Virus record (IMG/VR): IMGVR_UViG_3300032250_000269
Location: 25,069 to 89,068 of that record
Length of the DNA stretch: 64,000 nucleotides
DNA from: a virus
Taxonomy: Duplodnaviria; Heunggongvirae; Uroviricota; Caudoviricetes
Strand: one strand, 5' to 3'
The notes beneath the pieces are model-generated. The model was given only the letters and a program-made list of their open reading frames with translations, was not told the origin of the DNA and did not search any database. Positions 1 to 64,000 of this stretch are shown here, one piece after another; positions within the stretch are counted from its first letter, which is position 1, and each line of letters begins with the position of its first letter. Position numbers and translations under genes: made by a program.

Positions 1-1
1 G

Positions 2-163
2 GGTTATAACGTATGTTTATGGCCTGAGACAATTGAGCAAAAAGATATCAATGATATGGTTCTTGCTGATATGACACCACAAAAAATTGTTGACATTATC
101 AATGAGAATACATATAATGGTCTATTGGCTAAGGCAAAATTTACAACTTGGAAGAAAATTTAA
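2..163 (+). CDS. 3' end of a gene that begins upstream of the window (partial; product unknown)
   Basis: Open frame runs from the window edge to TAA at 161-163; next gene starts at 166. Confidence 0.4.
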   Translation, partial: GYNVCLWPETIEQKDINDMVLADMTPQKIVDIINENTYNGLLAKAKFTTWKKI

Positions 164-165
164 TA

Positions 166-314
166 TGGTCAAAGAATTTTTCAGAAATTTTCTATGTCGT
201 ATTGGTTGGCATTTATGGACACCGTGGGATACTCCTAGAGTAATGCCAGATGGCCGCTCACAACAATTTCGTGCATGTAAAAAATGTAATAAACAGCAAA
301 GGCATATATTCTGA
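166..314 (+). CDS. small Cys-rich protein (C-x3-C ... CKKC), possible Zn ribbon
   Basis: ATG overlaps upstream TAA (TAATATG); 49 aa; T4-like early small ORF. Confidence 0.4.
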
Positions 315-475
315 TGAGTGATGAATATCCAAAGTATTACAACGATGGTAATGTAAGAGTTGATGCTGATGGTAAGATATCCTTCAAGAATATGCAAGCT
401 GCACAGGAATATTTCTCTGCACCAGAAAAATATTATGAAAACATTATGAAGGATGATAATGATGACACAAGATGA
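314..475 (+). CDS. hypothetical small acidic protein
   Basis: ATGA start-stop overlap with previous ORF; 53 aa. Confidence 0.35.
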   Translation: MSDEYPKYYNDGNVRVDADGKISFKNMQAAQEYFSAPEKYYENIMKDDNDDTR

Positions 476-605
476 ACTTGACATTTGGGCTAGAGATTTA
501 GCCGAACGAATTAATAATACTCCTAACGGAGAGTTGATGGAATTACTTGCTGAAGTCGATCAATTCACCAAACAATTCAATATCATTTATAATGGAGGTG
601 AATAA
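462..605 (+). CDS. hypothetical small protein
   Basis: 47 aa ORF; stop TAA overlaps next ATG (TAATG). Confidence 0.35.
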   Translation: MTQDELDIWARDLAERINNTPNGELMELLAEVDQFTKQFNIIYNGGE

Positions 606-829
606 TGACTAAACCATATCCAGCATTATGTCGTGACTGTAAATGGTCACGTAAAGAAGATAATCGTGATTGGTATCTTCGTTGTGTCAACCCTGTGATT
701 AATGCCAATGACTCATGGGCTTTATCTAGAGGCACTAATGAATATGGATCAGACACGCAACAAGAACGTTCTAAAAAAGGATGGTTTGCCAAGTGTGGTA
801 TGAAGGGTAAGCTATGGGAACGCAAGTAA
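605..829 (+). CDS. hypothetical protein with CxxC-like pair (CRDCKW...RCVNP)
   Basis: 74 aa ORF, RBS GGAGGTGAATAATG. Confidence 0.45.
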   Translation: MTKPYPALCRDCKWSRKEDNRDWYLRCVNPVINANDSWALSRGTNEYGSDTQQERSKKGWFAKCGMKGKLWERK

Positions 830-954
830 CACATGAAGATGCCATGAGATGGCTTCGTCTAATGAAAGAATGCGCCTACAAACAAGAAGAGCGAGATTTG
901 ATTGATTATATTAAAGAAGTTCTTTGGCGCTATGAAGATATGAGGAATAGATAA
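814..954 (+). CDS. hypothetical small protein
   Basis: 46 aa ORF in a tight overlapping array. Confidence 0.3.
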   Translation: MGTQVTHEDAMRWLRLMKECAYKQEERDLIDYIKEVLWRYEDMRNR

Positions 955-1115
955 TGGGTAAGTGGAGTATCAAAGCAAAAGATTTTCGTCAATGGGTTAT
1001 CGATGCTGATGATGAGCATCTACAGGATTTTATTGATGAAATTGAGCGTGACATTATCAGCCTTGAACAGGATGATTTTTTTGGAACTGAAGGTTTGAAC
1101 AAGAGGTTTTCGTAA
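954..1115 (+). CDS. hypothetical small acidic protein
   Basis: 53 aa ORF; TAATG overlap on both ends. Confidence 0.35.
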   Translation: MGKWSIKAKDFRQWVIDADDEHLQDFIDEIERDIISLEQDDFFGTEGLNKRFS

Positions 1116-1197
1116 TGAGTAAAGTTGTATCGATGATCAAAGCGACTGATACTGGTCGTCGCTCTATAAAGCAAATGTTTGAAGAGGATAGTTTTGA

Positions 1198-2061
1198 ATG
1201 AGACAATATCATGATGCTTTGAGACAGATTTATCAAGATGGTATTGATCGTGGTGATCGTACCGGTGTTGGTACTCGTAGTCTATTCGGTCTACAGATGC
1301 GTTTTGACCTACAGGAAGGCTTCCCTGCTGTAACTACAAAGAAGCTTGCATGGAAGGCTGTTGTCAGCGAATTGCTTTGGTTCCTAGAAGGTTCAGATGA
1401 TGAGCGTAGACTTGCTGAAATCCATTATGGTAAGCCACGTGAAGAGCTAATCGGAAAGACTACAATATGGACTGCTAATGCTGATGCACAGGGTAAAGCA
1501 CTAGGTTATAGCAATACAGATGATCTTAAGCTTCTCGGACCTGTATATGGAGCGCAATGGCGTTGCTGGATTGATCCAGATGGAAATACTATTGACCAGA
1601 TTGAAAATTTGATTAATGGTATTAAGAATGATCCTAATGGTCGCCGTCATATTCTATCTGCATGGAATGTAGGTGAAATTGATGTTATGGCTCTACCACC
1701 TTGTCATTGTTTTGCACAGTTTTTTGTACATAATGGTAAGCTAAGCTGTCAAATGTATCAGCGTTCTGCTGATATGTTCCTTGGTGTACCTTTCAATATT
1801 GCCAGTTATGCATTACTTACTCATATGATCGCACAAGTGTGTGATCTGGATGTTGGTGAGTTGATCATGACTTTTGGTGATGCACATATATACAAGAACC
1901 ACTTTGAACAGGTGAAGACCCAACTTGAAAGAGAACCTTACAAGTTGCCAACACTTTGGTTGAATCCAAATATTGACAATATCGATTATTTTGATATGGA
2001 ACATATTGCGTTAAATAATTATGTTAGCCATGATACTATCAAAGCACCAATGGCTGTATGA
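1198..2061 (+). CDS. td: thymidylate synthase (ThyA/T4 Td type)
   Basis: Catalytic-Cys motif LPPCHCFAQF, DRTGVGT, YQRSADMFLGVPFNIASY (Asn of dUMP specificity), C-terminal KAPMAV; 287 aa. Confidence 0.9.
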   Translation: MRQYHDALRQIYQDGIDRGDRTGVGTRSLFGLQMRFDLQEGFPAVTTKKLAWKAVVSELLWFLEGSDDERRLAEIHYGKPREELIGKTTIWTANADAQGKALGYSNTDDLKLLGPVYGAQWRCWIDPDGNTIDQIENLINGIKNDPNGRRHILSAWNVGEIDVMALPPCHCFAQFFVHNGKLSCQMYQRSADMFLGVPFNIASYALLTHMIAQVCDLDVGELIMTFGDAHIYKNHFEQVKTQLEREPYKLPTLWLNPNIDNIDYFDMEHIALNNYVSHDTIKAPMAV

Positions 2062-2522
2062 TTGTTCTCGTGGTTGCCAGAGATATCTTTGGTCTTATTG
2101 GTAAAGATAACAAGCTTCCATGGCATTGTAAGGAAGACCTTCAGCGTTTTAAAAAAATCACAATGGGGAAAAGGATTGTGATGGGGAGGAAAACGTTTGA
2201 AAGTCTTCCTAAAATGCTACCGGGCAGACAACATATTGTTTTAACAAAAAATAAGGATTTTAAACATGAGGGTGTTGAAGTTTTTCATAGCATTGATGAT
2301 TTACTTACTGCCTATAAGGGCAAAGAAGATTTGTACGTCATCGGTGGAGCCGAAATATACAATCAATTCATAGATAAGTTTGATGTTATCGAAATGACTG
2401 TTATCATTGGAAATTATGAAGGCGATACATATTTTCCTGATATTCCAGTTCCAACTTATATGGAAATTGTGGAAGAAAGCAGTCAATATATGTTTTTGAG
2501 AATTCATAGGATTGATATATAA
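2058..2522 (+). CDS. frd: dihydrofolate reductase
   Basis: N-terminal MIVLVVA..GLIG..LPW and GKRIVMGRKTFESLP motifs; ATGA overlap with td. Confidence 0.9.
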   Translation: MIVLVVARDIFGLIGKDNKLPWHCKEDLQRFKKITMGKRIVMGRKTFESLPKMLPGRQHIVLTKNKDFKHEGVEVFHSIDDLLTAYKGKEDLYVIGGAEIYNQFIDKFDVIEMTVIIGNYEGDTYFPDIPVPTYMEIVEESSQYMFLRIHRIDI

Positions 2523-2891
2523 ATGGCTAAAGAACTATTATTCTCTATCACTGCCAATGACTGTGATTGGTCTTACACTCGTGGTACTGGTAAAGGCGGT
2601 CAGAAGAAAAACAAGACTTCATCTGCCGTACACTGTATGCATCGCCCTTCAGGCGCACATGGCTATAGTGAAGCTTCTCGCTCTCAGTTGGATAACAAGA
2701 GAGAAGCTTTTCGCAAGATGGCCGAAACAAAAGAATTCCAGAAATGGCATAAGATCGAAGCGGCAAGGCGCATGGGTACACTTGCCACTATCGAAGACAA
2801 TGTTAATCGTGAGATGAATAACATCACGGTTGAAATCAAAGACGAAAAAGGTCGCTGGACTAAAGTGGACAGGGACTATCCTTTAGAATAA
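2523..2891 (+). CDS. RF-1-domain GGQ protein, ArfB-like peptidyl-tRNA hydrolase
   Basis: GTGKGGQKKNKTSSAVH matches ArfB/YaeJ GAGGQHVNKTSTAIH; 122 aa. Confidence 0.7.
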   Translation: MAKELLFSITANDCDWSYTRGTGKGGQKKNKTSSAVHCMHRPSGAHGYSEASRSQLDNKREAFRKMAETKEFQKWHKIEAARRMGTLATIEDNVNREMNNITVEIKDEKGRWTKVDRDYPLE

Positions 2892-2919
2892 TCAAACAAA
2901 GAATAAGAGGCAATAATAA

Positions 2920-4728
2920 ATGACAACAGAAACCTATCTAGGTATTACTATCGATAAGAGTAGAGATGAACTTTTTGATGAGCTTGGAATAAAGCGTCTC
3001 AAAGAATCTTATATGAAAGATGATGAGACTTCACCGCAAGAACGTTTTGCCTTTGTATCAAAGGCATTCTCATCAAATCCAGAACACGCACAACGCCTCT
3101 ATGATTATGCCAGTAAACATTGGTTGTCATATGCTACCCCAATTCTATCATTTGGTCGTACAACTAATGGTATGCCAATTAGTTGCTTTCTTAACTATAT
3201 CGAAGATACTGCTGAAGGTCTAGTTAAGAATTATGAAGAAACCAGCCGCTTGTCTATGATGGGCGGTGGTGTTGGTATTGGATTTGGTATTCGTTCCGCT
3301 GGTAGCAAGTCAACTGGTGTTATGCCTCACCTTAAGACATATGATTCGGGTTCCATGGCATATCGTCAGGGCCGCACTCGTCGTGGTTCATATGCAACAT
3401 ATCTTAACATTAGTCACCCTGATATTCAGATGTATCTTGAGATGCGTAAGCCTACAGGTGATCCCAATATTCGTTGTTTAAATCTTCACCATGCTGTAAA
3501 TATTACAGATGACTTCATGGAAATCATCGAACGTTGTATGATTGATCCAGAGGCAAATGATGATTGGCATCTTCGTGATCCTCATACTGGTGAAATTCGT
3601 GATACTGTTTCTGCAAAGCATTTGTGGCAGTCATTACTTGAAATACGTATGCAAACAGGCGAACCCTATATTCATTATATTGATACTTCAAATCGTCTTA
3701 TGAAGGATTTTCAAAAGAAAAAGGGTCTACGTATCAATCAGAGCAATCTTTGCAGTGAAATTATTCTTCCAACAGATAAAGATCGCACTGCTGTTTGTTG
3801 CTTGTCTTCATTGAATTTAGAGTATTCTGATGAGTGGAGTAAGCCTGATATCATCGATCAATTTATTCGTGACGTAGCTGAAATGCTTGACAATGTTCTT
3901 CAATATTTTATTGATAATGCTGATCGTAAGGTTGCTCGTGCTATCTATTCTGCTAGTCAAGAACGTTCTATTGGTATTGGTGCTCTAGGTTTCCATGCTT
4001 ATCTACAGAAGAAGAATGTTGCATTTGAAAGTGCTGTTGCTAAAGCAATCAACATCAAAATTTTCAAATCAATAAATACTGCTCTAGAAAAGGCCAATCT
4101 TGAATTAGGCGCAGAACGTGGTGAAGCACCTGATGCTGTTGGTACTGGTCGTCGTTTCTCAAATTCAATGGCGATTGCTCCTAATGCATCCTCATCATTG
4201 ATTATGGGCAACACTTCTGCTTCTATTGAACCAATGCCAGCAAATGCATATCGTCAAGATACTTTGTCTGGTGCTTATTTGAATAAAAATAAGTATCTCG
4301 ACAAGATTATTCTTAAGGAAGCAGAAAACCAAAAGAATAATTGGTATGATGACGTTTGGTCAAGCATCATTGCAAATGATGGTTCTGTTCAACATTTGAA
4401 TTGGCTTGACGATCATACAAAATCAGTATATAAAACTGCAATGGAAATTGATCAACGTTGGATCATTGAACTTGCTGCTGATAGACAGCAATTTATTGAC
4501 CAAGCACAATCTCTTAATGTATTTTTTAGACCAACTTCTAACATTAAGTACCTACATGCGGTACACTTCCTTGCTTGGAAGCGTGGTCTTAAGACACTTT
4601 ATTACTGCCGCTCAGAAAAGATTGGCAAGGCAGATAAGGTCTCAAAGAAAATTGAACGTGAAGTCATTAAAGAAATCGATATGCAAAGCCTAGTAGACGG
4701 CGAAACATGTATTATGTGTGAAGGTTAA
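2920..4728 (+). CDS. nrdA: ribonucleotide reductase class Ia large subunit
   Basis: 602 aa; NLCSEI active-site motif, C-terminal Cys pair (CIMCEG); sits in a td-frd-nrd block. Confidence 0.9.
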   Translation: MTTETYLGITIDKSRDELFDELGIKRLKESYMKDDETSPQERFAFVSKAFSSNPEHAQRLYDYASKHWLSYATPILSFGRTTNGMPISCFLNYIEDTAEGLVKNYEETSRLSMMGGGVGIGFGIRSAGSKSTGVMPHLKTYDSGSMAYRQGRTRRGSYATYLNISHPDIQMYLEMRKPTGDPNIRCLNLHHAVNITDDFMEIIERCMIDPEANDDWHLRDPHTGEIRDTVSAKHLWQSLLEIRMQTGEPYIHYIDTSNRLMKDFQKKKGLRINQSNLCSEIILPTDKDRTAVCCLSSLNLEYSDEWSKPDIIDQFIRDVAEMLDNVLQYFIDNADRKVARAIYSASQERSIGIGALGFHAYLQKKNVAFESAVAKAINIKIFKSINTALEKANLELGAERGEAPDAVGTGRRFSNSMAIAPNASSSLIMGNTSASIEPMPANAYRQDTLSGAYLNKNKYLDKIILKEAENQKNNWYDDVWSSIIANDGSVQHLNWLDDHTKSVYKTAMEIDQRWIIELAADRQQFIDQAQSLNVFFRPTSNIKYLHAVHFLAWKRGLKTLYYCRSEKIGKADKVSKKIEREVIKEIDMQSLVDGETCIMCEG

Positions 4729-4731
4729 AAA

Positions 4732-4965
4732 ATGAAAGCAATTATTTACTCAAAGCCTGATTGTTCGTTTTGCGTTAAGGCAAAGGATTTTATGTTTGGC
4801 GCAGGAATCGAATATTCTGAGTACACTGTAGGCAAAGATATTATGTGGGAAACAGTACAAGCACGTGCAAAGACTGATGTTACAACTGTTCCGCAAATTT
4901 GGATCGATGGTCAGTATGTCGGGGGATATACTGAACTGGTTAAATGGTATACGGAGAACCTATAA
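4732..4965 (+). CDS. glutaredoxin-like redoxin (RNR electron donor)
   Basis: 77 aa, CSFC active site near N-terminus (KPDCSFCVKAK), lies between nrdA and nrdB. Confidence 0.75.
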   Translation: MKAIIYSKPDCSFCVKAKDFMFGAGIEYSEYTVGKDIMWETVQARAKTDVTTVPQIWIDGQYVGGYTELVKWYTENL

Positions 4966-5954
4966 TGGTAAAGAAAAACAAAGAACTTTCTATAACAGAT
5001 ACAAGGTCTTACTTCAAACCTTTTAATTATGCTTGGGCTTATGATGCTTGGTTAAAACACGAACAAAGTCACTGGTTGCACCTAGAGGTGCCGATGCTTG
5101 AAGACCTTCAGGATTGGAAGAAGTTTCTCACCGATGAAGAAAAGTATTTTCTTACAAATATTTTTCGCTTTTTTACACAAGGCGACATTGACGTTGCAGA
5201 CGGTTATGTAACAAACTATCTTCCTTATTTTCGTCAACCAGAAGTGCGTATGATGCTATTAGGATTTGCAGCACGTGAAGCACTTCATATTGCTGCTTAT
5301 TCACACCTGATCGAAACACTTGGTATGCCTGAAGCAACATATTCAGAGTTTCTTGAATATGAAGCAATGAAAGATAAGCACGATTATATTACAGAGTTGG
5401 CTTCTGCTAACGGAGATAAGCAAACAATTGCTGCTAATATTGCTGCATTCTCAGCCTTCACTGAAGGTATGCAGTTATTCTCTTCATTCATCATGCTATT
5501 GAACTTTCCTCGTCACGGTCGTATGAAGGGTATGGGTCAGATTGTCACATGGTCAATCGTTGATGAAACAATTCATGCCGAATCAATGATCAAGGTTTTC
5601 CGTACATACGTACAAGAGAACAACGAGATTTGGAATGATGATCTTAAGGCACGTATATATACTATTGCTGAAAAAATGGTAGAACTTGAAGATAAGTTCA
5701 TCGACCTTTCATTCAGTATGGGTCCAATGAAGGACTTAACTTCTGATGAAGTAAAGAAGTATATTCGTTATATTGCTGATCGTCGTTTGATTTCTCTTGG
5801 TCTAAAGGGAATCTTCAAGGTGAAGAGAAATCCTCTTCCATGGGTTGAAGGTATGATCAATGCTCCTACTCATACAAACTTCTTTGAGAACCGCTCTACA
5901 GATTATGCCAAGGGTGCTCTCACTGGTAGTTGGGAAGATGTGTGGGCTTCATAA
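4965..5954 (+). CDS. nrdB: ribonucleotide reductase class Ia small subunit
   Basis: Di-iron ligand motifs FTEGMQLFSSF, EAIHAESM-like (ETIHAESM); start chosen at TAATG overlap (track ORF starts 4944). Confidence 0.88.
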   Translation: MVKKNKELSITDTRSYFKPFNYAWAYDAWLKHEQSHWLHLEVPMLEDLQDWKKFLTDEEKYFLTNIFRFFTQGDIDVADGYVTNYLPYFRQPEVRMMLLGFAAREALHIAAYSHLIETLGMPEATYSEFLEYEAMKDKHDYITELASANGDKQTIAANIAAFSAFTEGMQLFSSFIMLLNFPRHGRMKGMGQIVTWSIVDETIHAESMIKVFRTYVQENNEIWNDDLKARIYTIAEKMVELEDKFIDLSFSMGPMKDLTSDEVKKYIRYIADRRLISLGLKGIFKVKRNPLPWVEGMINAPTHTNFFENRSTDYAKGALTGSWEDVWAS

Positions 5955-5966
5955 AAGGAATAAATA

Positions 5967-6146
5967 ATGTATATTACGTTAGATAATGATAGATGGGAAG
6001 ACTTAGGTAAAAGATATTTTGTTATAGAGTGGAAACGTAGAACAAATTCGACTGCTGTTGATCTTGTTCTTGAAGACGAGTGTGGAAATATTATTCGTCG
6101 TACAGAACCTCTGTCTTATATTATTGAGGAACGCTCAAATGATTGA
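5967..6146 (+). CDS. hypothetical small protein
   Basis: 59 aa, RBS AAAAGGAA. Confidence 0.35.
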   Translation: MYITLDNDRWEDLGKRYFVIEWKRRTNSTAVDLVLEDECGNIIRRTEPLSYIIEERSND

Positions 6147-6315
6147 GCCTTATGCTACTGTAGATGATGCTGTTGATGACATGGCAAATCAATACTGGAA
6201 AAATATTACTGTTTCCATGATTAATAGAGATATTGATTTGCTGTATGATTCTGCAATTTCGCTAAAAGCACTGGAAGAAGCCAGAATATCCGTTAAAAAT
6301 AAACTAAAAAAATAA
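6139..6315 (+). CDS. hypothetical small protein
   Basis: 58 aa, ATGA overlap. Confidence 0.35.
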   Translation: MIEPYATVDDAVDDMANQYWKNITVSMINRDIDLLYDSAISLKALEEARISVKNKLKK

Positions 6316-6326
6316 AGGAAACTAAA

Positions 6327-6473
6327 ATGAAGTGGTACGATTGTGGAAGCTGCTTATCAGAATTTCGTGTTGTGTCTGAAAGTGATGAACCAATTGAATA
6401 TTGCCCATTTTGTGGTTCTGTGATAGAAGATAAAGAAGACGAAGACGAAGAAGGCTATGATTACAATGAATAA
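6327..6473 (+). CDS. small Zn-ribbon protein (CGSC...CPFCG)
   Basis: 48 aa, two CxxC pairs, acidic tail. Confidence 0.4.
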   Translation: MKWYDCGSCLSEFRVVSESDEPIEYCPFCGSVIEDKEDEDEEGYDYNE

Positions 6474-6487
6474 ATAATACTCCTAAT

Positions 6488-6922
6488 GTGGAGTATTATA
6501 TGTGGTTATACAGAAATGAAGAAATAAATGAACTGCCAGAGGGGTGTGAAGCATTTGTTTACTTGATCACCAACAAAACAAATGGTATGATGTATGTTGG
6601 TAAGAAATTAGCAAAGTTTAAGGTCACAAAAGCACCACTTAAAGGCAAAACAAAGAAAAGACGTTCTACAAAAGAAAGTGATTGGCGAGAATATTGGGGT
6701 TCTAGTGATAGACTGAAATCCGATGTAGAAAAACTTGGAGAAGAAAATTTTACAAGAGAAATCTTGCATTTCTGTCCAAGTCGTGGTATTGCTAGTTATT
6801 TAGAAGCAAGAGAACAATTTGAGCGTAAAGTATTAGAAACCGATGATTACTATAATGGTATTATAAACGTAAGAATTGGTGGATCAAATATTTTAAAAGA
6901 GTACTTAAAAACTATAAGATAA
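6488..6922 (+). CDS. GIY-YIG homing endonuclease-like protein
   Basis: VYLITNKTNGMMYVGKK GIY-YIG motif; free-standing between metabolic genes. Confidence 0.7.
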   Translation: MEYYMWLYRNEEINELPEGCEAFVYLITNKTNGMMYVGKKLAKFKVTKAPLKGKTKKRRSTKESDWREYWGSSDRLKSDVEKLGEENFTREILHFCPSRGIASYLEAREQFERKVLETDDYYNGIINVRIGGSNILKEYLKTIR

Positions 6923-6936
6923 AGGGATTATATGAG

Positions 6937-7323
6937 TTGTCACAGATACTGGAACACAAGCATCTAATTGTACGAGCAGAACTATCCAATCCTCCAAAGT
7001 GCGCTGAAGCTATTCAGGATTGGATGAAAACTCTTGTAGATAAGATTAACATGAAAATTCTCATGGGACCGTATGCCGTATATTCGGATATGGTTGGTAA
7101 TAGAGGACTAACAGCCGTAACAATCATTGAGACGAGTCATTTGGCAATCCACGTCTGGGATGAAGTAGACCCTGCACTTATGCAGCTTGATGTATATACG
7201 TGCTCTACTTTAAACATTGAAGATGTATTTAGTGCGATTGAAGAATTTCAGCCAGTGAAAGTAGAATATAAGTATATCGATAGAGAGAATAGTATATTTG
7301 TTCTTGACAAGAAGATAAATTGA
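6937..7323 (+). CDS. pyruvoyl-dependent decarboxylase of the AdoMetDC (SpeH/SpeD class 1) family
   Basis: HLIVRAEL and GLTAVTIIETSHLAIHVWDE / LDVYTC align to SpeH ESHLTIHTWPE / IDLFTC; apparent TTG start after AAAGGGA. Confidence 0.7.
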   Translation: MSQILEHKHLIVRAELSNPPKCAEAIQDWMKTLVDKINMKILMGPYAVYSDMVGNRGLTAVTIIETSHLAIHVWDEVDPALMQLDVYTCSTLNIEDVFSAIEEFQPVKVEYKYIDRENSIFVLDKKIN

Positions 7324-7328
7324 GTGTA

Positions 7329-7373
7329 TATACCCTGTAAGGTATAAAATAAAAATATACCTTACAGGGTATA
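7329..7373. repeat. perfect 18-bp inverted repeat with 9-nt spacer (operator or hairpin)
   Basis: TATACCCTGTAAGGTATA aaataaaaa TATACCTTACAGGGTATA between the AdoMetDC-like gene and the basic-protein gene. Confidence 0.8.
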
Positions 7374-7409
7374 ACAGTAGTAATGTTAATATGAAAGGTG
7401 ATGTTAATT

Positions 7410-7679
7410 ATGGGTAAGAAGAGAATTCGTAGTAAGAAGGTATCAGGCGGTGAACGCCGTTCTATCGGTCGCTGGGTAATCAACGCTGTTCGTCGTGACA
7501 AGTCAGAATTTGATAAGGCACTAGATAAGCTTGCTGCTTGGAAGGCCGGTAAGAATCCTTGGATTACTATTGCTGGCCCATCGTCTAATCAGCGTTTCAT
7601 TAGAGTACGTGCAAATATTCTCTATGGAAACCCAAAGACTGCTATGGCAAATATCTACGGTAATAAGACTGAAGAATGA
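7410..7679 (+). CDS. small highly basic protein (possible nucleic-acid binding)
   Basis: Lys/Arg-rich 89 aa; downstream of an 18-bp perfect inverted repeat. Confidence 0.5.
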   Translation: MGKKRIRSKKVSGGERRSIGRWVINAVRRDKSEFDKALDKLAAWKAGKNPWITIAGPSSNQRFIRVRANILYGNPKTAMANIYGNKTEE

Positions 7680-7990
7680 TATACATTGTTGATATCGACC
7701 AAACCATTTGTACTACCGAAAAGAAAAATGGTAAATGGGATTATGAAAACTCAACTCCCATATATAATAGAATAGATCATATAAATCAACTATATGATCT
7801 AGGTCACACGATTATCTATTGGACTTCAAGAGGAAACTCTACCGGTATTGATTGGTCAGAGCTTACAAAGAACCAATTAGATGGTTGGGGATGTAAATAT
7901 CATGAAGTTAAACTCGGAAAACCTGAATACGATGTATGGGTTGACGATAAAGCTTATAATGATGAACAATTTTTTGATGAGTATCTATGA
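7676..7990 (+). CDS. HAD-superfamily phosphatase-like protein (DxDxT motif IVDIDQT)
   Basis: N-terminal DIDQT motif; 104 aa; first gene of the sugar cassette. Confidence 0.45.
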   Translation: MIYIVDIDQTICTTEKKNGKWDYENSTPIYNRIDHINQLYDLGHTIIYWTSRGNSTGIDWSELTKNQLDGWGCKYHEVKLGKPEYDVWVDDKAYNDEQFFDEYL

Positions 7991-8946
7991 AAAAAGCGAT
8001 TATTACTGGTGCGGCTGGATTTATTGGCCGTGTTCTTCAGCTAAAACTGAAAGAAGCTGGTTATTATGTTTATGCTATTGATAAAAGACATGATGACGTA
8101 TCGTCTGATGAATATTATCAAATAAACTATTCTTTAATCGCAAACTATGAATACATTAACATTCATGATATCGATGTTATTTTTCATCTTGGCGCAAACA
8201 GCCTACTTGGTCCTTCAGTGACCGATCCCTTGACATATTATCAAAATAATGTTGGTAATATGTCAGAAATGCTAAACAATCTAGTAAAACAAAAGTGGAA
8301 GGGCGTTTTTATATTCGCCTCTTCTGCTGCAACTTATGGTGATCTTAATACTTCATCTCTTCTTGATGAGAATATGGCAGGAAATGCTATAAATCCATAT
8401 GGATCAACTAAAGTTGTTGGTGAGATGATGCTTAAAGAAACGTGTGAAGCATACGGTTTCAAGGCATACTCCATGCGATTTTTTAATGTCGCTGGTTCCT
8501 ATAAAAATGTTGGTCAAGATTTAAATCAACCACACATTTTAACCAAAATGTCCTTATCCTCTCTACAAAACGATACATTTTATATCAACGGAAACACGTA
8601 CAATACATATGATGGTACGTGTGTTCGTGACTATATTCATGTGTCTGATGTTTGTGATGCATTGATGGCCGCAGAAACGTCACTATACACTATGCCAGAA
8701 GGTCACTATGATGCCTTTAATGTTTGTACTGGTAATGCAGTATCAAACAAACAGTTGGCTGAGAAGTTTATTGAAAATTATCCTTTACAATATGACTTCA
8801 AAGAAATTCGACTTGGCGATCCGGGATATTTGATTGGAAATCCAAGTAAGTTATCTTCTATATGGAAGACCGGCCCACAATATCAAATTGATGATATTAT
8901 CAAAACACATTATAACTATGCATTATATGCAAATGAAAGGAAGTAA
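7987..8946 (+). CDS. NAD-dependent sugar epimerase/dehydratase (SDR; HldD-like heptose epimerase candidate)
   Basis: N-terminal AIITGAAGFIGRVL Rossmann motif; 319 aa. Confidence 0.72.
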   Translation: MKKAIITGAAGFIGRVLQLKLKEAGYYVYAIDKRHDDVSSDEYYQINYSLIANYEYINIHDIDVIFHLGANSLLGPSVTDPLTYYQNNVGNMSEMLNNLVKQKWKGVFIFASSAATYGDLNTSSLLDENMAGNAINPYGSTKVVGEMMLKETCEAYGFKAYSMRFFNVAGSYKNVGQDLNQPHILTKMSLSSLQNDTFYINGNTYNTYDGTCVRDYIHVSDVCDALMAAETSLYTMPEGHYDAFNVCTGNAVSNKQLAEKFIENYPLQYDFKEIRLGDPGYLIGNPSKLSSIWKTGPQYQIDDIIKTHYNYALYANERK

Positions 8947-8949
8947 ATT

Positions 8950-9948
8950 ATGAGTGTTATTTGGGAACGTAATGAAATGAATCAGAATTCTCAAGGTGGT
9001 ACTGAGAGAATGATGGAAGGCGTTCTTTCTCGTCTTAAACCAGAATATCATGAAAAGTTTCAGATTATTCCTTCACGTGTTCGTGAACTATATGATGATC
9101 GTATTCGTATATATTGGCTACATGATTTGCCATGGGACAATGAAACAAATCATCTAGCAGATGAAAATAGTCGTGATCGTTTTCATAAGATTGTTTATTG
9201 CGGTAATTGGCAAATGAATATGTATCAAAATATGCTTAATATTCCTCAAAACCAAAAGAGTTGTGTTATTGATACTGCCATCACTCCATTTGATGAGATA
9301 CAAAAGGGCGATCCAAAAGAAGAAATTCGCCTCATCTATACAAGCACTCCACAACGTGGTCTTAGTATTTTGGTCCCCGTTTTTGAAAAGCTGTGTGAAA
9401 AGTATGATAACATTGTACTTGATGTTTTTTCTAGTTATAGAATATATGGTTGGGAACAAGCAGATTATCAGTTTGAAAGTCTTTTTCAAAGATGCCGTGA
9501 TCATCCTAAGATTAATTATTATGGTTTCGCTCCAAATGATGTTGTACGTAAACATATGGCTAAGGCACATATTTTTGCATATCCTTCAATTTGGCCAGAG
9601 TGTAATAGTCAGTCTTTGATTGAAGCTATGTCTGCTGGTGCGATATGCGTCCATCCTAACTATGCTGGTCTTAGTGACACATCAGGCTCTATAACAATTC
9701 AATATCATTGGGATAATGATTTAAATACCCATGCAAATATTTTTTATTCTGTTCTTGACGGAACGATTCAAAAGATGTATAATGCTGATATGATACCATA
9801 TCTAAATTTCCAGAAAAATTATGCCGATTATCGTTATAATTGGGATAAGATTGGTTTTCAATGGAATTCTCTGTGTGAGAATCTACTAGCTCAGTATGAA
9901 GGTAAGAGCTTTGCTGTTTCCAAGCCAAGCTTTATCTACAGAACATAA
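8950..9948 (+). CDS. glycosyltransferase, GT-B fold (GT4-like)
   Basis: C-terminal QSLIEAMSAGAICV resembles the GT1/GT4 E-x7-E sugar-donor motif. Confidence 0.55.
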   Translation: MSVIWERNEMNQNSQGGTERMMEGVLSRLKPEYHEKFQIIPSRVRELYDDRIRIYWLHDLPWDNETNHLADENSRDRFHKIVYCGNWQMNMYQNMLNIPQNQKSCVIDTAITPFDEIQKGDPKEEIRLIYTSTPQRGLSILVPVFEKLCEKYDNIVLDVFSSYRIYGWEQADYQFESLFQRCRDHPKINYYGFAPNDVVRKHMAKAHIFAYPSIWPECNSQSLIEAMSAGAICVHPNYAGLSDTSGSITIQYHWDNDLNTHANIFYSVLDGTIQKMYNADMIPYLNFQKNYADYRYNWDKIGFQWNSLCENLLAQYEGKSFAVSKPSFIYRT

Positions 9949-9959
9949 AGAGACATTTT

Positions 9960-10901
9960 ATGATACTTGCAAAAGCACCACTTCGTGTTAGTTTTTTTGG
10001 TGGGGGTAGTGATATCCCCACCCATTTTTTAAAGTGGGGCGGTTCTACTATCTCCATGGCTATTGACAAATACGTCTATGTTGTTGTTATGCCAACTCCT
10101 CATAATTATATAAAGGTATCATATTCAAAGCAAGAATGTGTCACAAATGTTGATGATTTGCAGAATGATATTATAAAAAACACATTGAAGTTTTTTGGTA
10201 TTAAATCTAATATAGAAATAAACACATTTGCTGATATCCCAACCGTAGGAACAGGTCTTGCCGGTTCTTCTGCATTTACTTGTGCTTTAGTAAAGGCATT
10301 AAGTGCGTTTGTTGGTAATGAATATCATGATTCATATGATATAGCAAAAATTGCATGTCATATTGAGATTAATATGTGCGGTTGGAATATTGGTATGCAA
10401 GATCAATATGCTGCTGCTTTTGGCGGAATGAACTATATTCAATATTCTGATAAAAACATTCTTGTTCATAAAATGAATGTCAATCAAATTGATGAATATA
10501 TGTTGTTGATTCCAACCAATATTCAAAGACATTCTTCAAAAGTCCTTGACAATGTTAATTTTTCAGATAAAGCTTCTTGTATATGGAGTCTATCTGATAT
10601 AGCTGATGATGAATATAAAAATATTCCTTCTTTATGTCAATATGGAAAATTGTTAGAGAAATCTTGGGACTTGAAAAAGCAGATGGATTCTGGTATATCC
10701 AATCCAGAGATTGATGCCATGTATGATAAGTGCATGAACCACGGTGCTGTTGGTGCCAAATTGCTTGGCGCTGGTGGTGGTGGATATATGCTAGCTCTAA
10801 CAGAAGATCGTGCTAAAATCAAAGAAGCATTTTCTGATCGTGTGTGTCTAAATGTTTCTGTTTCACATGAAGGAACCAAAATTGTATATAGAGAGCCTTG
10901 A
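9960..10901 (+). CDS. hddA: GHMP sugar kinase, D-glycero-D-manno-heptose 7-phosphate kinase-like (HddA family)
   Basis: APLRVSFFGGGSDIP N-terminus and GxGSSAA, GAGGGG GHMP motifs. Confidence 0.72.
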   Translation: MILAKAPLRVSFFGGGSDIPTHFLKWGGSTISMAIDKYVYVVVMPTPHNYIKVSYSKQECVTNVDDLQNDIIKNTLKFFGIKSNIEINTFADIPTVGTGLAGSSAFTCALVKALSAFVGNEYHDSYDIAKIACHIEINMCGWNIGMQDQYAAAFGGMNYIQYSDKNILVHKMNVNQIDEYMLLIPTNIQRHSSKVLDNVNFSDKASCIWSLSDIADDEYKNIPSLCQYGKLLEKSWDLKKQMDSGISNPEIDAMYDKCMNHGAVGAKLLGAGGGGYMLALTEDRAKIKEAFSDRVCLNVSVSHEGTKIVYREP

Positions 10902-11448
10902 ACTAATTCGTAACACGCATACTGCAACAGTTCAGTATGGTTTTGAATCTATTAACCAAAAGCAATTTCAAGAAGCGGCAGATTGCATTGTCAATGCCAT
11001 TTATAATGGAAAGACAATCTTTACGGTTGGTAATGGCGCTTCTGCCGCAATCGCACAGCATTGGGCATGTGACTATACCAAAGGGTGCCGTCCTTATGGA
11101 AATCCTCGTGTTATCTCATTATCAACCAACATTCCGTTGATGACTGCGATTTCCAATGATATTTCATACGATGAAGTATATGCTTATCAGGTAAATGCTC
11201 TTGGTGATTGGGAAGATGTACTCATCACAATTTCTTCTAGCGGAAACTCACCAAACGTGGTAAGAGCCATTGAAGCAGCAAAGAAAAGAAACATGAAGAC
11301 CATCGCATTGACAGGTTTTCAGGGCGGCAAGTCAAGAGAACTTGCTGACTACCCCATTCATGTTGATGTTCAAGAGTATGAGGCTGCTGAAGATGTTCAT
11401 CAGGCGATTATGCATATGATTGCCAAATATATTAGGGTTGTTCTCTAA
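10852..11448 (+). CDS. gmhA: phosphoheptose (sedoheptulose-7-P) isomerase, SIS domain
   Basis: TVGNGASAAIAQHWACDY and ISSSGNS SIS motifs; start uncertain (10852 or 10867, overlaps hddA end). Confidence 0.8.
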   Translation: MFLFHMKEPKLYIESLELIRNTHTATVQYGFESINQKQFQEAADCIVNAIYNGKTIFTVGNGASAAIAQHWACDYTKGCRPYGNPRVISLSTNIPLMTAISNDISYDEVYAYQVNALGDWEDVLITISSSGNSPNVVRAIEAAKKRNMKTIALTGFQGGKSRELADYPIHVDVQEYEAAEDVHQAIMHMIAKYIRVVL

Positions 11449-11449
11449 A

Positions 11450-12562
11450 ATGATTAAGACTGCGAAGAAAAAAGCTACTCCTCGTACCACAAAGTTTGCT
11501 GATCAACGTTGGATGGGTTCTGAACCTGAAGAGAACGTTTCTATCACTGATGGCTCTGATATGCGCTATCATAATGCTTTGTATTGGTATGGTTATTACT
11601 ACGACACTGATCAAGCAAAAGATTGGCTTCTTGAATATATGAAGAAGAATAGCTATGATGCAAGTATCATAGCTAGTGTCAAAACTGCCCCTGCATCCCG
11701 TACACCTACTACAATTGGCTGGATGGCCAAGTTGATGATGCGTGGTTGGATTCTTCCTGAAAAGTCCATGCAATTTTTCAATAGTCGCATTCAAGAAAAT
11801 GCTTCGTTTGGTAAGCGTGAAAAGAAGGAAGACGATTCTCCAAAGGTTGTTGTCAACATCCAAGAAAAGATTGCTGTTAAGGCTCGTGAGCTTCGTGCAA
11901 AGCTTGACGAACATATTGATGCATTCGTTTTTGATGGTTTGGATAACAATTTTTCACTTTACAGTTTTCTACAGACAGAAAGTCCAACTCCTGTTGGAAT
12001 CAATCTGATTGTGTCTTACGTCAATTCTTTGTACCAAGATTTGGTAAATAAGGAAGGATATGAAGACATTCCTGCTGCCAAGTACAAGTCATGGCTTAAG
12101 TTTCATAAGGCTCTTGTAGACGATGCAGAGCGTTTTCATTCGAACATGAAGATCACTCGACAGGTTCGTAAGCCACGTGCTATCAAGATCAAGCCAGCCG
12201 CTAAGCTGGTTGAAAAGATGAAGTACAAGAAGGAAGATACTGAGCAAAAGCTAGTTAGTATCAATCCTGTTGACATTATTAAGGCTCAAACTTTGTGGGT
12301 GTATAATACTAAATATAGACAGCTATCAGTGTATCATGCCATTGATGAAGGCGGTCTATCAGTTAAGGGTACTACCATCACACAGTTTGATGAGAAAAAG
12401 TCTGTGACAAAGCGTTTACGCAAGCCACAAGAAGTACTACCCGAATTGCTTGCTGCTGGTAAAATTGCTCTTAGAACGTTTATGGAACGTATTAAGACGA
12501 ATTCAACGGTACCAACTGGTCGCATTAACGAAGAAGTAGTACTATTGAGGATAATGAAATGA
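11450..12562 (+). CDS. hypothetical protein
   Basis: 370 aa ORF starting right after gmhA stop; no motif recognised. Confidence 0.5.
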   Translation: MIKTAKKKATPRTTKFADQRWMGSEPEENVSITDGSDMRYHNALYWYGYYYDTDQAKDWLLEYMKKNSYDASIIASVKTAPASRTPTTIGWMAKLMMRGWILPEKSMQFFNSRIQENASFGKREKKEDDSPKVVVNIQEKIAVKARELRAKLDEHIDAFVFDGLDNNFSLYSFLQTESPTPVGINLIVSYVNSLYQDLVNKEGYEDIPAAKYKSWLKFHKALVDDAERFHSNMKITRQVRKPRAIKIKPAAKLVEKMKYKKEDTEQKLVSINPVDIIKAQTLWVYNTKYRQLSVYHAIDEGGLSVKGTTITQFDEKKSVTKRLRKPQEVLPELLAAGKIALRTFMERIKTNSTVPTGRINEEVVLLRIMK

Positions 12563-12921
12563 CAGATAACGTAGTAATGTTTCCAAAGGCTAAGAAAGAT
12601 ACTCCCCTTCACACAAGAGAGGAAGTTGAAGCAAAAGTTTCTGCTGCTAGAAAGGAACATGTAGAATATATTATTGATGAGACGTTATCGTTTGTTTTTA
12701 GCCGTTGCTATGAAGAAGGCTTCAATATGAACAATGATAATTGTTTTAAAACTACTGGAATGCTAGTAGAATCAATGAGAGCCGCATTATATAATACTGT
12801 TGGATTGCATCATCCTCTTCATAGCATTGCGGAAGAACTTTTTTCTAGTGATGAAGAAGCACTTGAACAAACTGAAAATATTATATCGAAAAGTCTTGAC
12901 GAGGAAGACTTAGAAGACTAA
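12559..12921 (+). CDS. hypothetical acidic protein
   Basis: 120 aa, ATGA overlap. Confidence 0.5.
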   Translation: MTDNVVMFPKAKKDTPLHTREEVEAKVSAARKEHVEYIIDETLSFVFSRCYEEGFNMNNDNCFKTTGMLVESMRAALYNTVGLHHPLHSIAEELFSSDEEALEQTENIISKSLDEEDLED

Positions 12922-12950
12922 ATACATGATGAACTATAAGGTATGATAAA

Positions 12951-13808
12951 GTGTTATTGATCGATTTATCTCAAACAATGATTTCTACGTTCATGGCAAC
13001 GATTGGAAATCATACTAACATTCCTGTAGAAGAAGACCTTCTACGACATATGGTGTTGAATGCTATTCGCAGTTACAATGTCAAGTTCCGTAAAGAATAC
13101 GGTCAAATGATTATTGCATGTGATGATCGCCGTTCTTGGCGTAAGGAGCTATTTCCTTATTACAAGGCAAATCGCCATAAGGATCGTGAAGAATCAGAAA
13201 TCGACTGGAACACCGTATTTGAAATCCTCAACAAAGTTCGTGACGAACTCAAAGAATATTTCCCCTACAAAGTAATCCACATCGACAGAGCAGAAGCTGA
13301 TGATATCATTGGTACGCTGGTTCATGAGAACGGCGACACCCTTGAAAAGATCATGATCGTTTCTGGTGATAAAGACTTTCGTCAACTGCAAACGTATACT
13401 AACGTAAAGCAGTACGATCCAACTCGCAAAAAATATCTAGAAGAACGTGATCCTGATCGATATCTACGTGAACATATCTTGCGTGGCGACAGAGGCGATG
13501 GTGTGCCTAACTTCCTTTCACAAGATGATTGTTTTGTGGTTGGAGCTAGACAAAAGCAGCTAAGGGACGCAAAGATTGATCTATGGGTTAATCAGAAGCC
13601 TGAAGAATTTTGTGATGAAGTAATGCTGAAGCGTTACAATCGAAATAAGCAAATGGTTGATTTGTCTTTGATTCCAGATGATATAAAGGAATCAATCAAG
13701 CAATCGTATACCACTCAACAAGAAATGAAAAAGAACAGAAATGTTCTATTCAACTATTTTATACAACACAAACTCAAGAATCTCATTGAAAATATTGATG
13801 AATTTTAA
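12951..13808 (+). CDS. rnh: RNase H / flap endonuclease (T4 Rnh-like 5'-3' exonuclease)
   Basis: LIDLSQ...IIACDDRRSWRKELFPYYKANR...ADDIIGTL matches T4 RNase H; apparent GTG start. Confidence 0.8.
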   Translation: MLLIDLSQTMISTFMATIGNHTNIPVEEDLLRHMVLNAIRSYNVKFRKEYGQMIIACDDRRSWRKELFPYYKANRHKDREESEIDWNTVFEILNKVRDELKEYFPYKVIHIDRAEADDIIGTLVHENGDTLEKIMIVSGDKDFRQLQTYTNVKQYDPTRKKYLEERDPDRYLREHILRGDRGDGVPNFLSQDDCFVVGARQKQLRDAKIDLWVNQKPEEFCDEVMLKRYNRNKQMVDLSLIPDDIKESIKQSYTTQQEMKKNRNVLFNYFIQHKLKNLIENIDEF

Positions 13809-13820
13809 TAGGAAAAAATA

Positions 13821-14234
13821 ATGGCACGTAAATCAATTGCATGGATTTTAAGCTTTACATCAAAGCTTCCAACTGAAGAAGAACAAATTAAATGTTTACA
13901 AGCAAACGATAATTTTGCTATCAGAACAATTTTGGCAGGAGCGTTTGATCCTAGAATTAAGTGGCTTCTTCCTGAAGGTGATGCACCATATACTCCATGT
14001 GAGTATCCAAATATGGAAAATTCACTATACATTGAAGCAAGACGTTTGTATCTTTTTGTCGAAGGTGGTAATAATGGCTTGACACCTCTAAAAAGAGAAT
14101 CTATGTTTATTGAACTCTTGCAAACGGTTTGCCCTGATGATGCAAAACTTCTTATTGCCGTAAAGGATAAGAAGCTGCCATTTGAAGGTCTATCAGCAAA
14201 GACTGTACTAAAAGCATTTCCTAACCTTTTTTAA
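13821..14234 (+). CDS. hypothetical protein
   Basis: 137 aa ORF. Confidence 0.5.
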   Translation: MARKSIAWILSFTSKLPTEEEQIKCLQANDNFAIRTILAGAFDPRIKWLLPEGDAPYTPCEYPNMENSLYIEARRLYLFVEGGNNGLTPLKRESMFIELLQTVCPDDAKLLIAVKDKKLPFEGLSAKTVLKAFPNLF

Positions 14235-14257
14235 ACACTACCCGGAGCCTTTAATAA

Positions 14258-14428
14258 ATGAGTAAGAAGTTTTCACGCAACACAAGTTTTGATGATTTCC
14301 ATGAAGATGATCATTATGAAAATGGATATCACGATAGTTTGAAAGAACGTAGGAAGCTTAAGAGAATGAAAAATGCATTGAAGTCACGCAATGTAGATTA
14401 TCTCTTAGACCTTGATGAAGAATTTTAA
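14258..14428 (+). CDS. hypothetical small protein
   Basis: 56 aa, not in the >=60 aa track. Confidence 0.4.
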   Translation: MSKKFSRNTSFDDFHEDDHYENGYHDSLKERRKLKRMKNALKSRNVDYLLDLDEEF

Positions 14429-14430
14429 GA

Positions 14431-14739
14431 ATGCCATTATACTCTGTATATAATATAGAAACTGGCGAGCCAGAAGAAGATTTCTGGGGATCATGGGATT
14501 CTCTTCAAACATATCTTGAAGAGAATCCTCATCTAAAACAAACACTAACTGCGCCAGCGTTCATTTCTGGCGTATCAGGTGTCACTCATAAAAATGATGG
14601 TGGTTTCAACGACATGCTCTCACGCATTGCCGATGCTAACCCGCACTCCCCGCTTGCACAAACACATGGCAATAAGGGCATTAGAGAATCCAAAACTAGA
14701 GCGGCTGTAAACAAAGCAAGAGAAAAACAGCCTTTTTAG
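14431..14739 (+). CDS. hypothetical protein
   Basis: 102 aa ORF. Confidence 0.5.
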   Translation: MPLYSVYNIETGEPEEDFWGSWDSLQTYLEENPHLKQTLTAPAFISGVSGVTHKNDGGFNDMLSRIADANPHSPLAQTHGNKGIRESKTRAAVNKAREKQPF

Positions 14740-14788
14740 ACGTATACATTATGCTTCAGTGATAACAACAACAACACTAGGAGCTACC

Positions 14789-15547
14789 ATGGTAGACAGA
14801 AGTACTCAGCGTTTAACTAAAAGACAACAAAGACTAGCTGAAAAGGGAGCATCAGTTAAACTTGTTCCAAGTATTAAGCAACAACACTTTGAACTAAAAG
14901 ATATTTTTCCTATAACTGACAATCAAGTGAAAACATTTGATGCCTACAATATGGGAAAGAATCTCTTCTTGCATGGTTGTGCTGGTACTGGTAAAACATT
15001 TATATCTATGTTTCTTGCACTTAATGAAATTATGAACGGAAAATCTCCACGAAAAAAACTTGTGATTATTCGTAATACTCAATCATCAAAAGATCAAGGA
15101 TTTTTACCCGGAAACGTTAAAGAAAAAGGCGAAGTTTTTGAAGCAGCTTATAGAGCAATATGCTGTGAATTGTTCCACCGTGATGATGCTTATGAAATCC
15201 TTAAACAAAAGGGTATTATTGAATTTCATACCACATCATATCTTCGTGGTACTACCATTGAAAATGCAATAATTCTGGTTGACGAAGTTCAAAACCAACG
15301 TTATGTTGAGCTAAGAACAGTCTTGACAAGAACCGGCGATCATAGTAGAATCATTCTTTGTGGCGATACGAAGCAGGATGATCTATCTTCGACTCGTTAC
15401 AATGAAGTATCTGGACTTAAGGATATGATGAGAGTGTTTGAACGTATGGGTCTTATGTCTACCGTTCAATTCACTATTGATGATATTGTGCGTTCTGGAT
15501 TTGTTAAGTCATTCATCATTGCTGAGAATGAACTAGGACTATATTAA
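14789..15547 (+). CDS. phoH: PhoH-like ATPase
   Basis: LHGCAGTGKTF Walker A and DEVQN motif; start placed at ATG after AGGAG. Confidence 0.85.
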   Translation: MVDRSTQRLTKRQQRLAEKGASVKLVPSIKQQHFELKDIFPITDNQVKTFDAYNMGKNLFLHGCAGTGKTFISMFLALNEIMNGKSPRKKLVIIRNTQSSKDQGFLPGNVKEKGEVFEAAYRAICCELFHRDDAYEILKQKGIIEFHTTSYLRGTTIENAIILVDEVQNQRYVELRTVLTRTGDHSRIILCGDTKQDDLSSTRYNEVSGLKDMMRVFERMGLMSTVQFTIDDIVRSGFVKSFIIAENELGLY

Positions 15548-15562
15548 TATAGGATTTTTGTT

Positions 15563-15940
15563 ATGATCGAAATTGAAGCTACTGAAATTTCTGTTGATGA
15601 TAGTGGGGAGGAAGACTTTGATCTTCCTTCCTACGGTGAATATGGCAAGATCATTGTTGAGGTGCTAGGTAAGATTGATTCTCCTTTCCATCCATATTGG
15701 CAGTGGGAAATTGATCGTTATACATATGAAGGCTCTGCTTTCTGGATCAATGAAGGCATGGGTATGGATTACTTCATCAACGATTATATTCGTGAAGATA
15801 TTCCCGGTGCTGGTATTTGGACAATCGATGATATCAAGGGTACCTATTTCAAGGGTGAATGGGGCTTTACTGATGATGATGAAGAATGGGAATGGAGTGA
15901 CATTCGTCCTGCAACCCAAGATGAAATTAATGAAATTTAA
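15563..15940 (+). CDS. hypothetical acidic protein (Trp/Glu/Asp-rich)
   Basis: 125 aa ORF. Confidence 0.5.
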   Translation: MIEIEATEISVDDSGEEDFDLPSYGEYGKIIVEVLGKIDSPFHPYWQWEIDRYTYEGSAFWINEGMGMDYFINDYIREDIPGAGIWTIDDIKGTYFKGEWGFTDDDEEWEWSDIRPATQDEINEI

Positions 15941-15954
15941 AACAGGAGTAAATT

Positions 15955-16152
15955 ATGAAAAAACTTAATGGATGCGTACCTTTCAATAAAGAAATTGATT
16001 TTGTTGGTAAGTTTGTATTGACTTATTATGACAGAGAAAATCATAGTAATAGCAAATTAGATTCTATTATTGAAGAAGGACATTTAATTTTTGATAAAAT
16101 TTATGAAAATTGTTGTGCTAAGTATGAAGAATTAATTGAAGATTATGAATAA
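15955..16152 (+). CDS. hypothetical small protein
   Basis: 65 aa. Confidence 0.4.
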   Translation: MKKLNGCVPFNKEIDFVGKFVLTYYDRENHSNSKLDSIIEEGHLIFDKIYENCCAKYEELIEDYE

Positions 16153-16178
16153 TTTTCATATGTTATAAGGAATGAAAA

Positions 16179-16361
16179 ATGGATAGAATTGAATTTATAC
16201 AGCGTTTTATTATTCAACACGCAACTGATGAAAAATTTGATGAACTAAATGGACAAAACACATTGATATGTCGTGCAATGGATTGGTGGGATTTGATCGA
16301 AGATAGAATTGAAAAGCCAGTAGTAGACCCAACAAATCTGTGGGACTATAACGACAAGTAA
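16179..16361 (+). CDS. hypothetical small protein
   Basis: 60 aa. Confidence 0.4.
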   Translation: MDRIEFIQRFIIQHATDEKFDELNGQNTLICRAMDWWDLIEDRIEKPVVDPTNLWDYNDK

Positions 16362-17029
16362 TGTTTGATCTTGATCTAATAGAACTTCCAAAACTATTAC
16401 AGATTAATGGGCCGAAGAGATACTATCAAATCCCTAGCGGTAAGAAGTATCCATCTGTAACCACGATTCTTAGCGCCATGTCAGATAAGTCTGGCCTAGA
16501 CAATTGGCGTAAAAGAGTTGGTGAGGAAGAAGCCAATCGAAAACTTGTTCAGGCTTCTGCACGTGGTACAGCGGTCCATGCAATCTGTGAAAAGTATGTG
16601 TTGAATCAACCTGTCGATATGACGGGTGAAATGCCTCTAACAACTCGTTGTTATAATCAGCTAAAAAACTTTGTAAAAAATAACGTCAACAACATTCGAA
16701 GTTCTGAAGGCCAGTTATATTCAGACACTCTAAAGACTGCTGGTTCTGTCGATTTGGTGGCAGATTATCGTAACATGCCAGCTATCATCGACTTCAAAAC
16801 ATCCGAAAAAGAAAAGAAAGAAGAATGGATTGAGAATTATTTTCTTCAAACATCCATGTACTCTTATATGCTTTGGGAAAGAACAGGATTGTTGTATCCC
16901 AATATCGTCATCGCAATTGGTGTAGACGAACGTACAGAAGCACAAATCTTTGTCCGTAAGGCTAAGGACTATCTACCAAAGGCAAAGAAAATGTGCATCG
17001 AATATCATGAAAGGTTTGAAAATGACTGA
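16361..17029 (+). CDS. PD-(D/E)XK nuclease (RecB/Cas4-like fold)
   Basis: DLVADY...IIDFKTSEK motif pattern. Confidence 0.6.
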   Translation: MFDLDLIELPKLLQINGPKRYYQIPSGKKYPSVTTILSAMSDKSGLDNWRKRVGEEEANRKLVQASARGTAVHAICEKYVLNQPVDMTGEMPLTTRCYNQLKNFVKNNVNNIRSSEGQLYSDTLKTAGSVDLVADYRNMPAIIDFKTSEKEKKEEWIENYFLQTSMYSYMLWERTGLLYPNIVIAIGVDERTEAQIFVRKAKDYLPKAKKMCIEYHERFEND

Positions 17030-17432
17030 TATTAATCTAAACAAATATGCAGATTTTACATTCGAACTAGCATCATTAGCTAGCAAGGATTTGGAAACAT
17101 TGATTGAACGTCTTCGTGATCTTGATGAACACGAGACTGTTAATGTTGCCCTATTAATCACAGGTGCTTTTGGACTTGGCAGTGAAGGTGGTGAGTTTCA
17201 GGAAATTGTGAAGAAGATTCTTTTTCAGGGTAAGCCACTGAATGATGAAAACATCTTTCATATGAAGCGTGAGCTTGGTGACATTGCTTGGTATTGGGTA
17301 AATGCTTGTAATGCTTTGGCAATTGATCCAAACGAAGTTCTTGCTGAGAATATCGAGAAACTAAAAGCACGTTATCCCGGTGGAGATTTTGATGCTTACT
17401 ATAGTGAAAACCGTAAGGAAGGCGATTTATGA
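17022..17432 (+). CDS. mazG: MazG-like nucleoside triphosphate pyrophosphohydrolase
   Basis: EGGEFQE and ELGDIAWY MazG motifs; ATG at 17022 overlaps upstream stop. Confidence 0.8.
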   Translation: MTDINLNKYADFTFELASLASKDLETLIERLRDLDEHETVNVALLITGAFGLGSEGGEFQEIVKKILFQGKPLNDENIFHMKRELGDIAWYWVNACNALAIDPNEVLAENIEKLKARYPGGDFDAYYSENRKEGDL

Positions 17433-17956
17433 TCAATAAGAAGCCCGTTCAAATCGAACGTGGCATGAGGGGCAATCATAAGAATTATGATGAAGAGGAA
17501 AAAAACATCTATGATCCTCTAGCCAAAGAGGCGATGATTGCGACCCTAAACAGAGCATTTACTCGCCTGCATCATATTGAAAACCCAAATCCACATGGGA
17601 TTGACGTTCTTTCAATTAATGAAGACGGTAAGGTTTCTGCTTGTTGGGAACTAGAAGTTCGTCATGGCAACTGGCAGGGCGATAAGCCATTCCCTTTCAA
17701 GAAGGTGAATTGCATCGAACGCAAGGATCATCAATGGCGCAGAGACCAACAATTCTTAGATAATATTCCATATGAGATGGCAGACAAGTACAAGGTTTTC
17801 TATGTTCAAATGAACAAGGAATGTACTAGAGCGGCTATTATCAATGGTAACACTGTTCTCAAGTATCCATTGAAATCATGGGACAATCGTAAGCAATTTG
17901 GTGAATTTGTCAGACAGGTTCCGATTGAAGAAGCAATTCAGATAAAATTGGGTTGA
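17429..17956 (+). CDS. hypothetical protein (possible restriction-endonuclease-like fold)
   Basis: 175 aa; GIDVL...ELEVRHG pattern is only suggestive. Confidence 0.5.
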   Translation: MINKKPVQIERGMRGNHKNYDEEEKNIYDPLAKEAMIATLNRAFTRLHHIENPNPHGIDVLSINEDGKVSACWELEVRHGNWQGDKPFPFKKVNCIERKDHQWRRDQQFLDNIPYEMADKYKVFYVQMNKECTRAAIINGNTVLKYPLKSWDNRKQFGEFVRQVPIEEAIQIKLG

Positions 17957-18004
17957 CATTAAAACCGAATCATTTTATATCTCTTTCATCAAGACGAAAG
18001 GGAA
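17953..18004 (+). promoter_or_regulatory. consensus early promoter plus conserved leader
   Basis: TTGACA-N17-TATATC with CGAATC spacer box, then TTCATCAAGACGAAAGGGAA. Confidence 0.6.
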
Positions 18005-18009
18005 ATGAA

Positions 18010-18165
18010 ATGACCGTAAACGATCTTATCAACGCTCTTCAGGCAAACATCGATAACTACAAGGCAATCATTAATGATCCTAACAGCGATGTTGATCATG
18101 TTGAACGTCTCAAGCGTGTAGTCGTTCGTTATGAAGCAGACATTCTTGAACTGAAAGGTGAGTAA
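18010..18165 (+). CDS. hypothetical small protein
   Basis: 51 aa; ATG sits at the conserved leader motif (GACGAAAGGGAA-ATG). Confidence 0.45.
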   Translation: MTVNDLINALQANIDNYKAIINDPNSDVDHVERLKRVVVRYEADILELKGE

Positions 18166-18166
18166 G

Positions 18167-18358
18167 ATGGAATATCAAACTTTCAATGCTCCTGTCGAAC
18201 CTAAGTGGCCTGATTATGGTTGCAACATCTATAAGGATGGTGTCTTTATTGAAGGTCGCATCTATCCTAACTATAGCGGTAATGCTATGATGGATGAGGT
18301 CAAAGACCTTAAGAGTTTTACCTTCCCTCCCTCTGAGGGTTATGAAGTAAGGTGGTGA
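18167..18358 (+). CDS. hypothetical small protein
   Basis: 63 aa, RBS AAAGGTGAG. Confidence 0.45.
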   Translation: MEYQTFNAPVEPKWPDYGCNIYKDGVFIEGRIYPNYSGNAMMDEVKDLKSFTFPPSEGYEVRW

Positions 18359-18360
18359 AT

Positions 18361-18801
18361 ATGAAAAAAGGCGAACTTCTTGGAAATGTTCTTGTTCTAG
18401 CAACCAATGCACATGCAGGACAGTTTGATCGTGGTGGCAAGCCATATATCCTTCATCCTCTTAAGGTTATGCATTATCTCAAGAGTGATGATGAGGAACT
18501 TCAGTGTATGGCACTACTTCATGATGTGGTAGAAGATACTAAGACTACTTGGCATGATCTAGTTGCTATTGGATGCACAGAACGTGTTATCAATGGTGTA
18601 AAGGCTCTTACCAAGATGCCCGGTGAAAGCTATGATCAATACAAGGATCGTGTTTTTGCGAATGAAGATGCGATGAAGGTAAAGATGGCTGATCTTCGCC
18701 ACAACACAGACATTCGCAGACTCAAGGGAGTTACGGAAAAAGATATGATCCGTATGGAAAAATACAACCGCTTCTATATCGAACTTCAAGCCAAAGTCTA
18801 A
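18361..18801 (+). CDS. HD-domain phosphohydrolase (RelA/SpoT-type (p)ppGpp hydrolase-like)
   Basis: HPLKVMHYL...ALLHDVVEDT HD motif. Confidence 0.7.
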   Translation: MKKGELLGNVLVLATNAHAGQFDRGGKPYILHPLKVMHYLKSDDEELQCMALLHDVVEDTKTTWHDLVAIGCTERVINGVKALTKMPGESYDQYKDRVFANEDAMKVKMADLRHNTDIRRLKGVTEKDMIRMEKYNRFYIELQAKV

Positions 18802-18805
18802 AGAA

Positions 18806-18838
18806 AATCCCTCAGAGAAATCTGGGGGATTTTTTTTA
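18806..18838 (+). terminator. rho-independent terminator
   Basis: CCCTCAGAGAAATCTGGGGG hairpin plus T8. Confidence 0.7.
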
Positions 18839-18848
18839 TCTTTTTTTG

Positions 18849-18905
18849 TTGACACGAATCACGAATCATTATATATTCTCTTCATCAAGACGAGAAAGGG
18901 ACTTC
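18849..18905 (+). promoter_or_regulatory. consensus early promoter plus conserved leader
   Basis: TTGACA CGAATCACGAATCATTA TATATT ... TTCATCAAGACGAGAAAGGGAC. Confidence 0.65.
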
Positions 18906-18907
18906 AA

Positions 18908-19267
18908 ATGGCTTACATGAACCAAGAAACCAAGAAGGCAATTGCTCCGGTTGTGAAGAACATTCTTAAGAAGTATGGCCTTAAGGGCACTCTTGGTGTC
19001 CGTCATTACAGCACTCTGGTTCTCAACATTACTGAAGGCAAGATTAACTTTCTTGAAGGTCAGGACCGGAATTACACCAGCGTCAATCCTTACTGGTTTC
19101 ATGAACACTTTGATGGTGTTGCCAAGGATTGTCTGACTGAAATCATCACCGCCATGAACAACGGCAACTGGAATAACAGCCGCATTGAGGTTGATTTTTT
19201 TGATATTGGTTGGTATATTGATGTGAACATTGGTAAGTGGGGCAAGCCCTACAAGTATGCAGCATAA
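18908..19267 (+). CDS. hypothetical protein
   Basis: 119 aa, driven by the consensus promoter and leader. Confidence 0.55.
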   Translation: MAYMNQETKKAIAPVVKNILKKYGLKGTLGVRHYSTLVLNITEGKINFLEGQDRNYTSVNPYWFHEHFDGVAKDCLTEIITAMNNGNWNNSRIEVDFFDIGWYIDVNIGKWGKPYKYAA

Positions 19268-19278
19268 GGAGATTTGAT

Positions 19279-19497
19279 ATGGCATATGCAATTCGTAGTG
19301 ATAATGGCCGGGTGTTTTTGAGTGTTGGCAATTCGGATGCTAAACATCTTATGGATATATTGCCGGGTCATTTTCAACAAAAAACTTTTACTAATACCGG
19401 CAAGAAGACAGTATTTGTGGTTGACTGTGATTGTCAAATCACTTATGGTAATGCAACAATCTGTTTTAAAGAAAAAGATTATTTTTTCCCAATGTAA
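19279..19497 (+). CDS. hypothetical small protein
   Basis: 72 aa; RBS AAGGAGATTTGAT-ATG. Confidence 0.45.
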   Translation: MAYAIRSDNGRVFLSVGNSDAKHLMDILPGHFQQKTFTNTGKKTVFVVDCDCQITYGNATICFKEKDYFFPM

Positions 19498-19508
19498 AGG
19501 ATTTTGAA

Positions 19509-19814
19509 ATGAGTCGTGGTAAGTATAGTCCAGCACTTAGCCGTAAGGATGCAGATCGTCCTTACAGTGCATATTGCTACAATGCTGATAAGCAAATTCC
19601 TCCTGAAACATGGGCGGAAGGCGAATATGATCATCGTACACATTTTGCCAACTATGATGAAAATGGCTATGATAGATATGGATATAGTGCCTTTTTAGAA
19701 GATGGTACATTCATTGGTCTTGGTCAGGGAATTGATCGTTGGGGATACACTGAAGATGAATATCTTACAATGAGCTATGAAGAATTTGAAGATATTTGTT
19801 TGAGTGGTGGATGA
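19509..19814 (+). CDS. hypothetical protein (Tyr/Asp/Glu-rich)
   Basis: 101 aa. Confidence 0.5.
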   Translation: MSRGKYSPALSRKDADRPYSAYCYNADKQIPPETWAEGEYDHRTHFANYDENGYDRYGYSAFLEDGTFIGLGQGIDRWGYTEDEYLTMSYEEFEDICLSGG

Positions 19815-19830
19815 AAGGAAAAATTAATTG

Positions 19831-19885
19831 TTGACATAGAATCGGCATAGTGTATACTCTCTTCATCAAGAACGGAGATTACACT
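19831..19885 (+). promoter_or_regulatory. consensus early promoter plus leader
   Basis: TTGACA-N16/17-TATACT then TTCATCAAGAACGGAGA. Confidence 0.6.
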
Positions 19886-20536
19886 ATGTCGATTTTTCTT
19901 AATTCTGATCAGATTCGCAAGATTGCTGAAGACAACGCAGTTTCCTACAATGTTGCTAACCTTTATGCTGAATATGTCGCAAAGGCTAAGAAGAAGAATG
20001 TAGTCTTGAACATGGGTCGTAACACTCTTCGTGACAGTACCCAACAGAAGACTTACAACGCTGAAAACAAGTTCATGTCTAAGTATGGTCGTGGCGGGTA
20101 TTTCTCTACTGTAGAAGAAGCTCAGAAGTTCGCTGACAAGGTGTTTGCTTCGAAGGTGTGGGAAAAGCACAAGACCAATCGGGTTAGCCGCACCTCTCCC
20201 CGTATCGAATATTCCAGCAAGATGACACGTTATAGCGGTATGGCTTATAGCAATCACATTTCGCTTGGTCGTACTGGTATGAACGTTTACATCCTCCTTC
20301 ATGAACTGGCTCATACCAATGGCCATCGTCATCATGACTCGTCTTTCCGCAAGTGCCTTGTTGCCTTTGTCGCTAAGTTCATGGGTAAGGAAGCCGGTGA
20401 ACTTCTTAAGAAGGAATTCAAGGATGCTGGTCTTAAGATGACTATTCCTAGTGCTAAGCCTGTGAAGGAATTTAAGGATTGGTATGCATTCTATAAGAGG
20501 GCTGAAGTTGCTCGCTACGCACGAAACAATTCTTAA
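19886..20536 (+). CDS. putative HExxH zinc metallopeptidase-like protein
   Basis: ILLHELAHTNGHRHH; driven by the consensus promoter. Confidence 0.5.
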   Translation: MSIFLNSDQIRKIAEDNAVSYNVANLYAEYVAKAKKKNVVLNMGRNTLRDSTQQKTYNAENKFMSKYGRGGYFSTVEEAQKFADKVFASKVWEKHKTNRVSRTSPRIEYSSKMTRYSGMAYSNHISLGRTGMNVYILLHELAHTNGHRHHDSSFRKCLVAFVAKFMGKEAGELLKKEFKDAGLKMTIPSAKPVKEFKDWYAFYKRAEVARYARNNS

Positions 20537-20545
20537 AATAATTTG

Positions 20546-20604
20546 TTGACACGAATCAACGAATCGATTATTGTCCTTTCATAGAAAGAGAAAAGGAATT
20601 CAAA
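20546..20604 (+). promoter_or_regulatory. consensus early promoter plus leader variant
   Basis: TTGACA CGAATCAACGAATCGAT TATTGT. Confidence 0.55.
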
Positions 20605-20943
20605 ATGCAAGTTATGGTTATTCATACTGATCGTGAAACCAACAAGCAGGAAGTTGTTGCTACTGTTGAGTTTGATGGTAACAACCCGATCAACGCTATG
20701 GATTATGCTTATCGTTGGACCAACAATATTGATGGTTCGTGGTCGCAGGGTGAAGATATCGTGATTGATGGTCATCTTTATGAGAACCCTGATTTCAATC
20801 CTAATGTCAAGGTTCTTGCTCCTCTTCCTAATCATCTTGGTCGCACTTATGGAATTCGTTCTACTTCTGTTGGCGATATCATGATTATCAATGGTGAAGC
20901 TTACAGGGTTGCTTCGTTTGGTTTCGAGAAGGTGGAGGGTTAA
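20605..20943 (+). CDS. hypothetical protein
   Basis: 112 aa; consensus promoter upstream. Confidence 0.5.
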   Translation: MQVMVIHTDRETNKQEVVATVEFDGNNPINAMDYAYRWTNNIDGSWSQGEDIVIDGHLYENPDFNPNVKVLAPLPNHLGRTYGIRSTSVGDIMIINGEAYRVASFGFEKVEG

Positions 20944-20944
20944 G

Positions 20945-21277
20945 ATGGATATCGAAAAGCTTGTTGCAGAATACGGTGCTATCAATCTTCGATTTTTTAT
21001 TCCAATGCGTAGAATGCATTCTTTGCATGGGTTTGGTATTCCTATGGCATTTACAAGCAGTGACGATCCTTATGACACTACAGAATGTGTAATTGATGAG
21101 GATCGCTACAAGGTTGCTGATGGGTACAAGATTACCTTTCGTGCCATCGATGAAAATTATGGTTATAAACACTGGTATCAGATGGACTTCAATAACATCT
21201 ATAGGCGTAAAAAAGAAATTCGTGTCTATGTTCTTGTAGATGAAGATAACAAGTATGAGAAAGTAGAGGTTAAGTAA
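20945..21277 (+). CDS. hypothetical protein
   Basis: 110 aa. Confidence 0.5.
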   Translation: MDIEKLVAEYGAINLRFFIPMRRMHSLHGFGIPMAFTSSDDPYDTTECVIDEDRYKVADGYKITFRAIDENYGYKHWYQMDFNNIYRRKKEIRVYVLVDEDNKYEKVEVK

Positions 21278-21278
21278 T

Positions 21279-21668
21279 ATGCCATGTGTTAGTGATTATA
21301 TGGAGCCTACTGGTAAGGAGCGTAAGCTTCAACAGACTGCACAGCTTCTAGAGTATGCACTATTTGAGCTTAACCTTCCTATTCCTAGTAAGGTTAAGAC
21401 TGCTTCTAGTAACATCTATTGTCATTTAGATTTGGTTCCTGATCTTTGTGAACTTATTACCAACATGAATGATCTTCAGCGTGATCGTGTAGTTTACAAT
21501 GCCTATAACAAACAGTCACGTGAACTGGCTCATTGGTGGGAGAATCATCAGGAAGCTGATCGTAAGCGTATTGCTGCTGATATGGAAAAGGCTGATCGAC
21601 AATCTTTGATTGAAAGCGCCAAGTCCAAGTTGACTGATGCTGAACGTAAGGCACTTGGTCTTGGGTAA
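21279..21668 (+). CDS. hypothetical protein
   Basis: 129 aa. Confidence 0.5.
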   Translation: MPCVSDYMEPTGKERKLQQTAQLLEYALFELNLPIPSKVKTASSNIYCHLDLVPDLCELITNMNDLQRDRVVYNAYNKQSRELAHWWENHQEADRKRIAADMEKADRQSLIESAKSKLTDAERKALGLG

Positions 21669-21714
21669 GCGTTCAGATTTCGAGAGAGTTGAAAGAGACT
21701 ATTATCCCAGCCCA

Positions 21715-22185
21715 ATGAAGGCAGTACTGCCGTTGCTACCACACTTGGCAAGGGGAACACACTTCATTGAGCCTTGTGCTGGTGATGGTCGTCTTATTGA
21801 TCATCTAGAGGCACATGGGCATAGATGTACAAGTGCTTCTGATATTGAACCTATACCACCCATGACAAGGATTGGTGACGCAACCACCATGAAGTACAAT
21901 CATAGTGGCCACCAGTACTTTATTACCAATCCACCATGGGATAGAAAGATTCTTCATCCTATCATTGAAAATCTCAGCAATCAGTTGCCTACATGGCTTT
22001 TGTTTGATGCTGATTGGATGCACACAAAGCAAGCAACACCCTACTTGACACGACTCGAAAAGGTCGTTAGTATCGGTAGGGTAAAGTGGATTGAAGATAG
22101 CAAGTCTGTCGGTAAGGATAACTGTTGTTGGTATCTGTTCTGGCATAAGAATGATATTCAGACACAATTTTTTGGAAGAACGTAA
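21715..22185 (+). CDS. DNA N6-adenine (or N4-cytosine) methyltransferase, small
   Basis: Motif I FIEPCAGDGRL then motif IV NPPW; about 156 aa from internal ATG. Confidence 0.65.
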   Translation: MKAVLPLLPHLARGTHFIEPCAGDGRLIDHLEAHGHRCTSASDIEPIPPMTRIGDATTMKYNHSGHQYFITNPPWDRKILHPIIENLSNQLPTWLLFDADWMHTKQATPYLTRLEKVVSIGRVKWIEDSKSVGKDNCCWYLFWHKNDIQTQFFGRT

Positions 22186-22186
22186 T

Positions 22187-22399
22187 ATGAAGTTTTGGCT
22201 GGTACTAATGATCTTTAATTTGAACGGCCATTTTCTTTATAAGAAAGAAATTCCTTTTAAAACTCGTGTAGAATGTGTGCAAGCTGCTGGTCAAAAAGCA
22301 AAGAAATTTGTAAACAAATCGGTTGCAGTCTCGTCGTTTTGTGTTACTGATAATCATCATAGAGGGATTTCTGTTGATCCGGGAATTCCTCTAGACTAA
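22187..22399 (+). CDS. small secreted/membrane protein
   Basis: Hydrophobic N-terminus MKFWLVLMIF. Confidence 0.4.
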   Translation: MKFWLVLMIFNLNGHFLYKKEIPFKTRVECVQAAGQKAKKFVNKSVAVSSFCVTDNHHRGISVDPGIPLD

Positions 22400-22410
22400 G
22401 GATTAAACAA

Positions 22411-22614
22411 ATGCTGAATTTTATCAAATGGTTTGGTACTCTGTGTATAATTTTAGCCGCATTTTCTAGATCGGCTAATTATCATACATTTGACATGGTA
22501 CTATCTATTATCGGTGCTTCTATATGGGCATACGCTGCGGTACGTGTAAAGGATAAAGCACTTCTGGTAGTGAATGTTTTTATTCTTATCATTCTTATTT
22601 TTGGACTTTTATAA
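22411..22614 (+). CDS. small membrane protein (two TM)
   Basis: 67 aa hydrophobic. Confidence 0.45.
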   Translation: MLNFIKWFGTLCIILAAFSRSANYHTFDMVLSIIGASIWAYAAVRVKDKALLVVNVFILIILIFGLL

Positions 22615-22626
22615 AAGGATTTTGTT

Positions 22627-22995
22627 ATGTGGTATGATCAGACTGACATTAAGGAAATGGAAGGCAAGACCTTCACTCGTGTGTATGAACTTGATAATGA
22701 TACTTTGGTCTTTGAAAACGAAGATTATCGTTACACTTTCTATCACTCGCAGGACTGTTGTGAGTACGTGTATATCGAAAGTATCGTTGGTGATCTTGAC
22801 GATCTTGTTGGTTCACCTCTGCTTCTTTCTGAGGAAGTTAGCAGTGATGAAGGTCCACTTAATGAATATGAAGAATCATACACTTGGACGTTCTACAAGT
22901 TTGCGACAATCAAGGGCTATGTAGACGTTCGCTGGTATGGTATTTCCAATGGTTATTATTCTGAGAGCGTACAGCTTAGAAGAGAAAATGCGTGA
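22627..22995 (+). CDS. hypothetical acidic protein
   Basis: 122 aa. Confidence 0.5.
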   Translation: MWYDQTDIKEMEGKTFTRVYELDNDTLVFENEDYRYTFYHSQDCCEYVYIESIVGDLDDLVGSPLLLSEEVSSDEGPLNEYEESYTWTFYKFATIKGYVDVRWYGISNGYYSESVQLRRENA

Positions 22996-23210
22996 TCAAT
23001 CCTCGTATCAAGGAAATTGGTGAGCAGGTTGGCTTGTATATGGAACCCCACTATCAAGGTGGGTTTCCAAACGAGCAACTTATTTCAGCTTTGCAATTTG
23101 CAGACTTGATTGTACGTGATTGTCTTGATATAATGCAAAACTGTGATGGCGATCTGGATTTTGCTATCTGGTTGTTGAAAGATAGGTTTGGTGTTGACAC
23201 CCCTTCCTGA
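22992..23210 (+). CDS. hypothetical small protein
   Basis: 72 aa. Confidence 0.45.
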   Translation: MINPRIKEIGEQVGLYMEPHYQGGFPNEQLISALQFADLIVRDCLDIMQNCDGDLDFAIWLLKDRFGVDTPS

Positions 23211-23247
23211 ATGATATAGAATAATTCTATCAACAAAGGAAAAAATT

Positions 23248-24435
23248 ATGAACTACAAATTCCCTATCATTACGAATATCAGCGACGTACTTCCTGCTAT
23301 TGAAGGTAGGGATGAGTTCGTTGTGGCTGTCAAGGAAGGCTATACTGTCATCAACTACAATGTGATGATGGCTGATACGTTTCCTGCTATTCACAGCGAT
23401 TTCTTGGACGCTGGTTGGCATGAAGATGTAAATGCAGCACTTCGTCGTGAATGTCGTGGTATCATCTTTGATACTGCTACTGGCAACATCATTCGTCGTC
23501 CGTTCCATAAATTTTTTAATGTATCGGAAAGAGAAGAAACCCAAGTAAATGTGATTGATTTGTCTCGTCCTCATGCTATTCTTGATAAGCTTGACGGGAG
23601 CATGATATGCCCATTTATTGTCAACGGACAAATGATTTGGGGTACCAAGATGGGTGCTACTGATGTGTCAAAGCCTGTTGAGGAGTTTGTGAAGAACAAT
23701 CCTGAGTATATTCGCTTTGCTGAAGAAGCGATTGCAAATGAATGGACTCCTATCTTTGAATGGTGCTCACGAAAGCAGCGTATTGTTCTAGATTATTTTG
23801 AAGATCAATTGGTTCTCACTGCTATGCGCCACCTTAACACTGGTTCGTATGCCCTTCATGATAATCTGGTAGAATTGGGTAAGGCATTCGAAATTCCTGT
23901 AGTTCGTGCATTCGAACCGCAGACTGATATGAAGGCATTCATCGAATACGTTCGTGATCTAGAAGACCTTGAAGGTTATGTGGTTCGTTTTGGCGATGGT
24001 CATATGATCAAGCTGAAGTGTGATTGGTATGTCCAAATTCATAAGGCTAAGGAAGCTATTCTACAGGATCGCAACATTGTTGAGTTGATCCTTGACGAAA
24101 AGCTGGACGATATCAAGGCACATCTCCCTGCTGAAGATCGTGATCGTCTGTCTCAGTTTGAAAATGACTTCAATGTTGAAGTGGCTTGTAGGTGTATTGA
24201 GATTGAAAGCATTCTGAAGAACATTGAGGCTGATGGTGTTGATCGCAAGACGTTTGCTCTTGAAATTGCTCCTAAGTTTGATAATTTTCTTCGTGCATCA
24301 GTATTTACCTGTTGGGATGATAAGTCCAAGGTATATAATACTGTACGCAACACAATTCGCAACAATCTTGGTCGTACAGTCAAGTACGAAGCAATTCGTG
24401 ATGTTTGGTTTCCGGGGGTAGTTTTCAATGGTTAA
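23248..24435 (+). CDS. rnlA: RNA ligase (T4 Rnl1-like nucleotidyltransferase)
   Basis: Motif I LDKLDGSM (KxDG) and size (395 aa) similar to T4 RNA ligase 1. Confidence 0.65.
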   Translation: MNYKFPIITNISDVLPAIEGRDEFVVAVKEGYTVINYNVMMADTFPAIHSDFLDAGWHEDVNAALRRECRGIIFDTATGNIIRRPFHKFFNVSEREETQVNVIDLSRPHAILDKLDGSMICPFIVNGQMIWGTKMGATDVSKPVEEFVKNNPEYIRFAEEAIANEWTPIFEWCSRKQRIVLDYFEDQLVLTAMRHLNTGSYALHDNLVELGKAFEIPVVRAFEPQTDMKAFIEYVRDLEDLEGYVVRFGDGHMIKLKCDWYVQIHKAKEAILQDRNIVELILDEKLDDIKAHLPAEDRDRLSQFENDFNVEVACRCIEIESILKNIEADGVDRKTFALEIAPKFDNFLRASVFTCWDDKSKVYNTVRNTIRNNLGRTVKYEAIRDVWFPGVVFNG

Positions 24436-24622
24436 CAAGTCTGACTTTATTGGTATTCTAGTCCTGCATTGGATGGTTTTTGCACTTGCATTCCTTGGAT
24501 TTGCAGCATATATGGATGTTAGAAATATGAATAACAAACTTCAATATGTGCAGTATTTCCAAGAGTCTATAACCAGCCATGATCTTCAAGATATCATGTG
24601 TAACGGGAGTCCAGTAGGATGA
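24428..24622 (+). CDS. small membrane protein
   Basis: 64 aa, hydrophobic segment. Confidence 0.4.
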   Translation: MVNKSDFIGILVLHWMVFALAFLGFAAYMDVRNMNNKLQYVQYFQESITSHDLQDIMCNGSPVG

Positions 24623-24804
24623 CATTTGAACAATGGTTTGATAAAGAATACCCTGAGTCAGATTTTGCAACCCATATGATTATCATTCGTCTTTCATTGA
24701 AAGAAGTTGCTCAGAAGGCATGGACCACTGCTTGGGAAGACGGCCACAGTGCTGGTGTTTCTGCACAAGCCGGTTGGCAAGATTATTTGGATAATTACGA
24801 ATGA
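24619..24804 (+). CDS. hypothetical small protein
   Basis: 61 aa. Confidence 0.4.
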   Translation: MTFEQWFDKEYPESDFATHMIIIRLSLKEVAQKAWTTAWEDGHSAGVSAQAGWQDYLDNYE

Positions 24805-25067
24805 GTCTCGAAAAATCAATCTATGAAGCATGGGATAATGCTTTGCAAAATGGATATGAAGAATGGCTGTTGGAAGCTAGCACTATTGACATAGCCGTTG
24901 ATATGATGGATTGTGATGGTGATATTGAGTTGTATTCAAATGGAATGATTGATGTTGTTGTTGGTCATATCGACACTCTTCAATTAAATTATCGAAGGGA
25001 AGTTTATGGTAATTTTCCAGAAGATTATATGAAATTAGGTCTTTATAGGAAAAATAAAAATGGCTAA
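24801..25067 (+). CDS. hypothetical protein
   Basis: 88 aa. Confidence 0.4.
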   Translation: MSLEKSIYEAWDNALQNGYEEWLLEASTIDIAVDMMDCDGDIELYSNGMIDVVVGHIDTLQLNYRREVYGNFPEDYMKLGLYRKNKNG

Positions 25068-25290
25068 GTTTATTCTTGCTAAAGATGATGAAAATCAGGG
25101 TCCATATCAATGGACCAATGTCAATCGCCGTGACTATTTCGGTTGGGAGGGTGCATGGGCAGAATCATTTGCCTCTGAAGAATGGGCTATTTTTGCTGCT
25201 GAACAACGCACAAAAGAAGGTTGGATTGTTGACTGCTATCATAACGTAGGGTATACGGTGAATAGCAATTATGGAGAAGATAATGCGTAA
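25060..25290 (+). CDS. hypothetical protein
   Basis: 76 aa. Confidence 0.4.
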   Translation: MAKFILAKDDENQGPYQWTNVNRRDYFGWEGAWAESFASEEWAIFAAEQRTKEGWIVDCYHNVGYTVNSNYGEDNA

Positions 25291-25768
25291 GTGTACAATT
25301 CTTGTTGGTGTTCCTGCTTCTGGCAAGTCAACATGGCTTAAAAATAATTATGAAAATATGGAGTTTGGTTCGATTGTTGCATCAACCGACAATATTATTG
25401 AAGAATTGGCTGATATGTTTGGATTTACATACAATGATGTTTTTTCAGAAACTATCAGGTTTGCTGATATGGTTATGAACAACAATTTGATTGTAGCAGC
25501 AGAAGATGGTGTAGATATTTACGTTGATCGTACTAATCTTTCTCAAAAGTCTCGTCGTCATTTTATTAAAACTCTCAAGCCATATGGGTATACTTTTGAT
25601 GATGTGGTTTTTGAAACTCCTGAAAAGGATGAATGGAAACGCCGTTTGAATTCTCGTTGTGGAAAGTCTATTCCAAATGATGTTATTGATAGGATGGTGA
25701 ATAGCTACGAAATTCCTTTGGAAAACGAAGGGTTTGAAAAAATCACTTTTATTGAAAATAATGTTTGA
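25283..25768 (+). CDS. P-loop kinase (polynucleotide-kinase-like kinase domain)
   Basis: Walker A GVPASGKST; about 161 aa. Confidence 0.6.
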   Translation: MRKCTILVGVPASGKSTWLKNNYENMEFGSIVASTDNIIEELADMFGFTYNDVFSETIRFADMVMNNNLIVAAEDGVDIYVDRTNLSQKSRRHFIKTLKPYGYTFDDVVFETPEKDEWKRRLNSRCGKSIPNDVIDRMVNSYEIPLENEGFEKITFIENNV

Positions 25769-25821
25769 CACGAATCGTTAATAGTTTTATATTGTGTTCA
25801 ACAAGACGAAAGGAACACAAT
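25765..25821 (+). promoter_or_regulatory. consensus early promoter plus conserved leader
   Basis: TTGACA CGAATCGTT.. TATATT then GTTCAACAAGACGAAAGGAAC. Confidence 0.65.
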
Positions 25822-26130
25822 ATGACTATCAACACTGGCTACAAGTTCTACTCTGATCCCGGTCATGGTTGGTTGGCAGTGTCTTTCAAGAACTTCTTTG
25901 CCGTTGGTGCAAAGCTTGAAGACGTTTCCAACTTCTCGTATGCACGTGGCAAGACGCTGTATCTTGAAGAAGATTGTGATGCTGGTGTCTTCATCAAGGC
26001 TTTTCGTGAGAAGATGGGTACTGATCCTATTTTCTTTGAGAAGTTTCATGAACGCACCGCCATTCGTTCGTATCAGCCGTTGTTTTTTGTCGGCACTCGT
26101 GAAAAGATTGCCGCTGGTGAAGCTGTCTAA
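25822..26130 (+). CDS. hypothetical protein
   Basis: Consensus promoter and leader upstream. Confidence 0.5.
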   Translation: MTINTGYKFYSDPGHGWLAVSFKNFFAVGAKLEDVSNFSYARGKTLYLEEDCDAGVFIKAFREKMGTDPIFFEKFHERTAIRSYQPLFFVGTREKIAAGEAV

Positions 26131-26141
26131 GGAGATTTGAT

Positions 26142-26354
26142 ATGGATACTACTGCACGTTGGGATGAAAATGTCCTCATGGTCCGCTGGTATGGTAGCTC
26201 GACCGAAGATGAAGCTGCATATCTTTTCATTAAGAATGGTACATATCGTCTAGAACTTGATGGGTATGAAGAAACTTTTTTTAAGACATATCCAACCAAG
26301 CCTACTGCTGAAGAAGCTCTTATGTCAGTACTTAAGTGGCAAAGCGGTTATTAA
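26142..26354 (+). CDS. hypothetical small protein
   Basis: Same AAGGAGATTTGAT-ATG junction as 19279. Confidence 0.45.
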   Translation: MDTTARWDENVLMVRWYGSSTEDEAAYLFIKNGTYRLELDGYEETFFKTYPTKPTAEEALMSVLKWQSGY

Positions 26355-26365
26355 GGAATTTTATC

Positions 26366-26581
26366 ATGATTACTGAAACTGGCGATTACCTAACTCGGGA
26401 TGGTACCAAAGTGACTATTCATGAGATTCGTCTAGGCACTTCCACGTTCGAAGCAAAGGGTAGTGTTTGGAAAATGTTTCGTGGAAAACTTCGTCCACGT
26501 GGCTTTAATATTTGGAAAACTGATGGACAACACATGGCTGTTGGTGTACATCGTCTAGACATTGTTGAAAGGATTTTTTAA
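26366..26581 (+). CDS. hypothetical small protein
   Basis: 71 aa. Confidence 0.45.
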   Translation: MITETGDYLTRDGTKVTIHEIRLGTSTFEAKGSVWKMFRGKLRPRGFNIWKTDGQHMAVGVHRLDIVERIF

Positions 26582-27036
26582 TGCGTGTTTCTGTTGAATA
26601 TAGCCAATACTGTACTCATGATTATCACTCGGGTGAAAAGTATGGTGATTGGGAAAAGCAGTACGATTCCAGTGTAACTGGTGTTCGTGTTCTTCGTGAA
26701 GATGAAGAGTCTGGTTATAGCAGCGAGACTTTTCTTCTCCCTGATGATGCTACTACTGCCTATGTTGTTTATATGATTTATAGCAGTGGTGATAGCTTTG
26801 GTCGTTCTGATGGTGAAATCGATATCCTTCACTGCACTGCAAGTTCCGATAAGGCACATGCTCTTGCAAAGATGGTGACTGACAACCCGAATGAATATTC
26901 GATCAAGTTCACTGATGATTTTGATCGTGAAGTCAGCATCTACAACCGTGGTGCTGGATATTTTGAACGTATTGAATATGTTGAGGTGCTTTCGTTTGAT
27001 CTAAACGGTAGTCCTCGTCGTTATCGTGTAAACTAA
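26581..27036 (+). CDS. hypothetical protein
   Basis: 151 aa. Confidence 0.5.
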   Translation: MRVSVEYSQYCTHDYHSGEKYGDWEKQYDSSVTGVRVLREDEESGYSSETFLLPDDATTAYVVYMIYSSGDSFGRSDGEIDILHCTASSDKAHALAKMVTDNPNEYSIKFTDDFDREVSIYNRGAGYFERIEYVEVLSFDLNGSPRRYRVN

Positions 27037-27051
27037 GAAAGGAAATATATT

Positions 27052-27567
27052 ATGACACATTTTGTTGGACTCGTTATTGCTGATACCGTAGAAGAGATTG
27101 CTTCTCTCCTTGCTCCTTATGATGAAAATATGGATGTAGAATCGTACTTTGAACCTGTAGAGGTTGAGGGTATGGTTGAATATGCCAAGGAAAAGAAAGT
27201 AGAATTTACCAATCCTATCGATCTGGTAGAGTGGTGGGATGGCAAACCCGGTGTTATCAATGAAGCTGGTGAAATCGGCTATATGAGCACCTACAACCCC
27301 GATTCGAAGTGGGATTGGTATGTTGTTGGTGGTCGTTGGGATGATGTTGTCGTAGGCAATCGTTGCCTTGCTGAAGATGTTGAAAGCACCTTTGAGCCTT
27401 TGGGTTACATTCCTTCTGTGATCGTTGATGCTGATGGTTGGCATCAGGCAAAGGAATGGGGTTGGTTTGGTTCATCTAGCCCTGTAGAAGGTAATGAGAA
27501 CATCGTTCGTGAGAAGCTTGCTCAGCACAAGGGTAAGAATGTTTTCATCGTAGATTTCCACATCTAA
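27052..27567 (+). CDS. hypothetical acidic protein
   Basis: 171 aa. Confidence 0.5.
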   Translation: MTHFVGLVIADTVEEIASLLAPYDENMDVESYFEPVEVEGMVEYAKEKKVEFTNPIDLVEWWDGKPGVINEAGEIGYMSTYNPDSKWDWYVVGGRWDDVVVGNRCLAEDVESTFEPLGYIPSVIVDADGWHQAKEWGWFGSSSPVEGNENIVREKLAQHKGKNVFIVDFHI

Positions 27568-27585
27568 AAAATAATCAAAAAATGT

Positions 27586-27646
27586 TTGACAGTCCTTTCC
27601 GACTCATGTAGAAGAAATTCAACAGAGACGGAAAGGACTTTTTTTA
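27586..27646 (+). promoter_or_regulatory. promoter embedded in a terminator-type hairpin
   Basis: TTGACA then stem GTCCTTTCCG...CGGAAAGGAC plus T7; -10-like TAGAAG lies in the loop. Confidence 0.5.
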
Positions 27647-27960
27647 TGACCAAGCTCATCGCAATCAAGGAAGAAAGCAACTTCAAGCAGCAGTACAAGA
27701 TCGTGTCTGCTTCGAACCGGAACTTCACCTATGGCCGCATTCGCTTCGAACCGTTTGGTCCTCATGGTGCTGGTTGGAATGTTCGTTGCAGCGAAAATGA
27801 TGAAGACCTTGAACGTCTGGTTCGTGCCAAGTTCTTTCAGAATGGTCGTCGTTTTCCTATGAAGAAGGCTTTCGATCTTTTTGTTGAAGCGCAGGAAGAA
27901 CTGGAAATCGAATACAAGGCTGATCGTAATTCTTGGGAACGTTCGATGGAAATGGCATAA
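27646..27960 (+). CDS. hypothetical protein
   Basis: 104 aa; promoter overlaps a terminator hairpin. Confidence 0.5.
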   Translation: MTKLIAIKEESNFKQQYKIVSASNRNFTYGRIRFEPFGPHGAGWNVRCSENDEDLERLVRAKFFQNGRRFPMKKAFDLFVEAQEELEIEYKADRNSWERSMEMA

Positions 27961-27966
27961 TAGCTG

Positions 27967-28023
27967 TTGACACGAATCACGAATCATTATATATTCTCTT
28001 CATCAAGACGAAAGGAACTTCAC
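27967..28023 (+). promoter_or_regulatory. consensus early promoter plus conserved leader (near-identical copy of 18849)
   Basis: TTGACACGAATCACGAATCATTATATATTCTCTTCATCAAGACGAAAGGAAC. Confidence 0.65.
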
Positions 28024-28377
28024 ATGGGCGTTTATCAGTACACACTTCGCAAGGAAACCAAGACCGTTGATGGCATGAAGATTGGCCGTTATGGTTATGC
28101 TTACAAGCACTCTTATTTCCGCCACTACAATCAGGATCGCTATGCTACCATGTACAACCGTCTGGTTGGCAGTGTTGAAGCAGCGGCTGATCGTGCTTTT
28201 GAAGCCAATGCTGATCTGGAATACGCTGCCATTGGTGAATGGAAGTATGCCAATGAAGGTGAAGGTCTGACTGTCATCAAGGTCAAGAATGCTTCTTTCG
28301 CTGATGATACCGCCAAGCATGAAGTGGTCGGTTATCTGAAGAAGGAAGGCCGCAAGTTCAAGTTCGTGAGGGCGTAA
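28024..28377 (+). CDS. hypothetical protein
   Basis: 117 aa; consensus promoter and leader. Confidence 0.5.
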   Translation: MGVYQYTLRKETKTVDGMKIGRYGYAYKHSYFRHYNQDRYATMYNRLVGSVEAAADRAFEANADLEYAAIGEWKYANEGEGLTVIKVKNASFADDTAKHEVVGYLKKEGRKFKFVRA

Positions 28378-28874
28378 TGAAAATTTATGTTGATGACATT
28401 ATTCCTCAGTGGAAAGTCACCAAGGCTAAGAAACTGATCAAGAAATCTCTTCCTTATCTGAAGAAGGAATTTTGCTTTCCTAAGAATGTTGAAATTCGAC
28501 TTCAGGAAAGAGCACCAGATGAAGATAAAAAGCTTACTCTTGGTGAAGTTGTGAAGTTTACGAATGGTAATTATGCTTGCATTCTAAACCTGAATAATGA
28601 TGGTTATAGTTTGATAGAAACCCTTTCTCATGAATTCACACATATTGAGCAGATGTGGCAATGTCGTTTAGCTAAGTCAGCACATTGTTATCATTGGATG
28701 GAAAATGATAAGACTATCAGAAGGGTTGACAAGGCAACCAGTTTTGAAGAATATCGAAATTATCCTTGGGAGATTGAAGCACGTAAGCGTGGGCGTGATT
28801 TCAAAAATAAGTACCGTGCAGTGATTGATCCCACTATCAAGGATCGTGTTAAGAAGTTTTTTGGTTTCATTTGA
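28377..28874 (+). CDS. hypothetical protein with HExxH motif (SHEFTHIEQ)
   Basis: 165 aa. Confidence 0.45.
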   Translation: MKIYVDDIIPQWKVTKAKKLIKKSLPYLKKEFCFPKNVEIRLQERAPDEDKKLTLGEVVKFTNGNYACILNLNNDGYSLIETLSHEFTHIEQMWQCRLAKSAHCYHWMENDKTIRRVDKATSFEEYRNYPWEIEARKRGRDFKNKYRAVIDPTIKDRVKKFFGFI

Positions 28875-28887
28875 AAGGAAATATATT

Positions 28888-29481
28888 ATGGGTACTCGTC
28901 ATCTTATTGCTGTACAAAAGAATAATTCGTATAAGGTCGCTCAGTATGGACAGTGGGATGGTTATCTCTCTGGTCAGGGTGATAGCATTCTAAAGTTCTT
29001 CCACGAAAACGATCTTGAAGTTTTTCGTACCAAGATTGATAATTGCTTCTTTGGAACTGAAGAGCAAATCAATGAAGCATTTGCTGCATACAGCACTGAT
29101 GGTTGGATGACTTTTGAACAGTCCAAGGCTTTTAAGGAATCGCAGTTTGGTCATCTCAGTCGTGATACTGGTTCTGATATTCTTGATATCATCATGAAGT
29201 CTGATGGTCCTCTTATGATGACCGACAACATCGATTTCGCTAAGGATTCACTGTTCTGCGAGTATGCTTACGTGATCGATCTTAATCGCAATGTTCTTGA
29301 AGTTTATGAGGGTTTTAACGAGGAACCGATTGAACCCGGTCAGCGTTTCTATTCTGAAGAAAATAAAGATGGGTATTACCCCGTCAAGCTTGTGAAGGAA
29401 TACAGCCTGTTCGATCTTCCCGAAAACTTCGATGAACTTGAAAAGGAACTTAATCCTGAAGAGGGCGAGGAAGAAGAGTAA
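28888..29481 (+). CDS. hypothetical acidic protein
   Basis: 197 aa. Confidence 0.5.
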   Translation: MGTRHLIAVQKNNSYKVAQYGQWDGYLSGQGDSILKFFHENDLEVFRTKIDNCFFGTEEQINEAFAAYSTDGWMTFEQSKAFKESQFGHLSRDTGSDILDIIMKSDGPLMMTDNIDFAKDSLFCEYAYVIDLNRNVLEVYEGFNEEPIEPGQRFYSEENKDGYYPVKLVKEYSLFDLPENFDELEKELNPEEGEEEE

Positions 29482-29498
29482 AAAACTAAAAAAAGTTC

Positions 29499-29581
29499 TT
29501 GACCCGAATTACGAATCATTTTATATAAGGTTCATCAAGAGGGCATGGTGCTTCTCTGATAGTGAAAAAAGGAATTATATT
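29499..29581 (+). promoter_or_regulatory. promoter (TTGACC) with long leader
   Basis: TTGACC CGAATTACGAATCATTT TATATA then GTTCATCAAGAGGG... 60-nt leader. Confidence 0.55.
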
Positions 29582-30544
29582 ATGGCACATGAGTTGGAAA
29601 TGGTAAACGGTCAGGCTTGTCACGCTTACGTTGGTGAAACTCCTTGGCACGGCCTCGGCGTTAAGGTTTCTAATGACCTTACTCCTGAACAGATGCTTCA
29701 GGCTGCTGGTCTCGATTGGTCGGTTGAGAAGGTTCCTGCCTTCGCTAACATCAATGGTGAACAGGTTGGTATTGGCCGTTCGGCTCTCGTTCGTAACACT
29801 GATGGAAACATTCTTGATGTGGTTTCGGATGACTGGAACCCCTGCCAGAACACCGAAGCTTTCGAATTCTTCAATGACTTCGTTGCTGCTGGTGACATGG
29901 AAATGCACACTGCTGGTTCGCTGAAGGACGGTAAGATCGTCTGGGCACTTGCTAAGGTCAAGGACAGCTTCGAACTGTTCAACGGTCGTGATCAGGTTGA
30001 TGCTTATCTGCACTTCACCAATCCTCACCAGTATGGTCAGTCGATTGACGTTCGTTTCACTCCGATCCGTGTTGTGTGCAACAACACTCTTACTCTCTCG
30101 CTCAACATGAAGAGCAAGAACATGGTCAAGATCAGCCATGCTCGTGAGTTTGACGGTGACATGGTGAAGGAAGCTCTTGGTGTTGCCAAGGAAAAGCTCG
30201 ACAAGTACAAGGAAATGGCTCAGTACCTGTCGCAGAAGCGTTTCAATGATGAGAACATCGTTGACTACTTCAAGCGTGTCTTCCCTGTGATCACCAACAA
30301 GCCTGAAGCGAAGAAGGAACTGTCGCTGAACGCTCGTACCGCTCTTGAAGCTCTTCACACTCAGCCCGGTGCGGAACTTGGTGAAGGTACTTGGTGGAGT
30401 GCGTTTAATTCCGTAACCTACATGACCGATCACGTTATGGGTCGTACCACTGATAGCCGCCTTCACAGCGCATGGTACGGTGTGAACAAGACCCTGAAGA
30501 CCAAGGCTCTTCAGACCGCTGTTGAGATGGCTGATGCAGCCTAA
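29582..30544 (+). CDS. hypothetical protein (possibly DUF932-like phage/plasmid protein)
   Basis: 320 aa; consensus promoter with unusually long leader; family call is from memory only. Confidence 0.5.
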   Translation: MAHELEMVNGQACHAYVGETPWHGLGVKVSNDLTPEQMLQAAGLDWSVEKVPAFANINGEQVGIGRSALVRNTDGNILDVVSDDWNPCQNTEAFEFFNDFVAAGDMEMHTAGSLKDGKIVWALAKVKDSFELFNGRDQVDAYLHFTNPHQYGQSIDVRFTPIRVVCNNTLTLSLNMKSKNMVKISHAREFDGDMVKEALGVAKEKLDKYKEMAQYLSQKRFNDENIVDYFKRVFPVITNKPEAKKELSLNARTALEALHTQPGAELGEGTWWSAFNSVTYMTDHVMGRTTDSRLHSAWYGVNKTLKTKALQTAVEMADAA

Positions 30545-30740
30545 TCAACTGACTGACAAGGAAGTGGTGGAGTTGCTTAAGGGCAACTCCACCCTAAACA
30601 AAGCCCGTCAGATTTTCTCTTCATACTCTGCTATGATCGAAAATGATCAGCATCAGAGAAAGCCTATGGGGCCAATCGAAATGCGTAGGCTGGAATTTGA
30701 AGCAGTCCAAAAGATCAAGGAAATTTTTGATGACAACTGA
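30534..30740 (+). CDS. hypothetical small protein
   Basis: 68 aa. Confidence 0.4.
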   Translation: MQPNQLTDKEVVELLKGNSTLNKARQIFSSYSAMIENDQHQRKPMGPIEMRRLEFEAVQKIKEIFDDN

Positions 30741-30939
30741 AGAAGTTAAAACTCTGGTTAGAGCTTACGAAAACCGTATGGCAACATTCTGGAAATATAA
30801 CGGAATGCTTGAATATCAGGATCGTGAGATTAGCTACTCTCAGGCAAAAAAGTCAGATGAATATCAAGCTGCTGTTGACAAGGCCCGTCAAGACCTATAT
30901 GACGCTATTGAAGCACTGGAATCGCAAAGGGCAATGTAA
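30730..30939 (+). CDS. hypothetical small protein
   Basis: 69 aa. Confidence 0.4.
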   Translation: MTTEEVKTLVRAYENRMATFWKYNGMLEYQDREISYSQAKKSDEYQAAVDKARQDLYDAIEALESQRAM

Positions 30940-31172
30940 TGTTGGCACTAGAAAAACTTGATAATCCCGGTTTGATTAAGGAACTCAAAAAGTGGAAAGA
31001 CGTTGAGTTTCGTATTGATAATTCTGGTAAACATATCAAGTTTCATCTTACTGTAAACAATAAATCACGGTTTGTTCTTTTTTCAAAGACCATCAGTGAT
31101 TGGCGAGGAAAGCACCGTCAAGTTTCTGATGTGCGTAAGACCCTGATTGAACTTGGCGCTGAAAAAAAGTAA
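30939..31172 (+). CDS. hypothetical small basic protein
   Basis: 77 aa. Confidence 0.4.
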   Translation: MLALEKLDNPGLIKELKKWKDVEFRIDNSGKHIKFHLTVNNKSRFVLFSKTISDWRGKHRQVSDVRKTLIELGAEKK

Positions 31173-31183
31173 AGGAAAATATT

Positions 31184-31402
31184 ATGTCTGAAACTAAGTA
31201 TGTAACTGTTAATTTTCCCTTCTTGGGAATTCTCACTCTCATCTTCATCACTCTCAAGCTCACTCATTTCATTAATTGGTCTTGGTGGTGGGTACTTGCT
31301 CCTATGTGGGTGCCTGTTGCTTTCTTCCTATTTGTTCTACTTATGATTATGATTGGTGTTGCTCTTGGCGGAAAGCTTACTGTTAGGAAGCGCAAGCCAT
31401 GA
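31184..31402 (+). CDS. small membrane protein
   Basis: Two hydrophobic helices. Confidence 0.45.
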   Translation: MSETKYVTVNFPFLGILTLIFITLKLTHFINWSWWWVLAPMWVPVAFFLFVLLMIMIGVALGGKLTVRKRKP

Positions 31403-31611
31403 AGATACCTATGAAATACGCACTGCTGCCGTTGGGTGCATTTGGTGCGTTCTTTCTAATACCCAAACTTTTCCAGTTTCTGATTAATTCACACACAGAT
31501 ACTGGAATTGTGCTTGCTATTACCGTTGTGTGTGTTATTGCTAGTGTTCTTATTGGCTTTATCAATAAGATGATTAACCATGTTGAAAAGGAAAATGATA
31601 ATGAAGTTTAA
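31399..31611 (+). CDS. small membrane protein
   Basis: Two hydrophobic helices. Confidence 0.45.
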   Translation: MKIPMKYALLPLGAFGAFFLIPKLFQFLINSHTDTGIVLAITVVCVIASVLIGFINKMINHVEKENDNEV

Positions 31612-32431
31612 GAATATTGTTCTAATTGCTGCCTCTGCTCTTTCGCTTGCTGCTTGTTCTCAAGTAGAACCCGGCCATGTTGGTATCCGTGTTGATCAGT
31701 ATGGTTCAAGTGCGGGTGTTTCTCAAACAGCACTTCCAGTTGGTACGTATTACACTGGTCCCGGCACCACCATCTATGAGTATCCTGTATTCACTCAGAC
31801 ATATACATGGACTATCAACAAGGAAGAGGGCAGCGAAAAGAACGAAGAATTTTCGTTTGCTGATAAGAGCGGTCTAACCCTTACTGGTGACGTAGCTGTT
31901 AGCTATCATGTCGATGCTACTAAGGCTCCTATTCTTTTCCAGAAGTATCGTATGGATATGGACGCAATCGTTTCTGGACCAATGCGTGTGGCTATTCGTG
32001 ATGCTATCACAAACAATGCTTCAAACATGACTGTCGAGGAAATCTATGGTCCTCGTAAGGCAGAACTGATTGCAAAGGCACAAGCTGACGTTCAGAAGTT
32101 CTTTACACCATTTGGTCTTAATGTAGAGAAGCTTTATTGGGCTTCACCAGTGCGTGTTCCTGATACGGTAATGCGCCAGATCAATGCGAAGATTGCTAAT
32201 GAACAGCAAGCTCTAGCTGCACAGGCTGCTGTTGCTACTGCTGAAGCAAACGCACGTGCACGTATCGCAAAGGCAGAGGGTGAAGCAAAGGCTACTCAGA
32301 TCGAAGCTGAAGCACTTCGCACCAACCCTGCTATTCTTCAGCAGAAGTGGATTGATAAGTGGTCAGGTAATCTTCCTACTTATATGGCAGGAAATGGCAA
32401 TGGGATCATGATGACCATTCCTACTAAGTAA
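31601..32431 (+). CDS. SPFH/band-7 (prohibitin/HflKC-like) lipoprotein
   Basis: Signal peptide plus lipobox LAAC; C-terminal Ala/Glu-rich coiled coil typical of SPFH proteins. Confidence 0.6.
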   Translation: MKFKNIVLIAASALSLAACSQVEPGHVGIRVDQYGSSAGVSQTALPVGTYYTGPGTTIYEYPVFTQTYTWTINKEEGSEKNEEFSFADKSGLTLTGDVAVSYHVDATKAPILFQKYRMDMDAIVSGPMRVAIRDAITNNASNMTVEEIYGPRKAELIAKAQADVQKFFTPFGLNVEKLYWASPVRVPDTVMRQINAKIANEQQALAAQAAVATAEANARARIAKAEGEAKATQIEAEALRTNPAILQQKWIDKWSGNLPTYMAGNGNGIMMTIPTK

Positions 32432-33020
32432 CTTTTTTCCAGTGGAATCCTTTATGTCTTCCACCATTTATACAAGCTCTAGAAATTTTTGATACTGAAC
32501 CATTAATTTCTTCTGCTGCTGCGCTGAGACTTTCATATATTATGTTAGTCTCAGCGCAGATTACCCTTTTCTTTAAAGAATCTATACTTTTACCTTTATT
32601 AGATTTATTTCTTTCTACTAAATCTGGTCTAGGTTTTAGTTTTCTTCCGGTTCTTCTGATATTAGATTCAGAAATCCAAGGGGCTTTAAATGTTTTACCA
32701 AACATAGGATGCATTTCTTTTGGTTTACCTAATAGCCAATGATTTTCAATCATAGGACCATTACAGACATTTACTAATTTTGAGCCGTTATTTCTATACT
32801 CTTCTATTAGTTTTATTTCTAATTCTTCTGCTTCACGTTTTGTAAGATTTTTTGAAATAATTTTGACACCAAAACCTCCATGTTTAGCAACTTTGTTGTT
32901 CCAATGTTTGTTTCTATTGAATTTATCTTTAGCTCGTTTTGGTCTTCCTTCACCAATATAAAATATTTCTTCTGTTTCTATTATATAATGTGCATATACA
33001 ACAAAGTTTTTGTCTTCCAT
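32424..33020 (-). CDS. GIY-YIG homing endonuclease
   Basis: VVYAHYIIETEEIFYIGEG GIY-YIG motif; only minus-strand gene in its neighbourhood. Confidence 0.7.
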   Translation of the reverse strand: MEDKNFVVYAHYIIETEEIFYIGEGRPKRAKDKFNRNKHWNNKVAKHGGFGVKIISKNLTKREAEELEIKLIEEYRNNGSKLVNVCNGPMIENHWLLGKPKEMHPMFGKTFKAPWISESNIRRTGRKLKPRPDLVERNKSNKGKSIDSLKKRVICAETNIIYESLSAAAEEINGSVSKISRACINGGRHKGFHWKKVT

Positions 33021-33094
33021 AGTAGATTCCTTTCATATCTATTTATGCCGAATTGAAGTGGAATGGGAATGTTCCAATTAAAAAAAGGATTTAT

Positions 33095-33391
33095 ATGAAT
33101 ATTAAAATTAGTCTTCTCACGATTGGGCTACTGATTTCGCTGGCTGGTTGCAAAGAAGTGCCAGCCAGCGAAACACAACAGTCTAATCAAGAACAGTCAA
33201 GTCAACCGACTGAAGAAACTGCTCCAAATCCAAACAATCCAGATAGTTATGGTGTCGTAAAGATTTGTGGTGATGGTACCAATGTTTACCTTTTTCAAGG
33301 TGGTAACTATAGTGGACAATATGCAATCTGGAATGATAGTCAGTGGGAACCATTAGCCGCTGGAACAACTCCTGATACGGTTTGTCAGTAA
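33095..33391 (+). CDS. small lipoprotein
   Basis: MNIKISLLTIGLLISLAGC signal with lipobox. Confidence 0.5.
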   Translation: MNIKISLLTIGLLISLAGCKEVPASETQQSNQEQSSQPTEETAPNPNNPDSYGVVKICGDGTNVYLFQGGNYSGQYAIWNDSQWEPLAAGTTPDTVCQ

Positions 33392-33395
33392 AGAA

Positions 33396-33428
33396 AAGGG
33401 GGGGAGAAATCCTCCCTTTTTTTATTTT
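33396..33428 (+). terminator. probable terminator
   Basis: GGGGGGAGAAATCCTCCC short GC stem plus T-rich run. Confidence 0.5.
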
Positions 33429-33459
33429 GATAAATACTACAAACCTAACGGAGAACTCC

Positions 33460-34329
33460 ATGCTAACCACTAACTTCAAAGATTTTATGGATAATGTTAT
33501 TGTTGAAAATCTGCACCCCGAACTTCAAAATGTGATTCATGGTGGTGCCAGCAATAAAGCCAAACAAACACAATTAGCCAAAAAGATTAAAGACCTTACA
33601 TCACGTGGTGAAACCACAGGCATTGAAGGTAATATGCCTAAAGGTTCTTCACGTGCATATTTACAACATGCAGAGCCTGAAAACATCATTGTAGATAAGA
33701 AGATTGTGCCTATGAAGGTTGGTACAAAGGTTGTCATTAGATCGGTTCTAGACAAATATCACGATCATAAAAAGCATGATGGTCTTCATCTTGGCGCAAT
33801 GCAAAATCAAGCTGAAGGTGGCGATCACTGGACAAACAATAATTATCGTGTTTTGACACATACTGGAAACGGTCATTTTAAAACAAATACAGAGCAAGGA
33901 ATTTTTCCTCCACTCATTGATCATGATGACAGGGATCATCAGTGGACTAAAGTTGGTCATGCTCGTGACGTTAAGGCCGCAGATTGGAAACGTCTTACAA
34001 AAACAAAAGAACTTCCAAAAGGAATAACACATAAAGATTTTTATCAAACACTAAATCGTTTTCATAATAGAAATCTTGGTAAGCATTGGAATAGAAGCAC
34101 AAGTGAAGAAGAGCATATGGACAGAGTTGAACAACATCCTTTGGTCCAAAAGTTTATTGATTATCATTCAAACACAGGACACTCTCCCGCTGATTACATT
34201 CAACAAAAGAACCTTGGTGTATGGAAACATCCCGTAACAGGTGAAGAACATATCGTTGCTCGTGATCACGGTTTCAACAATGAAGTTGAAGGCGCATATA
34301 GAGATGCTAGAAGAAATATGTATAGATAA
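33460..34329 (+). CDS. His-rich protein with CTS-like N-terminus
   Basis: N-terminus MLTTNFKDFMDNVIVE resembles the T4 capsid-targeting sequence. Confidence 0.5.
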   Translation: MLTTNFKDFMDNVIVENLHPELQNVIHGGASNKAKQTQLAKKIKDLTSRGETTGIEGNMPKGSSRAYLQHAEPENIIVDKKIVPMKVGTKVVIRSVLDKYHDHKKHDGLHLGAMQNQAEGGDHWTNNNYRVLTHTGNGHFKTNTEQGIFPPLIDHDDRDHQWTKVGHARDVKAADWKRLTKTKELPKGITHKDFYQTLNRFHNRNLGKHWNRSTSEEEHMDRVEQHPLVQKFIDYHSNTGHSPADYIQQKNLGVWKHPVTGEEHIVARDHGFNNEVEGAYRDARRNMYR

Positions 34330-34369
34330 ATACATTTGAATACAATACTTACATCAAAAGGGAAAAAAT

Positions 34370-36181
34370 ATGTTTTCATTTAAACAATTTATTAGAGATT
34401 TAACAGAGTCAAAGTATGAAGATGATGATTATGAAAGTGATTATCTTGATCCTGCTGGTCCCGGTGCACTATATGCTCATTTTGCTAGTCTAGATGAACT
34501 TGATCCAGAAATCAGGGATCATATGCTTAGCAACACTGGTAAGCAAAATATTAAAGAAAGTGCTGAAGCACCACACAAAGTTCTTCAGAAAAAAATGTCT
34601 GAACCAGCCGCTAATCCAGAAGCACAGTCAGATGTTGATAATCAAGTAAAATCAGCACTTAAAAGACACGTTCAAGCATATGGTCGTGAAATTGGTGCTC
34701 CATTAAACCGTTCACAGTCTACAGAAGCGGGAAGAAAAGCCGTAGAAGACCACTATAAGAAATCACCAGAAGAACAAGCCGTAGCATTGCAAGCTGCTGC
34801 ATCAAGAATTGGTCATGTTGCTTATGGTGATAAAAATATGTCACCAAAAGAAGTAGCTGATCGTCTTGCTGGTGGTAATAAGAAAACCGATACTGTTATC
34901 AACAATCCTATCGCAAAGTATAAGGGAAAGCTTACTAGCTCTGTGTCTAGTTATGGTGGTGCTCCCGGTGCATATACTCACTTTGGAGATTCTTCAGGTA
35001 GCTCACAACACCATGTGATAACTTGTCCACATGGTACAACTGGATGTATGGTTGGACAATCTCTTGCTGCTGGGATTGGACACAATTCAAGAATAGGTAG
35101 GGTTGGCCCTTCATGTCTTGCTAAGTCTGGTGGATATGGTTTCAAATCAACTCGTAAAAAAGTTCAAATTAATTCACACATTCGTTCTGGTGGTGATGGT
35201 GGTACTGGTGGTCCAAGCACTGTTGCTGATCATGCTATTCTTACTGCATATAGATTGGCAACAGAAGCAGCCAAAGCAAAGAAGTCAGGTGCAATTCATG
35301 CTGTAAGAACACAAACAACTGATCAACGAGGCGAGGACATTCGTGCTATTGCTAATGAAACTGCTAAGCACGTACCTTCTGTAAGAAGTAATACCGTTTT
35401 GTTTGGCTATTCAAAAAATCCTAAAGAAGTTTTGGATGCTGCAAGAGCAACAAAAAACAGTGGAAATGTTCCAGAACATATTGTGCATAGCCATCCCGGA
35501 CCAGCATATCATCAAGACCGTCAAGGCAATTTAAATCTCAACACAGAGAATATTCGTGCTCTTAAAAACCTTCGTGCTGCACATAAAGCTGCAACTCAAG
35601 AGGGGTTGAACATTAGCGATTATGTTGTTACTGGTGGTAATTCTCTTGATAGCAACGGTGATGCTATTGCAGGAACTGTGCATCGTCAGCCAAAAAGTAA
35701 TGCTAAACCAGAAGAAAAGCAAAGATTTAATAATTTAGATTCTTCTGTTAAAACTGTTCGTTATTGGGATTTACACCACAGCGGTGAGTTGCAACCGGGT
35801 GAACCAGAATCACATCATGATAAAAAAACCGGAACTGGTCATACTACAATTGAACAAGGCGGTAAGCGTCTTAAAGTCAAGTATTATGATCGTAAAGCAA
35901 ATCCCGGTGCCACTGAAACTGGCAGAACTGTGTATAGCCAAAGACATGATGCTCGTTATTCTGATGCAGAAACTAATGCACCACACGCAAATGTCACTGC
36001 TCCTGTAGCTTCTACAAGTAATGAAGCAACACATTCTAGTCAAACTAACTCTATGTTCCATCAAATGCACGTATCATACGATATGCATGGTAACAAGATG
36101 CGCCACAGTCAAGCTGGTATGCTTCACGATGCTCATCCTGATCTTATGCAAAAAGCAGGATACGTATATCCAGATAAGTAA
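34370..36181 (+). CDS. large His/Gly-rich protein with CTS-like N-terminus (candidate packaged/injected protein)
   Basis: MFSFKQFIRDLTE N-terminus; 603 aa. Confidence 0.55.
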   Translation: MFSFKQFIRDLTESKYEDDDYESDYLDPAGPGALYAHFASLDELDPEIRDHMLSNTGKQNIKESAEAPHKVLQKKMSEPAANPEAQSDVDNQVKSALKRHVQAYGREIGAPLNRSQSTEAGRKAVEDHYKKSPEEQAVALQAAASRIGHVAYGDKNMSPKEVADRLAGGNKKTDTVINNPIAKYKGKLTSSVSSYGGAPGAYTHFGDSSGSSQHHVITCPHGTTGCMVGQSLAAGIGHNSRIGRVGPSCLAKSGGYGFKSTRKKVQINSHIRSGGDGGTGGPSTVADHAILTAYRLATEAAKAKKSGAIHAVRTQTTDQRGEDIRAIANETAKHVPSVRSNTVLFGYSKNPKEVLDAARATKNSGNVPEHIVHSHPGPAYHQDRQGNLNLNTENIRALKNLRAAHKAATQEGLNISDYVVTGGNSLDSNGDAIAGTVHRQPKSNAKPEEKQRFNNLDSSVKTVRYWDLHHSGELQPGEPESHHDKKTGTGHTTIEQGGKRLKVKYYDRKANPGATETGRTVYSQRHDARYSDAETNAPHANVTAPVASTSNEATHSSQTNSMFHQMHVSYDMHGNKMRHSQAGMLHDAHPDLMQKAGYVYPDK

Positions 36182-36191
36182 GGACTAATAA

Positions 36192-38372
36192 ATGTTAACT
36201 TTTATCAACTATATGTTAATGATCGAAGCCAAGGTAGATGATTTGGTGACGAAGCACCCTGAACACGCAGAAGCAATTCGTGCATACAATGCTGCTGATC
36301 CTACACCTACCAAGAAGTTTTTGCCTTGGTTAGTAAAGCAACATATTGCTGGTAATGTTACGCCTAATGATGCTAGACTTGGTTCTACACTACAAAATTT
36401 TGATAAAGTAAAACACCAACTTGATAACAAAGATCATAGCGGTTATCATTATAATGATCTTGCTAATAAGGTTGGTGATCGTGTCAAAGCAAAGTTAGAA
36501 GCAGACGCAAAAAAGAATGCTGTAGAGACTATCCATAAAGAACCAAGCGGTATAACAGCACAACATATCAAAACCAAAGAAGCTTCACAAGACCTTTATG
36601 GTGGCGGCGCTGAACGTGGTGGTAAGAAAGGATGTGCTCGTGGTACTTCATGGTGTGTTTCTGCACGTTCTGAAGGAAACTTGTTTGATCGTTATGGTCA
36701 TATGTATACCATACACGATCCAAACGATGATAATGCACCTTATGCCGTACATCCATTCAATCGTGGCGGTATCATAACGTCAAGACATAATGATGGTGAT
36801 AAATCATACAAACTAGTATTAGAACAAAAGCCACATTTAAAAAATGCTGTTAATGCTATTATTGATCATTCCGCAAAACATATTGATGAAATGATGACAG
36901 GCGAAGAAGCTCGTAATGCTATTAATCATCCAAATATAACACCAGAGCATATCGATAAGGCATTAAATCATCCTTATGATAATGGTGTTCGTGAAAAGGC
37001 CGCTGCTCATCCGAATGCAAGTCCTGCAAACATTGAAAAGGCTTTGAAGGCTAATCAGCCAGCCACTGTGCAAGAAGCAGCAATTAGAAACCCAAATGCT
37101 ACTCATGCACAAATTCAAAACGCACTAGAAAATGGAGACAGTGGATTAATCATTTCTGCAATCAGTAATCCAAATCTATCATCAAGTCATATTGATCATG
37201 TTTTGAAAAATGGTTCTAAGCTTCAGAAAATTAAGGCGATGCAACATCCAAATGTAACATCAGAGCATATCACCAAAGCACTAAATGATCCAGAAGCGTC
37301 TGTCCGTTATGCTGCTATAAATCATCCAAATGCAACCGCAGAACACATTACCAAAGCATTAGATGATCCAGATGATAATGTGCGTTATGAAATTATGAGG
37401 TCTGGACACAAAAATATGACACCAGAGCATATCACCAAAGCACTAGATGATACTGATGCTGGTGTGCGTAGGGTTGCTTTGAAAAACTCATTAGTTACAC
37501 CAGAACATATCACCAAAGCACTAGATGATACTGATGCTGGTGTGCGTAGGATTGCTATAGAACATCATAAAATAATACCAGAACATATCACCAAAGCACT
37601 AGATGATACTGATGCTGGTGTGCGTAGGATTGCTATAGAACATCATAAAATAATACCAGATCATATTACCAAAGCATTGAAAAGTGCAGACGCTGATGTT
37701 CGTGAGATTGCTATAAAAAATCGTAATGCAACACCAGAGCATATCACACAAGCATTAGATGATCCTGACACATATGTTCGTGAATCTGCTATAAAAAATC
37801 GTAATGCAACACCAGATCACATCACCAAAGCACTAAATGACAAAAATGTTAATGTACGTGCTGTCGCTGCGTATCGCTCAAATGCAACAGAAGATCATAT
37901 TACTAAAGCATTAAATGATGAACACCCACAAGTTCGTAGGGCTGCTATAGAAAATCGAAATGCAACACCAAAGCATATTAATAAGGCATTAGATGATAAA
38001 AACTTTAATGTTCGTTTTGCTGCTATTGATAATCGAAATGCAACACCAGATCACATCACCAAAGCACTAAATGATAAAGATAATAATGTTCGTCGTGCTG
38101 CTATAAGACATCCAAATGCAAACACCGAGCATATTACCAAAGCATTGGATGATTCTAACAACTATGTTCGTGAAGCTGCTTTAGAACATCCAAATGTAAC
38201 ACCAGATCATATCACCAAAGCATTGGACGATCCTGATGAATATGTTCGTGGAATTGCTATAGAACATCCTAAAGCAACCGCAGAACACATTAAAAAAGCA
38301 TTAAATGATCCAGATTATGATGTTAGATTAACCGCACAGGTCAAAGCTGATGCTATACGTCCAAGACAATAA
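36192..38372 (+). CDS. large protein: novel N-terminal domain plus about 19 HEAT-like (PBS-lyase type) repeats
   Basis: Tandem 31-aa units HITKALDDxDxxVRxxAIxHPNATPE; N-terminus MLTFINYMLMIEAK. Confidence 0.6.
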   Translation: MLTFINYMLMIEAKVDDLVTKHPEHAEAIRAYNAADPTPTKKFLPWLVKQHIAGNVTPNDARLGSTLQNFDKVKHQLDNKDHSGYHYNDLANKVGDRVKAKLEADAKKNAVETIHKEPSGITAQHIKTKEASQDLYGGGAERGGKKGCARGTSWCVSARSEGNLFDRYGHMYTIHDPNDDNAPYAVHPFNRGGIITSRHNDGDKSYKLVLEQKPHLKNAVNAIIDHSAKHIDEMMTGEEARNAINHPNITPEHIDKALNHPYDNGVREKAAAHPNASPANIEKALKANQPATVQEAAIRNPNATHAQIQNALENGDSGLIISAISNPNLSSSHIDHVLKNGSKLQKIKAMQHPNVTSEHITKALNDPEASVRYAAINHPNATAEHITKALDDPDDNVRYEIMRSGHKNMTPEHITKALDDTDAGVRRVALKNSLVTPEHITKALDDTDAGVRRIAIEHHKIIPEHITKALDDTDAGVRRIAIEHHKIIPDHITKALKSADADVREIAIKNRNATPEHITQALDDPDTYVRESAIKNRNATPDHITKALNDKNVNVRAVAAYRSNATEDHITKALNDEHPQVRRAAIENRNATPKHINKALDDKNFNVRFAAIDNRNATPDHITKALNDKDNNVRRAAIRHPNANTEHITKALDDSNNYVREAALEHPNVTPDHITKALDDPDEYVRGIAIEHPKATAEHIKKALNDPDYDVRLTAQVKADAIRPRQ
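37438..37716 (+). repeat. three near-identical tandem 93-bp DNA repeats inside the HEAT-repeat gene
   Basis: Repeated unit ...CCAGAACATATCACCAAAGCACTAGATGATACTGATGCTGGTGTGCGTAGGATTGCTATAGAACATCATAAAATAATA. Confidence 0.8.
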
Positions 38373-38390
38373 ACAAGTAAGGTTTAATAA

Positions 38391-40028
38391 ATGTTAACTT
38401 TTATCAACTATATGTTAATGATCGAAGCCAAGGTAGATGACTTGGCAGCAAAGCACCCTGAACATGCAGAAGCGATTCGTGCTTATCATGCTGCTGATCC
38501 ATCACCAACCAAGAAGTTCCTACCTTGGTTAGTAAAGCAACATATTGCTGGTAATGTAACTCCTAATGATGTAAGACTTGGCTCTACTTTACAACACTTC
38601 GACAAAGTAAAGCATCAACTTGATAACAAAGATCATAGTGGTTATCATTATAATGATCTTGCTAATGCTGTTGGTGATCGTGTCAAAGCTAAACTTGAAG
38701 CTGATGCAAAAAAGAATTCTGTAGAAACCATTCACAAAGAACCAAGCGGTATAACAGCACAACAAATCAAGACCAAAGAAGCATCACAAGACCTTTATGG
38801 AGGTGGAGAAGCTCGTGGTGGTAAGAAAGGTTGTGCACGTGGTACAAACTGGTGCGTTTCTGCTCGTCCCTCTTCTCATGGTGATGGAAATCTTTTTGGA
38901 CATTATGGTCATATGTATACTATACATGATTCAAATGATGAAAATGCACCATATGCTGTGCATCCTTTTTATTATGGTGGTCCGACAATCACTTCTAGAC
39001 ATAATGATGGAGACAAACCACATACACAAGTATTGGCACAGAAACCACACTTAAAAAAAGCTGTGAATGCTATTCTAAATCATTCTGCAAAACATATCGA
39101 TTCATTAATTAATTCAGATGATGATGATGAAGTTTATCATGCCATTAGCCATCCACGTGCGACACCAGAGCATATTGATAAAGCATTAAGTCATACCGAT
39201 TCTGATGTTCGTAATACTGCTGCTAGTCATCCCAATGCATCTCCTGCAAATATTCAAAAGGCTATGAAAGGCAGTGCTTCCATGCAAGAAGAAGCAATCA
39301 AAAATCCAAATGCTACTCATGCTCAAATTCAAAATGCATTGGAGAATGGTCATGGTGGTTTAGTTCGTGCTGCTATTGATAATCCAAATCTATCATCAAG
39401 CCATATTCATCATATTTTGGATCATGGTTCTGAAATACACCGTATCGTAGCTTTAAATCATGCTAATGCAACGGAAGATCATATTACTAAGGCATTAGAT
39501 GATGTTAATACAAGTGTTCGTTTTGCTGCTTTAAACCATCCAAAAGTCACACCTGATCATATTACTAAAGCATTGAGTAATGATGATCCAGAGGTTCGTG
39601 CTGCTGCTATACGTCATCAAAATGCAACACCAGATCATATCACAAAGGCATTGAATGACGATGATCCAGATGTTCGTGCTGCTGCTATACGTCATCAAAA
39701 TGCTACACCTGATCATATTACTAAAGCATTAGATGATCCCATTCGTGTAGTTCGTCTATCTGCTATAAATCATCCAAATGCAACACCAGAGCATATTACT
39801 AAAGCACTAAATGATTCTCACCCATATGTTCGTGCTGCTGCTATAAATCATCCAAATGCAACACCAGATCATATCACTAAAGCACTAAATGATCCTGATT
39901 TTCAAGTTCGCAAAGCCGCTATTAAAAACCCAAATCGTACACCAGAGCATATTGCTAAAGCATTGAATGACGATGATGGAATAGTTCGTGATGCTGCTGA
40001 CGTTGCTCGTATCCAACAAAATCGATGA
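38391..40028 (+). CDS. paralog of the preceding HEAT-repeat protein
   Basis: Near-identical N-terminal domain, divergent repeat number. Confidence 0.6.
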   Translation: MLTFINYMLMIEAKVDDLAAKHPEHAEAIRAYHAADPSPTKKFLPWLVKQHIAGNVTPNDVRLGSTLQHFDKVKHQLDNKDHSGYHYNDLANAVGDRVKAKLEADAKKNSVETIHKEPSGITAQQIKTKEASQDLYGGGEARGGKKGCARGTNWCVSARPSSHGDGNLFGHYGHMYTIHDSNDENAPYAVHPFYYGGPTITSRHNDGDKPHTQVLAQKPHLKKAVNAILNHSAKHIDSLINSDDDDEVYHAISHPRATPEHIDKALSHTDSDVRNTAASHPNASPANIQKAMKGSASMQEEAIKNPNATHAQIQNALENGHGGLVRAAIDNPNLSSSHIHHILDHGSEIHRIVALNHANATEDHITKALDDVNTSVRFAALNHPKVTPDHITKALSNDDPEVRAAAIRHQNATPDHITKALNDDDPDVRAAAIRHQNATPDHITKALDDPIRVVRLSAINHPNATPEHITKALNDSHPYVRAAAINHPNATPDHITKALNDPDFQVRKAAIKNPNRTPEHIAKALNDDDGIVRDAADVARIQQNR

Positions 40029-40109
40029 TAAATAAGTATATAATAATAAAAGCACAACATAAAAACTGGTGGGGGGTGGCATTTTTTAGTGTTGCTCCCC
40101 ATTTTTTAC

Positions 40110-40139
40110 TTGACAAAGCACGAATCACTTGATATAATC
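40110..40139 (+). promoter_or_regulatory. perfect sigma70-type promoter TTGACA-17-TATAAT
   Basis: TTGACAAAGCACGAATCACTTGATATAAT. Confidence 0.65.
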
Positions 40140-40188
40140 CGTATGTCGGCATGAAATATTACTATAAACATAATATAAAGGAACTTAC

Positions 40189-40395
40189 ATGCAACAAGAA
40201 AACAAGAAGAGAAATGCAATGTATGCTTTACCATGTAAGTTCAATGAAGAAGATTATGAAGAAATATTCTTTATAACATTCAATACAAAAAATGAAAGAG
40301 AAGCATTAAGATTAGCTAGCTGTGTATGTGGTAAAGACTCAAACAAAAGTTTAGTCATTATAACAGAAGATGGTGAATATTACGATTGTAGTTGA
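40189..40395 (+). CDS. hypothetical small protein
   Basis: 68 aa; consensus promoter upstream, hairpin terminator downstream. Confidence 0.4.
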   Translation: MQQENKKRNAMYALPCKFNEEDYEEIFFITFNTKNEREALRLASCVCGKDSNKSLVIITEDGEYYDCS

Positions 40396-40396
40396 C

Positions 40397-40450
40397 TGAC
40401 TGATATATCATGCATAAAAGGCTATTACGACTGATATATCAGTCATTTTA
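40397..40450 (+). terminator. hairpin terminator (14-bp stem, 21-nt loop, TTTT)
   Basis: TGACTGATATATCA...TGATATATCAGTCA then TTTTA. Confidence 0.55.
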
Positions 40451-40462
40451 TAGGAGAGCAAT

Positions 40463-40684
40463 ATGAGAGATAAAGCTTTTCGTAGAGAAGCTGAAAAGCG
40501 TAAAAAAGAATGGGCAAAAAAGACCTTTACACATGAATATTGGAATGGTATGTCTGATGTTCAAGTTGGAATACGTGCTCACTCTCCAAAAAAGTGTTCC
40601 TGCTTGATGTGTGGTAATCCAAGAAAACATTGGAAACAAAAGACCATACAGGAAAAAAAGCATTTAGGGGTTGACATTTTCTAA
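40463..40684 (+). CDS. small basic Cys/His protein (possible Zn-binding)
   Basis: CSCLMCGNPRKH. Confidence 0.4.
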   Translation: MRDKAFRREAEKRKKEWAKKTFTHEYWNGMSDVQVGIRAHSPKKCSCLMCGNPRKHWKQKTIQEKKHLGVDIF

Positions 40685-40755
40685 ACAATCCCTATATACA
40701 AGAAATCACTCAGATAGACTGTGTGATATATTTTAACACAAAGGAGTTTTGTGGA

Positions 40756-41856
40756 ATGGACAAAGAATTTGATCTACTAGTTTTCATTGGGCGTTTTCAG
40801 CCCTTTCATACTCAACATAAACACGTAATTGATATTGCTCTTCAGAAAGCTAATAAGGTTCTTATTCTTATTGGTTCTTCTGGGAAAGCACGTACTATTC
40901 GCAATCCGTTCACTTTTGATGAACGTTGCGATATGATTCACAAATCATTTCTTGACTATGATCTTGATGCATCAAATGATGTAGATGGATGTGTAGCAAC
41001 TTCTCGTCTTATCATCAAGCCTCTCTATGACAAGACTTACAATGATGCTGCTTGGATCAAGCAAGTACAGGATATTGTCAAGGATACTACACTTCGTATT
41101 ATGAATCCAAGTGGTTTCATGGCCTCTGGATTGAATGATGCTAAGGTTGGTTTGATTGGTGCCAGTAAGGACAACACTAGCTACTATCTGAAGCTTTTTC
41201 CTCAATGGGGTTCTGTCAATGTACCTATCAATACGATGATGCATTCGACAGCAATTCGTGATGGTTTCTTTTCTGGTAAGATGAAGCGTCATGAATTGAT
41301 CACAAATGAACTTACTACACCTGTTGCAAATTTCATGTTTAATGAGTTTGCTCATACTGATGAGTTTTCTCAGCTTCAGCGTGAACTCGATCATGTGAAA
41401 AAGTATAAGGAAGCATGGAAAGCTGCACCTTATGCCGTAAAGCATATCACAGTAGATGCTATTGTTGAACAGAGCGGTCATATTCTGGTTGTAAAGCGTA
41501 GAAGCGAACCGGGTAAGGGTCTATGGGCTTTGCCGGGTGGTCATCTAGAAGAATTTGAAACTCTTGAAGATGGTGTTATTCGTGAGCTACGTGAAGAAAC
41601 CAAGATTAAGGTTCCTGATCCTGTTCTTCGTGGTTCGATTCAAAAGACGCATATGTTTGATGATCCACATCGTTCAAATATTGGTCGTGTAATCACTTTT
41701 GCTGCACACATTAAGCTTAATGATGATACCAAGCTTCCAAAGGTAAAGGGTGCTGATGATGCAGAAAAGGCGATATGGTTGCCAATCACTGATGTGAAGG
41801 AAGATATGCTTTTTGATGATCATTATCACATCATTAGTTATTTCTTGGGTCTTTGA
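40756..41856 (+). CDS. natV: bifunctional NMN adenylyltransferase / Nudix hydrolase (NadM-Nudix, KVP40 NatV-like)
   Basis: GRFQPFHTQH (HxGH) nucleotidyltransferase motif; Nudix box GGHLEEFETLEDGVIRELREETKI. Confidence 0.8.
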   Translation: MDKEFDLLVFIGRFQPFHTQHKHVIDIALQKANKVLILIGSSGKARTIRNPFTFDERCDMIHKSFLDYDLDASNDVDGCVATSRLIIKPLYDKTYNDAAWIKQVQDIVKDTTLRIMNPSGFMASGLNDAKVGLIGASKDNTSYYLKLFPQWGSVNVPINTMMHSTAIRDGFFSGKMKRHELITNELTTPVANFMFNEFAHTDEFSQLQRELDHVKKYKEAWKAAPYAVKHITVDAIVEQSGHILVVKRRSEPGKGLWALPGGHLEEFETLEDGVIRELREETKIKVPDPVLRGSIQKTHMFDDPHRSNIGRVITFAAHIKLNDDTKLPKVKGADDAEKAIWLPITDVKEDMLFDDHYHIISYFLGL

Positions 41857-41945
41857 ATAAAGACTTGACAAATTTTTGATTTATCGTAAACGTAAAAATG
41901 GCAAGGGATAGACTCAAGCCAAAAAACAAATAGAGGAGTTCTATT

Positions 41946-43316
41946 ATGAAAAATATTATTCTAAATTCAGATAGTTACAAGTACAGTCAGTTCAATCAAT
42001 ACCCGGAAGGGACTGAGTACATCTACAGCTACATCGAAAGTCGTGGTGGTAAGTATGATGAGACTGTGTTCTTTGGTCTTCAGGCATTCATCAAGGAATA
42101 CTTGACAAAGCCTATCGATTATTATGATATTGATGAAGCAGCCGCCATTATTGGTGCACATGGAGAACCTTTCAACTATAAAGGTTGGGAATACATCGTT
42201 CGTGAACATGGTGGTTATCTTCCTGTGAAGATCACGGCTGTTCCTGAAGGTCTTGTTATTCCCACTCGTAATGTGCTGGCAACTATTGTTAACACTGATC
42301 CTAAGTGTTACTGGTTGACTAGCTTCCTAGAAACTGCACTGCTTCGTGCTATTTGGTATCCTACCACAGTGGCTACTAACAGTCGTGAAATTAAGAAGGT
42401 TATTCTTGATGCTCTTGAGCGTACCGGTACTCCTGAAGATATTGCTTTTAAGCTTCATGACTTTGGCGCTCGTGGAGTCAGTAGTCTCGAAAGTGCAGGA
42501 ATTGGTGGTGCTGCCCACTTGGTCAACTTCATGGGTACTGACACTGTTGAGGCTTTGCTTTATGCTCGTCGTTATTATGGTGCTGATATGGCCGGGTTCT
42601 CAGTTCCTGCAATGGAGCACTCAACTGTAACTAGCTGGGGTCGTGAACGTGAGGTTGATTCATACCGCAATATGGTAAAGAAGAATGGCAAACCCGGTGG
42701 TATTGTATCTGCTGTTAGTGATAGCTATGATATCTTCAATGCATGTAAGCTTTGGGGTACTGAGCTAAAGCAGGATGTTCTTGATTCAGGTGCAACTCTT
42801 GTAGTTCGTCCTGATTCTGGTAAGCCTGATGAAGTTGTTCTTGGTTGTCTTGTGGTGCTTGATAAGTACTTTGGTCACACTATCAATAACAAGGGATACA
42901 AGGTATTGAATAACGTTCGTGTCCTTCAAGGTGATGGTATTACGATTGATTCAATCAAGGAAATCCTTGCTCTTATTATTGCTAATGGCTATAGTGCAGA
43001 TAATCTTGTATTCGGTCAAGGTGGTGCATTGCTTCAGATTGTCAATCGTGATGATCAGAAGTTTGCTATGAAGTGTTCTGCTGCTTTTGTTAATGGTAAG
43101 TGGGTTGATGTATTCAAAGACCCTATTACTGACAAGGGTAAGCAGAGTAAGAAGGGTAAGCTCAAGTTGGTCAAAGATGTAGATCATTATATTACTATCA
43201 ACAGCCACGATAAAATGTTCGAAATCCTTCACGATGAGATGGAAGTTGTATTCGAAAATGGTGTACTTCTTCGTGACATGAGCTTTGATGAAGTTAGAAA
43301 AAATGCAAATATGTAA
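41946..43316 (+). CDS. nadV: nicotinamide phosphoribosyltransferase (NadV/Nampt)
   Basis: N-terminus NSDSYKYSQ and size typical of Nampt; adjacent to NMNAT. Confidence 0.85.
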   Translation: MKNIILNSDSYKYSQFNQYPEGTEYIYSYIESRGGKYDETVFFGLQAFIKEYLTKPIDYYDIDEAAAIIGAHGEPFNYKGWEYIVREHGGYLPVKITAVPEGLVIPTRNVLATIVNTDPKCYWLTSFLETALLRAIWYPTTVATNSREIKKVILDALERTGTPEDIAFKLHDFGARGVSSLESAGIGGAAHLVNFMGTDTVEALLYARRYYGADMAGFSVPAMEHSTVTSWGREREVDSYRNMVKKNGKPGGIVSAVSDSYDIFNACKLWGTELKQDVLDSGATLVVRPDSGKPDEVVLGCLVVLDKYFGHTINNKGYKVLNNVRVLQGDGITIDSIKEILALIIANGYSADNLVFGQGGALLQIVNRDDQKFAMKCSAAFVNGKWVDVFKDPITDKGKQSKKGKLKLVKDVDHYITINSHDKMFEILHDEMEVVFENGVLLRDMSFDEVRKNANM

Positions 43317-43389
43317 AAAAAGTGTTGACAGATGCATTTTTTTCTCATATTTACGACTCAACTTGTATAAATAACTATGTAAGAAATAA

Positions 43390-43578
43390 TTTGCATTAAA
43401 GGAAAAATCGTGCAACTCACCTATCAACCCATTATACAAGATATGAAGCCAGCCTGTTCATTAGAACATGGCCGCTTTGCGTCTGTCAATAATGGCGTAT
43501 GGACAGGCAAGATGTAACCGGAGCACGACACAGGTATAAGTTGTCAAGCCCCGGTCTAAAAAACCGGGGCTTTTTTTA
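43390..43578 (+). ncRNA. candidate small RNA with its own terminator
   Basis: ORF-free 150 nt between promoter-like TTGACA (43325) and strong hairpin AGCCCCGGT...ACCGGGGCT plus T7. Confidence 0.35.
43547..43578 (+). terminator. rho-independent terminator
   Basis: AGCCCCGGT-CTAAAAA-ACCGGGGCT plus T7. Confidence 0.75.
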
Positions 43579-43583
43579 TAGGG

Positions 43584-43640
43584 TTGACACAGTTTGCGAA
43601 TCAGTTTATAAGAGACTTCATAAAGAGAAGGAAATTAGAA
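43584..43640 (+). promoter_or_regulatory. consensus promoter
   Basis: TTGACA CAGTTTGCGAATCAGTT TATAAG. Confidence 0.55.
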
Positions 43641-43853
43641 ATGGATTCGATTGCTCTTAAGTATGATTATCGCCATGGTGGTCCTTATGACCGTGGTTCG
43701 GCTGATGCTTATTATCGTCGTCCTTATAGTCCTCACTATTATGTTGGTTGTACCTATGATAGTGAAAAGATTACGGACTTGACAGAAGATGAGCTTATGG
43801 AGTATCAAGCTGGTTATAGCGATCAGAATAATTCTGGGGATTTTAAAGATTAA
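43641..43853 (+). CDS. hypothetical small protein (Tyr-rich)
   Basis: 70 aa; consensus promoter upstream. Confidence 0.4.
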   Translation: MDSIALKYDYRHGGPYDRGSADAYYRRPYSPHYYVGCTYDSEKITDLTEDELMEYQAGYSDQNNSGDFKD

Positions 43854-43915
43854 GGAGACCAATTTATTGGTCTGTCACGGCTGGTGAAAAACACTGTAAG
43901 ACCGATGAGATTAAT

Positions 43916-43992
43916 GGGGGTATAGCCCAACAGGCAGAGGCAGGAGACTTAAAATCTCTTCAGTGCGAGTTCGAATCTCGCTATCCCTACCA
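43916..43992 (+). tRNA. tRNA, class I length; anticodon loop CTTAAAA gives apparent UAA anticodon (Leu-type) with A73
   Basis: 7-bp acceptor GGGGGTA/TATCCCT, T-arm GCGAG-TTCGAAT-CTCGC, CCA encoded. Confidence 0.6.
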
Positions 43993-44093
43993 AAGTTTAA
44001 GTTTTTCCGTTGGGTTCGATTCCCAAGGTATATAGATGGTCTTCGTCAAGGTTCGACTCCTTGATATATCGAATAAGCATGGTGGTGGATTAT

Positions 44094-44167
44094 GCCCCTA
44101 TAGTTAAATGGTATAACAGTTGCCTTGTAAGCATCAATCCACAGTTCGATTCTGTGTGGGGGCACCA
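44094..44167 (+). tRNA. tRNA-Thr (UGU) probable
   Basis: Acceptor GCCCCTA/TGGGGGC, T-loop TTCGATT, loop CTTGTAA. Confidence 0.6.
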
Positions 44168-44190
44168 GAGTAAAAGATATTTAAAGTTTT

Positions 44191-44266
44191 GGGGATATAG
44201 CTCAGTTGGGAGAGCAGTAGCTTTGCAAGCTTCAGGTCAGGAGTTCGAACCTCCTTATCTCCACCA
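44191..44266 (+). tRNA. tRNA-Ala (UGC)
   Basis: G3:U70 wobble pair, loop TTTGCAA, T-arm GGAGTTCGAACCTCC. Confidence 0.7.
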
Positions 44267-44337
44267 AGTTAGAGGTTGACATTCAATAAGCACGGAGGTA
44301 CTGTAATTGAATGTTGGCTTCGACATAATAAATTGTA

Positions 44338-44411
44338 GCGGGAGGGAGGTCTGGTATCTCACTGGTTTCATAAGCCATTAGAAGCGGTTCGAATCCGTCT
44401 CTCCGCAACCA
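44338..44411 (+). tRNA. tRNA-like (CAU loop?), structure uncertain
   Basis: T-arm GCGGTTCGAATCCGT and CCA end, but acceptor pairing is poor. Confidence 0.3.
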
Positions 44412-44513
44412 TTTATTGCTCTTTGACATTGTTAGAAAAAAAGTAATTTTACTTTAAAGATCAATTGCGGCTTCGGTCTATATATTGACGCCATTTATGG
44501 TAGTTATTTTACG

Positions 44514-44589
44514 TCTGGGAGAGGGCAAATGGCGAGCCGCTGCGTTTGGGGCGCAGAGACAGTGATTTCGAATATCACCTTCCAGACCA
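44514..44589 (+). tRNA. tRNA-Pro (UGG) probable
   Basis: Acceptor TCTGGGA/TTCCAGA, anticodon arm CTGCG-TTTGGGG-CGCAG, T-loop TTCGAAT. Confidence 0.6.
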
Positions 44590-44659
44590 TTTAGTTTTCT
44601 TGCTTTCTTTAAAAAGCAAGTGGTGGATGCTCGTATCCTAGTGATACGGCCCTAAATAT

Positions 44660-44735
44660 GGTGTCGGTAGTTCAGTGGTAGAACGGAGGCTTGTGGTGCC
44701 TCATGTCGTGGGTTCGATCCCCATCCTTCACCCCA
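44660..44735 (+). tRNA. tRNA-His (GUG) with G-1
   Basis: Anticodon arm GAGGC-TTGTGGT-GCCTC, C73 then CCA; 2 acceptor mismatches. Confidence 0.6.
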
Positions 44736-44736
44736 T

Positions 44737-44814
44737 GTCGGTGTAGCTTAGCCCGGTCTAAAGCAACGGTCTCCAAAACCGTGATCGTGAGTTCGAATCT
44801 CACCACCTTCGCCA
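44737..44814 (+). tRNA. tRNA-Trp (CCA)
   Basis: Anticodon arm ACGGT-CTCCAAA-ACCGT; T-arm GTGAG-TTCGAAT-CTCAC; 1 nt after tRNA-His. Confidence 0.6.
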
Positions 44815-44834
44815 TTTTAAACAATAGGTGATTT

Positions 44835-45272
44835 ATGATTGAAGAAGCACGGAAAGCAATATTGGCATCAAGTCAAAATTCTTCTGTTTATATCGGTGCT
44901 GATAGTATCCGTTATAAGAAAAATGGTAAGTGGTTTGCGAAGTATTCAACAGTGATTGTCCTTCACATGGATTCTAAGCATGGTTGTAGGTTGTTCAGTA
45001 AAAGCATTGATTTGCCAGACTATGGAAACTTAAAGCAACGCTTACTTACAGAAGTTGGATATGCTATCGAAGCAGCTACAGAGATTATTGATGCAGTTGG
45101 TGATCGTCATTTGGAAATCCACATTGACGTTAATCCAAATCCTAATCATAAGTCATCTGTTGCAATCAAGGAAGCCTTGGGTTATGTTAAGGGTTCTCTT
45201 GGTATAGATGCTATTCCAAAGCCACATGGTTGGGCTGCTACACATGCTGCTGATCATATAGCTAATAACTAA
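44835..45272 (+). CDS. hypothetical protein (possibly RNase-H-like fold)
   Basis: 145 aa. Confidence 0.45.
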   Translation: MIEEARKAILASSQNSSVYIGADSIRYKKNGKWFAKYSTVIVLHMDSKHGCRLFSKSIDLPDYGNLKQRLLTEVGYAIEAATEIIDAVGDRHLEIHIDVNPNPNHKSSVAIKEALGYVKGSLGIDAIPKPHGWAATHAADHIANN

Positions 45273-45280
45273 TTTTTTTG

Positions 45281-45335
45281 TTGACACTCCATTCCTTATG
45301 ATTTATAACCCATCTCATAAGGAATGGAGATTGAA
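45281..45335 (+). promoter_or_regulatory. promoter embedded in a hairpin
   Basis: TTGACA then 15-bp stem CTCCATTCCTTATGA...TCATAAGGAATGGAG with TATAAC in the loop. Confidence 0.5.
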
Positions 45336-45713
45336 ATGACTAAGCGTATTATAAATGTTTCGGTTGGTACTCCTGCTATTCGTATGGATCGTGGTAATAA
45401 TCCAAAGCCATATATTACTGATCGTGTATCAATTTATCCTGACGGCACTTCTATTGAGAGCCTAATCGACACGTTGAACAAGATTCAGGAAAAGTATGGT
45501 AATGATTATACCAACTTGAATATTGATAGCGAACGAGATTGTGGTTGTTATCACGATTGTACATGTTCGCCATCATATTATGTTTGGGGAAATCGCCTTG
45601 AAAGTGATCTTGAATACGACTATCGTATCAACGAAGAAAACTCACGCAAAGCTGAACAGGAAAAGCGTGATCGCAAGGCTTATGAAGAACTAAAGAAAAA
45701 GTTTGGTGATTGA
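45336..45713 (+). CDS. hypothetical protein
   Basis: Promoter embedded in a hairpin upstream. Confidence 0.45.
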   Translation: MTKRIINVSVGTPAIRMDRGNNPKPYITDRVSIYPDGTSIESLIDTLNKIQEKYGNDYTNLNIDSERDCGCYHDCTCSPSYYVWGNRLESDLEYDYRINEENSRKAEQEKRDRKAYEELKKKFGD

Positions 45714-45714
45714 C

Positions 45715-45903
45715 ATGCAAGATATTCTACCTAACATTTATCAGACTATCGTGACCAACTTTGGTCTTACAAAGTATACTGGTGATGATGTTGATCAGGC
45801 TATTCTGATTGCTGAACGCTGTGGATATGAATGTCACGTTCTCAAGGATGGTGCTCTGATTGGTGAATATTCTCCCATCTCTGGATGGAAGAAGTGTCGA
45901 TGA
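45715..45903 (+). CDS. hypothetical small protein
   Basis: 62 aa. Confidence 0.4.
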   Translation: MQDILPNIYQTIVTNFGLTKYTGDDVDQAILIAERCGYECHVLKDGALIGEYSPISGWKKCR

Positions 45904-46064
45904 ATATATTTGTGGTACAGCATGATCCTGATATGACCACAAACAGTAGACCATACAAGTTGTCTTATCATAAGACACGTGAAGGCGCTGAAAAATTCAT
46001 TGATGGTCATAAGTCAAATGATTGGGAATATTGGGAAATTATCCAAGTTCCATTAAAAGATTAA
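45900..46064 (+). CDS. hypothetical small protein
   Basis: 54 aa. Confidence 0.35.
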   Translation: MNIFVVQHDPDMTTNSRPYKLSYHKTREGAEKFIDGHKSNDWEYWEIIQVPLKD

Positions 46065-46069
46065 TTAGT

Positions 46070-46144
46070 GCCTGATTAACTCAGCGGTAGAGTGCTGCTT
46101 TTACACGGCAGATGCCAGTGGTTCGACCCCACTATCAGGTACCA
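46070..46144 (+). tRNA. tRNA-Val (UAC)
   Basis: Acceptor GCCTGAT/ATCAGGT, loop TTTACAC, CCA encoded. Confidence 0.65.
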
Positions 46145-46625
46145 ATTTTTTTAACCTGTATCTTTTACGATACTCACTTCTTTTAGAATTCTTTTTGTTT
46201 CTACCACAAAAAGTTTCTGTTTGTGAATGACAATTAGGACAAAGAAGTCTGAGATTTGATGGAAAGTTGTTATCAGAATTTCCATCGATATGATCTACAT
46301 GAAGAGATATAGGTTTTGATTGCCATTCGGATATACCACATTCAGTGCATTGATATCCGTACTCATTTGTTAAGTATGTTTTAAGAGTTGGTGCTTGATC
46401 AACCAAACCTTGTTCAATAAGAGGTTTAGTTACAAACTCTACCTTATATTTACCTTGACAACTGTTAGAACAATACTTACCATAAGAAGATTTTGAATCG
46501 TATGTGAATTCTATTTTGCAATATAGACAAGTGGAAGTTTTTTTCATATTATTCTCCTTAGACCCTCTATTTATACATAGAGAGTCTTTAAGAAAATTAG
46601 TTGTTGACATAGTGATGCGAATCAC
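46101..46625 (-). CDS. HNH homing endonuclease
   Basis: HVDHIDGN...NLRLLCPNCH HNH motif; its 3' end is antisense to tRNA-Val. Confidence 0.7.
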   Translation of the reverse strand: MIRITMSTTNFLKDSLCINRGSKENNMKKTSTCLYCKIEFTYDSKSSYGKYCSNSCQGKYKVEFVTKPLIEQGLVDQAPTLKTYLTNEYGYQCTECGISEWQSKPISLHVDHIDGNSDNNFPSNLRLLCPNCHSQTETFCGRNKKNSKRSEYRKRYRLKKLVPDSGVEPLASAV

Positions 46626-46640
46626 TTATAAAGGCTTCAA
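46604..46640 (+). promoter_or_regulatory. consensus promoter reading into a tRNA/ncRNA stretch
   Basis: TTGACA TAGTGATGCGAATCACT TATAAA GGCTTCAACAAA. Confidence 0.55.
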
Positions 46641-46667
46641 CAAATATATTCAAAGTTTATAAAGTTT

Positions 46668-46751
46668 TGGTCTGTGGGGGAATGGTAGACCCAACTGCCT
46701 GTTAAGCAGTCGCTTATGCAATTGCAGGTTCGAGTCCTGCCAGATCAGCCA
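46668..46751 (+). tRNA. class II-length tRNA (apparent GUU loop CTGTTAA; identity uncertain)
   Basis: Acceptor TGGTCTG/CAGATCA, T-arm GCAGG-TTCGAGT-CCTGC, 13-nt variable region. Confidence 0.5.
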
Positions 46752-47059
46752 AATTTAGTGAGTGTTATAGATAGAATGCACTATGTGTAAACTGGCCGGT
46801 TGTAACATAGTAAAGGATGACGGTTTGAGTACGCAACATGAAAACCATCTGCTCTCTATCAATGTTAACGGACCCAAAGAACGTAAGTTCACAAGCAGAG
46901 GCGCTGATAAATTCTGCATAATGCTGTCAATGTTGTGGTGACAGGCTCACTAATTCAAGTTTACTCCGCAAGTGTAGTGCACTGTAAGACGGAAGATAGA
47001 TGGGTTGGTATTAAGACCTTTGCGGTGGGGAATCCAACATAAACCGCTTTAGATTTTAT
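46752..47059 (+). ncRNA. about 300-nt ORF-free structured spacer between two tRNAs (candidate stable RNA)
   Basis: No ORF; bounded by a tRNA 3' end and the tRNA-Asp 5' end. Confidence 0.3.
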
Positions 47060-47133
47060 GGTCCTGTTTCCGTCAGGGAAGGACACCGGCTGTCTACCGG
47101 TGAAGGCGGGTTCGAGTCCCGTCAGGATCGCCA
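47060..47133 (+). tRNA. tRNA-Asp (GUC) probable
   Basis: Acceptor GGTCCTG/CAGGATC, loop CTGTCTA, T-arm GCGGG-TTCGAGT-CCCGT. Confidence 0.55.
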
Positions 47134-47277
47134 TATTATGTACAGTAGGATCGATACTGACTGTACAAAGAAAATGCTTGACTCAGCAGTATAGCGAGTC
47201 TACACATGTAAACCATGGTAAAGCAAGTGTATGAAGCGGGGTAAGAATCCTCAGACTATGGCACGGAATTTTTATGT

Positions 47278-47353
47278 GGCGCAGAACGCTAATTGGCGGG
47301 CGGATTGTTTTTCAAGCAATTGTAAGCGGGTTCGAATCCCGTCTGCGCTACCA
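47278..47353 (+). tRNA. tRNA-Glu (UUC)
   Basis: Acceptor GGCGCAG/CTGCGCT, arm ATTGT-TTTTCAA-GCAAT, T-loop TTCGAAT. Confidence 0.6.
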
Positions 47354-47368
47354 TTTTTTTTTATATGA

Positions 47369-47461
47369 GGGTGTGTTGTAGATATGGCGTGTTCTGCCCC
47401 GGACTGTAAATCCGGTCCCATGTGGTAAACAATGTAGGTTCGACTCCTACCACACCCACCA
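47369..47461 (+). tRNA. tRNA-Tyr (GUA), class II
   Basis: Acceptor GGGTGTG/CACACCC, arm CCGGA-CTGTAAA-TCCGG, long variable arm, T-arm GTAGG-TTCGACT-CCTAC. Confidence 0.65.
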
Positions 47462-47564
47462 GTTTATGTGCAGTAAAATCCCCTGTTGTGGGTTGGGAGC
47501 TATTAGGGCTTTTTTTGGTTGGTTTGATTCCATCACTGCACACCAGTTTGAGAGGATATATTAT

Positions 47565-48057
47565 GTTGAAATATGTTAAGGGTGATCTTATTGGACTAGC
47601 ACTTGATGGTGAGTTTGATGTTATCGTCCATGGTTGTAATTGTTTCAACACAATGGGTCGTGGTATTGCATATACTATTGCAAAAAGGTTTCCTCAATCA
47701 TATGAAGCTGATACGAAAACCATCAAGGGTGATTATAACAAGCTTGGTAATTATACGAAGGCAACAGGGTTTACAAAAACCAATCCTGTAGAAAACTTTC
47801 AGATCATCAATGCATATACTCAGTACGGTTGTGATGCTCGTAAGAGTGTTGATGTTTTTGAGTATGTCGCATTTGATATGATCTTACAGAAGCTTGTAAA
47901 TGAATTTCCCAAGGCTAGATTTGGTCTTCCTTTGATTGGAATGGGACTAGCTGGTGGTGACAAGACAGTAATTATGAAGAAGATTGAGGAGTTTGCAAAA
48001 ACTATTTCAAATTCTGGTGGATCAGTAACCATGGTAGAATTTTCAATGTCTATGTAA
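47565..48057 (+). CDS. macro-domain protein (ADP-ribose binding / de-ADP-ribosylation)
   Basis: GDLIGLALDGEFDVIVHGCNCFNTMGRGIA resembles the macro GDIT...AIVNAAN...GGGV core; start at internal ATG after tRNA-Tyr. Confidence 0.6.
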
Positions 48058-48065
48058 AATAGTTG

Positions 48066-48122
48066 TTGACGGATGTTTCGAATCTTGGTACAAGAGTGCA
48101 TCAAGACGAAAGGAACTTTCTA
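48066..48122 (+). promoter_or_regulatory. promoter (TTGACG) plus conserved leader
   Basis: TTGACG ...CGAATC... then GCATCAAGACGAAAGGAAC. Confidence 0.55.
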
Positions 48123-48353
48123 ATGTCTACTGAACTCAAGGGTGTTACTGGTCGTACTGGTAAAGTTTCGATGCTTAGCTTTTTTGGCGGTAAGGAAGAC
48201 GGAAGGTGCGTTCAAATGACTTTCAGGAAGCCTGATGAAGAAAAGTGCAGCAGCCGGTACTGGTATCTGCAACTGACTAAAGAAGAAGCACTGGAAATGG
48301 CGGTTGCGCTGGTCCAGTTTGCTAATGGAACTAGAGAAGAAGTTTTTGACTGA
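48123..48353 (+). CDS. hypothetical small protein
   Basis: Consensus promoter and leader upstream. Confidence 0.45.
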   Translation: MSTELKGVTGRTGKVSMLSFFGGKEDGRCVQMTFRKPDEEKCSSRYWYLQLTKEEALEMAVALVQFANGTREEVFD

Positions 48354-48370
48354 TTAATGTAAAATAGTTG

Positions 48371-48418
48371 TTGACATAAAGACAACGAATCGCTATAATC
48401 AGTTCAACAAAAAGTTAA
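48371..48418 (+). promoter_or_regulatory. consensus promoter driving the large non-coding region
   Basis: TTGACA TAAAGACAACGAATCGC TATAAT CAGTTCAACAAA. Confidence 0.6.
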
Positions 48419-49622
48419 ATGGCGGTGTAGCGTCATTAGGGTAAGGTCGGGTAACTGATCCCAAAGCAAGTTCTCCTACAGAATTGCGCCAGAAATGGTC
48501 CATCTATGCAAGCCTGAACAAACCCGAAAGGGTCCGTCAGTAGAATGGCGGTAGGCAGTAAGTAGTGGTCGAAGGTCCGAAAGGATAGGTTACAGAGCCA
48601 AATCGGTGAGTAATTAAACGGGGTGGTACCTGTGCCAAGGCATACCAACACTATGATTGCTGAATGTTAACAGGTAGTTATTAAGTCTGACCCTGCAAGG
48701 AAAGGCAAGATAGCAGTCACAAAGTTAAAGGGATGACCGGAGACTTGAATGATCGTTGAGTAGTTCGCAAGACGAAAGACAGGAGGTGTGCAGTATTTTG
48801 TATCCCAAAAGGATATGAAGCAGCAGTAGCAGCACATCTTGGTAGGTTAACCTTTGCGGGTAGCTCATTGGTAGAGCAAATGTCTCTTAAACATTAGGTA
48901 GTGGGTTCGATTCCCATGTCGCATATCATAACGATATAAAACGCAAAGACTGCTACGGTACTATGTGAAAGGTGCTTAATACCACACTCGAAAGGGAATG
49001 TGGTTCATGGAGGTTCGCAAGACTGAAGTGATTGTTCGGATTGAAGACGTAAGGGCTTAGCGGCTCCTAACTGCTCTAAAGGTAGGCGGAAGATTGAGGG
49101 ACGAATAGCATAGTGCGACAGGTCACAAGCCAGACCTTAAAAAAGGCAGCACTGGAAGGTACTAGATGACCGTAAAAGGCTCTAGTGGATAACGGGTTAA
49201 CGATCCTCGCAAGGGACTCGGTACGGCTCAAAGACTTCCACATGAAGCAGTAATCTCATGCTTCGTAAATAAGACTGTTTAGATGAGCACATTATACATT
49301 AGAAGGTTTTTTTATCTCCTTACTTTTAATGCATGTGGTTCGGAGACACTTATAGTGTGTTCTTCTAAACAGTTTTGGTGAACACATAGGTTCCTGTCAG
49401 TGTTGTGAGGACAGGGTAATACATCAACACTATCCCTGTGTGTTCATCTAAACTGTTTTAGACTTGTTTCGCTATTACTGCATTTTACGGTTGCAAACGT
49501 CAAAAGTAGTTTAGTGTAAGGCAGCATTCCGCCCGACAATAACCCTCTACGTGACGATAGGGTGGCGGTATGGGTTTCGAAGTCCCATTGCTATATTGCA
49601 GTAATAGCGTAACAAGTTTAAT
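48419..49622 (+). ncRNA. about 1.2 kb ORF-free, highly structured transcribed region (candidate large ornate ncRNA(s); one tRNA-like unit embedded at 48854-48925)
   Basis: Begins right after consensus promoter 48371-48418; no ORF >= 60 aa on + strand; several CGAAAG/GCAAG tetraloop-like hairpins; nested long inverted repeats at 49276-49470. Confidence 0.45.
48854..48925 (+). tRNA. tRNA-Lys-like (CUU loop CTCTTAA), acceptor pairing imperfect
   Basis: D-arm GCTCATTGGTAGAGC, arm AATGT-CTCTTAA-ACATT, T-arm GTGGG-TTCGATT-CCCAT; embedded at the end of a 450-nt non-coding stretch. Confidence 0.4.
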
Positions 49623-49697
49623 GCCAGTATAGCTCAGCGGTAGAGTAGGGGACTCATATTCCCTTGGTCGCTAGTTCGATCCTAGCTACTGGCACCA
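49623..49697 (+). tRNA. tRNA with CAU anticodon (Met or Ile-lysidine)
   Basis: Acceptor GCCAGTA/TACTGGC, loop CTCATAT, T-loop TTCGATC. Confidence 0.65.
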
Positions 49698-49761
49698 ATT
49701 TATGGGCTGACGGTCTAGAACCCGTTGAGCATCGAAAGATGTAGTCAGTCCACCATATTAT

Positions 49762-49837
49762 GCCCCTGTAGCTCAGTTGGTAGAGCACTTGATTGAAGAT
49801 CAGGGTGTCAGCGGTTCAATTCCGTTTGGGGGCACCA
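49762..49837 (+). tRNA. tRNA-Phe (GAA)
   Basis: Arm CTTGA-TTGAAGA-TCAGG, T-arm AGCGG-TTCAATT-CCGTT, acceptor ends TGGGGGC-A-CCA. Confidence 0.65.
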
Positions 49838-49971
49838 AAGTTTGGGTCTAAATAGAGTAAATAGGGAACCTATTGAATGTCGAACTGCTGGTAAAACCGT
49901 TAAATGTCACCTATGACATGCAGGACACAAGACCCAATTCATTTAATAATTAACTTGACGAGGAAAACATA

Positions 49972-50535
49972 ATGAATAATAATTTACCATATCATCTAGG
50001 TGGCCATGAAAATCATACTCATATTGATGAAGGCGCTCTTGATTTCTTGATTGAACGTTATGACGCTAAGTCATTTCTTGATGTTGGTTGTGGTCCCGGT
50101 GGGATGGTCGATCTAGCTATTGAAAAAGGCTTGATTGCCCATGGTGTTGATGGTGATTTTACCGTAGTTCGCAAGAACGCTCAGAATATTACTATTCATG
50201 ATTATGTTACAGGCCCTGTAACGCTTGATAGAAATTATGACATAGGATGGTCTTGTGAATTTCTAGAGCATGTTGAAGAAGTCTATATGGCTAATTATAT
50301 GGATACCTTCAAGTATTGTAAGGCTATTGCGGTTACACATGCTTTTCCTAATCAACCCGGTCATCATCATGTGAATTTGAAGAACCCAGAATATTGGATT
50401 GAAAAGTTTTCTCTTTTTGGTTTTTCACAAGATATTGAAGCAACAAAGATAATTCGTGAAAAGTCAACAATGGGTAATGAATACATTCGTGTAAGTGGTC
50501 TTGTATTCACAAACACAAATTATAATAAAGCATAA
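49972..50535 (+). CDS. class I SAM-dependent methyltransferase
   Basis: Motif I LDVGCGPGGM; inside the tRNA island. Confidence 0.7.
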   Translation: MNNNLPYHLGGHENHTHIDEGALDFLIERYDAKSFLDVGCGPGGMVDLAIEKGLIAHGVDGDFTVVRKNAQNITIHDYVTGPVTLDRNYDIGWSCEFLEHVEEVYMANYMDTFKYCKAIAVTHAFPNQPGHHHVNLKNPEYWIEKFSLFGFSQDIEATKIIREKSTMGNEYIRVSGLVFTNTNYNKA

Positions 50536-50536
50536 T

Positions 50537-50655
50537 AAGCAGTACACTGTCCTGACCGTGAGGAAGGAAACTCGCAACGCTGAAAAATACCTAACGGTAA
50601 TGTCTTTGACAGTGCGAAAAGTTGGTACAAGACTGCGGGACCAACAGTGTACTAT
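50537..50655 (+). ncRNA. about 120-nt structured leader immediately upstream of tRNA-Ile
   Basis: Long-range inverted repeat GCAGTACACTGTCCTGACC...GGGACCAACAGTGTACTATGC. Confidence 0.3.
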
Positions 50656-50730
50656 GCACCATTAGCTCAGTAGTAGAGCATTCGCCTGATAAGCGAAAGG
50701 TGACAGGGGCGGTACCTGTATGGTGCACCA
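50656..50730 (+). tRNA. tRNA-Ile (GAU) with atypical T-loop
   Basis: Acceptor GCACCAT/ATGGTGC, arm TTCGC-CTGATAA-GCGAA; T-loop GGCGGTA lacks TTC. Confidence 0.55.
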
Positions 50731-50788
50731 TTTATTAAAACTCTGTATGGGCGGTCGAATAAAAGACTAGTAAAATCTATACATATCA

Positions 50789-50865
50789 TGGCCGTGTAGC
50801 CCAACTGGAAGAGGCGTCTGGTTTAGGTCCAGAATGTTGGGAGTTCGAATCTCTCCACGGCTACC
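50789..50865 (+). tRNA. class I-length tRNA with apparent UAG anticodon (Leu-type), A73
   Basis: Acceptor GGCCGTG/CACGGCT, arm TCTGG-TTTAGGT-CCAGA. Confidence 0.55.
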
Positions 50866-50870
50866 ATTTA

Positions 50871-50948
50871 TACTCCCATAGCTCAACTGGAATAGAGCAC
50901 TTGATTACGAATCAAGAGGTTACGGGTTCGAATCCTGTTGGGAGTACC
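50871..50948 (+). tRNA. tRNA-Arg (ACG)
   Basis: Acceptor ACTCCCA/TGGGAGT, arm CTTGA-TTACGAA-TCAAG, T-loop TTCGAAT. Confidence 0.65.
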
Positions 50949-51022
50949 AAAAATATATATTACATTTTCATTACATTGTTTCATTTTTATTATAAATAAT
51001 AAGACATGAAAGGAGATGTTCA

Positions 51023-51148
51023 ATGTATGTAACATATATAATTCTAGGTATTATCATAGGTCTTGGTGTATGCTCAGTATTTGCTCTTAGCGAATATAGT
51101 GCATCAAAAAAACTTAAATGTGTTTTAAATATACCTCAACATAGTTGA
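51023..51148 (+). CDS. small hydrophobic peptide (41 aa)
   Basis: RBS AAAGGAG; single TM. Confidence 0.3.
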   Translation: MYVTYIILGIIIGLGVCSVFALSEYSASKKLKCVLNIPQHS

Positions 51149-51209
51149 ATGCTGTCATAGGTAGCAGTCTTTATAAATAGTAAGAAAACTATTTCAATAA
51201 GGATTGAAA

Positions 51210-51914
51210 ATGAAATCATATACAGAATTTTTAGAAGAATCACTTATCAAGCAACTTACTCTGAAGTATCATAATAGGCTTAATCCAAAGATTTGGAAAG
51301 GTGATCAACTTAGAGATGGATTTGCTGAAAAACTCGTTGAAAAAGCATATGAATTTGCTTCTTACTCAGGAGTTTCTAAAGGTCGTATCAAAGATATCGT
51401 CATCACAGGCGGTAATGTCAACTACAACTATACGAAGTTCTCAGATATCGATGTTCACTTGATGTGTGATGTAAGTGGTTTAGACAGCGACAAGCTTTAT
51501 GAAAAAAAAGTGTCATGGACAGCCAGTCATAAGAATTTGAAGGTTGCAGGGTATCCAATAGAGTTTTATGCTGCTAATGACAAAGATCATTTTCCAAATG
51601 GACAGGGTGTTTATTCTATTCTTGAAAACAAATGGTTGATTGTTCCAAAGCATCTTGATCATGTGGATGTTTTGCGTGATCCAAAGGTGATTGACAAAAT
51701 CAACTATTATGTTAAGTATATCAGAACACTGTTAAAGAGCGGTACAGAAGCAGAAATTAAGGCTTTTAAAGACAAGCTACATACAATGCGTGGTTCTGGA
51801 TTGCATCATGGTGGTGAATTTTCGGTTGAGAATGTTGTCTATAAAGACCTTCGAAATCGTGGATTGTTAGATAAATTAAATGCAAAAATTCATCATAAAG
51901 GTGAAGAAGTTTAA
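51210..51914 (+). CDS. Pol-beta-fold nucleotidyltransferase with CTS-like N-terminus
   Basis: GGNVNYNYTKFSDIDVHL (G[GS]..DhD) plus later acidic residue; N-terminus MKSYTEFLEESL resembles T4 MKTYQEFIAEA. Confidence 0.6.
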   Translation: MKSYTEFLEESLIKQLTLKYHNRLNPKIWKGDQLRDGFAEKLVEKAYEFASYSGVSKGRIKDIVITGGNVNYNYTKFSDIDVHLMCDVSGLDSDKLYEKKVSWTASHKNLKVAGYPIEFYAANDKDHFPNGQGVYSILENKWLIVPKHLDHVDVLRDPKVIDKINYYVKYIRTLLKSGTEAEIKAFKDKLHTMRGSGLHHGGEFSVENVVYKDLRNRGLLDKLNAKIHHKGEEV

Positions 51915-51919
51915 AGTTT

Positions 51920-51991
51920 GCGGGTAAGCATAAGGTATGCAGCCGGTCTTCCAAACCGTGCATGGAGTGAGTTCGATTCTCATTATCCGCT
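51920..51991 (+). tRNA. tRNA-Gly (UCC) probable; no encoded CCA
   Basis: Acceptor GCGGGTA/TATCCGC, loop CTTCCAA, T-arm TGAG-TTCGATT-CTCA. Confidence 0.5.
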
Positions 51992-52059
51992 CATAGAGTT
52001 CCAGAAAATTATAAATAGGTAGTAAGTAAAACCTAATATAATTTTCTGGAACTATAAAC

Positions 52060-52707
52060 ATGAAGTACACCATATATCAAATAATCAATACTATCAATAG
52101 CAAGATTTATATTGGAAAACATCAAACTAATGATATTGATGATGGATATATGGGTTCTGGTAAAAATTTAAAACGAGCCATAAAAAAATATGGTATTGAA
52201 AATTTTGTAAAAGAAGTTCTTTATGTATTTGACTCTGAAGAAGATATGAATTATAAAGAAGCTGAATTAGTAACTGAAGAATTTTGCTTACGTGAAGACA
52301 CATACAATATATGTGTTGGTGGTCATGGTGGGTTTAGTCATATCAACTTAGATGAAAACTTTAGAAAAAATAAAAATAAAAAGGCCAGACGAGTAACTGA
52401 TAGTATTTTAAAAATAAAATACGGTGTTAAAAATCCATCTCAAATAGATTTTGTCAAACAAAAACTTTCTATAAAAATGAAAGAAAGATGGCGTGATGGT
52501 AAAATATCTTTACCGCCAACACCTTTTTTAGGAAAATCTCATTCATTAGAAACTAAGAAAAAAATGAGTGAATCTAAAAAAGGAAAATTTACTGGTGAAA
52601 AAAATTCACAATATGGTACAATGTGGATAACCAATGGAAATATAAATAAAAAAGTAAAGTGTGATGATATCATCCCTGATGGATGGTATAAAGGAAGATT
52701 AAAATAA
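52060..52707 (+). CDS. GIY-YIG homing endonuclease (Seg-like)
   Basis: YQIINTINSKIYIGKH...GYMGSG; C-terminal NUMOD-like basic repeats. Confidence 0.7.
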   Translation: MKYTIYQIINTINSKIYIGKHQTNDIDDGYMGSGKNLKRAIKKYGIENFVKEVLYVFDSEEDMNYKEAELVTEEFCLREDTYNICVGGHGGFSHINLDENFRKNKNKKARRVTDSILKIKYGVKNPSQIDFVKQKLSIKMKERWRDGKISLPPTPFLGKSHSLETKKKMSESKKGKFTGEKNSQYGTMWITNGNINKKVKCDDIIPDGWYKGRLK

Positions 52708-52809
52708 TAGTTTGATATGAATACAATGCGCTTAGTCGCTGTCGCAATGTCATACAACATTCGTACCAATACGTGCGGTACAGTATTTTTTTTTTTGTGA
52801 GATGATTAT

Positions 52810-54063
52810 ATGCTAAAGAATGCTTATATCTTATACCATAATTCACCAAAATCTATCGAATATTTACAAGATTGTATAGATTCATGTAATCAATTCCCTA
52901 ACATTCTTGCAATTCCTTTTGCTGGTCCAAGCGGAACAAATTGTGTGGATTCTTGTAATGAGTTTGGTATTCATATTATTCCTCATTATCTAAATCAAAT
53001 GAGTGCTAGACAAAAAGAATTCAATAATTCTTTCTCTTGCAGTATCGGTCATTATCGTATTTGGAGAGAAATTGTAAAGACTAATGAACCGGCTGTTGTT
53101 CTTGAGCATGATGCAGTTGTCAAGCAAGACTTTACAACTCTAGAACCAGTTGATGGCGAAATTCTATGGCTTGGTCCACGTATTCTTAATATGGATGACT
53201 ATACCTATCCTGTTGGATGGGAAAACAAGTATGTAGAAGTTGATCGTTGGGAAGGCACACATGCCTATGCAATCACTCCAAAAACTGCACAAATTCTCCT
53301 TGATTATGTACAAGAATATGGTATCAATGATTCGATTGATGGCCAGCTTGGCATGAGAAATATGTTTGATATGCGTATGAGGGCTGCTGATCCACCACCA
53401 GTAGTAGCTGTTGTTTCTGGTGATCGACAGTCAACAATTGAGCTAAGTGGTAGTGCTGCTTCGTGGAATGCATATAATACAGAAGGATTTCTTGCTGGAT
53501 TGAAGTCTGGATTACAACCACCTCCTGTTCGTCAGTTATATTTTACTGATAATAGTTTTATGAAACACACTGGTGTTTTGGATGCTATTTTTAAGGATAA
53601 TGGTTTTTACGAAAACCATCCATTGAAGGTTCTTGTTCTTGGTGGAAAAGAAGGTATGTCAACTCTATGGCTAAGCAATAAGTTGCTTCGTCATGATGAC
53701 AGTCAGTTATTTTGTGCTGGTGGTTTTGACAATAAAAACTGGCAAATTTTCAATTTTAACACATACTTCAGTAAGTATTACTACAAGCTAAATTCAATTA
53801 ATTGTAATGATGTTACTGATCTTTTGGTTGCAAGTTGTGCTGATCCTGATATTGAGTTTGATGTTGTGTACGTAGATTGTAACACAAATACCAAGGATAC
53901 TGTATTTGATGGAATCGCTTCTATCAAGATGTTGAGAGGTGATGGTATTATTATTTTTAATAACTATGATAATCCAACCGTAAAGGCTGGTGTTGATATT
54001 ATTGAAAATGCATCGGGTGTGATTTCACTTTACAAGGGTGATATTGCAGTATTTCAATATTGA
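52810..54063 (+). CDS. GT25-family glycosyltransferase (LPS/LOS beta-glycosyltransferase-like) with extra C-terminal domain
   Basis: N-terminal ILYHNSP...SIGHYRIWREIV...VVLEHDAV resembles the GT25 (Lic2B/LgtB) core. Confidence 0.55.
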   Translation: MLKNAYILYHNSPKSIEYLQDCIDSCNQFPNILAIPFAGPSGTNCVDSCNEFGIHIIPHYLNQMSARQKEFNNSFSCSIGHYRIWREIVKTNEPAVVLEHDAVVKQDFTTLEPVDGEILWLGPRILNMDDYTYPVGWENKYVEVDRWEGTHAYAITPKTAQILLDYVQEYGINDSIDGQLGMRNMFDMRMRAADPPPVVAVVSGDRQSTIELSGSAASWNAYNTEGFLAGLKSGLQPPPVRQLYFTDNSFMKHTGVLDAIFKDNGFYENHPLKVLVLGGKEGMSTLWLSNKLLRHDDSQLFCAGGFDNKNWQIFNFNTYFSKYYYKLNSINCNDVTDLLVASCADPDIEFDVVYVDCNTNTKDTVFDGIASIKMLRGDGIIIFNNYDNPTVKAGVDIIENASGVISLYKGDIAVFQY

Positions 54064-54070
54064 CAGGTGT

Positions 54071-54144
54071 TGCCCTGTCGTCTAAAGGTAGGACAGGTGG
54101 TTTTGATCCATCTAATTGGGGTTCGAATCCCTGCGGGGCATCCA
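54071..54144 (+). tRNA. tRNA-Gln (UUG)
   Basis: Acceptor TGCCCTG/CGGGGCA, arm GGTGG-TTTTGAT-CCATC, T-loop TTCGAAT. Confidence 0.6.
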
Positions 54145-54171
54145 AAATAAACTTTATAATGGAGAATGATT

Positions 54172-54519
54172 ATGTCTAAGACTATTACTGATGTTGTTGC
54201 CGAGAAGATTGCTGAAATTTCACCAGCAGTTAATGATAAGGTTATCGATGCTCTTGTAGCTCGTGAACTTGATAAGCGTTCAGATGCTATTCTAGCAGGA
54301 CTAGATAAGCTTAATTCTCTGAAGAATGATCTTAAGAAGATCAAGCCTGATGTTGGTGGTTACTTCGATGAAGATGGTAACGAGACCAAGCCAATGCAGT
54401 ATAGCAAGGCAAAGTTTGAAGAGCTTAAGAAGGGCAAGGAACAGATTGATAAGGTGCAGAAGGCGCTTGATCTTGCAATTGACAAGGGCGATATGTCAAA
54501 GCTGTATGATTTGAAGTAA
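54172..54519 (+). CDS. hypothetical coiled-coil protein
   Basis: 115 aa. Confidence 0.45.
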   Translation: MSKTITDVVAEKIAEISPAVNDKVIDALVARELDKRSDAILAGLDKLNSLKNDLKKIKPDVGGYFDEDGNETKPMQYSKAKFEELKKGKEQIDKVQKALDLAIDKGDMSKLYDLK

Positions 54520-54520
54520 T

Positions 54521-54877
54521 ATGAATACGGAAGAGATGTTCCAAGAGGTTGAGCGTAGAGTAACGGATAGTCTTTTGGAACATCTTATTCCAAAGGCTAT
54601 AAACAAACACGCCAAATCAAAAACACACTTTCATAATTGTGACTGTAACTATTGTCACATGAAGAAAGAAGCCACACGCAATATTGCTCATGTAGTCTTT
54701 CCAAAAGATTGTGAGCGTCCCATAATCAATAATGGTATTGTTACTGCTATTGATCCTGTTACATTTGATCCAATAGTGATTGGTGGAGAATGTGAACCAT
54801 GGGAAGTCAAAGACATATTGCGTAAAAATTTACGTGAACATTATCGTAACAAATTGAAGGAATTATATGATGAGTGA
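54521..54877 (+). CDS. hypothetical protein (Cys/His cluster HNCDCNYCH)
   Basis: 118 aa. Confidence 0.45.
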   Translation: MNTEEMFQEVERRVTDSLLEHLIPKAINKHAKSKTHFHNCDCNYCHMKKEATRNIAHVVFPKDCERPIINNGIVTAIDPVTFDPIVIGGECEPWEVKDILRKNLREHYRNKLKELYDE

Positions 54878-55106
54878 TAACATTTCTGCAAATCAACTAC
54901 TACAGTACATTGAACGTATTGAACGTATCGAAGAAGAACTTGATGGTATCAAGGGTGATCGTAAGGACGTATATGCTGAAGCAAAGGCAGTAGGGTTTGA
55001 TACTAAGGCAATGCGTAAGATTGTACGTATTCGCAAGCTTGATCCTACACAACGTCAAATGGAAGAGGCGATAGAAGAAACCTATCGCACTGCACTAGGT
55101 CTCTGA
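54867..55106 (+). CDS. hypothetical small protein
   Basis: 79 aa; strong hairpin terminator follows. Confidence 0.45.
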   Translation: MMSDNISANQLLQYIERIERIEEELDGIKGDRKDVYAEAKAVGFDTKAMRKIVRIRKLDPTQRQMEEAIEETYRTALGL

Positions 55107-55111
55107 TATTT

Positions 55112-55147
55112 GTTCAACCCCTGCCTAAAAAACAGGGGTTGAACTTT
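55112..55147 (+). terminator. hairpin terminator
   Basis: GTTCAACCCCTG-CCTAAAAAA-CAGGGGTTGAAC perfect 12-bp stem, weak T tract. Confidence 0.6.
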
Positions 55148-55176
55148 AATAAATATACTAAAAGAAAGGAAACAAA

Positions 55177-55818
55177 ATGAAAACTTTTAGTGCATTTATT
55201 TCAGAAAATCGTGAAAACAACACACGTAAGACACAGGTTGCCACAACTGGTGGCACCTATAAAAAAACAGGCGAATTCCTTAAGGATAAGCTTGCTCCTA
55301 AGTCAAAGATCATCAGTATTGGTGCTGGTTTAGATCAGACACGTGAAGGTCTTCATGTAGGGCTTGGCGAAAATCATGGTCATACTATTCATGATCATGA
55401 ACCACACCCTGAAGGACGTAAGGTTAAGCCAGAATACACAGATGCATCACGCATTCCAAAGAATGGATATCATGCTGCTGTATCACATAACGTTTTGAAT
55501 GTTGTCGAGCCACATGTACGTGAACACGTAATGCATTCTATCTTCAATTCCGTTAAGGAAGGTGGTCATGCTGTTATTGGCACACGTAAATGGAGTGGCG
55601 ATATCAACACAAACAAGAACTTTGAAAAGGGTGATGAACCTAAATCAATGTGGGTCAAGAGAGGAAATACCACATCATATCAAAAAGGATATGATGGTAA
55701 TGAACTGAAGGACTATGTTGAAGATTATGCAAAGCGCAATGGTCATAAGGTTGAAGTTAAAAATTTAAACGGTATTGCAAAAAGTGGTGTTCACGTAAAA
55801 ATTATAAAAAAGGGTTGA
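55177..55818 (+). CDS. His-rich protein with CTS-like N-terminus
   Basis: MKTFSAFISE N-terminus; 213 aa. Confidence 0.5.
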   Translation: MKTFSAFISENRENNTRKTQVATTGGTYKKTGEFLKDKLAPKSKIISIGAGLDQTREGLHVGLGENHGHTIHDHEPHPEGRKVKPEYTDASRIPKNGYHAAVSHNVLNVVEPHVREHVMHSIFNSVKEGGHAVIGTRKWSGDINTNKNFEKGDEPKSMWVKRGNTTSYQKGYDGNELKDYVEDYAKRNGHKVEVKNLNGIAKSGVHVKIIKKG

Positions 55819-55869
55819 CACCCACCTCAGAATCGCATATTAAGAGTTCATACAGCGATGGAGGAAAGT
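55815..55869 (+). promoter_or_regulatory. consensus promoter
   Basis: TTGACA CCCACCTCAGAATCGCA TATTAA GAGTTCATACA. Confidence 0.5.
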
Positions 55870-56010
55870 ATGAAGACACGTAATCCGATTGCCCGCTCTC
55901 TTCGTAGCGCACATCTTAAACCTAAGATTGTTCGTGCAAAGAAGGGCAAAGGTTCTTACCGCCGTAAGAAAAAAGTTACGGCGGTTGACTTTCTTCAGCG
56001 AATCGCTTAA
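55870..56010 (+). CDS. small basic peptide, possibly ArfA-like ribosome-rescue factor
   Basis: 46 aa; KKGKGSYRRKKK resembles the E. coli ArfA KGKGSYMRKGK segment (recalled, not searched). Confidence 0.4.
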   Translation: MKTRNPIARSLRSAHLKPKIVRAKKGKGSYRRKKKVTAVDFLQRIA

Positions 56011-56040
56011 AAGAATTTTGAGACAAACGGAGATTATATT

Positions 56041-56373
56041 ATGACTGATTGTTATTGGTATAGGCGAGGAAAATATCAGCAACTTGCTGAAGCTCTTCAA
56101 ACCCGAATTCCCGTGGATGGTGAAGTTCCAAATAAGGATGAAAATCCTAAGCTTGAAGAGTATCGTAAGGTTGCTAATCAGTACTACGACCTTTTCAATA
56201 ATGGTCTTCATAATCAGCCTTATCACTTTAAACGCCGTTTTGGTGTTACTGTGGTAGAAGCTCGTTCTATACTTCGTGTTGGCGGAATTCTTGAATGTGA
56301 TATTCTTCGCACGATTGAATCAAGCGTTGACAACTTTATTCTTGAAGCTGCACGTGAACAGGGATTGATCTAA
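56041..56373 (+). CDS. hypothetical protein
   Basis: 110 aa. Confidence 0.45.
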   Translation: MTDCYWYRRGKYQQLAEALQTRIPVDGEVPNKDENPKLEEYRKVANQYYDLFNNGLHNQPYHFKRRFGVTVVEARSILRVGGILECDILRTIESSVDNFILEAAREQGLI

Positions 56374-56654
56374 TGGAAATTATTAGCCCTCGTGATCAGT
56401 ACGGATGGATTACGGCAATCATTGAAGGTCGATGGGTTCAAGCAAAGGTTTATGACTTACCTTCTTATTATGGCGTTTATGATGGTCGTGTGTCAAAGAT
56501 TTCTATTGGTAAGCCACGTTATCGTGATCCTACTCAAAACTTTTTTGAACAGATGTGTTATAATTATGACCGTGGTTTGGATTTTGATGAAGCACCTGAA
56601 GGACTGGTTCAAAAGATTGTAGCAGAGTTGGAAAAGCTTCCTCCTCTTGATTAA
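56373..56654 (+). CDS. hypothetical protein
   Basis: 93 aa. Confidence 0.45.
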   Translation: MEIISPRDQYGWITAIIEGRWVQAKVYDLPSYYGVYDGRVSKISIGKPRYRDPTQNFFEQMCYNYDRGLDFDEAPEGLVQKIVAELEKLPPLD

Positions 56655-56673
56655 AAATAAAACAAAATAAGTG

Positions 56674-56730
56674 TTGACATAAAGCTATCGAATCGTTATA
56701 AAGAGTTCAACAAAGCAAATGGAGATTGAC
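56674..56730 (+). promoter_or_regulatory. consensus promoter
   Basis: TTGACA TAAAGCTATCGAATCGT TATAAA GAGTTCAACAAAGC. Confidence 0.6.
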
Positions 56731-56952
56731 ATGAGCCGTACTCGTCGTAATGGTTGGACCGCTGTCACTGGTTCTGATGTAGATAATCGTGGTATCAAGC
56801 ATCATGCTACCAATGATTGGTTTTCTAAGAAGAATGCCTGTCGTGGTACTTCTGATGATAGCTGGGATGAATATTGGGGTCGTGATAAGAGCACTGTGAA
56901 GAAGATCACTCGTCGTGCCACACGCCGTCATCTCAATTCAGACTGTTTTTGA
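56731..56952 (+). CDS. hypothetical small basic protein
   Basis: Consensus promoter upstream. Confidence 0.45.
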   Translation: MSRTRRNGWTAVTGSDVDNRGIKHHATNDWFSKKNACRGTSDDSWDEYWGRDKSTVKKITRRATRRHLNSDCF

Positions 56953-56960
56953 TAATTAAT

Positions 56961-57037
56961 GGACATGTAGCTCAGTAGGTAGAGCAGGGGACTCTTAATC
57001 CCAAGGTCGATGGGTTCAAATCCCTCCATGTCCACCA
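56961..57037 (+). tRNA. tRNA-Lys-like (CUU loop CTCTTAA)
   Basis: Acceptor GGACATG/CATGTCC, T-arm ATGGG-TTCAAAT-CCCTC, CCA. Confidence 0.55.
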
Positions 57038-57170
57038 GTTTGCGGTAAGACTAACACCAACTTATTATTCTATGCATTATCCTGAGTGTTAGAGTGGGTA
57101 TGATTAGGAATAATAAGCCCAAAGTAAGGCGTACCGGAATGCGTCGGAAAAGGTGCCGCAATTTAGTTTT

Positions 57171-57247
57171 GGCCCCATGGTGTAAATAGTAGAGCATACG
57201 AGTCTCTCAAATTCGTGATCCGGGTTCGCATCCCGGTGGGGCCACCA
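57171..57247 (+). tRNA. tRNA-Glu (CUC) probable
   Basis: Acceptor GGCCCCA/TGGGGCC, arm CGAGT-CTCTCAA-ATTCG, T-arm CCGGG-TTCGCAT-CCCGG. Confidence 0.55.
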
Positions 57248-57253
57248 CAAATT

Positions 57254-57329
57254 GGACCATTAGCTCAGTAGGTAGAGCAAGGGGCTTTTAACCTCTGTGT
57301 CGTTGGTTCGAACCCAACATGGTCCACCA
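57254..57329 (+). tRNA. tRNA-Lys (UUU)
   Basis: Acceptor GGACCAT/ATGGTCC, loop CTTTTAA, T-arm GTTGG-TTCGAAC-CCAAC. Confidence 0.6.
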
Positions 57330-57350
57330 TTTTTATAAAGGATATATATT

Positions 57351-57530
57351 ATGAAGTATGTTATTGTTGCTATTCTTGCTATTTCTCTTGCTGCTTGTGG
57401 TAAGATGGATCAGATGCAAGCACATTATACCGGATATTCAAAGATTTGTGTTGACCATGTTCAGTACATTCAGTTTACATCTGGTGCTGCTGTTCAAGTA
57501 GATACAGACGGTAAGCCTGTAGGTTGTTAA
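57351..57530 (+). CDS. small lipoprotein (59 aa)
   Basis: MKYVIVAILAISLAAC signal with lipobox; below track size cut-off. Confidence 0.4.
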   Translation: MKYVIVAILAISLAACGKMDQMQAHYTGYSKICVDHVQYIQFTSGAAVQVDTDGKPVGC

Positions 57531-57552
57531 ATTATAAGGAAACATAAAATAT

Positions 57553-57723
57553 ATGACATGTAGAACTCAGACATTACTTAGCCTTATTGAACGACGAAAT
57601 TCATGTTGGGCAATGGCTAAAGTTTTCTTAGAAAATGAGGATGCTCATGGCATACATGATATGGGTGTAGAAATACAAGCTCTTGATAGAGCAATTAAAG
57701 AAATTGAAAAGATTACATTTTAA
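57553..57723 (+). CDS. hypothetical small protein
   Basis: 56 aa. Confidence 0.35.
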   Translation: MTCRTQTLLSLIERRNSCWAMAKVFLENEDAHGIHDMGVEIQALDRAIKEIEKITF

Positions 57724-57729
57724 GTTAAT

Positions 57730-57805
57730 GCTCCTGTAGCTCAACGGTTAGAGCAGTCGCCTCATAAGCGATTGGTTGTAGGTTCGAATCCTACCGGGAG
57801 CACCA
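57730..57805 (+). tRNA. tRNA with CAU anticodon (candidate tRNA-Ile2/lysidine substrate), directly upstream of tilS
   Basis: Acceptor GCTCCTG/CGGGAGC, arm GTCGC-CTCATAA-GCGAT, T-arm GTAGG-TTCGAAT-CCTAC. Confidence 0.65.
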
Positions 57806-57823
57806 TTTTTAGGATAGAAGATC

Positions 57824-58477
57824 ATGGCTTCTTGGAGAACTATTAGAAAAGATATTGAAAATACTTCTAATAGATATCTGGTTTGTGTGTCTGGTGGTGT
57901 TGATTCTGTTTTTCTTCTTGATTTTCTATTCCGTTGCAATGTGTATATTGAGATTGCTCATTTCAATCATCACATTCGAGAAGATTCTGATAAGGATCAA
58001 GAACTTGTTGTTGGTCTTGCTAGATCAAAAAATTGTGTTATTTGGACAGGCGAATCTCATTCATTGAATTCAGATTCAAATGAACTTGATGCAAGAACAC
58101 AACGATGGGATGTTATTGAATCTATTGCTCGTCATAGAAACTTTACACATATTATCACGGCACATCATGCAGATGATCAGATTGAGAATGTGTTGATTAG
58201 ACTGATGAGAGGCGATCCACATAACAGTCTGGCTATGCAAAAGGCAACTGAAGTAAATGGTTTCATTCGATATAAGCCTTTGCTAAATGTGACTAAGGCT
58301 GAAATTGTTGAACAAGCCGAAAAAAGACAGTTGACATGGAACGAAGATAGTACTAATGTCGATGAAGAATACGATAGAAACTTTGTTAGACATTCATTGC
58401 TACCAATGATGGCAACAAGAACTAACATTTATCAATCTATTCTTACAGGTGTTGAAAAGACACAAAATAGTTTTTAA
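57824..58477 (+). CDS. tilS: tRNA(Ile)-lysidine synthetase-like PP-loop ATPase (TilS N-terminal domain)
   Basis: LVCVSGGVDSVFLL PP-loop (SGGxDS) and AHFNHHIR; lies directly after a CAU-anticodon tRNA. Confidence 0.7.
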   Translation: MASWRTIRKDIENTSNRYLVCVSGGVDSVFLLDFLFRCNVYIEIAHFNHHIREDSDKDQELVVGLARSKNCVIWTGESHSLNSDSNELDARTQRWDVIESIARHRNFTHIITAHHADDQIENVLIRLMRGDPHNSLAMQKATEVNGFIRYKPLLNVTKAEIVEQAEKRQLTWNEDSTNVDEEYDRNFVRHSLLPMMATRTNIYQSILTGVEKTQNSF

Positions 58478-58522
58478 TGTCTGATTAAGTTCAGACTACA
58501 GCCGATACTGAGAGTCATTTAT

Positions 58523-58598
58523 GGACCGGTAACTCAGTAGGTAGAGTGTGGGACTTTTAATCCTAAAGTCGTGAGTTCGAACCTCACCCGGTCCACCA
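58523..58598 (+). tRNA. tRNA-Lys-like (UUU loop CTTTTAA)
   Basis: Acceptor GGACCGG/CCGGTCC, T-arm GTGAG-TTCGAAC-CTCAC. Confidence 0.55.
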
Positions 58599-58609
58599 TT
58601 ATTCGTCAC

Positions 58610-58662
58610 ATGTGGCCAAATATGGCCAATTATAGGTATTAACTCGTCATATTTGGCCACAT
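58610..58662. repeat. 15-bp inverted repeat (hairpin) just 3' of a tRNA
   Basis: ATGTGGCCAAATATG ... CATATTTGGCCACAT, 23-nt loop. Confidence 0.7.
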
Positions 58663-58940
58663 ACGGACATTTAATTATGGTAGAATATTATTGTCACAAT
58701 GATAACAAGATGAAGAATTTCAGCGACACAAAGCTAAAGAGACTTCTTTTACTTGCTAAATACCGTGGCGGTAGTAAAAGTCTATACCATTATTACTACT
58801 ATCTAGTATTTGAAGGTTTGGTTACATGGACATTAGGAACCGCTTTCATTACTAAAGATGGTGAAGAATTGCTTGAAGAATTATTGGAACGTGGGCAGTG
58901 TGGCAATTGCAGCGGTTTGCTAAACCGTACAACCCGTTAA
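58653..58940 (+). CDS. doubtful ORF
   Basis: TTG start inside a 15-bp hairpin; 3' end overlaps tRNA-Ser(GCU). Confidence 0.2.
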   Translation: MATYGHLIMVEYYCHNDNKMKNFSDTKLKRLLLLAKYRGGSKSLYHYYYYLVFEGLVTWTLGTAFITKDGEELLEELLERGQCGNCSGLLNRTTR

Positions 58941-58976
58941 AAGGTTGGCAGGGTTCGACTCCCTGACGTTCCGCCA
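58886..58976 (+). tRNA. tRNA-Ser (GCU), class II
   Basis: Perfect 7-bp acceptor GGAACGT/ACGTTCC, loop TTGCTAA, variable-arm hairpin AACCCGTTAAAAGGTT, T-arm CAGGG-TTCGACT-CCCTG, G73 then CCA. Confidence 0.65.
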
Positions 58977-59066
58977 GATGTTAGTGCCCATGTTTTACCG
59001 AGTGGGAAATTACACCTGAGTTGGAAGAGGGATGCATACCTCGTTAGAACCTTCATCGGTATCCAT

Positions 59067-59144
59067 GGCACTGTAGCCCAACTGGCAGAGGCATCACCCT
59101 CAAAATGTGAAAAGGTGTGAGTTCGAATCTCACCAGTGCTACCA
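59067..59144 (+). tRNA. class I-length tRNA with apparent CAA anticodon (Leu-type), A73
   Basis: Acceptor GGCACTG/CAGTGCT, loop CTCAAAA, T-arm GTGAG-TTCGAAT-CTCAC. Confidence 0.5.
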
Positions 59145-59153
59145 TATAAATAA

Positions 59154-59231
59154 GGGTCGGTGGCGGAGTGGTCCATCGCACAGGACTGCAAATCCTGAAA
59201 GCCGTGGGTTCGAATCCCACCCGGTCCTCCA
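59154..59231 (+). tRNA. tRNA-Cys (GCA)
   Basis: Arm CAGGA-CTGCAAA-TCCTG, T-arm GTGGG-TTCGAAT-CCCAC, acceptor GGGTCGG/CCGGTCC. Confidence 0.6.
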
Positions 59232-59246
59232 TTAAACGGAAAACAG

Positions 59247-59996
59247 ATGACAAAATATAAAACAATTTTCATCAGTGATGTGCATTTGGGTACGAAAGAT
59301 TGTAAGGCTGATTACCTTGACAATTTCCTCAAAAACAATAGCTGTGAAACTTTATATCTTGTTGGTGACATTATTGATGCTTGGAAAATACAGCAAAATA
59401 AAATGAAATGGAAACAATCACATACAGATGTTATCCGTAGAATTTTAAAGCTTGCAAAAAAAGGCACTCAAGTCATATATGTTGCTGGTAATCATGATGA
59501 ATTCCTTCGTCCTATGATACCATATGCAGCTAGTTTTGGTAATGTAAAAATATGTAATCAAATAACTCATACTGGCATAGACGGTAAGAAATATCTTGTT
59601 GTTCATGGTGATCTATTTGATGGTATTACGAGACTAGCACCATGGATCAGTTTTCTTGGTGATCGTGCATATGATATTATACTAAACATCAATAGTAGAT
59701 TTAATTGGATGCGTCATAGACTTGGTTTTGGTTACTGGTCATTAAGCAAATGGTTGAAACATAGAGTTAAAAAAGCCATTGATTTTATTTTTATGTTTGA
59801 AAAAACCATAACAGCCTATGCTAAAAAGCGTGGGTTTGATGGCGTTATCTGTGGACATATCCATCACGCAGAGATAAAGACTATAGATGATATTATCTAC
59901 ATGAATGATGGTGATTGGGTAGAATCGTTAACTTCTCTTGTTGAACATCATGATGGAACATGGGAAATTATAACATGGAAAGAAATAAAAATATAA
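59247..59996 (+). CDS. calcineurin-like metallophosphoesterase (LpxH-like)
   Basis: ISDVHLG...GDIIDAW...GNHDE motifs. Confidence 0.65.
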   Translation: MTKYKTIFISDVHLGTKDCKADYLDNFLKNNSCETLYLVGDIIDAWKIQQNKMKWKQSHTDVIRRILKLAKKGTQVIYVAGNHDEFLRPMIPYAASFGNVKICNQITHTGIDGKKYLVVHGDLFDGITRLAPWISFLGDRAYDIILNINSRFNWMRHRLGFGYWSLSKWLKHRVKKAIDFIFMFEKTITAYAKKRGFDGVICGHIHHAEIKTIDDIIYMNDGDWVESLTSLVEHHDGTWEIITWKEIKI

Positions 59997-59999
59997 AAT

Positions 60000-60173
60000 A
60001 TGGATGTTTTTGATACCCCACATTTTAAAAAGTCTTTCTGGGAATGGTTCGATGCTCTACCAAAACAGGAACGTAAAAAGTTTCAGGAATATCCTGCTGA
60101 TATGGCAGAGCTAAACTTTTATAACAGAGTGTACAAAAATTTGGTTGACAAAGTTGATTCGTCCCTATATTAA
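60000..60173 (+). CDS. hypothetical small protein
   Basis: 57 aa. Confidence 0.3.
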   Translation: MDVFDTPHFKKSFWEWFDALPKQERKKFQEYPADMAELNFYNRVYKNLVDKVDSSLY

Positions 60174-60175
60174 CA
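60145..60175 (+). promoter_or_regulatory. promoter-like TTGACA-N16-TATATT upstream of helicase
   Basis: TTGACAAAGTTGATTCGTCCCTATATT. Confidence 0.45.
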
Positions 60176-60203
60176 ATAGGACAGACAATCAAAGGAATAT
60201 ATT

Positions 60204-61721
60204 ATGACATTCAAGCCTTCACCTCTTCAGGAAGCAATTTTTGCAGCGGTAACTGATCGTACTCTTGGTTCTATCATTGTTGATGCCAAGGCGGGTTCTG
60301 GTAAGACTACTACAATTATTGAAGCTGCTAAGCGTATGTCTGGTGACATTTTTCTTGGCGCATTCAATAAGAAGATGGCAGATGAACTTTTCCTTCGCTG
60401 TAAGGGTATGTTCAATGTCAAGGCTGCTACATTCCACTCTGCTGGATATCAGGCTATTCGTAAGGTCATGCCAAACATTGGTAGCCCTACAAATGGTAAA
60501 GTGTTTGGTATCGTCAAGCAACTGAATGATCTTACTCATCAGGATGATGATTTCGATAAGCAAGCTTTTGAGATTTCTCGTATTGTGTCTATGGCTAAGC
60601 AGCGTGGTATCGGTGCAATCATTCCAGACACTATCGATGTTTGGAATTACATGATCTTGACGTTTGGTCTTGATGAAAAGCTTCCTGAACGTTTTGATGA
60701 ACCTTCTGAGATGATCTATCTCATTAAGTTCTGTCAGGAAGTTTTGAACTACGATTTCAACAACTCTGAAGACATCGATTTTGATGACATGATCTATCTG
60801 CCACTCAAGATGAATCTTGAAATGCCGCAGTATGATTGGGTTATGATTGATGAGGCACAGGACACAAATCCTTCTCGTCGTGAACTTGCCAAGCGTATGT
60901 TGAAGCCTAATGGTCGTATGTTGGCTGTTGGTGATCCGCATCAGGCAATCTATGGTTTTACTGGTGCTGATAATGATGCACTAGATCAAATTCGTGACCA
61001 GTTTAATGCTATCACTCTTCCTTTGTCGGTGACATATCGTTGCCCTAAGAAGGTGGTTGCATTGGCACAGACTTACGTTTCTGGTATTGAAGCTCATGAG
61101 AGCGCCCCTGAAGGTGAACTTGATAGCATTCTGTACTACAACCTACCTGATATGGTAAAGCCGGGAGAAGTCATTCTTTCACGCTATAACAAGTATCTGG
61201 TTAATCTCTGTTTCAAGTTTATTCGTCAGGGTAAGGCTGCAAAGATTGAAGGTCGTGAGATTGGTGCTAATCTGATTTCTCTTGCTAAGAAGTGGCGTAC
61301 CAAGGACTTCGAAACACTCAAGATGCATATTCGTGAATGGACAAAGAAGGAAATTGATCGTGCCAAAAAGAAGGGCGTAGAACGTACTGACTTCATCTCT
61401 GATCGTGCAGAAACTCTTACTGTTCTGATTGAACGTGCACAGGAACTCAAGCTTAAGGACAAGGATGCTCTTATTGAAATGATCGAAGGTCTTTTTGTTG
61501 ACGATTTGAATGGACACAAGAACAAGATTTTGCTATGCTCTGTTCACCGTGCAAAAGGTCTTGAGTGGGATACCGTCTATATGCTTGGTCGTAATGAAAT
61601 TATGGGCAAGCAATGCAAAATGGATTGGCAGACTGATCAGGAAAGAAATCTTGTGTACGTAGGTGTAACTCGTGCCAAGAAGCGTTATGTTGACGTTACT
61701 CAGGTACCAAAGAAGGTTTGA
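60204..61721 (+). CDS. SF1 DNA helicase (UvrD/Dda-like)
   Basis: Walker A AKAGSGKTTT; motif II MIDEAQDTNP. Confidence 0.75.
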   Translation: MTFKPSPLQEAIFAAVTDRTLGSIIVDAKAGSGKTTTIIEAAKRMSGDIFLGAFNKKMADELFLRCKGMFNVKAATFHSAGYQAIRKVMPNIGSPTNGKVFGIVKQLNDLTHQDDDFDKQAFEISRIVSMAKQRGIGAIIPDTIDVWNYMILTFGLDEKLPERFDEPSEMIYLIKFCQEVLNYDFNNSEDIDFDDMIYLPLKMNLEMPQYDWVMIDEAQDTNPSRRELAKRMLKPNGRMLAVGDPHQAIYGFTGADNDALDQIRDQFNAITLPLSVTYRCPKKVVALAQTYVSGIEAHESAPEGELDSILYYNLPDMVKPGEVILSRYNKYLVNLCFKFIRQGKAAKIEGREIGANLISLAKKWRTKDFETLKMHIREWTKKEIDRAKKKGVERTDFISDRAETLTVLIERAQELKLKDKDALIEMIEGLFVDDLNGHKNKILLCSVHRAKGLEWDTVYMLGRNEIMGKQCKMDWQTDQERNLVYVGVTRAKKRYVDVTQVPKKV

Positions 61722-61725
61722 TATT

Positions 61726-61851
61726 ATGGTTGTACATGTTATTGGTGGTGCTATTCTTTTTCTACTTTTTCTTTGGGGATATAATAGTATCCCTGATGAA
61801 GACCCAAAGAATGTTGCTGCTCGTAAGAGCTATGGCAAGGTAGGAGATTAA
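61726..61851 (+). CDS. small membrane peptide
   Basis: 41 aa hydrophobic. Confidence 0.3.
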   Translation: MVVHVIGGAILFLLFLWGYNSIPDEDPKNVAARKSYGKVGD

Positions 61852-61853
61852 TT

Positions 61854-62099
61854 ATGTTTTGGATTTGGTTGATTGGTTGTATTATTTTTGGTTCAATCGC
61901 AGCTTATTTTATGGGAAAGACTGACCCATATGAATATGAAGATGCAATTTTTGGCATAATTGTTGTAATTGTTTTGTGGCCAGCGGTTTTGGCACTTGCT
62001 ATGATTATTGCTCCTTTTGCCGTACCATTCATTCTTGGAGTGAGAGCAAAGAATAAACGTGAAGCAGCAAAAAAGGCTGAAAAGCTTAAGAATAAATAA
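61854..62099 (+). CDS. small membrane protein
   Basis: Two TM plus basic tail. Confidence 0.45.
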   Translation: MFWIWLIGCIIFGSIAAYFMGKTDPYEYEDAIFGIIVVIVLWPAVLALAMIIAPFAVPFILGVRAKNKREAAKKAEKLKNK

Positions 62100-62106
62100 A
62101 GTTAAT

Positions 62107-62200
62107 GGAAGGTTTACCCGATGGCTGGCAACGGGAGCGGTCTTGAAAACCGTCGAGCGTGATGAGCGCCTTGAGAGTTCGATCCTCTCACCTTCCGCCA
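62107..62200 (+). tRNA. tRNA-Ser (UGA), class II
   Basis: Acceptor GGAAGGT/ACCTTCC, arm GCGGT-CTTGAAA-ACCGT, long variable arm, T-arm GAGAG-TTCGATC-CTCTC, G73 then CCA. Confidence 0.65.
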
Positions 62201-62220
62201 AAATTTAAATAAAAAATGTA

Positions 62221-62276
62221 TTGACACTCCCCTTCGAATCGTTCATAGAGAATGCATTCGAGGGGGAGTTTTTTTA
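62221..62276 (+). promoter_or_regulatory. promoter embedded in a terminator-type hairpin
   Basis: TTGACA then stem CTCCCCTTCGAAT...ATTCGAGGGGAG plus T7; CATAGA in the loop. Confidence 0.5.
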
Positions 62277-62608
62277 TGGCTTTTGCACCGCACACCAACA
62301 CTGATGTTCATAACAGCAAGAACTACAGCAAGCAGTTTCCTTTGCTTCTTGGTTCTTTTTTTGAAAAGGAATCTAATGTTCTTTTCGAGTATGCTGTTCG
62401 TCCTGATGAAGGTATCGACTTTGCAGAAGATTGCCCACACATCGTGTATGTCACCAGCAAGATTGATGGTGTCGATCATGGTTTTCGTTATGCCAAGGTT
62501 CTGAAGACTGTGGCATGGATTGCTGTTGATGAAGATGCTGATGGTAATCCTGTTTATGAAAAGTGGGATATCAAGCAGCATAGGTTCTACGATACTTCAT
62601 GGGTATAA
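62277..62608 (+). CDS. hypothetical protein
   Basis: Promoter embedded in a terminator hairpin upstream. Confidence 0.45.
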
Positions 62609-62634
62609 ATATATAAAACCCATTGGAGTATTAT

Positions 62635-63333
62635 ATGAAAACATTTCGACAATTTAGAGAAGAACTTGTTAAGCAAGCTGGTACACAACTTGGTTCAAAC
62701 GAAGGTGGTGTACACGTAGATTCTGATACTGGTAAGAAGTATTATGTGAAGCACTATGATAACCCCGATCAGGGTAAGGTAGAAGCTCTCACTGGCAAGA
62801 TTTATCAGCACATGGGCATCAACACTCTCAACCCAGAGAGACATGGTGAAAGTGGCATTAAAACCGCTTGGAATGAGCATGTAAAGACAGAGAGACCATC
62901 ATTCTATGATAATCCCAGCAAAAAACATGCTGGTCAAATTGGTAAGATGTATCATGCTGCTATTCTAACAAAGAATTGGGATATTGCAGGACTTGATCAC
63001 GATAATATCGTACATAACCATAAGACAGGCAATCTACATGCTATTGATCATGGTGGAGCATTCCACTTCAGAGCACAAGGTGGACCAAAGGAATATGGTC
63101 CAGATATCTCAGAAAAAGAATCATTAAGAAATCCAAATAATGCTTCTGGTCATATTTTCAACAGTGCTTTTGAAAAACACCCTGAAGCAGAACATGAAGG
63201 TTTAAAGGCTGTTAAGAATATGGATGATGATCATATCCATCATCTGTTCAAAACTTCTGGACTTTCTAACTGGAAAGAGTTACACACCAATTTCATGAAG
63301 CGTAAACAGGCGTTGATTGATTCGTACAAATAA
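62635..63333 (+). CDS. His-rich protein with CTS-like N-terminus
   Basis: MKTFRQFREEL N-terminus. Confidence 0.5.
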   Translation: MKTFRQFREELVKQAGTQLGSNEGGVHVDSDTGKKYYVKHYDNPDQGKVEALTGKIYQHMGINTLNPERHGESGIKTAWNEHVKTERPSFYDNPSKKHAGQIGKMYHAAILTKNWDIAGLDHDNIVHNHKTGNLHAIDHGGAFHFRAQGGPKEYGPDISEKESLRNPNNASGHIFNSAFEKHPEAEHEGLKAVKNMDDDHIHHLFKTSGLSNWKELHTNFMKRKQALIDSYK

Positions 63334-63351
63334 GTGAAAGGTAATTATATT

Positions 63352-63756
63352 ATGTGGCTAATGCAAAATGATGGTTTTATTAGTGCTGTCCGAGATTGGA
63401 ATGATCCTACTGGACAGAGCCTTGTTATTCGTGCTCGTATGCGTGAGCACCTAGAAAATCAGTTTCCTGTTGCTCAATTGGAGGCATGGAAGCTTCTAAA
63501 TAATGAAGAAGGCGCTCGTATTATTCAAAAGTTTCTTTCTGGTGATGATCGTCCTATTATTGTGACAGATTGGCCTGATGATATCAAGTATTTCTGTCAA
63601 GCTATTATTACTGGTCCCGGTATGATGATCAATATTCCGAGACTTTCTTTTGAAATGGTTCGTGTTGATGCATATCCTAGTGTATTAGAAAAATATGGTG
63701 CGGTGCAACATAATGCATATTGGGATGCTATGGCATTGCGTGTGCTTTTTAACTAA
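63352..63756 (+). CDS. hypothetical protein
   Basis: 134 aa. Confidence 0.5.
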   Translation: MWLMQNDGFISAVRDWNDPTGQSLVIRARMREHLENQFPVAQLEAWKLLNNEEGARIIQKFLSGDDRPIIVTDWPDDIKYFCQAIITGPGMMINIPRLSFEMVRVDAYPSVLEKYGAVQHNAYWDAMALRVLFN

Positions 63757-63774
63757 TTTTTTGGAGTATAAGTA

Positions 63775-63993
63775 ATGACGGAATATTATCTGTTTCATAT
63801 TGACAATTGCAGATATATGTTCCAAAATGCAGATGATATTTTTGATTTCATGATCGGTTGTATCGATGATTTCACTGATGATCTTGAAAAAGAATATGGA
63901 ACACTTGTAGAATATGAAATTGATAGGTTTGAAGATAACGTATCATATTTTACAAATTCTACCAATACTATAAAAATTGTCAATATGTTTTAA
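63775..63993 (+). CDS. hypothetical small acidic protein
   Basis: 72 aa. Confidence 0.45.
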   Translation: MTEYYLFHIDNCRYMFQNADDIFDFMIGCIDDFTDDLEKEYGTLVEYEIDRFEDNVSYFTNSTNTIKIVNMF

Positions 63994-64000
63994 CTATGGA

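Follow-up and report, generated by a model that had tools for sequence, protein, structure and literature searches.

Ribosome rescue is generally seen as a housekeeping task of the host, and the phage considered here carries two rescue-type genes together with genes for RNA repair and an almost complete set of tRNAs. ArfB/YaeJ (NF006718; PDB 4v95, 7jss) and mitochondrial ICT1 are codon-independent GGQ hydrolases of ~140 aa, and ArfB probes the empty mRNA channel with its basic C-terminal tail. PrfH (PDB 7sa4, 9mor) has an N-terminal domain that recognises the damaged decoding site, and RF1 and RF2 (~360 aa) join the GGQ catalytic domain 3 to domain 1 and to a stop-codon-reading domain 2/4 (PxT or SPF). 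E. coli ArfA (YhdL; PF03889; PDB 5mgp, 5u4i, 5h5u) is a small basic peptide of 72 aa with a KKGKGSY-x-RK motif. A stem-loop lies within its ORF, as in the phage gene described below, so that the mRNA of either gene is expected to have no stop codon. The hairpin, non-stop and tmRNA logic of bacterial arfA genes has been reviewed (PMC8012679).

Both kinds of gene have already been annotated in phages and are named as such in databases, with functions predicted from sequence. PHROG 3122 ("RF-1 domain peptide chain release factor") contains proteins of cluster C mycobacteriophages, such as Mycobacterium phage Catera gp202 and McGee gp209, and of many large uncultured phages. The mycobacteriophages also have ~30 tRNAs and a tmRNA, and their gene lies not among the tRNAs but in the replication module, with the genes for DNA polymerase and recombinase on either side. 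Earlier-annotated phage ArfAs are Citromicrobium phage RXM g10, pelagiphage HTVC027P gp30 and the Caudoviricetes MAG protein DAU75279.1, all with a Pfam ArfA domain and all from phages of Alphaproteobacteria; they are known by annotation or transcriptomics. HTVC027P gp30 is transcribed during infection, and for none of the three has a hairpin within the ORF, or any regulation, been reported. What is new here is the hairpin within the ORF of a phage arfA-like gene.

A stand-alone release-factor domain in a tRNA-rich phage

The window, a stretch of 64,000 nucleotides, is part of a ~193-kb, tRNA-rich phage genome. The source of this genome was freshwater metagenomes. A reading of the same DNA from its letters and ORFs (the sequence-only reading) had described a set of 30 tRNAs; the set is present, and the number of tRNA genes within the 64-kb window is 28, not 30. 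The RNA ligase, kinase and TilS that it named were all located. The phage also has a phosphoesterase gene.

2523..2891, + strand: mini-RF gene, 122 aa, stand-alone GGQ protein (release-factor domain 3), from the ORF and Pfam/PHROG matches
23248-24435: T4 Rnl1-type RNA ligase
25271-25768: P-loop kinase (AAA_33)
57824-58477: TilS-like PP-loop protein

No tmRNA was found in the window by ARAGORN or Rfam, and a megablast of positions 1-8000 and 54000-58000 against GenBank phages returned one 73% thymidylate-synthase segment and otherwise nothing. The host is probably an alphaproteobacterium, given that the nearest relatives of the Rnl1 protein belong to phages of Alphaproteobacteria, that a GapR-like gene is present in the window, and that the bacterial ArfA-like genes nearest to that of the phage are alphaproteobacterial.

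The mini-RF gene lies between frd (2058-2522) and nrdA (2920-4728), its ATG following the DHFR stop codon without a gap (TAAATG). The GGQ motif of an RF-1 domain that had been noticed in its product is present (GKGGQKKNKTSSAVH), and the protein matches Pfam RF-1 (PF00472) with an E-value of 6.7e-15 and 55.5 bits (cutoff 35). The match to PHROG 3122 (E=6.3e-27) places residues 1-117 on profile positions 19-133 of 136. Database relatives number 819, and 209 phage records match mini-RF at 42-47% identity over 90-98% of its length. Across 21 homologues, GGQ, NK(T)SSAVH, HxPSG and RSQ..N are invariant, as are W112 and G110 of a conserved C-terminal beta-hairpin (E103-106, E112-115; the AF2 model has a pLDDT of 81). 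Searches of the PDB by sequence and by fold both put mini-RF closest to domain 3 of PrfH, RF2 and RF1. We read the ORF as a real gene and its product as a bare catalytic release-factor domain 3, a member of PHROG 3122, whose proteins are of similar size.

Mini-RF had been called ArfB-like, which is apt for its GGQ domain and its size; the GGQ-NKT-S-A-H motif is similar to that of ArfB over 32 residues. Assignment to the ArfB family itself was rejected. The equivalog model NF006718 gave 28.5 bits, below its cutoff of 100, and covered only mini-RF residues 7-39 and profile positions 10-42 of 140. The C-terminus is acidic, its last 40 residues having a net charge of -2 (0 to -7 over 21 family members) versus +13 in E. 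coli ArfB, whose sequence was verified for this comparison as identical to PDB 4v95_AY. In addition, the mini-RF fold is not of the ArfB type, fitting domain 3 of RF1, RF2 and PrfH far more closely than it fits ArfB.

PrfH is the best PDB sequence match of mini-RF (E=3.4e-9), but with the PrfH model (TIGR03072) it reached 44.2 bits where the cutoff is 166.65, and this candidate too was rejected. Only the GGQ domain of PrfH, its positions 104-188 of 200, is aligned; mini-RF has no counterpart of the N-terminal ~100 residues of PrfH and no domain of the kind that reads the damaged decoding site. A PrfH-RtcB-type module was set aside as well: that N-terminal domain is missing, the gene is flanked by frd and nrdA, and neither an RtcB2-type partner nor any other conserved neighbour was found around mini-RF homologues at 80 loci. 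The RNA ligase of the phage itself is of the Rnl1 type and lies 20 kb from mini-RF. With RF1 and RF2, mini-RF shares domain 3 by Pfam, invariant motifs and fold, but it has neither of their other domains, and their models reach 45 bits against cutoffs of 370-423, over positions ~207-283 only.

The most likely role of mini-RF is that of a peptidyl-tRNA hydrolase which depends on the ribosome but not on the codon, and which would free stalled ribosomes or tRNAs. It retains all catalytic-motif residues, and both the codon-reading domain and the ArfB-type basic tail are absent. No sensor domain was found in it, nor did all-against-all clustering of ORFs at 80 loci reveal a conserved partner gene, no family being present in more than 14 of the 80. 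In many uncultured phages the gene sits within tRNA arrays, in contrast to its position here; tRNA genes occur within 6 kb of the homologue in 27 of 60 viral loci, with five or more tRNAs in 20 of these, and one further viral locus has a tmRNA nearby.

The target of mini-RF could possibly be a split large subunit that carries peptidyl-tRNA, or peptidyl-tRNA that has dropped off, and not a 70S non-stop complex, which would make it a counterpart to mitochondrial mtRF-R/C12orf65 with MTRES1. Its having no mRNA-channel sensor is in keeping with such a role, as is the frequent siting in tRNA arrays, which fits tRNA recycling. We nevertheless consider this rather unlikely, as neither an MTRES1-like gene nor another conserved partner was found nearby at the 80 loci and the helical C-terminal extension of mini-RF is not basic. 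Pth-like action on free peptidyl-tRNA is also unlikely because GGQ domains are, to our knowledge, catalytic solely in the peptidyl-transferase centre.

An ArfA-like peptide of a short, divergent branch

The sequence-only reading had also pointed to an ORF of 46 aa at 55870-56010 with an ArfA-type motif, and both the ORF and the motif, KKGKGSYRRKKK at residues 24-35 of 46, were confirmed.

55860..55865, + strand: Shine-Dalgarno sequence GGAGGA, 4 nt before ATG 55870, read from the sequence
55870..56010, + strand: ArfA-like gene, 46 aa, MKTRNPIARSLRSAHLKPKIVRAKKGKGSYRRKKKVTAVDFLQRIA, from the ORF and a Pfam ArfA match above cutoff

An in-frame ATG upstream, at 55858, would give a protein of 50 aa. 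The ATG at 55870 appears to be the better start: the Met there is the beginning of the PHROG and DUF7230 profile matches, and a homologue (P0122) is likewise 46 aa long. In close relatives, the nucleotide differences in the KKGKGS codons are synonymous, third-position changes, and we take the ORF to be a real gene.

The ArfA call had been made from a short motif and is now borne out by a Pfam score above the gathering cutoff, the motif spacing of E. coli ArfA, database naming and the hairpin within the ORF. The match to Pfam ArfA (PF03889) is significant, at 28.6 bits for the 50-aa form and 28.9 for the 46-aa form (cutoff 25.5, E about 1e-6). It spans profile positions 19-42 of 44 only, the C-terminal half, so we place the phage peptide in a divergent short ArfA branch; positions 1-18, the N-terminal, RF2-activating segment, are unaligned. 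A search of NCBIfam gave no match. In the PDB, the best six matches are all E. coli ArfA, ungapped over 31 residues, with the KKGKGSYRRKKK segment aligning gap-free to E. coli residues 33-44. An identical protein is already labelled ArfA by JGI, and a profile of the viral variants retrieves 450 or more short proteins, almost all of which carry PF03889, a family already named ArfA by JGI and NCBI. The score of the phage peptide is near the cutoff, and those of gammaproteobacterial ArfAs are 78-90 bits.

Compared with E. coli ArfA, which scores 89.5 bits on PF03889, the phage peptide is ~9 residues shorter at the N-terminus, is without the long hydrophobic C-terminal tail, and has R9 where E. 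coli has A18. However, like E. coli ArfA it is small and basic and has the KKGKGSY-x-RK motif. E. coli and Colwellia-type ArfAs have N-x-I-A 19 residues ahead of KKGKGSY, and the phage peptide retains the N-x-[IL]-A-x-x-[LV] pattern with identical spacing. Its closest bacterial relatives are short alphaproteobacterial ArfA-like genes of the same architecture, with up to 65% identity, from Rhodospirillales, Thalassospiraceae and Denitrobaculum MAGs and from Mesorhizobium (RWB95602.1); SAR11 also has such genes. The Pfam scores of these alphaproteobacterial and SAR11 proteins (27-38 bits) are near that of the phage peptide. A 2024 survey found no arfA among 2,376 Alphaproteobacteria. In isolated phages, tblastn of the 50-aa peptide gave only a weak match in Cr30, which on inspection is a real, unannotated homologue; absences in this search are soft because the low-complexity filter and the short query make it insensitive. 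Together, the comparisons support a genuine but divergent ArfA homologue, as judged by sequence.

The divergence leaves room for a peptide that binds the mRNA channel without being a rescue factor, that is, an inhibitor or modulator which would, for example, block tmRNA-SmpB or ArfB or park vacant ribosomes. Of the ArfA profile, just the half that binds the channel has been kept, the RF2-activating half being divergent with its A18 to R change, and most Alphaproteobacteria already have ArfB and tmRNA. We think this improbable, since viral, alpha- and gammaproteobacterial forms share the N-terminal pattern at exactly 19 residues from KKGKGSY, and since a retained non-stop-mRNA hairpin best suits a factor tied to tmRNA capacity.

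The hairpin within the ArfA-like reading frame

55112..55144, + strand: terminator-like intergenic hairpin GTTCAACCCCTG-loop-CAGGGGTTGAAC, then TTTAATAAAT, 3' of the GapR-like gene
55177..55818, + strand: gene for a 213-aa protein, function unassigned, from conserved synteny
55815..55843, + strand: sigma-70-like motif TTGACA-17 nt-TATTAA, seen by eye
55958..55995, + strand: hairpin ACCGCCGTAA-GAAAAAAG-TTACGGCGGT at 55958-55985, then T-rich tail TGACTTTCTT, from the terminator scan

The in-ORF hairpin has a G+C-rich stem of 10 bp and spans codons 30-39 of the arfA-like gene, whose stop codon (56008-56010) lies 3' of it; the transcript is predicted to terminate ahead of that stop codon. The folding energy is -19.1 kcal/mol (z=-3.95), and none of 200 shuffled sequences was equally stable. 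Only six comparable T-tailed hairpins occur across the 64 kb, so the chance expectation within an ORF of 141 nt is ~0.013. Across related phage contigs, 98.8% of the cells of a 13-pair helix are paired, as compared with 22-65% in slid-register controls, and the helix shows two compensatory changes, UA to CG and AU to GC. An insertion in two viral loci (L003/L012) makes the stem longer, other loci (L004/L005 and L009) have unrelated terminator hairpins at the same position, and in one (L002) the stop codon is gone and the ORF continues into the next gene.

A similar arrangement exists in alphaproteobacterial arfA genes of the Rhodospirillales type, in which the terminator begins 6-10 nt past the GSY codons and has the same CGCCG...CGGCG core as in the phage. 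In these bacterial genes the U-runs are strong and the ORFs extend for another 40-170 codons, whereas the phage ORF ends 8 codons past the stem. The phage hairpin differs from that of E. coli in being a short, terminator-type stem right after the GSY codons. The SAR11 and Cr30 versions have an ordinary stop and no hairpin. From these sequence comparisons, the in-ORF hairpin appears to be the hallmark non-stop-mRNA design of the ArfA family. Processing by RNase III is less likely than termination because the stem, at just 10-13 bp, is short for an RNase III substrate.

Termination at the phage hairpin may be inefficient because the T-tract TGACTTTCTT is weak and a co-oriented gene begins 30 nt past the stop codon. 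The residues past the hairpin (VDFLQRIA) are conserved, which suggests that a full-length form is also made. These features, together with a difference of only ~5 residues between the shortened and full products and the fact that Cr30 and SAR11 versions manage without a hairpin, are what would be expected if the hairpin were a mere terminator or attenuator of a two-gene unit, or a relic of a donor gene, with no tmRNA-linked role in the phage. We regard that as possible but doubtful. The compensatory changes and the lengthening insertion preserve the stem though the encoded residues vary, hairpins unrelated in sequence occupy the same position in other loci, and L002 tolerates the loss of its stop codon. 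Moreover, the intergenic gap 30 nt further on would serve equally well for a terminator, and the other two T-tailed hairpins sit in gaps.

The two-gene unit would consist of the arfA-like gene and the gene for the 213-aa protein, which in related contigs is always immediately upstream and is probably co-transcribed with it. No match to the 213-aa protein was found in Pfam, PHROG or PDB. The T-tailed hairpins at 55112-55144 and 55958-55985 enclose exactly these two genes, and we propose the former as the upstream edge of the transcription unit. The sigma-70-like motif shortly before the arfA-like gene, which shares bases with the stop codon that ends the 213-aa gene, is a weak candidate for a promoter of its own. 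It was seen by eye, and the promoter scan gives it no support, having omitted it because its -10 hexamer ends in A, not T.

Two rescue-type factors in one genome

The reading that we favour, as reasonably probable, is that the phage encodes two independent translation-rescue-type factors, a tmRNA-linked ArfA homologue and the mini-RF hydrolase. On the model of E. coli ArfA, when a ribosome stalls at the 3' end of a truncated mRNA the phage peptide would insert its basic KKGKGSYRRKKK segment into the mRNA channel left empty, and the N-terminal part of the peptide would then bring in host RF2, whose GGQ loop would release the nascent peptide. Many arfA-like transcripts should stop short of the stop codon because of the conserved T-tailed hairpin inside the ORF, so that translation of the peptide would itself finish in a non-stop complex. 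With tmRNA available, the peptide would be tagged and degraded; with tmRNA saturated, for example through mass mRNA cleavage in infection or by host nucleases, it would accumulate. Transcripts that extend past the hairpin would encode all 46 aa, and as this form is just ~5 residues longer than the hairpin-terminated product, regulation is probably partial.

The presence of both genes in a single genome raises the question of whether they form one phage-autonomous system, in which the ArfA-like peptide would sense the empty mRNA channel and recruit mini-RF in place of host RF2. Mini-RF has no sensor of its own, and its conserved C-terminal beta-hairpin could serve as a docking surface. In published ribosome structures, however, ArfA contacts domain 2/4 of RF2, which mini-RF does not have. 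A distance of 53 kb also separates the two genes, and they do not occur as a conserved pair. Of 209 isolated phage genomes with mini-RF, none was matched by the ArfA-like peptide in tblastn, an insensitive search here. Conversely, Cr30 has an ArfA-like gene and by tblastn no mini-RF, and RXM and HTVC027P, which are annotated with ArfA, are absent from the mini-RF search matches. The contig names of viral ArfA-like loci and of mini-RF loci have no overlap, and an ArfA-like ORF is absent within 6 kb of 80 mini-RF genes. Recruitment of mini-RF by the peptide is therefore very improbable. We give just as little credence to the broader proposal that mini-RF represents a new, two-piece and host-RF2-independent type of factor, a bare domain 3 delivered by a separate adaptor, here possibly the ArfA-like peptide. 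If true, such a factor would be switched on via the non-stop arfA transcript once host tmRNA was overwhelmed, for example by mRNA- or tRNA-cleaving defence nucleases.

The idea, put forward in the sequence-only reading, of a rescue "toolkit" carried by the phage holds in part. Gene content fits it (tRNAs, Rnl1, kinase, phosphoesterase and TilS-like protein), but the two factors are neither linked nor co-distributed. The frequent embedding of the mini-RF family in phage tRNA arrays elsewhere also fits the toolkit idea. That the toolkit counters host defences is speculation.

If the ArfA homologue is active and gated by tmRNA, the phage would have an inbuilt sensor of, and response to, floods of truncated mRNA, such as are to be expected when the phage shuts off host mRNA or when abortive-infection nucleases act. 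The short ArfA branch of Alphaproteobacteria and viruses has retained an in-ORF terminator, yet has been overlooked by surveys that found no arfA in Alphaproteobacteria, and activity in this branch would mean that RF2-dependent rescue reaches further than is now known. As no mode of target recognition is known for the mini-RF family, which is abundant in large phages, these proteins are candidates, and tractable ones, for a new mechanism of recruitment.

An ArfA-like gene of a divergent short branch

The ArfA-like gene and features in its surroundings are as follows:
55177-55818 (+), gene for a 213-aa protein
55858-56010 (+), ArfA-like ORF of 50 aa with KKGKGSYRRKKK
55958-55985, hairpin ACCGCCGTAA-GAAAAAAG-TTACGGCGGT followed by TGACTTTCTT, codons 30-39 of the ORF, found by a terminator scan
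57824-58477, TilS-like PP-loop protein

The likely start of the peptide is ATG 55870, which gives the 46 residues of the sequence-only reading; GGAGGA lies 4 nt 5' of this ATG, the PHROG and DUF7230 profiles begin at the Met it encodes, and a close homologue is also 46 aa long. Close relatives differ only synonymously at the codons for KKGKGS, and, judged by sequence, neither this ORF nor that of the GGQ protein is a chance motif. The ArfA assignment held up in the profile search, with 28.6-28.9 bits to Pfam ArfA (PF03889) and a curated cutoff of 25.5. E. coli ArfA and Colwellia-type ArfA score 89.5 and 78.4 bits over the whole profile; the forms from Alphaproteobacteria and viruses reach 27-38 bits and cover only profile positions from 12-23 up to 42-44. 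Because of these scores and the partial coverage, the peptide is an ArfA member by the curated threshold but belongs to a divergent short branch.

In PDB, chains of E. coli ArfA take the first six places, and the segment NPIARSLRSAHLKPKIVRAKKGKGSYRRKKK aligns to them gap-free over 31 residues (pairwise E only about 0.2); an identical protein bears the JGI name 'stalled ribosome alternative rescue factor ArfA'. The distance from N-x-[IL]-A to KKGKGSY is kept at 19 residues and an arginine aligns with E. coli A18; the N-terminal, presumably RF2-activating half differs in sequence from that of E. coli-type ArfA.

Ten related viral loci were found in IMG/VR, and with a profile of the viral variants at least 450 proteins were retrieved, 34-70 aa long and almost all bearing PF03889; among them are one from a Caudoviricetes MAG and one from Mesorhizobium that NCBI names ArfA. 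Among bacterial genomes, Pelagibacteraceae and other Alphaproteobacteria have the closest relatives, with Pseudoalteromonas and Colwellia next. Of the bacterial loci compared (L105-L145), those with short ArfA-like genes above the Pfam cutoff come from Pelagibacteraceae, Rhodospirillales, Thalassospiraceae, Denitrobaculum and Microvirga; arfA was reported in 0 of 2,376 Alphaproteobacteria by a 2024 survey (PMC11633108). Caulobacter phage Cr30 (NC_025422.1, about 11139-11291, minus strand; locus L147, 1447-1599, plus strand) has an unannotated small ArfA-like ORF (27.2 bits against the Pfam cutoff of 25.5), which ends in KRNPIAKALRSSHLQPKIVKPRKGKGSFTRKGK and a normal stop codon, overlaps the start of the next gene and lies two genes 5' of the Cr30 RNA ligase.

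In related contigs the 213-aa protein is always encoded immediately 5' of the arfA-like gene. This protein had no match in Pfam, PHROG or PDB; by eye, IISIGAGLD is a possible SAM-binding-like motif. A TAGT-family (PF20691) glycosyltransferase is encoded a few genes 3' of arfA in the related contigs L012-L024; at that place in the window, tRNA genes and the TilS-like gene are located.

A hairpin inside the arfA-like ORF

The in-ORF hairpin is the most informative result on the ArfA-like gene. Its folding energy is -19.1 kcal/mol (z=-3.95 relative to shuffled sequences), and its helix is 98.8% paired across seven distinct close variants, with shifted registers only 22-65% paired. Compensatory changes occur at two helix pairs (UA to CG and AU to GC), a 6-nt insertion among close variants lengthens the stem, and the residues that the stem encodes vary while pairing stays (RRKKKVTAV, RRDKKVAAV, RRSNKKIVTAV). 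The whole window has only six such hairpins, three of them with a T-rich tail (two intergenic and the one in arfA); the chance expectation for a 141-nt ORF is about 0.013.

Divergent viral homologues have hairpins of unrelated sequence at the same site. That of L004 and L005 is GGCCCC-GCG-GGGGCC-TTTTT, after which the ORF runs on for 40 hydrophobic codons; in L009 a stem is present and the stop codon falls within its T-run. In L002 the stop codon is gone and the ORF runs into the next gene. In alphaproteobacterial arfA genes (L110, L112, L115, L129, L137 and others) the terminator begins 6-10 nt past the GSY codons, the ORF extends a further 40-170 codons, and the hairpin has a CGCCG...CGGCG core in common with that of the phage. 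Three bacterial arfA designs were recognized: Rhodospirillales-type genes have the terminator within the ORF, SAR11 genes a plain stop and no hairpin, and those of Pseudoalteromonas and Colwellia a stop-spanning hairpin with a protein end ...ESYLIAA.

The phage hairpin agrees with what is known of arfA: a stem-loop leads to termination or RNase III cleavage, hence to an mRNA without a stop codon, and ArfA synthesis is controlled by tmRNA (PMC8012679). As caveats, the T-tract after the phage stem is weak, the next gene begins 30 nt past the arfA-like stop codon, the predicted truncated product of ~41 aa is only about 5 residues short of full length, and the SAR11 and Cr30 genes have plain stop codons and no hairpin. 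A further caveat is that the residues encoded past the hairpin (55986-56010; L002, L003, L012, L022) are conserved, as VDFLQRIA, VDFLLRIA, VDSLLRIA and VDFFLRAA. Such ends bear a loose resemblance to those of gammaproteobacterial ArfA (...YLIAA) and of the ssrA tag (LAA); that they form a degron on the read-through product is speculation.

The GGQ protein, a miniature release-factor protein

The second gene of the proposed rescue toolkit is the following:
2523-2891 (+), GGQ protein (mini-RF) of 122 aa with GKGGQKKNKTSSAVH

The ATG of this gene follows the DHFR stop codon without a gap (TAAATG), and the gene is the X of a td-frd-X-nrdA-nrdB cluster. The protein matches Pfam RF-1 (E=6.7e-15), but its proposed ArfB identity failed in the profile search, with 28.5 bits to the ArfB equivalog against a cutoff of 100 and a match only around GGQ. 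BLASTP to E. coli ArfB (sequence identical to PDB 4v95_AY) spans 32 residues, and the net charge of the last 40 residues is -2 (0 to -7 in 21 homologues) versus +13 in ArfB. PrfH was the best match among PDB sequences (3.4e-9) and ArfB-type 2jy9 the weakest listed (0.0088). In the AF2 model (pLDDT 81) three strands surround the GGQ loop, which is flexible, and there are also three helices and a terminal beta-hairpin, a fold matching domain 3 of RF2, RF1, mtRF1, PrfH and C12orf65, with ArfB, YaeJ and ICT1 far lower in rank. Since domain 3 is its sole domain, every other one being absent, the mini-RF is also not PrfH or RF1/RF2.

The mini-RF is a full-length member of PHROG 3122. Among isolated phages, 209 encode an 'RF-1 domain peptide chain release factor' with which it shares 42-47% identity; almost all of these phages are cluster C mycobacteriophages, and they carry about 30 tRNAs and a tmRNA. 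Further relatives number 819 in metagenomes and 120 loci in IMG/VR (contigs up to 545 kb), and further phage RF-domain proteins of miniature size (64-164 aa) occur in a viral structure library. GGQ, NK.SSAVH, HxPSG and RSQ..N are invariant in the family, as are several C-terminal residues (W75, R83, G85, G110 and W112), a pattern that suggests an active enzyme with an additional module under constraint.

No neighbour family is conserved around the mini-RF in 80 loci, the best being common to 14. Of 60 loci, 27 have tRNA genes at most 6 kb from the mini-RF, with at least five in 20 of the 27, and one more locus has a tmRNA; these counts include some near-duplicate loci. Near the mini-RF, viral locus L045 has a tRNA with anticodon CTA (4783-4857; amber-suppressor type, ARAGORN label Pyl) and viral locus L091 a tmRNA with tag ANDNFAPLALAA (11405-11773).

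There is no evidence that the ArfA-like peptide and the mini-RF form a pair. Their genes are 53 kb apart. Within limited sensitivity, tblastn with the peptide matched none of the isolated phages bearing a mini-RF, the mini-RF was missing from phages with ArfA-like genes (Cr30 by tblastn, RXM and HTVC027P by published annotation), and the two lists of viral contigs did not overlap.

Phage background and relation to known phage genes

Other features of the window, where almost all genes are on the + strand, include:
6488-6922 and 52060-52707 (+), GIY-YIG (SegE-like) homing-endonuclease-type genes, one with NUMOD3; one is beside the nucleotide-metabolism cluster, the other within the tRNA region
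23248-24435, T4 Rnl1-type RNA ligase
25271-25768, AAA_33 P-loop kinase
36192-40028 (+), two neighbouring, very large proteins with HEAT/LRV repeats (726 and 545 aa); the protein before them (603 aa) has no Pfam match
40723-43316 (+), NAD-salvage pair, NMNAT/Nudix (NadR-like) and nicotinamide phosphoribosyltransferase (NAMPT), with the tRNA region immediately downstream
48783-49262 (+), GOLLD RNA (RF02032), full model covered, Rfam 172 bits against a gathering cutoff of 150
48853-48927, tRNA-Lys(CTT) gene within the GOLLD match
Also present: thymidylate synthase, DHFR and ribonucleotide reductase genes; T4 RNase H; PhoH; calcineurin-type phosphoesterase; UvrD-type helicase; GapR-like protein

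The RNA ligase, kinase and TilS (as a TilS-like protein) of the sequence-only reading are all present, as is the tRNA array, although with 28 rather than 30 tRNA genes in the window. Between 48853 and 58598, near the TilS-like gene, are two tRNA-Lys(CTT), two tRNA-Lys(TTT) and three tRNA-Met(CAT)-type genes; because of that proximity, at least one CAT tRNA may be a lysidine-requiring tRNA-Ile2.

A DNA-level search of GenBank phages gave no close relative of the window, and an identical GGQ protein occurs on metagenomic contigs, the largest of 192,694 bp. The nearest RNA ligases are from phages of Alphaproteobacteria (Ruegeria and Roseobacter phages, Caulobacter phage Cr30 and Sinorhizobium phage phiN3). 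We infer that the source is a large lytic phage infecting an alphaproteobacterium; sample names suggest a freshwater habitat.

Phage ArfA genes were annotated earlier in Citromicrobium phage RXM (g10; PMC8953757) and pelagiphage HTVC027P (gp30, transcribed in infection; PMC12753301), and the RF-1-domain protein is routinely annotated in phages (PMC9583779); the limited literature searched gave no experimental characterisation of either. The ArfA-like peptide and the mini-RF are both further examples of already known kinds. What appears to be unreported is a phage arfA that retains an in-ORF terminator, with covariation, the placing of a phage arfA in the short alphaproteobacterial and viral branch, and the frequent embedding of the mini-RF gene in phage tRNA arrays.

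Follow-up and report, generated by a model that had tools for sequence, protein, structure and literature searches.

The nearest assayed relative of the gene analysed here is gp22 of Pelagibacter phage HTVC201P (AXH71538; locus L001, 3004-3372). This protein fails to complement an E. coli delta-speD strain or to restore its spermidine (Li et al., PNAS 2023, PMC9992855), and the enzyme decarboxylates only L-arginine (Km 0.87 mM, kcat/Km 290 M-1 s-1), with no S-adenosylmethionine decarboxylase (AdoMetDC), ornithine or lysine activity (PMC9992855). Li et al. proposed a bacterial reservoir, which was not identified for the HTVC201P lineage (PMC9992855), and used two SpeD paralogues per cluster as the signature of neofunctionalised copies. 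In Vampirovibrio chlorellavorus, SpeD1 is the AdoMetDC and SpeD2 a proven arginine decarboxylase (ADC), and the two are clustered with speE and speB (PMC10407285).

Canonical AdoMetDC and the ornithine decarboxylases (ODCs) of the family provide the other points of reference. S63, H68 and C83 of the Thermotoga maritima AdoMetDC are required for processing and catalysis (PMC10407285). According to that paper (JBC 2023, PMC10407285), every bona fide AdoMetDC keeps the Pro of H-x-W-P-E, whereas ADCs do not conserve it; its Fig. 8 gives Gln, Thr, Phe and Tyr as the diagnostic residues of SpeDC, the ODC type; and its supplementary Fig. S5 reports that SpeDC cleavage at the Ser of Q-L-I-E-T-S was proven with an S229A mutant. 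Its tree puts HTVC201P in or beside the SpeDC clade, with a possible separate origin of ADC activity. The phage enzyme UCP01 of the SpeDC clade acts on ornithine and arginine, and the phiN3 enzyme is a true AdoMetDC that has no canonical motif. Both the Thr-Ser motif and the shift of substrate are already in the literature.

The window, by which we mean the whole 64,000-nucleotide stretch analysed, comes from a large T4-like marine myovirus and encodes thymidylate synthase, DHFR, the alpha and beta subunits of ribonucleotide reductase (RNR), RNase H, a T4-type RNA ligase, a UvrD-like helicase, NAMPT plus NMNAT/NUDIX, and 28 tRNA genes. On the parent contig, a glutaredoxin gene was called between RNR alpha and beta, and PhoH and MazG matches lay on genes within the range of the window. 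The nearest relatives of RNR alpha were an unannotated fecal phage fragment (61%), an Alcaligenes phage (59%) and SAR11 podoviruses (55%), and those of RNase H were Stenotrophomonas phage DLP6, Methylophilales phage Melnitz and the Sinorhizobium phiM12 group; no host could be named from these two genes. The features of the decarboxylase locus, and of the bacterial cluster with which it is compared below, are collected in Table 1.

Table 1. Features of the decarboxylase locus in the window and of the bacterial cluster L019 (L019 positions are those of that locus).
Feature	Position	Strand	Remarks
SegE-type GIY-YIG endonuclease gene	6488-6922		directly upstream; 114.5 bits
Shine-Dalgarno-like AAGGGA	6922..6927	+	9 nt before TTG; read from sequence, putative function
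Start codon TTG	6937..6939	+	first start-type codon past the upstream in-frame stop
Decarboxylase CDS	6937..7323	+	128-aa proenzyme, stop TGA 7321-7323; from ORF list and sequence
Predicted beta chain, residues 1-66	6937..7134	+	ends at Thr66; calculated 7427.7 Da; cleavage predicted from alignment
Predicted alpha chain, residues 67-128	7135..7320	+	carries His72 and Cys89; about 7256 Da; Ser67 would become pyruvoyl
Core signature E-T-S-H-L-A-I-H-V-W-D-E	7129..7164	+	Thr66 for canonical Glu; Asp75 for Pro of H-x-W-P-E
Glu65 (GAG)	7129-7131
Thr66 (ACG)	7132-7134
Ser67 (AGT)	7135-7137
His68 (CAT)	7138-7140
His72 (CAC)	7150-7152
Trp74-Asp75-Glu76 (TGG-GAT-GAA)	7156-7164
Cys89 (TGC)	7201-7203
Perfect 18-bp stem with 9-nt loop	7329..7373	+	5 nt past the stop codon; inverted-repeat search
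93-aa ORF, no assigned function	7398-7679		between the decarboxylase gene and the sugar cassette
L019 Thr-Ser decarboxylase	6004-6426
L019 canonical SpeD	about 6455-6910		reads AESHISVHTWPE; TIGR03330 133.8 bits
L019 SpeE	about 6900-7754		NF002010 392.6 bits

Profile searches placed the product in the AdoMetDC family, with matches to Pfam PF02675 AdoMet_dc (E 7.7e-15, 55.6 bits against a cut-off of 25, profile positions 17-106 of 107) and to PHROG 3125 (E 2.3e-14, 54.5 bits). An AlphaFold2 model built on 42 sequences (mean pLDDT 86.2, pTM 0.79) had as its best PDB fold matches the T. maritima AdoMetDC (1tlu/1vr7) and 2iii, with probability 1.00 and TM 0.65-0.72 overall and 0.66-0.72 for 1tlu/1vr7. 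The T. maritima and Aquifex AdoMetDCs were the top fold matches at about 20% identity, and we found no solved structure closer to the protein by sequence. On this model, the protein is predicted to have the four-layer alpha/beta fold of a class 1b AdoMetDC. Residues S63, H68 and C83 of T. maritima align with Ser67, His72 and Cys89, which are invariant in three of our alignments (A2, A4 and A5). The serinolysis site reads I-I-E-T-S-H, so that the dipeptide at the cut is Thr66-Ser67; the cleavage point was placed by alignment to the T. maritima enzyme, which is cut between Glu62 and Ser63. The first-pass annotation, made from the letters alone, had called the product a pyruvoyl proenzyme of the AdoMetDC family on the strength of the strings HLIVRAEL, GLTAVTIIETSHLAIHVWDE and LDVYTC. 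All three occur exactly in the translation, and the Pfam match, the modelled fold and the alignment of the three catalytic residues bear out the assignment, with cleavage itself as a prediction.

The gene is evidently maintained by selection, as dN/dS against its relatives was 0.05-0.23. When the window protein was aligned with 41 close homologues, 66 positions were invariant across the 42 sequences. Purifying selection and this degree of invariance together indicate that the gene is functional.

Translation had also been proposed to start at a TTG codon, and both the reading frame and the aligned starts of relatives agree with this. The TTG at 6937 is the first ATG, GTG or TTG beyond the preceding in-frame stop. 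The next in-frame ATG encodes Met30, and initiation there would lose the conserved strand HKHLIVRAE, which is invariant in the family alignments; an ATG at 6932 lies in another frame that closes after 11 codons. At the aligned position, relatives carry ATG (L006-8), GTG (L003-5) or TTG (L009-11), and the TTG start is well supported because they begin at this same codon. An AGGGA element also lies 5' of the TTG start of L009 and of the ATG start of L006. The N-terminus M-x-x-ILEHKHLI is common to the 120 listed homologues, and independent gene calls on further public contigs, among them one of 56.6 kb and one, the longest, of 192.7 kb, gave exactly the same 128-residue protein. That TTG is one of several interchangeable start codons in this decarboxylase gene family is well supported by these alignments.

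The same first reading had singled out the Thr that stands in place of Glu before the reactive Ser. Thr66 was confirmed, and Thr proved to be the norm of the subfamily. ETSH was present in each of the 120 close homologues listed, which are 78-100% identical to the window protein. When 1.84 billion cluster representatives (50% identity) were searched exhaustively, 702 matched at E <= 1e-3 and 401 at E <= 1e-10. Among the best 150 of the 702, the position before the cut (-1) was Thr in 144, the reactive position Ser in 148, position +5 His in 148, +7 Trp in 146 and +8 Asp in 119, and the catalytic Cys was kept in 144. Given the 120 of 120 and the 144 of 150, the Thr-Ser dipeptide marks a large coherent branch of the family and is no anomaly of this gene. 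Marine metagenomes are rich in the myovirus clade to which the window protein belongs; a single variant, 80% identical, appeared in 255 blocks of the assembly index. A megablast of positions 6400-7700 against phage genomes gave no match, and with no close cultured relative the identification rests on protein-level searches.

Matches among cultured phages were confined to SAR11 podoviruses (tblastn, 47-57% identity), all labelled AdoMetDC. HTVC201P was matched at E 4e-33 by tblastn and, in a pairwise BLASTP with AXH71538, at 51.3% identity over 115 residues (E 1e-37). The assayed AdoMetDCs of cyanophage S-PM2 and T. maritima gave only 33-35 bits by BLASTP, and that of phiN3 gave no match. A neighbour-joining tree, used for coarse placement only since branching inside the Thr-Ser family does not resolve and support values were unreliable after re-rooting, put the window clade inside that family together with HTVC201P. 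By sequence, the window gene is an ordinary new member of the described HTVC201P-type branch of neofunctionalised SpeD homologues.

L-arginine is the most likely substrate because the Thr-Ser/H-x-W-D-E subfamily is typified by HTVC201P. We therefore think it probable that the gene product is a pyruvoyl L-arginine decarboxylase of the SpeDA type, which would raise the supply of polyamine precursors during infection. We infer self-cleavage, the use of arginine and the physiological role from these comparisons. The proenzyme would cut itself between Thr66 and Ser67 by serinolysis, turning Ser67 into a covalent pyruvoyl cofactor that would head the alpha chain as its N-terminal residue, with His72 and Cys89 expected to assist both processing and catalysis. 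The processed enzyme would convert L-arginine to agmatine, from which host enzymes could make putrescine and (homo)spermidine, or N1-aminopropylagmatine, so that polyamine supply for phage replication would rise. The first-pass annotation had cautioned that the substrate need not be AdoMet. This caution was right, and the substrate is less open than it implied, since an enzyme with the same core and 51% identity, that of HTVC201P, is an L-arginine decarboxylase. The arginine assignment draws on HTVC201P as its only assayed reference, the myovirus clade itself being the group of 78-100% identity. Counting against it, the nearest assayed enzyme shares a modest 51% of its residues, in a family whose specificity has switched several times.

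One alternative is a true, divergent AdoMetDC which, like cyanophage SpeD, would provide a spermidine synthase of the host with decarboxylated AdoMet. The fold and the catalytic residues are those of AdoMetDC, public records label the homologues so, and phiN3 shows that the activity can survive loss of the E-S-H and W-P-E motifs. Against this, the window protein scored 48.1 bits with TIGR03330, the NCBI AdoMetDC equivalog, which is below the cut-off of 75.65 and like the assayed ADC of HTVC201P (38.4 bits), whereas a canonical SpeD from the bacterial locus L019 scored far above it (Table 1). The Pro of H-x-W-P-E is replaced by Asp75, although alignment showed that the assayed phiN3 AdoMetDC also does without it. 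The only assayed proteins of the type, those of HTVC201P and of a related marine phage (BAR31446), did not complement delta-speD (PMC9992855). Cellular homologues bear on this alternative in both directions.

A scan of GTDB species genomes with a 14-sequence alignment gave 50 loci encoding proteins 45-60% identical to the window protein, with the core IIETSH...HxWDE...QLDVY[TS]C; a further locus on a short MAG contig (L015) was 80% identical. The loci came from a complete Pseudothioglobus chromosome (NZ_CP179200, within 874305-886652), many Thioglobus and Pseudothioglobus single-cell genomes and other Gamma- and Alphaproteobacteria, as well as from a Phycisphaeraceae chromosome and MAGs labelled Deltaproteobacteria. 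The most similar of those with conserved cellular neighbours were five tight clusters (L016-L020, 58-60% identical) in which the Thr-Ser gene comes first, followed by a canonical SpeD (ESH...WPE) and then SpeE, with ordinary cellular genes on the flanks. These five derive from marine MAGs labelled Deltaproteobacteria or unclassified bacteria. The canonical SpeD in the same cluster means that the AdoMetDC role is already filled there, so the presence of two paralogues speaks against the Thr-Ser type being the AdoMetDC of these loci; it does not separate arginine from ornithine as its substrate. The clusters point to a bacterial reservoir for the HTVC201P lineage.

Six gammaproteobacterial loci (L054-L061, 45-46% identical) gave a different picture. 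In these the Thr-Ser gene and a SpeE-like gene form a divergent pair, with no further SpeD within 6 kb; this is how a true AdoMetDC would be expected to look, and it counts against the arginine reading. Taken together, the sub-cut-off TIGR03330 score, Asp75 at the position of the conserved Pro and the context of the five SpeD-SpeE clusters argue that the window protein is not a canonical AdoMetDC, and we hold a true AdoMetDC to be decidedly improbable. At Pseudothioglobus-type loci, a carbon-nitrogen hydrolase gene lies just 3' of the homologue. Its reading as an N-carbamoylputrescine amidase, which would have supported the arginine route, was rejected: the protein is nitrilase-like (TIGR04048, 221 bits) and scored only 56.8 bits with aguB against a cut-off of 410.25.

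A pyruvoyl L-ornithine decarboxylase of the SpeDC type, or a dual ornithine/arginine enzyme, would make putrescine directly. With such an enzyme the five bacterial clusters would make spermidine most simply, if the first gene yields putrescine; the arrangement fits an ODC as well as an ADC and to that extent counts against the arginine reading. The placement of HTVC201P in or next to the SpeDC clade and the listing of Thr at -1 among the four ODC-diagnostic residues, both from PMC10407285, weigh the same way. In D. phosphitoxidans and Omnitrophica, the ODC domains that were assayed have Q-L-I-E-T-S around the cleavage site that S229A confirmed, and the phage ODCs were found through their similarity to HTVC201P, one of them, UCP01, using both substrates. 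Since a query of the phage collection with the ODC domain, intended to find the assayed phage ODCs, returned only the Sinorhizobium phiM12/phiN3 group, the ODC motif was taken from the supplementary alignment of PMC10407285. We mapped the four diagnostic residues from that alignment (Fig. S5) rather than from Fig. 8, as Gln at -5, Thr at -1, Phe at +6 and Tyr before Asp. At these mapped positions the window protein has Thr, Thr, Val and Gln, that is, one of the four; it has Val-Trp, not Phe-Ala, after the catalytic His. Neither Gln at -5 nor the G-H-F form occurred in any of the best 150 representatives, 146 of which keep the Trp. BLASTP to the Omnitrophica ODC domain gave no match at E <= 100, the sequence of that domain having been taken from OCR text that may contain errors. 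On this balance an ODC or a dual enzyme seems unlikely.

A further reading gives the protein a different substrate, or makes it a non-catalytic or regulatory paralogue of the prozyme kind. The substrate range of the subfamily has been sampled by one kinetically characterised enzyme, with which the myovirus clade shares about half of its residues. The invariant processing and catalytic residues, under purifying selection, argue against a dead paralogue, and the bacterial neighbours, where informative, are polyamine genes. We consider this reading highly improbable and retain L-arginine decarboxylation as the preferred one.

About 30 ORFs of the window were scanned, and none was polyamine-related; the lack of an agmatine-processing gene among them counts against the arginine reading. 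Nor was a spermidine synthase found among these ORFs or in Pfam matches within 10 kb on either side on the parent contig, the phage genome being roughly 190 kb. About 1 kb separates the decarboxylase gene from RNR beta, which lies upstream of it; in the SAR11 podoviruses the homologue abuts RNR alpha. The position of the window gene between a homing endonuclease gene and a heptose cassette, as first described, holds: the SegE-type gene is directly upstream and the cassette (GmhA-like, HddA-like, epimerase, phosphatase-like and glycosyltransferase genes) follows past the 93-residue ORF. The nearest relatives have no heptose-type genes and keep the glycosyltransferase alone, so the cassette is an accessory insertion unrelated to the decarboxylase.

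Immediately downstream of the stop codon is an inverted repeat that is unique in the window, with an RNA fold of -29 kcal/mol (z -7.6). Two compensatory double changes preserve the stem in the relative L003; the relative L009 has no stem. The stem may be a transcript-end or stability element of the decarboxylase gene. No T-run follows it, and a role as an intrinsic terminator is therefore not established.

The association with homing endonucleases is a repeated one, seen in the SegE gene upstream here, a NUMOD3 ORF in a second lineage and SegE fusions. The closest relatives also carry a SegE GIY-YIG gene immediately upstream. In a second myovirus lineage the decarboxylase gene occupies a different genome site and is followed by the NUMOD3 ORF. 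Among ten long family representatives tested, five had in-frame SegE/GIY-YIG fusions and none had a fused polyamine enzyme domain. A more elaborate scenario combines two propositions: that the myovirus clade has diverged from the podovirus ADC, to act on ornithine plus arginine or on another amine-bearing amino acid, and that GIY-YIG homing endonucleases, with the gene as their cargo or their target, spread it between unrelated phages and to or from marine Proteobacteria. As a joint claim we judge this quite unlikely, and the L-arginine decarboxylase of HTVC201P type remains our working assignment.

Both public phage records and recent surveys of metabolic genes in marine phages continue to call the homologues "S-adenosylmethionine decarboxylase". 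If that label is wrong, the effect inferred from it is wrong too, and what the phage provides would be a supply of agmatine or putrescine rather than of aminopropyl donor. With the window gene, the HTVC201P-type enzyme of small SAR11 podoviruses is seen in large T4-like marine myoviruses as well. The Thr-Ser type is also common in cellular marine Proteobacteria, including Thioglobus and Pseudothioglobus, a side result that may matter more, and the bacterial loci offer several easily testable enzymes by which the specificity of the whole group could be settled. Mildly new are the occurrence of the type in large myoviruses, its wide distribution among cellular marine bacteria and its recurrent association with homing endonucleases.

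Compared with the known systems, the window protein shares with canonical class 1b AdoMetDCs (T. maritima TM0655, PDB 1tlu/1vr7; cyanophage S-PM2 SpeD) the modelled fold, the positions of Ser, His and Cys, the small size and the predicted alpha/beta processing. It differs in having Thr-Ser for Glu-Ser, H-V-W-D-E for H-T-W-P-E and a two-residue insertion before Asp; the Glu-Ser dipeptide was present in all the class 1b enzymes that we compared (T. maritima, Aquifex, S-PM2 and L019). With the SpeDC proteins (phages LBP and UCP01-04, and the C-terminal domains of the D. phosphitoxidans and Omnitrophica SpeD-SpeDC fusions) it has the Glu-Thr-Ser site in common. The ODC domains continue as Q-L-I-E-T-S-L-x-S-G-H-F-A-N, with no Trp, whereas the window protein reads T-I-I-E-T-S-H-L-A-I-H-V-W-D-E. 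The arrangement known from V. chlorellavorus, two SpeD paralogues with SpeE, recurs in the five bacterial clusters, where the non-canonical copy is of the Thr-Ser type; in the tree of PMC10407285, the V. chlorellavorus ADC falls in another SpeDA lineage, one that arose independently.

The closest likeness is to HTVC201P. The two genes sit in very different genomes, a large T4-like myovirus and a 41-kb podovirus, and, unlike its HTVC201P counterpart, the window gene starts at TTG and adjoins a SegE homing endonuclease gene. The two proteins differ at position -5 (Thr in the window protein, Gln in HTVC201P) and at +4 (Ile in the former, Phe in the latter). Both proteins fall under the TIGR03330 cut-off, both are of the same length class (128 and 122 residues) with the same N-terminal LEHKH-I-I-RA strand, and in both marine phages the gene lies near ribonucleotide reductase genes. 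The HTVC201P signature ETSHIAFHSWDE is the same as the E-T-S-H...H-x-W-D-E core of the window protein, and its core AIETSHIAFHSWDEDEPAMVQLDVYTCS corresponds to IIETSHLAIHVWDEVDPALMQLDVYTCS in the latter. Both proteins read I-E-T-S-H...H-x-W-D-E...P-A-x-x-Q-L-D-V-Y-T-C-S, with a two-residue insertion that is absent from canonical SpeD.

Homing endonucleases recur beside, or fused to, the decarboxylase gene: in the window, in its close relatives, in another myovirus lineage and as fusion proteins. Ten long family representatives were tested, and in-frame C-terminal SegE/GIY-YIG fusions make up five of them (P0138, P0160, P0197, P0216 and P0221). This recurrent association suggests either that endonucleases have driven the spread of the decarboxylase gene, or that the gene is itself a homing target.

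Positions of features in the window, related phage contigs (L003-L009) and a bacterial locus (L019)
Sequence	Position	Feature	Setting
Window	2523-2891	122-aa ORF, RF-1/peptidyl-tRNA hydrolase domain (ArfB- or PrfH-like)	DHFR on one side, RNR alpha on the other
Window	6488-6922	SegE GIY-YIG gene	5' of decarboxylase gene; same in close relatives
Window	6932-6967	11-codon ORF from out-of-frame ATG	L009 likewise
L003	3995-4003	Out-of-frame ATG-AAG-TGA	Overlaps GTG start
Window	7329-7373	Perfect 18-bp inverted repeat, 9-nt loop	Starts 5 nt past decarboxylase stop codon
Window	7676-11448	Sugar cassette	
L006-L008	4386-4898	NUMOD3 ORF	3' of decarboxylase gene; another myovirus lineage
Window	36192-40028	Two large proteins with HEAT repeats (726 and 545 aa)	Side by side
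Window	40723-43316	NAD salvage gene pair	
Window	43916-62200	28 tRNA genes, + strand	Scattered groups
Window	52060-52707	Second homing endonuclease gene, SegE/NUMOD3-type	Within tRNA region
L019	6004-7754	Three-gene cluster (example)	

Relatives with a non-ATG start have an out-of-frame ATG 5-6 nt upstream of the start codon. Such an ATG could provide translational coupling or competition at the decarboxylase start.

The inverted repeat downstream of the gene occurs once in the window, and folds as RNA at -29 kcal/mol (z -7.6). Its stem is preserved in the relative L003 through two compensatory double substitutions; in L009 the 18-bp repeat is wholly missing. No T-run follows the repeat in the window.

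In the sugar cassette, a GT4 glycosyltransferase is accompanied by a small ORF resembling phosphatases, an SDR epimerase, a GHMP kinase similar to HddA and an SIS isomerase similar to GmhA; every one of them scores under the NCBIfam equivalog cut-offs. The glycosyltransferase is the only one present in the nearest relatives (L003 and L009), which marks the others as an accessory insertion. Elsewhere in the window, the tRNA genes include three tRNA-Met(CAT) and four tRNA-Lys; the NAD salvage pair encodes a cytidylyltransferase-like (NMNAT-type)/NUDIX fusion protein and a nicotinamide phosphoribosyltransferase; and a 603-aa ORF ahead of the HEAT-repeat pair is without a Pfam match.

Homologues with the Thr-Ser site are also chromosomal. 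We covered L023-L033 and L062 (Pseudothioglobus/Thioglobus, including the complete chromosome NZ_CP179200), plus L038-L053. In Thioglobus- and Pseudothioglobus-labelled genomes the homologue is 51-57% identical to the phage protein and lies in conserved cellular neighbourhoods. A CN-hydrolase directly follows it in five of the loci covered; this enzyme is nitrilase-like rather than AguB. We found no mention of cellular homologues of the type of HTVC201P, the assayed pelagiphage relative, in Li et al. (PMC9992855, PMC10407285). In five marine bacterial MAG loci (L016-L020), the Thr-Ser paralogue forms a tight three-gene cluster with a canonical SpeD (TIGR03330, 133.8 bits) and SpeE (NF002010, 392.6 bits).

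Follow-up and report, generated by a model that had tools for sequence, protein, structure and literature searches.

Five contiguous genes of a T4-like environmental phage, tightly packed and co-directional with stop/start overlaps, constitute one operon-like module, which probably diverts sedoheptulose-7-phosphate to an activated heptose that is passed to a dedicated phage glycosyltransferase (GT). The stretch of DNA that was analysed (hereafter the window) is 64 kb long, about a third of a phage genome of ~193 kb. The five contiguous genes of the original prediction were confirmed as near-abutting ORFs, all on the + strand, and their arrangement recurs in relatives; an independent gene caller gave identical calls for the five ORFs on public contigs. 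They are listed below together with their downstream neighbour, hyp370.

7676..7990, + strand: HAD phosphatase, 104 aa
7987..8946, + strand: GalE-like SDR, 319 aa
8950..9948, + strand: GT4-type glycosyltransferase, 332 aa
9960..10901, + strand: HddA-like GHMP kinase, 313 aa
10867..11448 (alternative ATG 10852), + strand: GmhA-like isomerase, 193/198 aa
11450..12562, + strand: hyp370, conserved basic protein, 370 aa

The block is surrounded by early-type nucleotide-metabolism genes (nrd, td, and rnh), and its usual site in relatives is between nrdB and rnh. It was also found in Caulobacter phage Cr30, cyanophage SynMITS9220M01, and dozens of metagenomic T4-like contigs. Because the same gene set in conserved order is present in Cr30 and dozens of independent loci, the block cannot be attributed to chance. 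The GT was accompanied by at least one module gene in 47 of 51 well-flanked loci, and the kinase was present in 44. The block order is shared by the related loci L005 (77-99% identity), L006, and L014.

Profile, PDB, and fold matches upheld four of the five predicted families (HAD, GT4, HddA-like, and GmhA). No module enzyme attains its NCBIfam equivalog cut-off, so the substrates named here are predicted ones. Both the N- and C-terminal GHMP domains were detected in the kinase (Pfam). Its best NCBIfam model was NF049969 HddA (1e-38, 133.7 bits, equivalog cut-off 600), while the next family scored 84.9, ~49 bits lower, and its top four PDB matches were all heptokinases, namely WcbL (4usm and 4usk), 3k85, and C. 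jejuni HddA (4n3o). The APLRVSFFGGGSD, GLAGSSA, QDQ, and GAGGGG motifs were kept in 82 kinase homologues. According to these matches, the protein can be assigned to the HddA/WcbL group of GHMP sugar kinases (heptose-7-phosphate C1 kinases).

The isomerase gene, whose start at 10867 was taken from the public gene call, overlaps the 3' end of the kinase gene. Its product matched SIS_2 at 1e-24 and had TIGR00441 gmhA as its best model (1.2e-37, 129.4 bits, cut-off 209); the PDB matches were GmhA and DiaA (1e-22 to 3e-28), and the score against DiaA was almost equal. DiaA differs, however, at the metal and catalytic positions of GmhA, which do not vary among 65 phage homologues: the counterparts of E. 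coli H61, E65, Q172, and H180 are always H, D, E, and H. The serines that bind phosphate (S119, S121, and S124) are retained as well. The protein is thus most plausibly a GmhA-like SIS-domain sedoheptulose-7-phosphate isomerase. Homology and structure searches did not reassign either enzyme, HddA and GmhA being the best models.

The HAD protein carries a DxDxT nucleophile (VDIDQT) and the TSRG, GKP, and VDDK motifs. It matched phrog_1238 (6e-27), TIGR01689 (7.5e-7, under the cut-off), and the PDB entries 9iqw (1.6e-11) and 1xpj. Using tblastn, we matched it to 389 phage records, including RB69 ORF051c homologues, and it is 43-53% identical to members of cyanophage heptose clusters. In the HAD-cytidylyltransferase fusions of L002 and L012, the N-terminal half is its homologue. 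These similarities place it in the RB69 ORF051c/AfhF/EcbF-BcbF type of the sugar-bisphosphate phosphatase family. AfhF, a characterised member, converts sugar-1,5-bisphosphate to sugar-1-phosphate (PMC13326640); for the window protein, heptose-1,7-bisphosphate is the predicted substrate, with removal of the 7-phosphate.

The SDR, whose start codon overlaps the HAD stop (ATGA), matched Pfam Epimerase at 9.5e-39. It had been labelled HldD-like, but this identity was ruled out: the best NCBIfam model was TIGR01179 GalE with 190.8 bits (cut-off 262.3) versus 86.3 for the heptose-epimerase model, and the top PDB matches were UDP-glucose 4-epimerases (8wxk, 144 bits). It aligns with those enzymes at the GxxGxxG, S, YxxxK, and R..GD motifs, and a Cr30 'UDP-glucose 4-epimerase' in the same slot is 36% identical. 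On sequence grounds, we regard the protein as a GalE-like extended SDR of the NDP-sugar 4-epimerase family. Since a GalE-type SDR belongs to the block, a nucleotide-activated intermediate appears to be implied.

The GT matched Pfam Glycos_transf_1 at 8e-9 (35.7 bits, over the 26.4 cut-off), and its AlphaFold model (pLDDT 93, pTM 0.90) has a GT-B fold of the GT4 type. The best Foldseek matches were HepE, BshA, SenB, MshA, PimA, and TarM. The EX7E motif (E217-x7-E225) was kept across 88 homologues. Its homologues number 3,791 at E<=1e-10, IMG/VR contains at least 587 loci with the gene, and among 185,579 species genomes it occurred only in phage-like MAG contigs. Where RNaseH showed about 50% identity and PhoH 40-50%, the GT showed 54-60%. 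The GT of phiM12 type phages stands without sugar genes, and it was alone in 4 of the 51 well-flanked loci. The GT is therefore a phage-specific, retaining GT4-type enzyme, the conserved core of the block and its best-conserved gene. Downstream, hyp370 is basic (pI 9.6) and matched phrog_11903 at 4e-67; it had no Pfam match, and its AlphaFold model (pLDDT 84) had no PDB match by Foldseek. It lies 3' of the block, or directly 3' of the GT where sugar genes are absent, and adjoins the block in Cr30, phiM12, L006, L014, and L024-L032.

The original prediction reported no visible nucleotidyltransferase. This holds for the whole 64-kb window, and no sugar nucleotidyltransferase was found in the 9 kb upstream either. 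In 30 of the 51 well-flanked loci, by comparison, an HldC/RfaE-II-like cytidylyltransferase-fold enzyme (roughly 135 aa, best score rfaE_dom_II) is located directly 5' of the SDR, the slot of the window's HAD gene; its median distance upstream of the GT is 945 bp. HAD and cytidylyltransferase are fused in two relatives; SynMITS9220M01 and L012 encode such a fusion beside the same GT and kinase, and L007 adds a transaldolase, a classical GmhB, and a cytidylyltransferase beside them. Activation in relatives would therefore fall to this enzyme, at or fused to the HAD position, and the window copy is distinctive only in lacking an enzyme for sugar activation, which is present in most relatives. 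The missing nucleotidyltransferase counts against the pathway reading, as does the pairing of a GHMP (alpha-type) kinase with an HldC-like (beta-type) transferase, which is not a characterised one.

Cr30 (KF301602) has grx, GalE-like, GT, HddA-like kinase, GmhA, and hyp370-homologue genes in the same order, with 36-44% identity to the window. It has a TagD-like transferase and no AfhF-type HAD, whereas the window has a stand-alone HAD and no nucleotidyltransferase. SynMITS9220M01 shares GT, kinase, GmhA, HAD, and SDR with the window, but its HAD is fused to the transferase and its SDR is HldD-like, while the window's HAD is separate and its SDR GalE-like. The heptose or 'LPS' clusters of T4-like phages are those of Cr30 and of cyanophages such as SynMITS9220M01, Bellamy, P-SSM2, and S-CAM1, none with an experimentally known target. 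Such genes have been read as LPS- or heptose-related (PMC7378029, PMC7029224), and those of cyanophages have been described as LPS-related and host-derived. Clusters of the Cr30/cyanophage type already carry heptose kinase and phosphoheptose isomerase annotations, and the novelty implied by the original prediction was overstated.

With the GDP-D-glycero-alpha-D-manno-heptose pathway (GmhA, HddA, GmhB, HddC), the window shares an isomerase of the GmhA type, a C1 kinase of the GHMP HddA type, and removal of the 7-phosphate. The phosphatase of that pathway is GmhB, whereas the window has a 104-aa AfhF/EcbF-type HAD; HddC (NTP_transferase fold) is absent from the window, and relatives use the cytidylyltransferase-fold enzyme. 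The ADP-L-glycero-beta-D-manno-heptose pathway (GmhA, HldE, GmhB, HldD) has GmhA and an SDR epimerase after activation in common with the module, and the activating enzyme of relatives, absent from the window, resembles HldE domain II. Its kinase is nevertheless PfkB/HldE domain I and its SDR is HldD, in contrast to the GHMP kinase and GalE-like SDR here.

The predicted route from sedoheptulose-7-phosphate through heptose-1,7-bisphosphate to heptose-1-phosphate still stands as an inference. As judged from family and conserved residues, the GmhA-like isomerase would convert sedoheptulose-7-phosphate to D-glycero-D-manno-heptose-7-phosphate, the HddA-like kinase would phosphorylate C1 to give heptose-1,7-bisphosphate, and the AfhF-type HAD would take off the 7-phosphate. 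Nucleotide activation is not encoded in the block, so that the enzyme would have to come either from another part of the genome or from the host. Family membership suggests that the GalE-like SDR epimerises the NDP-sugar and that the retaining GT4 enzyme transfers it.

As a tentative choice, yet the most likely single one, the acceptor may be the precursor of an envelope glycoconjugate, whether LPS, capsule, or S-layer glycan, at the cytoplasmic face in the infected cell. Against it, the GT has no cellular homologues among the 185,579 species genomes, exceeds rnh and phoH in conservation across phages whose hosts are very different, and can occur without any sugar genes. These features of the GT, together with its fixed position in phages of four host genera (Caulobacter, Sinorhizobium, Stenotrophomonas, and Ochrobactrum), would fit a protein acceptor served by the same sugar pathway, either a structural protein of the phage, so that the virion is glycosylated, or a conserved protein of the host, as part of its takeover. 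Likewise, the L014 block lies between the neck genes gp14 and gp13, and the protein O-glycosyltransferases SdgB and GtfA are among the structural neighbours of the GT (Foldseek). However, the block is set among early-type genes, no TATAAATA late-promoter motif was found in window positions 1-43,000, and no candidate acceptor was found, the adjacent hyp370 having no recognisable fold. We consider a protein acceptor possible, if doubtful.

DNA is an unlikely acceptor, because td is canonical and no ThyA-type hydroxylase was found near related blocks or in Cr30. In this case the GT would heptosylate a hydroxylated or hydroxymethylated base, paralleling T4 glucosyl-hmC, RB69 arabinosyl-5hoC, and metagenomic heptosyl-5hmC. 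The earlier call of td as a true thymidylate synthase was borne out, with Cys146 and Asn177 kept and about 300 bits to bacterial ThyA. In about 94 related loci, the 10 kb on either side of the GT contained no ThyA-family homologue, and the complete genome of Cr30, which the title of one paper calls a transducing phage, has one ThyA, which is canonical. The arabinosyl-5-hydroxycytosine pathway of RB69/DLP3/HY126 (AfhE, AfhF, Aat) shares the logic of ketose-phosphate isomerase, C1 kinase, small HAD (the window HAD and RB69 ORF051c being one family), nucleotidyltransferase, and GT4-like transferases, the last being structural neighbours of BshA, MshA, and PimA (PMC13326640). It uses a KdsD-type arabinose-5-phosphate isomerase and an APH-type kinase, however, where the window has GmhA and a GHMP kinase, and its clusters have a ThyA-type 5hodCMP synthase, absent from the window and relatives. 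The window GT had no match in these phages at E<=1e-5. The metagenomic 'contig 53' cluster, another phage set that handles heptose, combines a HAD-kinase fusion with a cytidylyltransferase and a GT-B enzyme, and heptose-bearing 5hmC has been demonstrated for it (bioRxiv 10.1101/2023.12.21.572611). There, a cytosine methyltransferase and TET generate 5hmC, and the GT is similar to T4 beta-GT. The annotated parts of the window showed no such enzyme pair, and T4 beta-GT was not among the best 50 fold matches of the window GT. The nrd, td, and rnh genes around the block would suit DNA modification, as would DLP6 (GT 49% identical), which is listed with restriction-enzyme-resistant DNA, whereas the acidity of the GT family (pI 5.4-6.8) speaks against it.

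It is also improbable that the sugar is not a heptose. The UDP-contact motif is kept in the SDR, so UDP-hexose might be its substrate instead; the SDR and GT would then handle, e.g., UDP-Gal, and the SIS/GHMP pair would act on another sugar phosphate or serve a different end. The sub-cut-off scores of all five proteins, the near-equal DiaA score, and the loci without kinase and GmhA (L056 and L094, which keep cytidylyltransferase, SDR, and GT) or without SDR (L087, L088, and L093) are consistent with this. The lead of HddA, the heptokinase PDB matches, the invariant GmhA positions, and the transaldolase, GmhB, and rfaE-II-like genes that join the block in relatives argue for heptose. Direct use of heptose-1-phosphate or heptose-1,7-bisphosphate by the GT4 enzyme in nucleotidyltransferase-less lineages, as GT4 trehalose phosphorylase uses glucose-1-phosphate, is very improbable: kinase, GmhA, SDR, and GT occur without a cytidylyltransferase within 10 kb in 17 of the 51 well-flanked loci (the window and each of its closest relatives among them), but these keep the GalE-type SDR of a nucleotide-sugar family, Cr30 appears transferase-less locally although its TagD-like transferase gene follows rnh at a distance of about 1 kb, and only a third of the phage genome was covered.

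If the acceptor of the activated heptose is the envelope precursor, the cell surface would be altered during infection. If it is a protein, the GT would serve a phage-intrinsic, near-core function rather than act as a host-surface modifier.

The five ORFs of the heptose block lie exactly at the positions claimed in the original prediction. They are co-directional, with stops and starts that overlap or almost abut, and the gene caller used for public contigs carrying an identical kinase gives the same five ORF calls:

7676-7990, + strand, HAD phosphatase, 104 aa
7987-8946, + strand, short-chain dehydrogenase/reductase (SDR), 319 aa
8950-9948, + strand, GT4-type glycosyltransferase (GT), 332 aa
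9960-10901, + strand, GHMP kinase, 313 aa
10852-11448, + strand, GmhA-like isomerase, 198 aa (193 aa from a start at 10867 in public gene calls)

The feature is real, and the original gene calls were largely right. The source phage is a member of the T4 superfamily, and the window encodes td, frd, nrdA, grx, nrdB, speD, RNase H, PhoH, MazG and RnlA, together with NadV, an NMNAT-Nudix protein and a Dda-like helicase. Megablast of the window against the deposited phage collection recovered no nucleotide-level relative; the window corresponds to approximately 124-188 kb of a 192,694-bp metagenomic contig (ENA ERZ28593858 scaffold_13). Two SegE-type GIY-YIG homing-endonuclease-like genes were present (6488-6922 and 52060-52707, both + strand), the first of which is located between nrdB and speD, just 5' of the heptose block. 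Scans for sigma-70 promoters (terminators were also scanned) showed no enrichment over shuffled sequences. No T4-type late-promoter motif occurred in the first 43 kb of the window, which fits, weakly, early or middle expression. The window holds eight TATAAATA late-promoter-like motifs, a total not above chance; five of them are found just 5' of ORFs at 50991-52648 (50.9-52.7 kb) and another at 62604 (+ strand).

Other genes of the window considered here are as follows:

2523-2891, + strand, putative ribosome-rescue gene directly after frd, 122-aa RF-1-domain protein (ArfB or peptidyl-tRNA hydrolase type)
11450-12562, + strand, hyp370, basic protein (pI 9.6) of 370 aa, phrog_11903
34370-40028, + strand, three large ORFs in succession (603, 726 and 545 aa), none with a PHROG match
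40723-43316, + strand, NAD-salvage pair, NMN adenylyltransferase-Nudix (NatV-like) and nicotinamide phosphoribosyltransferase (NadV-like)
52810-54063, + strand, second glycosyltransferase-like gene, 417 aa, with an N-terminal GT25 (LPS-type) match (1.1e-9) and a C-terminal Methyltransf_24 domain
about 55190-55330, + strand, putative ribosome-rescue ORF, 46 aa, weak ArfA match (related locus L013, 15219-15359)
57824-58477, + strand, TilS-like PP-loop ATPase, 217 aa (Pfam ATP_bind_3)

The second and third large ORFs (726 and 545 aa) encode HEAT-repeat proteins (Pfam HEAT, 2.9e-37 and 1.1e-20), which are unusual in phages. A TATAAATA motif is located at 52641, approximately 160 nt upstream of the second glycosyltransferase-like gene, whose product might use what the heptose module makes. 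The gene for hyp370 was always 3' of the GT or of the heptose block in Caulobacter phage Cr30, Sinorhizobium phage phiM12 and many contigs, and it was also found without the GT in PA5oct-like and Stenotrophomonas phages.

None of the five block proteins reaches an NCBIfam equivalog cut-off, and their substrates are thus predictions. The kinase has both GHMP domains above cut-off (PF00288, 53.4 bits; PF08544, 41.9 bits) and keeps the three ATP/substrate GHMP motifs across 82 homologues. Its best family was HddA (NF049969, 133.7 bits against a cut-off of 600), approximately 49 bits ahead, and its top four PDB matches are heptokinases, including WcbL, 3k85 and C. jejuni HddA. The isomerase is a GmhA-like SIS protein and scored best with GmhA (TIGR00441, 129.4 bits against a cut-off of 209.45; DiaA, 105.8 bits). 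At the positions corresponding to E. coli H61, E65, Q172 and H180, all 65 phage homologues carry H, D, E and H, respectively, and they retain the serines that bind phosphate (S119, S121 and S124); DiaA differs from the phage isomerases at the former four positions. Homology searches left the kinase and the isomerase with the HddA and GmhA families to which they had first been assigned.

The SDR was the exception, as it had been called HldD-like. It scored 190.8 bits with GalE (TIGR01179, cut-off 262.3) versus 86.3 bits (TIGR02197, cut-off 274.6) and 47.5 bits (NF008360, cut-off 452) with the HldD models, and its best solved relatives are UDP-glucose 4-epimerases. The GxxGxxG, S and YxxxK motifs and the R..GD nucleotide contacts align with 8wxk. 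By these comparisons the SDR is GalE-like, not HldD-like.

The HAD protein carries the nucleophile motif DxDxT in the form VDIDQT and matches phrog_1238 (6e-27) and the PDB entries 9iqw (1.6e-11) and 1xpj, which bears out its first description as phosphatase-like. Its sole NCBIfam match was weak (TIGR01689 EcbF-BcbF, 'capsule biosynthesis phosphatase'; 29.1 bits against a cut-off of 162). In heptose pathways, removal of the non-anomeric phosphate is the task of GmhB; none of the GmhB family models matched the HAD protein, and the GmhB of the related locus L007 found nothing when searched against the window. By tblastn, the HAD protein was matched in 389 phage records, with at least 80% of the protein covered in 370. 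The closest matches (43-53% identity) are in cyanophage heptose clusters, and many others are from T4-like phages of Escherichia, Acinetobacter and Klebsiella; one of the records is annotated as an RB69ORF051c homologue. Full-length homology and the DxDxT motif place the protein in the AfhF/RB69 ORF051c family. RB69 gp51 and HY126 AfhF are described as phosphatases converting arabinose-1,5-bisphosphate to arabinose-1-phosphate (PMC13326640), a role suggesting that this family strips the non-anomeric phosphate from a sugar bisphosphate.

The GT exceeded the cut-off of Pfam Glycos_transf_1 (35.7 bits; cut-off 26.4). Its sequence had no match in the PDB, and its AlphaFold model (pLDDT 93) has a GT-B fold whose Foldseek neighbours (approximately 1e-11) are the GT4 enzymes HepE, BshA, SenB, MshA, PimA, TarM and SdgB. 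The EX7E motif is conserved (E217-x7-E225). Domain, fold and motif are those of a retaining GT4 (GT-B) enzyme, in agreement with the GT4-like call. With regard to LPS heptosyltransferases of family GT9 (WaaC/WaaF), there was no Glyco_transf_9 Pfam match at E<=0.01, and none appeared among the top 50 structural matches.

Judged by family membership, motifs and gene context, the GmhA-like isomerase would convert sedoheptulose-7-P to heptose-7-P, the GHMP kinase would phosphorylate heptose-7-P to heptose-1,7-bisphosphate, and the HAD protein would dephosphorylate the latter to heptose-1-P. The later steps are drawn only from family membership and from comparison with relatives: a transferase that the window lacks would convert heptose-1-P to NDP-heptose, the GalE-like SDR would epimerise NDP-heptose, and the GT4 enzyme would transfer the sugar.

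That no HddC or HldE is visible held for the window and the 9 kb upstream of it. Searches of the window for a sugar nucleotidyltransferase were negative, whether by tblastn (cytidylyltransferase-type and HddC-type queries), by a custom cytidylyltransferase HMM run on the six-frame translation or by Pfam scans of candidate ORFs. The precomputed Pfam lists, which extend from 9 kb 5' of the window to 21 kb and also cover 40-60 kb, contained none either. The HddC/HldC-type gene of a complete NDP-heptose cluster is absent from this region, and the only CTP_transf_like domain found belongs to the NMNAT-Nudix protein adjoining NadV. Two candidates for the missing enzyme were rejected. The NatV-like gene (40723-41856) encodes NMNAT and Nudix domains beside NadV and forms part of the NAD-salvage pair. 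The ORF at 51204-51914 matched only NTP_transf_2 (E=0.042), which has a Pol-beta-type fold and is not a sugar transferase. The AlphaFold model of hyp370 (pLDDT 84), considered as a hidden transferase or acceptor, had no significant PDB fold match. GalE-type SDRs act on nucleotide sugars; given that the block keeps one, a nucleotide-activated heptose is probably still made. Activation would proceed either through a gene in another part of the genome, which is the arrangement in Cr30, or through a host enzyme.

The five-gene block is a recurrent module. In Cr30 (KF301602) the order is glutaredoxin, GalE-like protein, GT, heptose kinase, small ORF, phosphoheptose isomerase and hyp370 homologue, i.e., the same order as in the window at 36-44% identity; the Cr30 GT and kinase bear the accessions AGS80894 and AGS80893. 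A near-identical relative was found in IMG/VR contig L005 (77-99% amino-acid identity) and a diverged one in L006 (GT, HAD, SDR, kinase, GmhA), and in cyanophage SynMITS9220M01 the order is GT, kinase, GmhA, HAD-containing protein and SDR. At E<=1e-10 the GT family numbered 3,791 proteins, IMG/VR contained more than 587 loci with a member, and the 51 loci with at least 2.5 kb flanking the GT on each side were compared. A cytidylyltransferase-fold gene of approximately 135 aa was present in 30 of the 51, at a median of 945 bp 5' of the GT and directly upstream of the SDR. Another 17 have SDR, GT, kinase and GmhA without such a gene within 10 kb; they constitute the window's own clade (GT identity 53-88%), and just two of them, L005 and L006, have the window-type HAD. 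The GT stood without sugar genes in the remaining four loci, a layout seen in phiM12 (grx, DUF2693, GT, hyp388, hyp120, RNase H ... PhoH). A classical GmhB is carried by loci L007, L064, L084 and L089, and transaldolase, a supplier of sedoheptulose-7-P, by L007, L012 and L032.

A search for the missing enzyme with a profile built from ten cytidylyltransferases gave at least 8,000 matches; among the 120 listed, none was on a contig of 192,694 bp. The best model for the relatives' cytidylyltransferases was rfaE domain II, a heptose-1-P adenylyltransferase (48-77 bits, below cut-off), and the TagD model scored lower. SynMITS9220M01 and L012 each encode a fusion of a cytidylyltransferase domain with a homologue of the window's HAD. 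Cr30 has no transferase at the block and encodes a 'TagD' of the same family approximately 1 kb downstream of rnh. The textbook routes of heptose activation rely on HddA plus HddC or on HldE by itself. In the relatives, a GHMP kinase occurs together with an HldC-like transferase, a combination that fits neither and may represent a previously uncharacterised hybrid route. Cr30 (record L110) also encodes inositol-1-phosphate synthase (54208-55389) and a second 'cytidylyltransferase' of 268 aa (32055-32861). In Stenotrophomonas phage DLP6, an AfhF-type HAD (record L108, 25073-25489) is distant from the GT locus (record L004, 116266-118926), where genes for a methyltransferase, a nucleotide-diphospho-sugar transferase and a glutaredoxin come before the GT.

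What the GT modifies was considered by weighing several acceptors. BshA, MshA and PimA are the same fold neighbours as those reported for DNA arabinosyltransferases, and thus the fold does not discriminate between DNA and non-DNA acceptors. An envelope glycoconjugate is the likeliest single choice, though less likely than not. Heptose is usually an envelope sugar, and such phage genes have been read accordingly in published work (PMC7378029, PMC7029224). Three properties of the GT speak against a host-specific envelope target: homologues in a search of cellular genomes occurred only on phage-like MAG contigs; its conservation exceeds that of RNase H and of PhoH; and it is common to phages of Caulobacter, Sinorhizobium, Stenotrophomonas and Ochrobactrum. 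A protein acceptor we regard as slightly less likely still. The remaining probability falls to a small molecule or another acceptor, the former being worth a look because several structural neighbours of the GT use such acceptors (inositol phosphate in the case of MshA).

DNA appears improbable as the acceptor. The td product is a canonical thymidylate synthase, as had been recognised at first reading; no ThyA-family gene occurred within 10 kb of the GT in approximately 94 related loci; and the single ThyA of the complete Cr30 genome is canonical. Moreover, the GT family is acidic (pI 5.4-6.8), and T4 beta-GT was absent from the top 50 Foldseek matches of the GT. A T4-type DNA glucosyltransferase is thus not indicated, with neither resemblance to beta-GT in the top 50 nor a ThyA-family partner for making a hydroxylated base near the GT of the related loci or in Cr30. 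On the other hand, the arabinosyl-5hoC system follows the same pathway logic and uses a HAD of the same family, and the block sits among nucleotide-metabolism genes. Furthermore, heptosyl-5hmC has been shown in another system (bioRxiv 10.1101/2023.12.21.572611), and DLP6, whose GT is 49% identical, is listed in a review table as having DNA resistant to restriction enzymes.

For about twenty years, the heptose or 'LPS' genes of T4-like phages from the sea and from fresh water have been listed as auxiliary metabolic genes; to our knowledge, their target has never been demonstrated. Phage heptose genes are already annotated in Cr30 and several cyanophages and have been discussed as LPS-related, and the block in the window is not the first of its kind. 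Its own novelty is a minor variant, in which a stand-alone AfhF-type HAD takes the position where relatives place the nucleotidyltransferase. The comparison with relatives shows that the conserved element is the glycosyltransferase, not the sugar genes, and that the GT is phage-specific; around it, the supply genes (isomerase, kinase, phosphatase, nucleotidyltransferase, epimerase and transaldolase) are exchanged. We tentatively propose that the GT might be a near-core enzyme, specific to phages, in a very large clade of T4-like phages from water and soil. Instead of host LPS, it would heptosylate a target that is phage-intrinsic or universally conserved, be it nucleic acid, a virion protein or a protein involved in host takeover, and the HAD, nucleotidyltransferase and heptose genes would serve as interchangeable supply modules. 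Since the same block occurs in culturable phages (Cr30 on Caulobacter and DLP6 on Stenotrophomonas), the question of the target is testable. If the GT does act on such a phage-intrinsic or conserved target, it would represent an uncharacterised and widespread viral glycosylation system.
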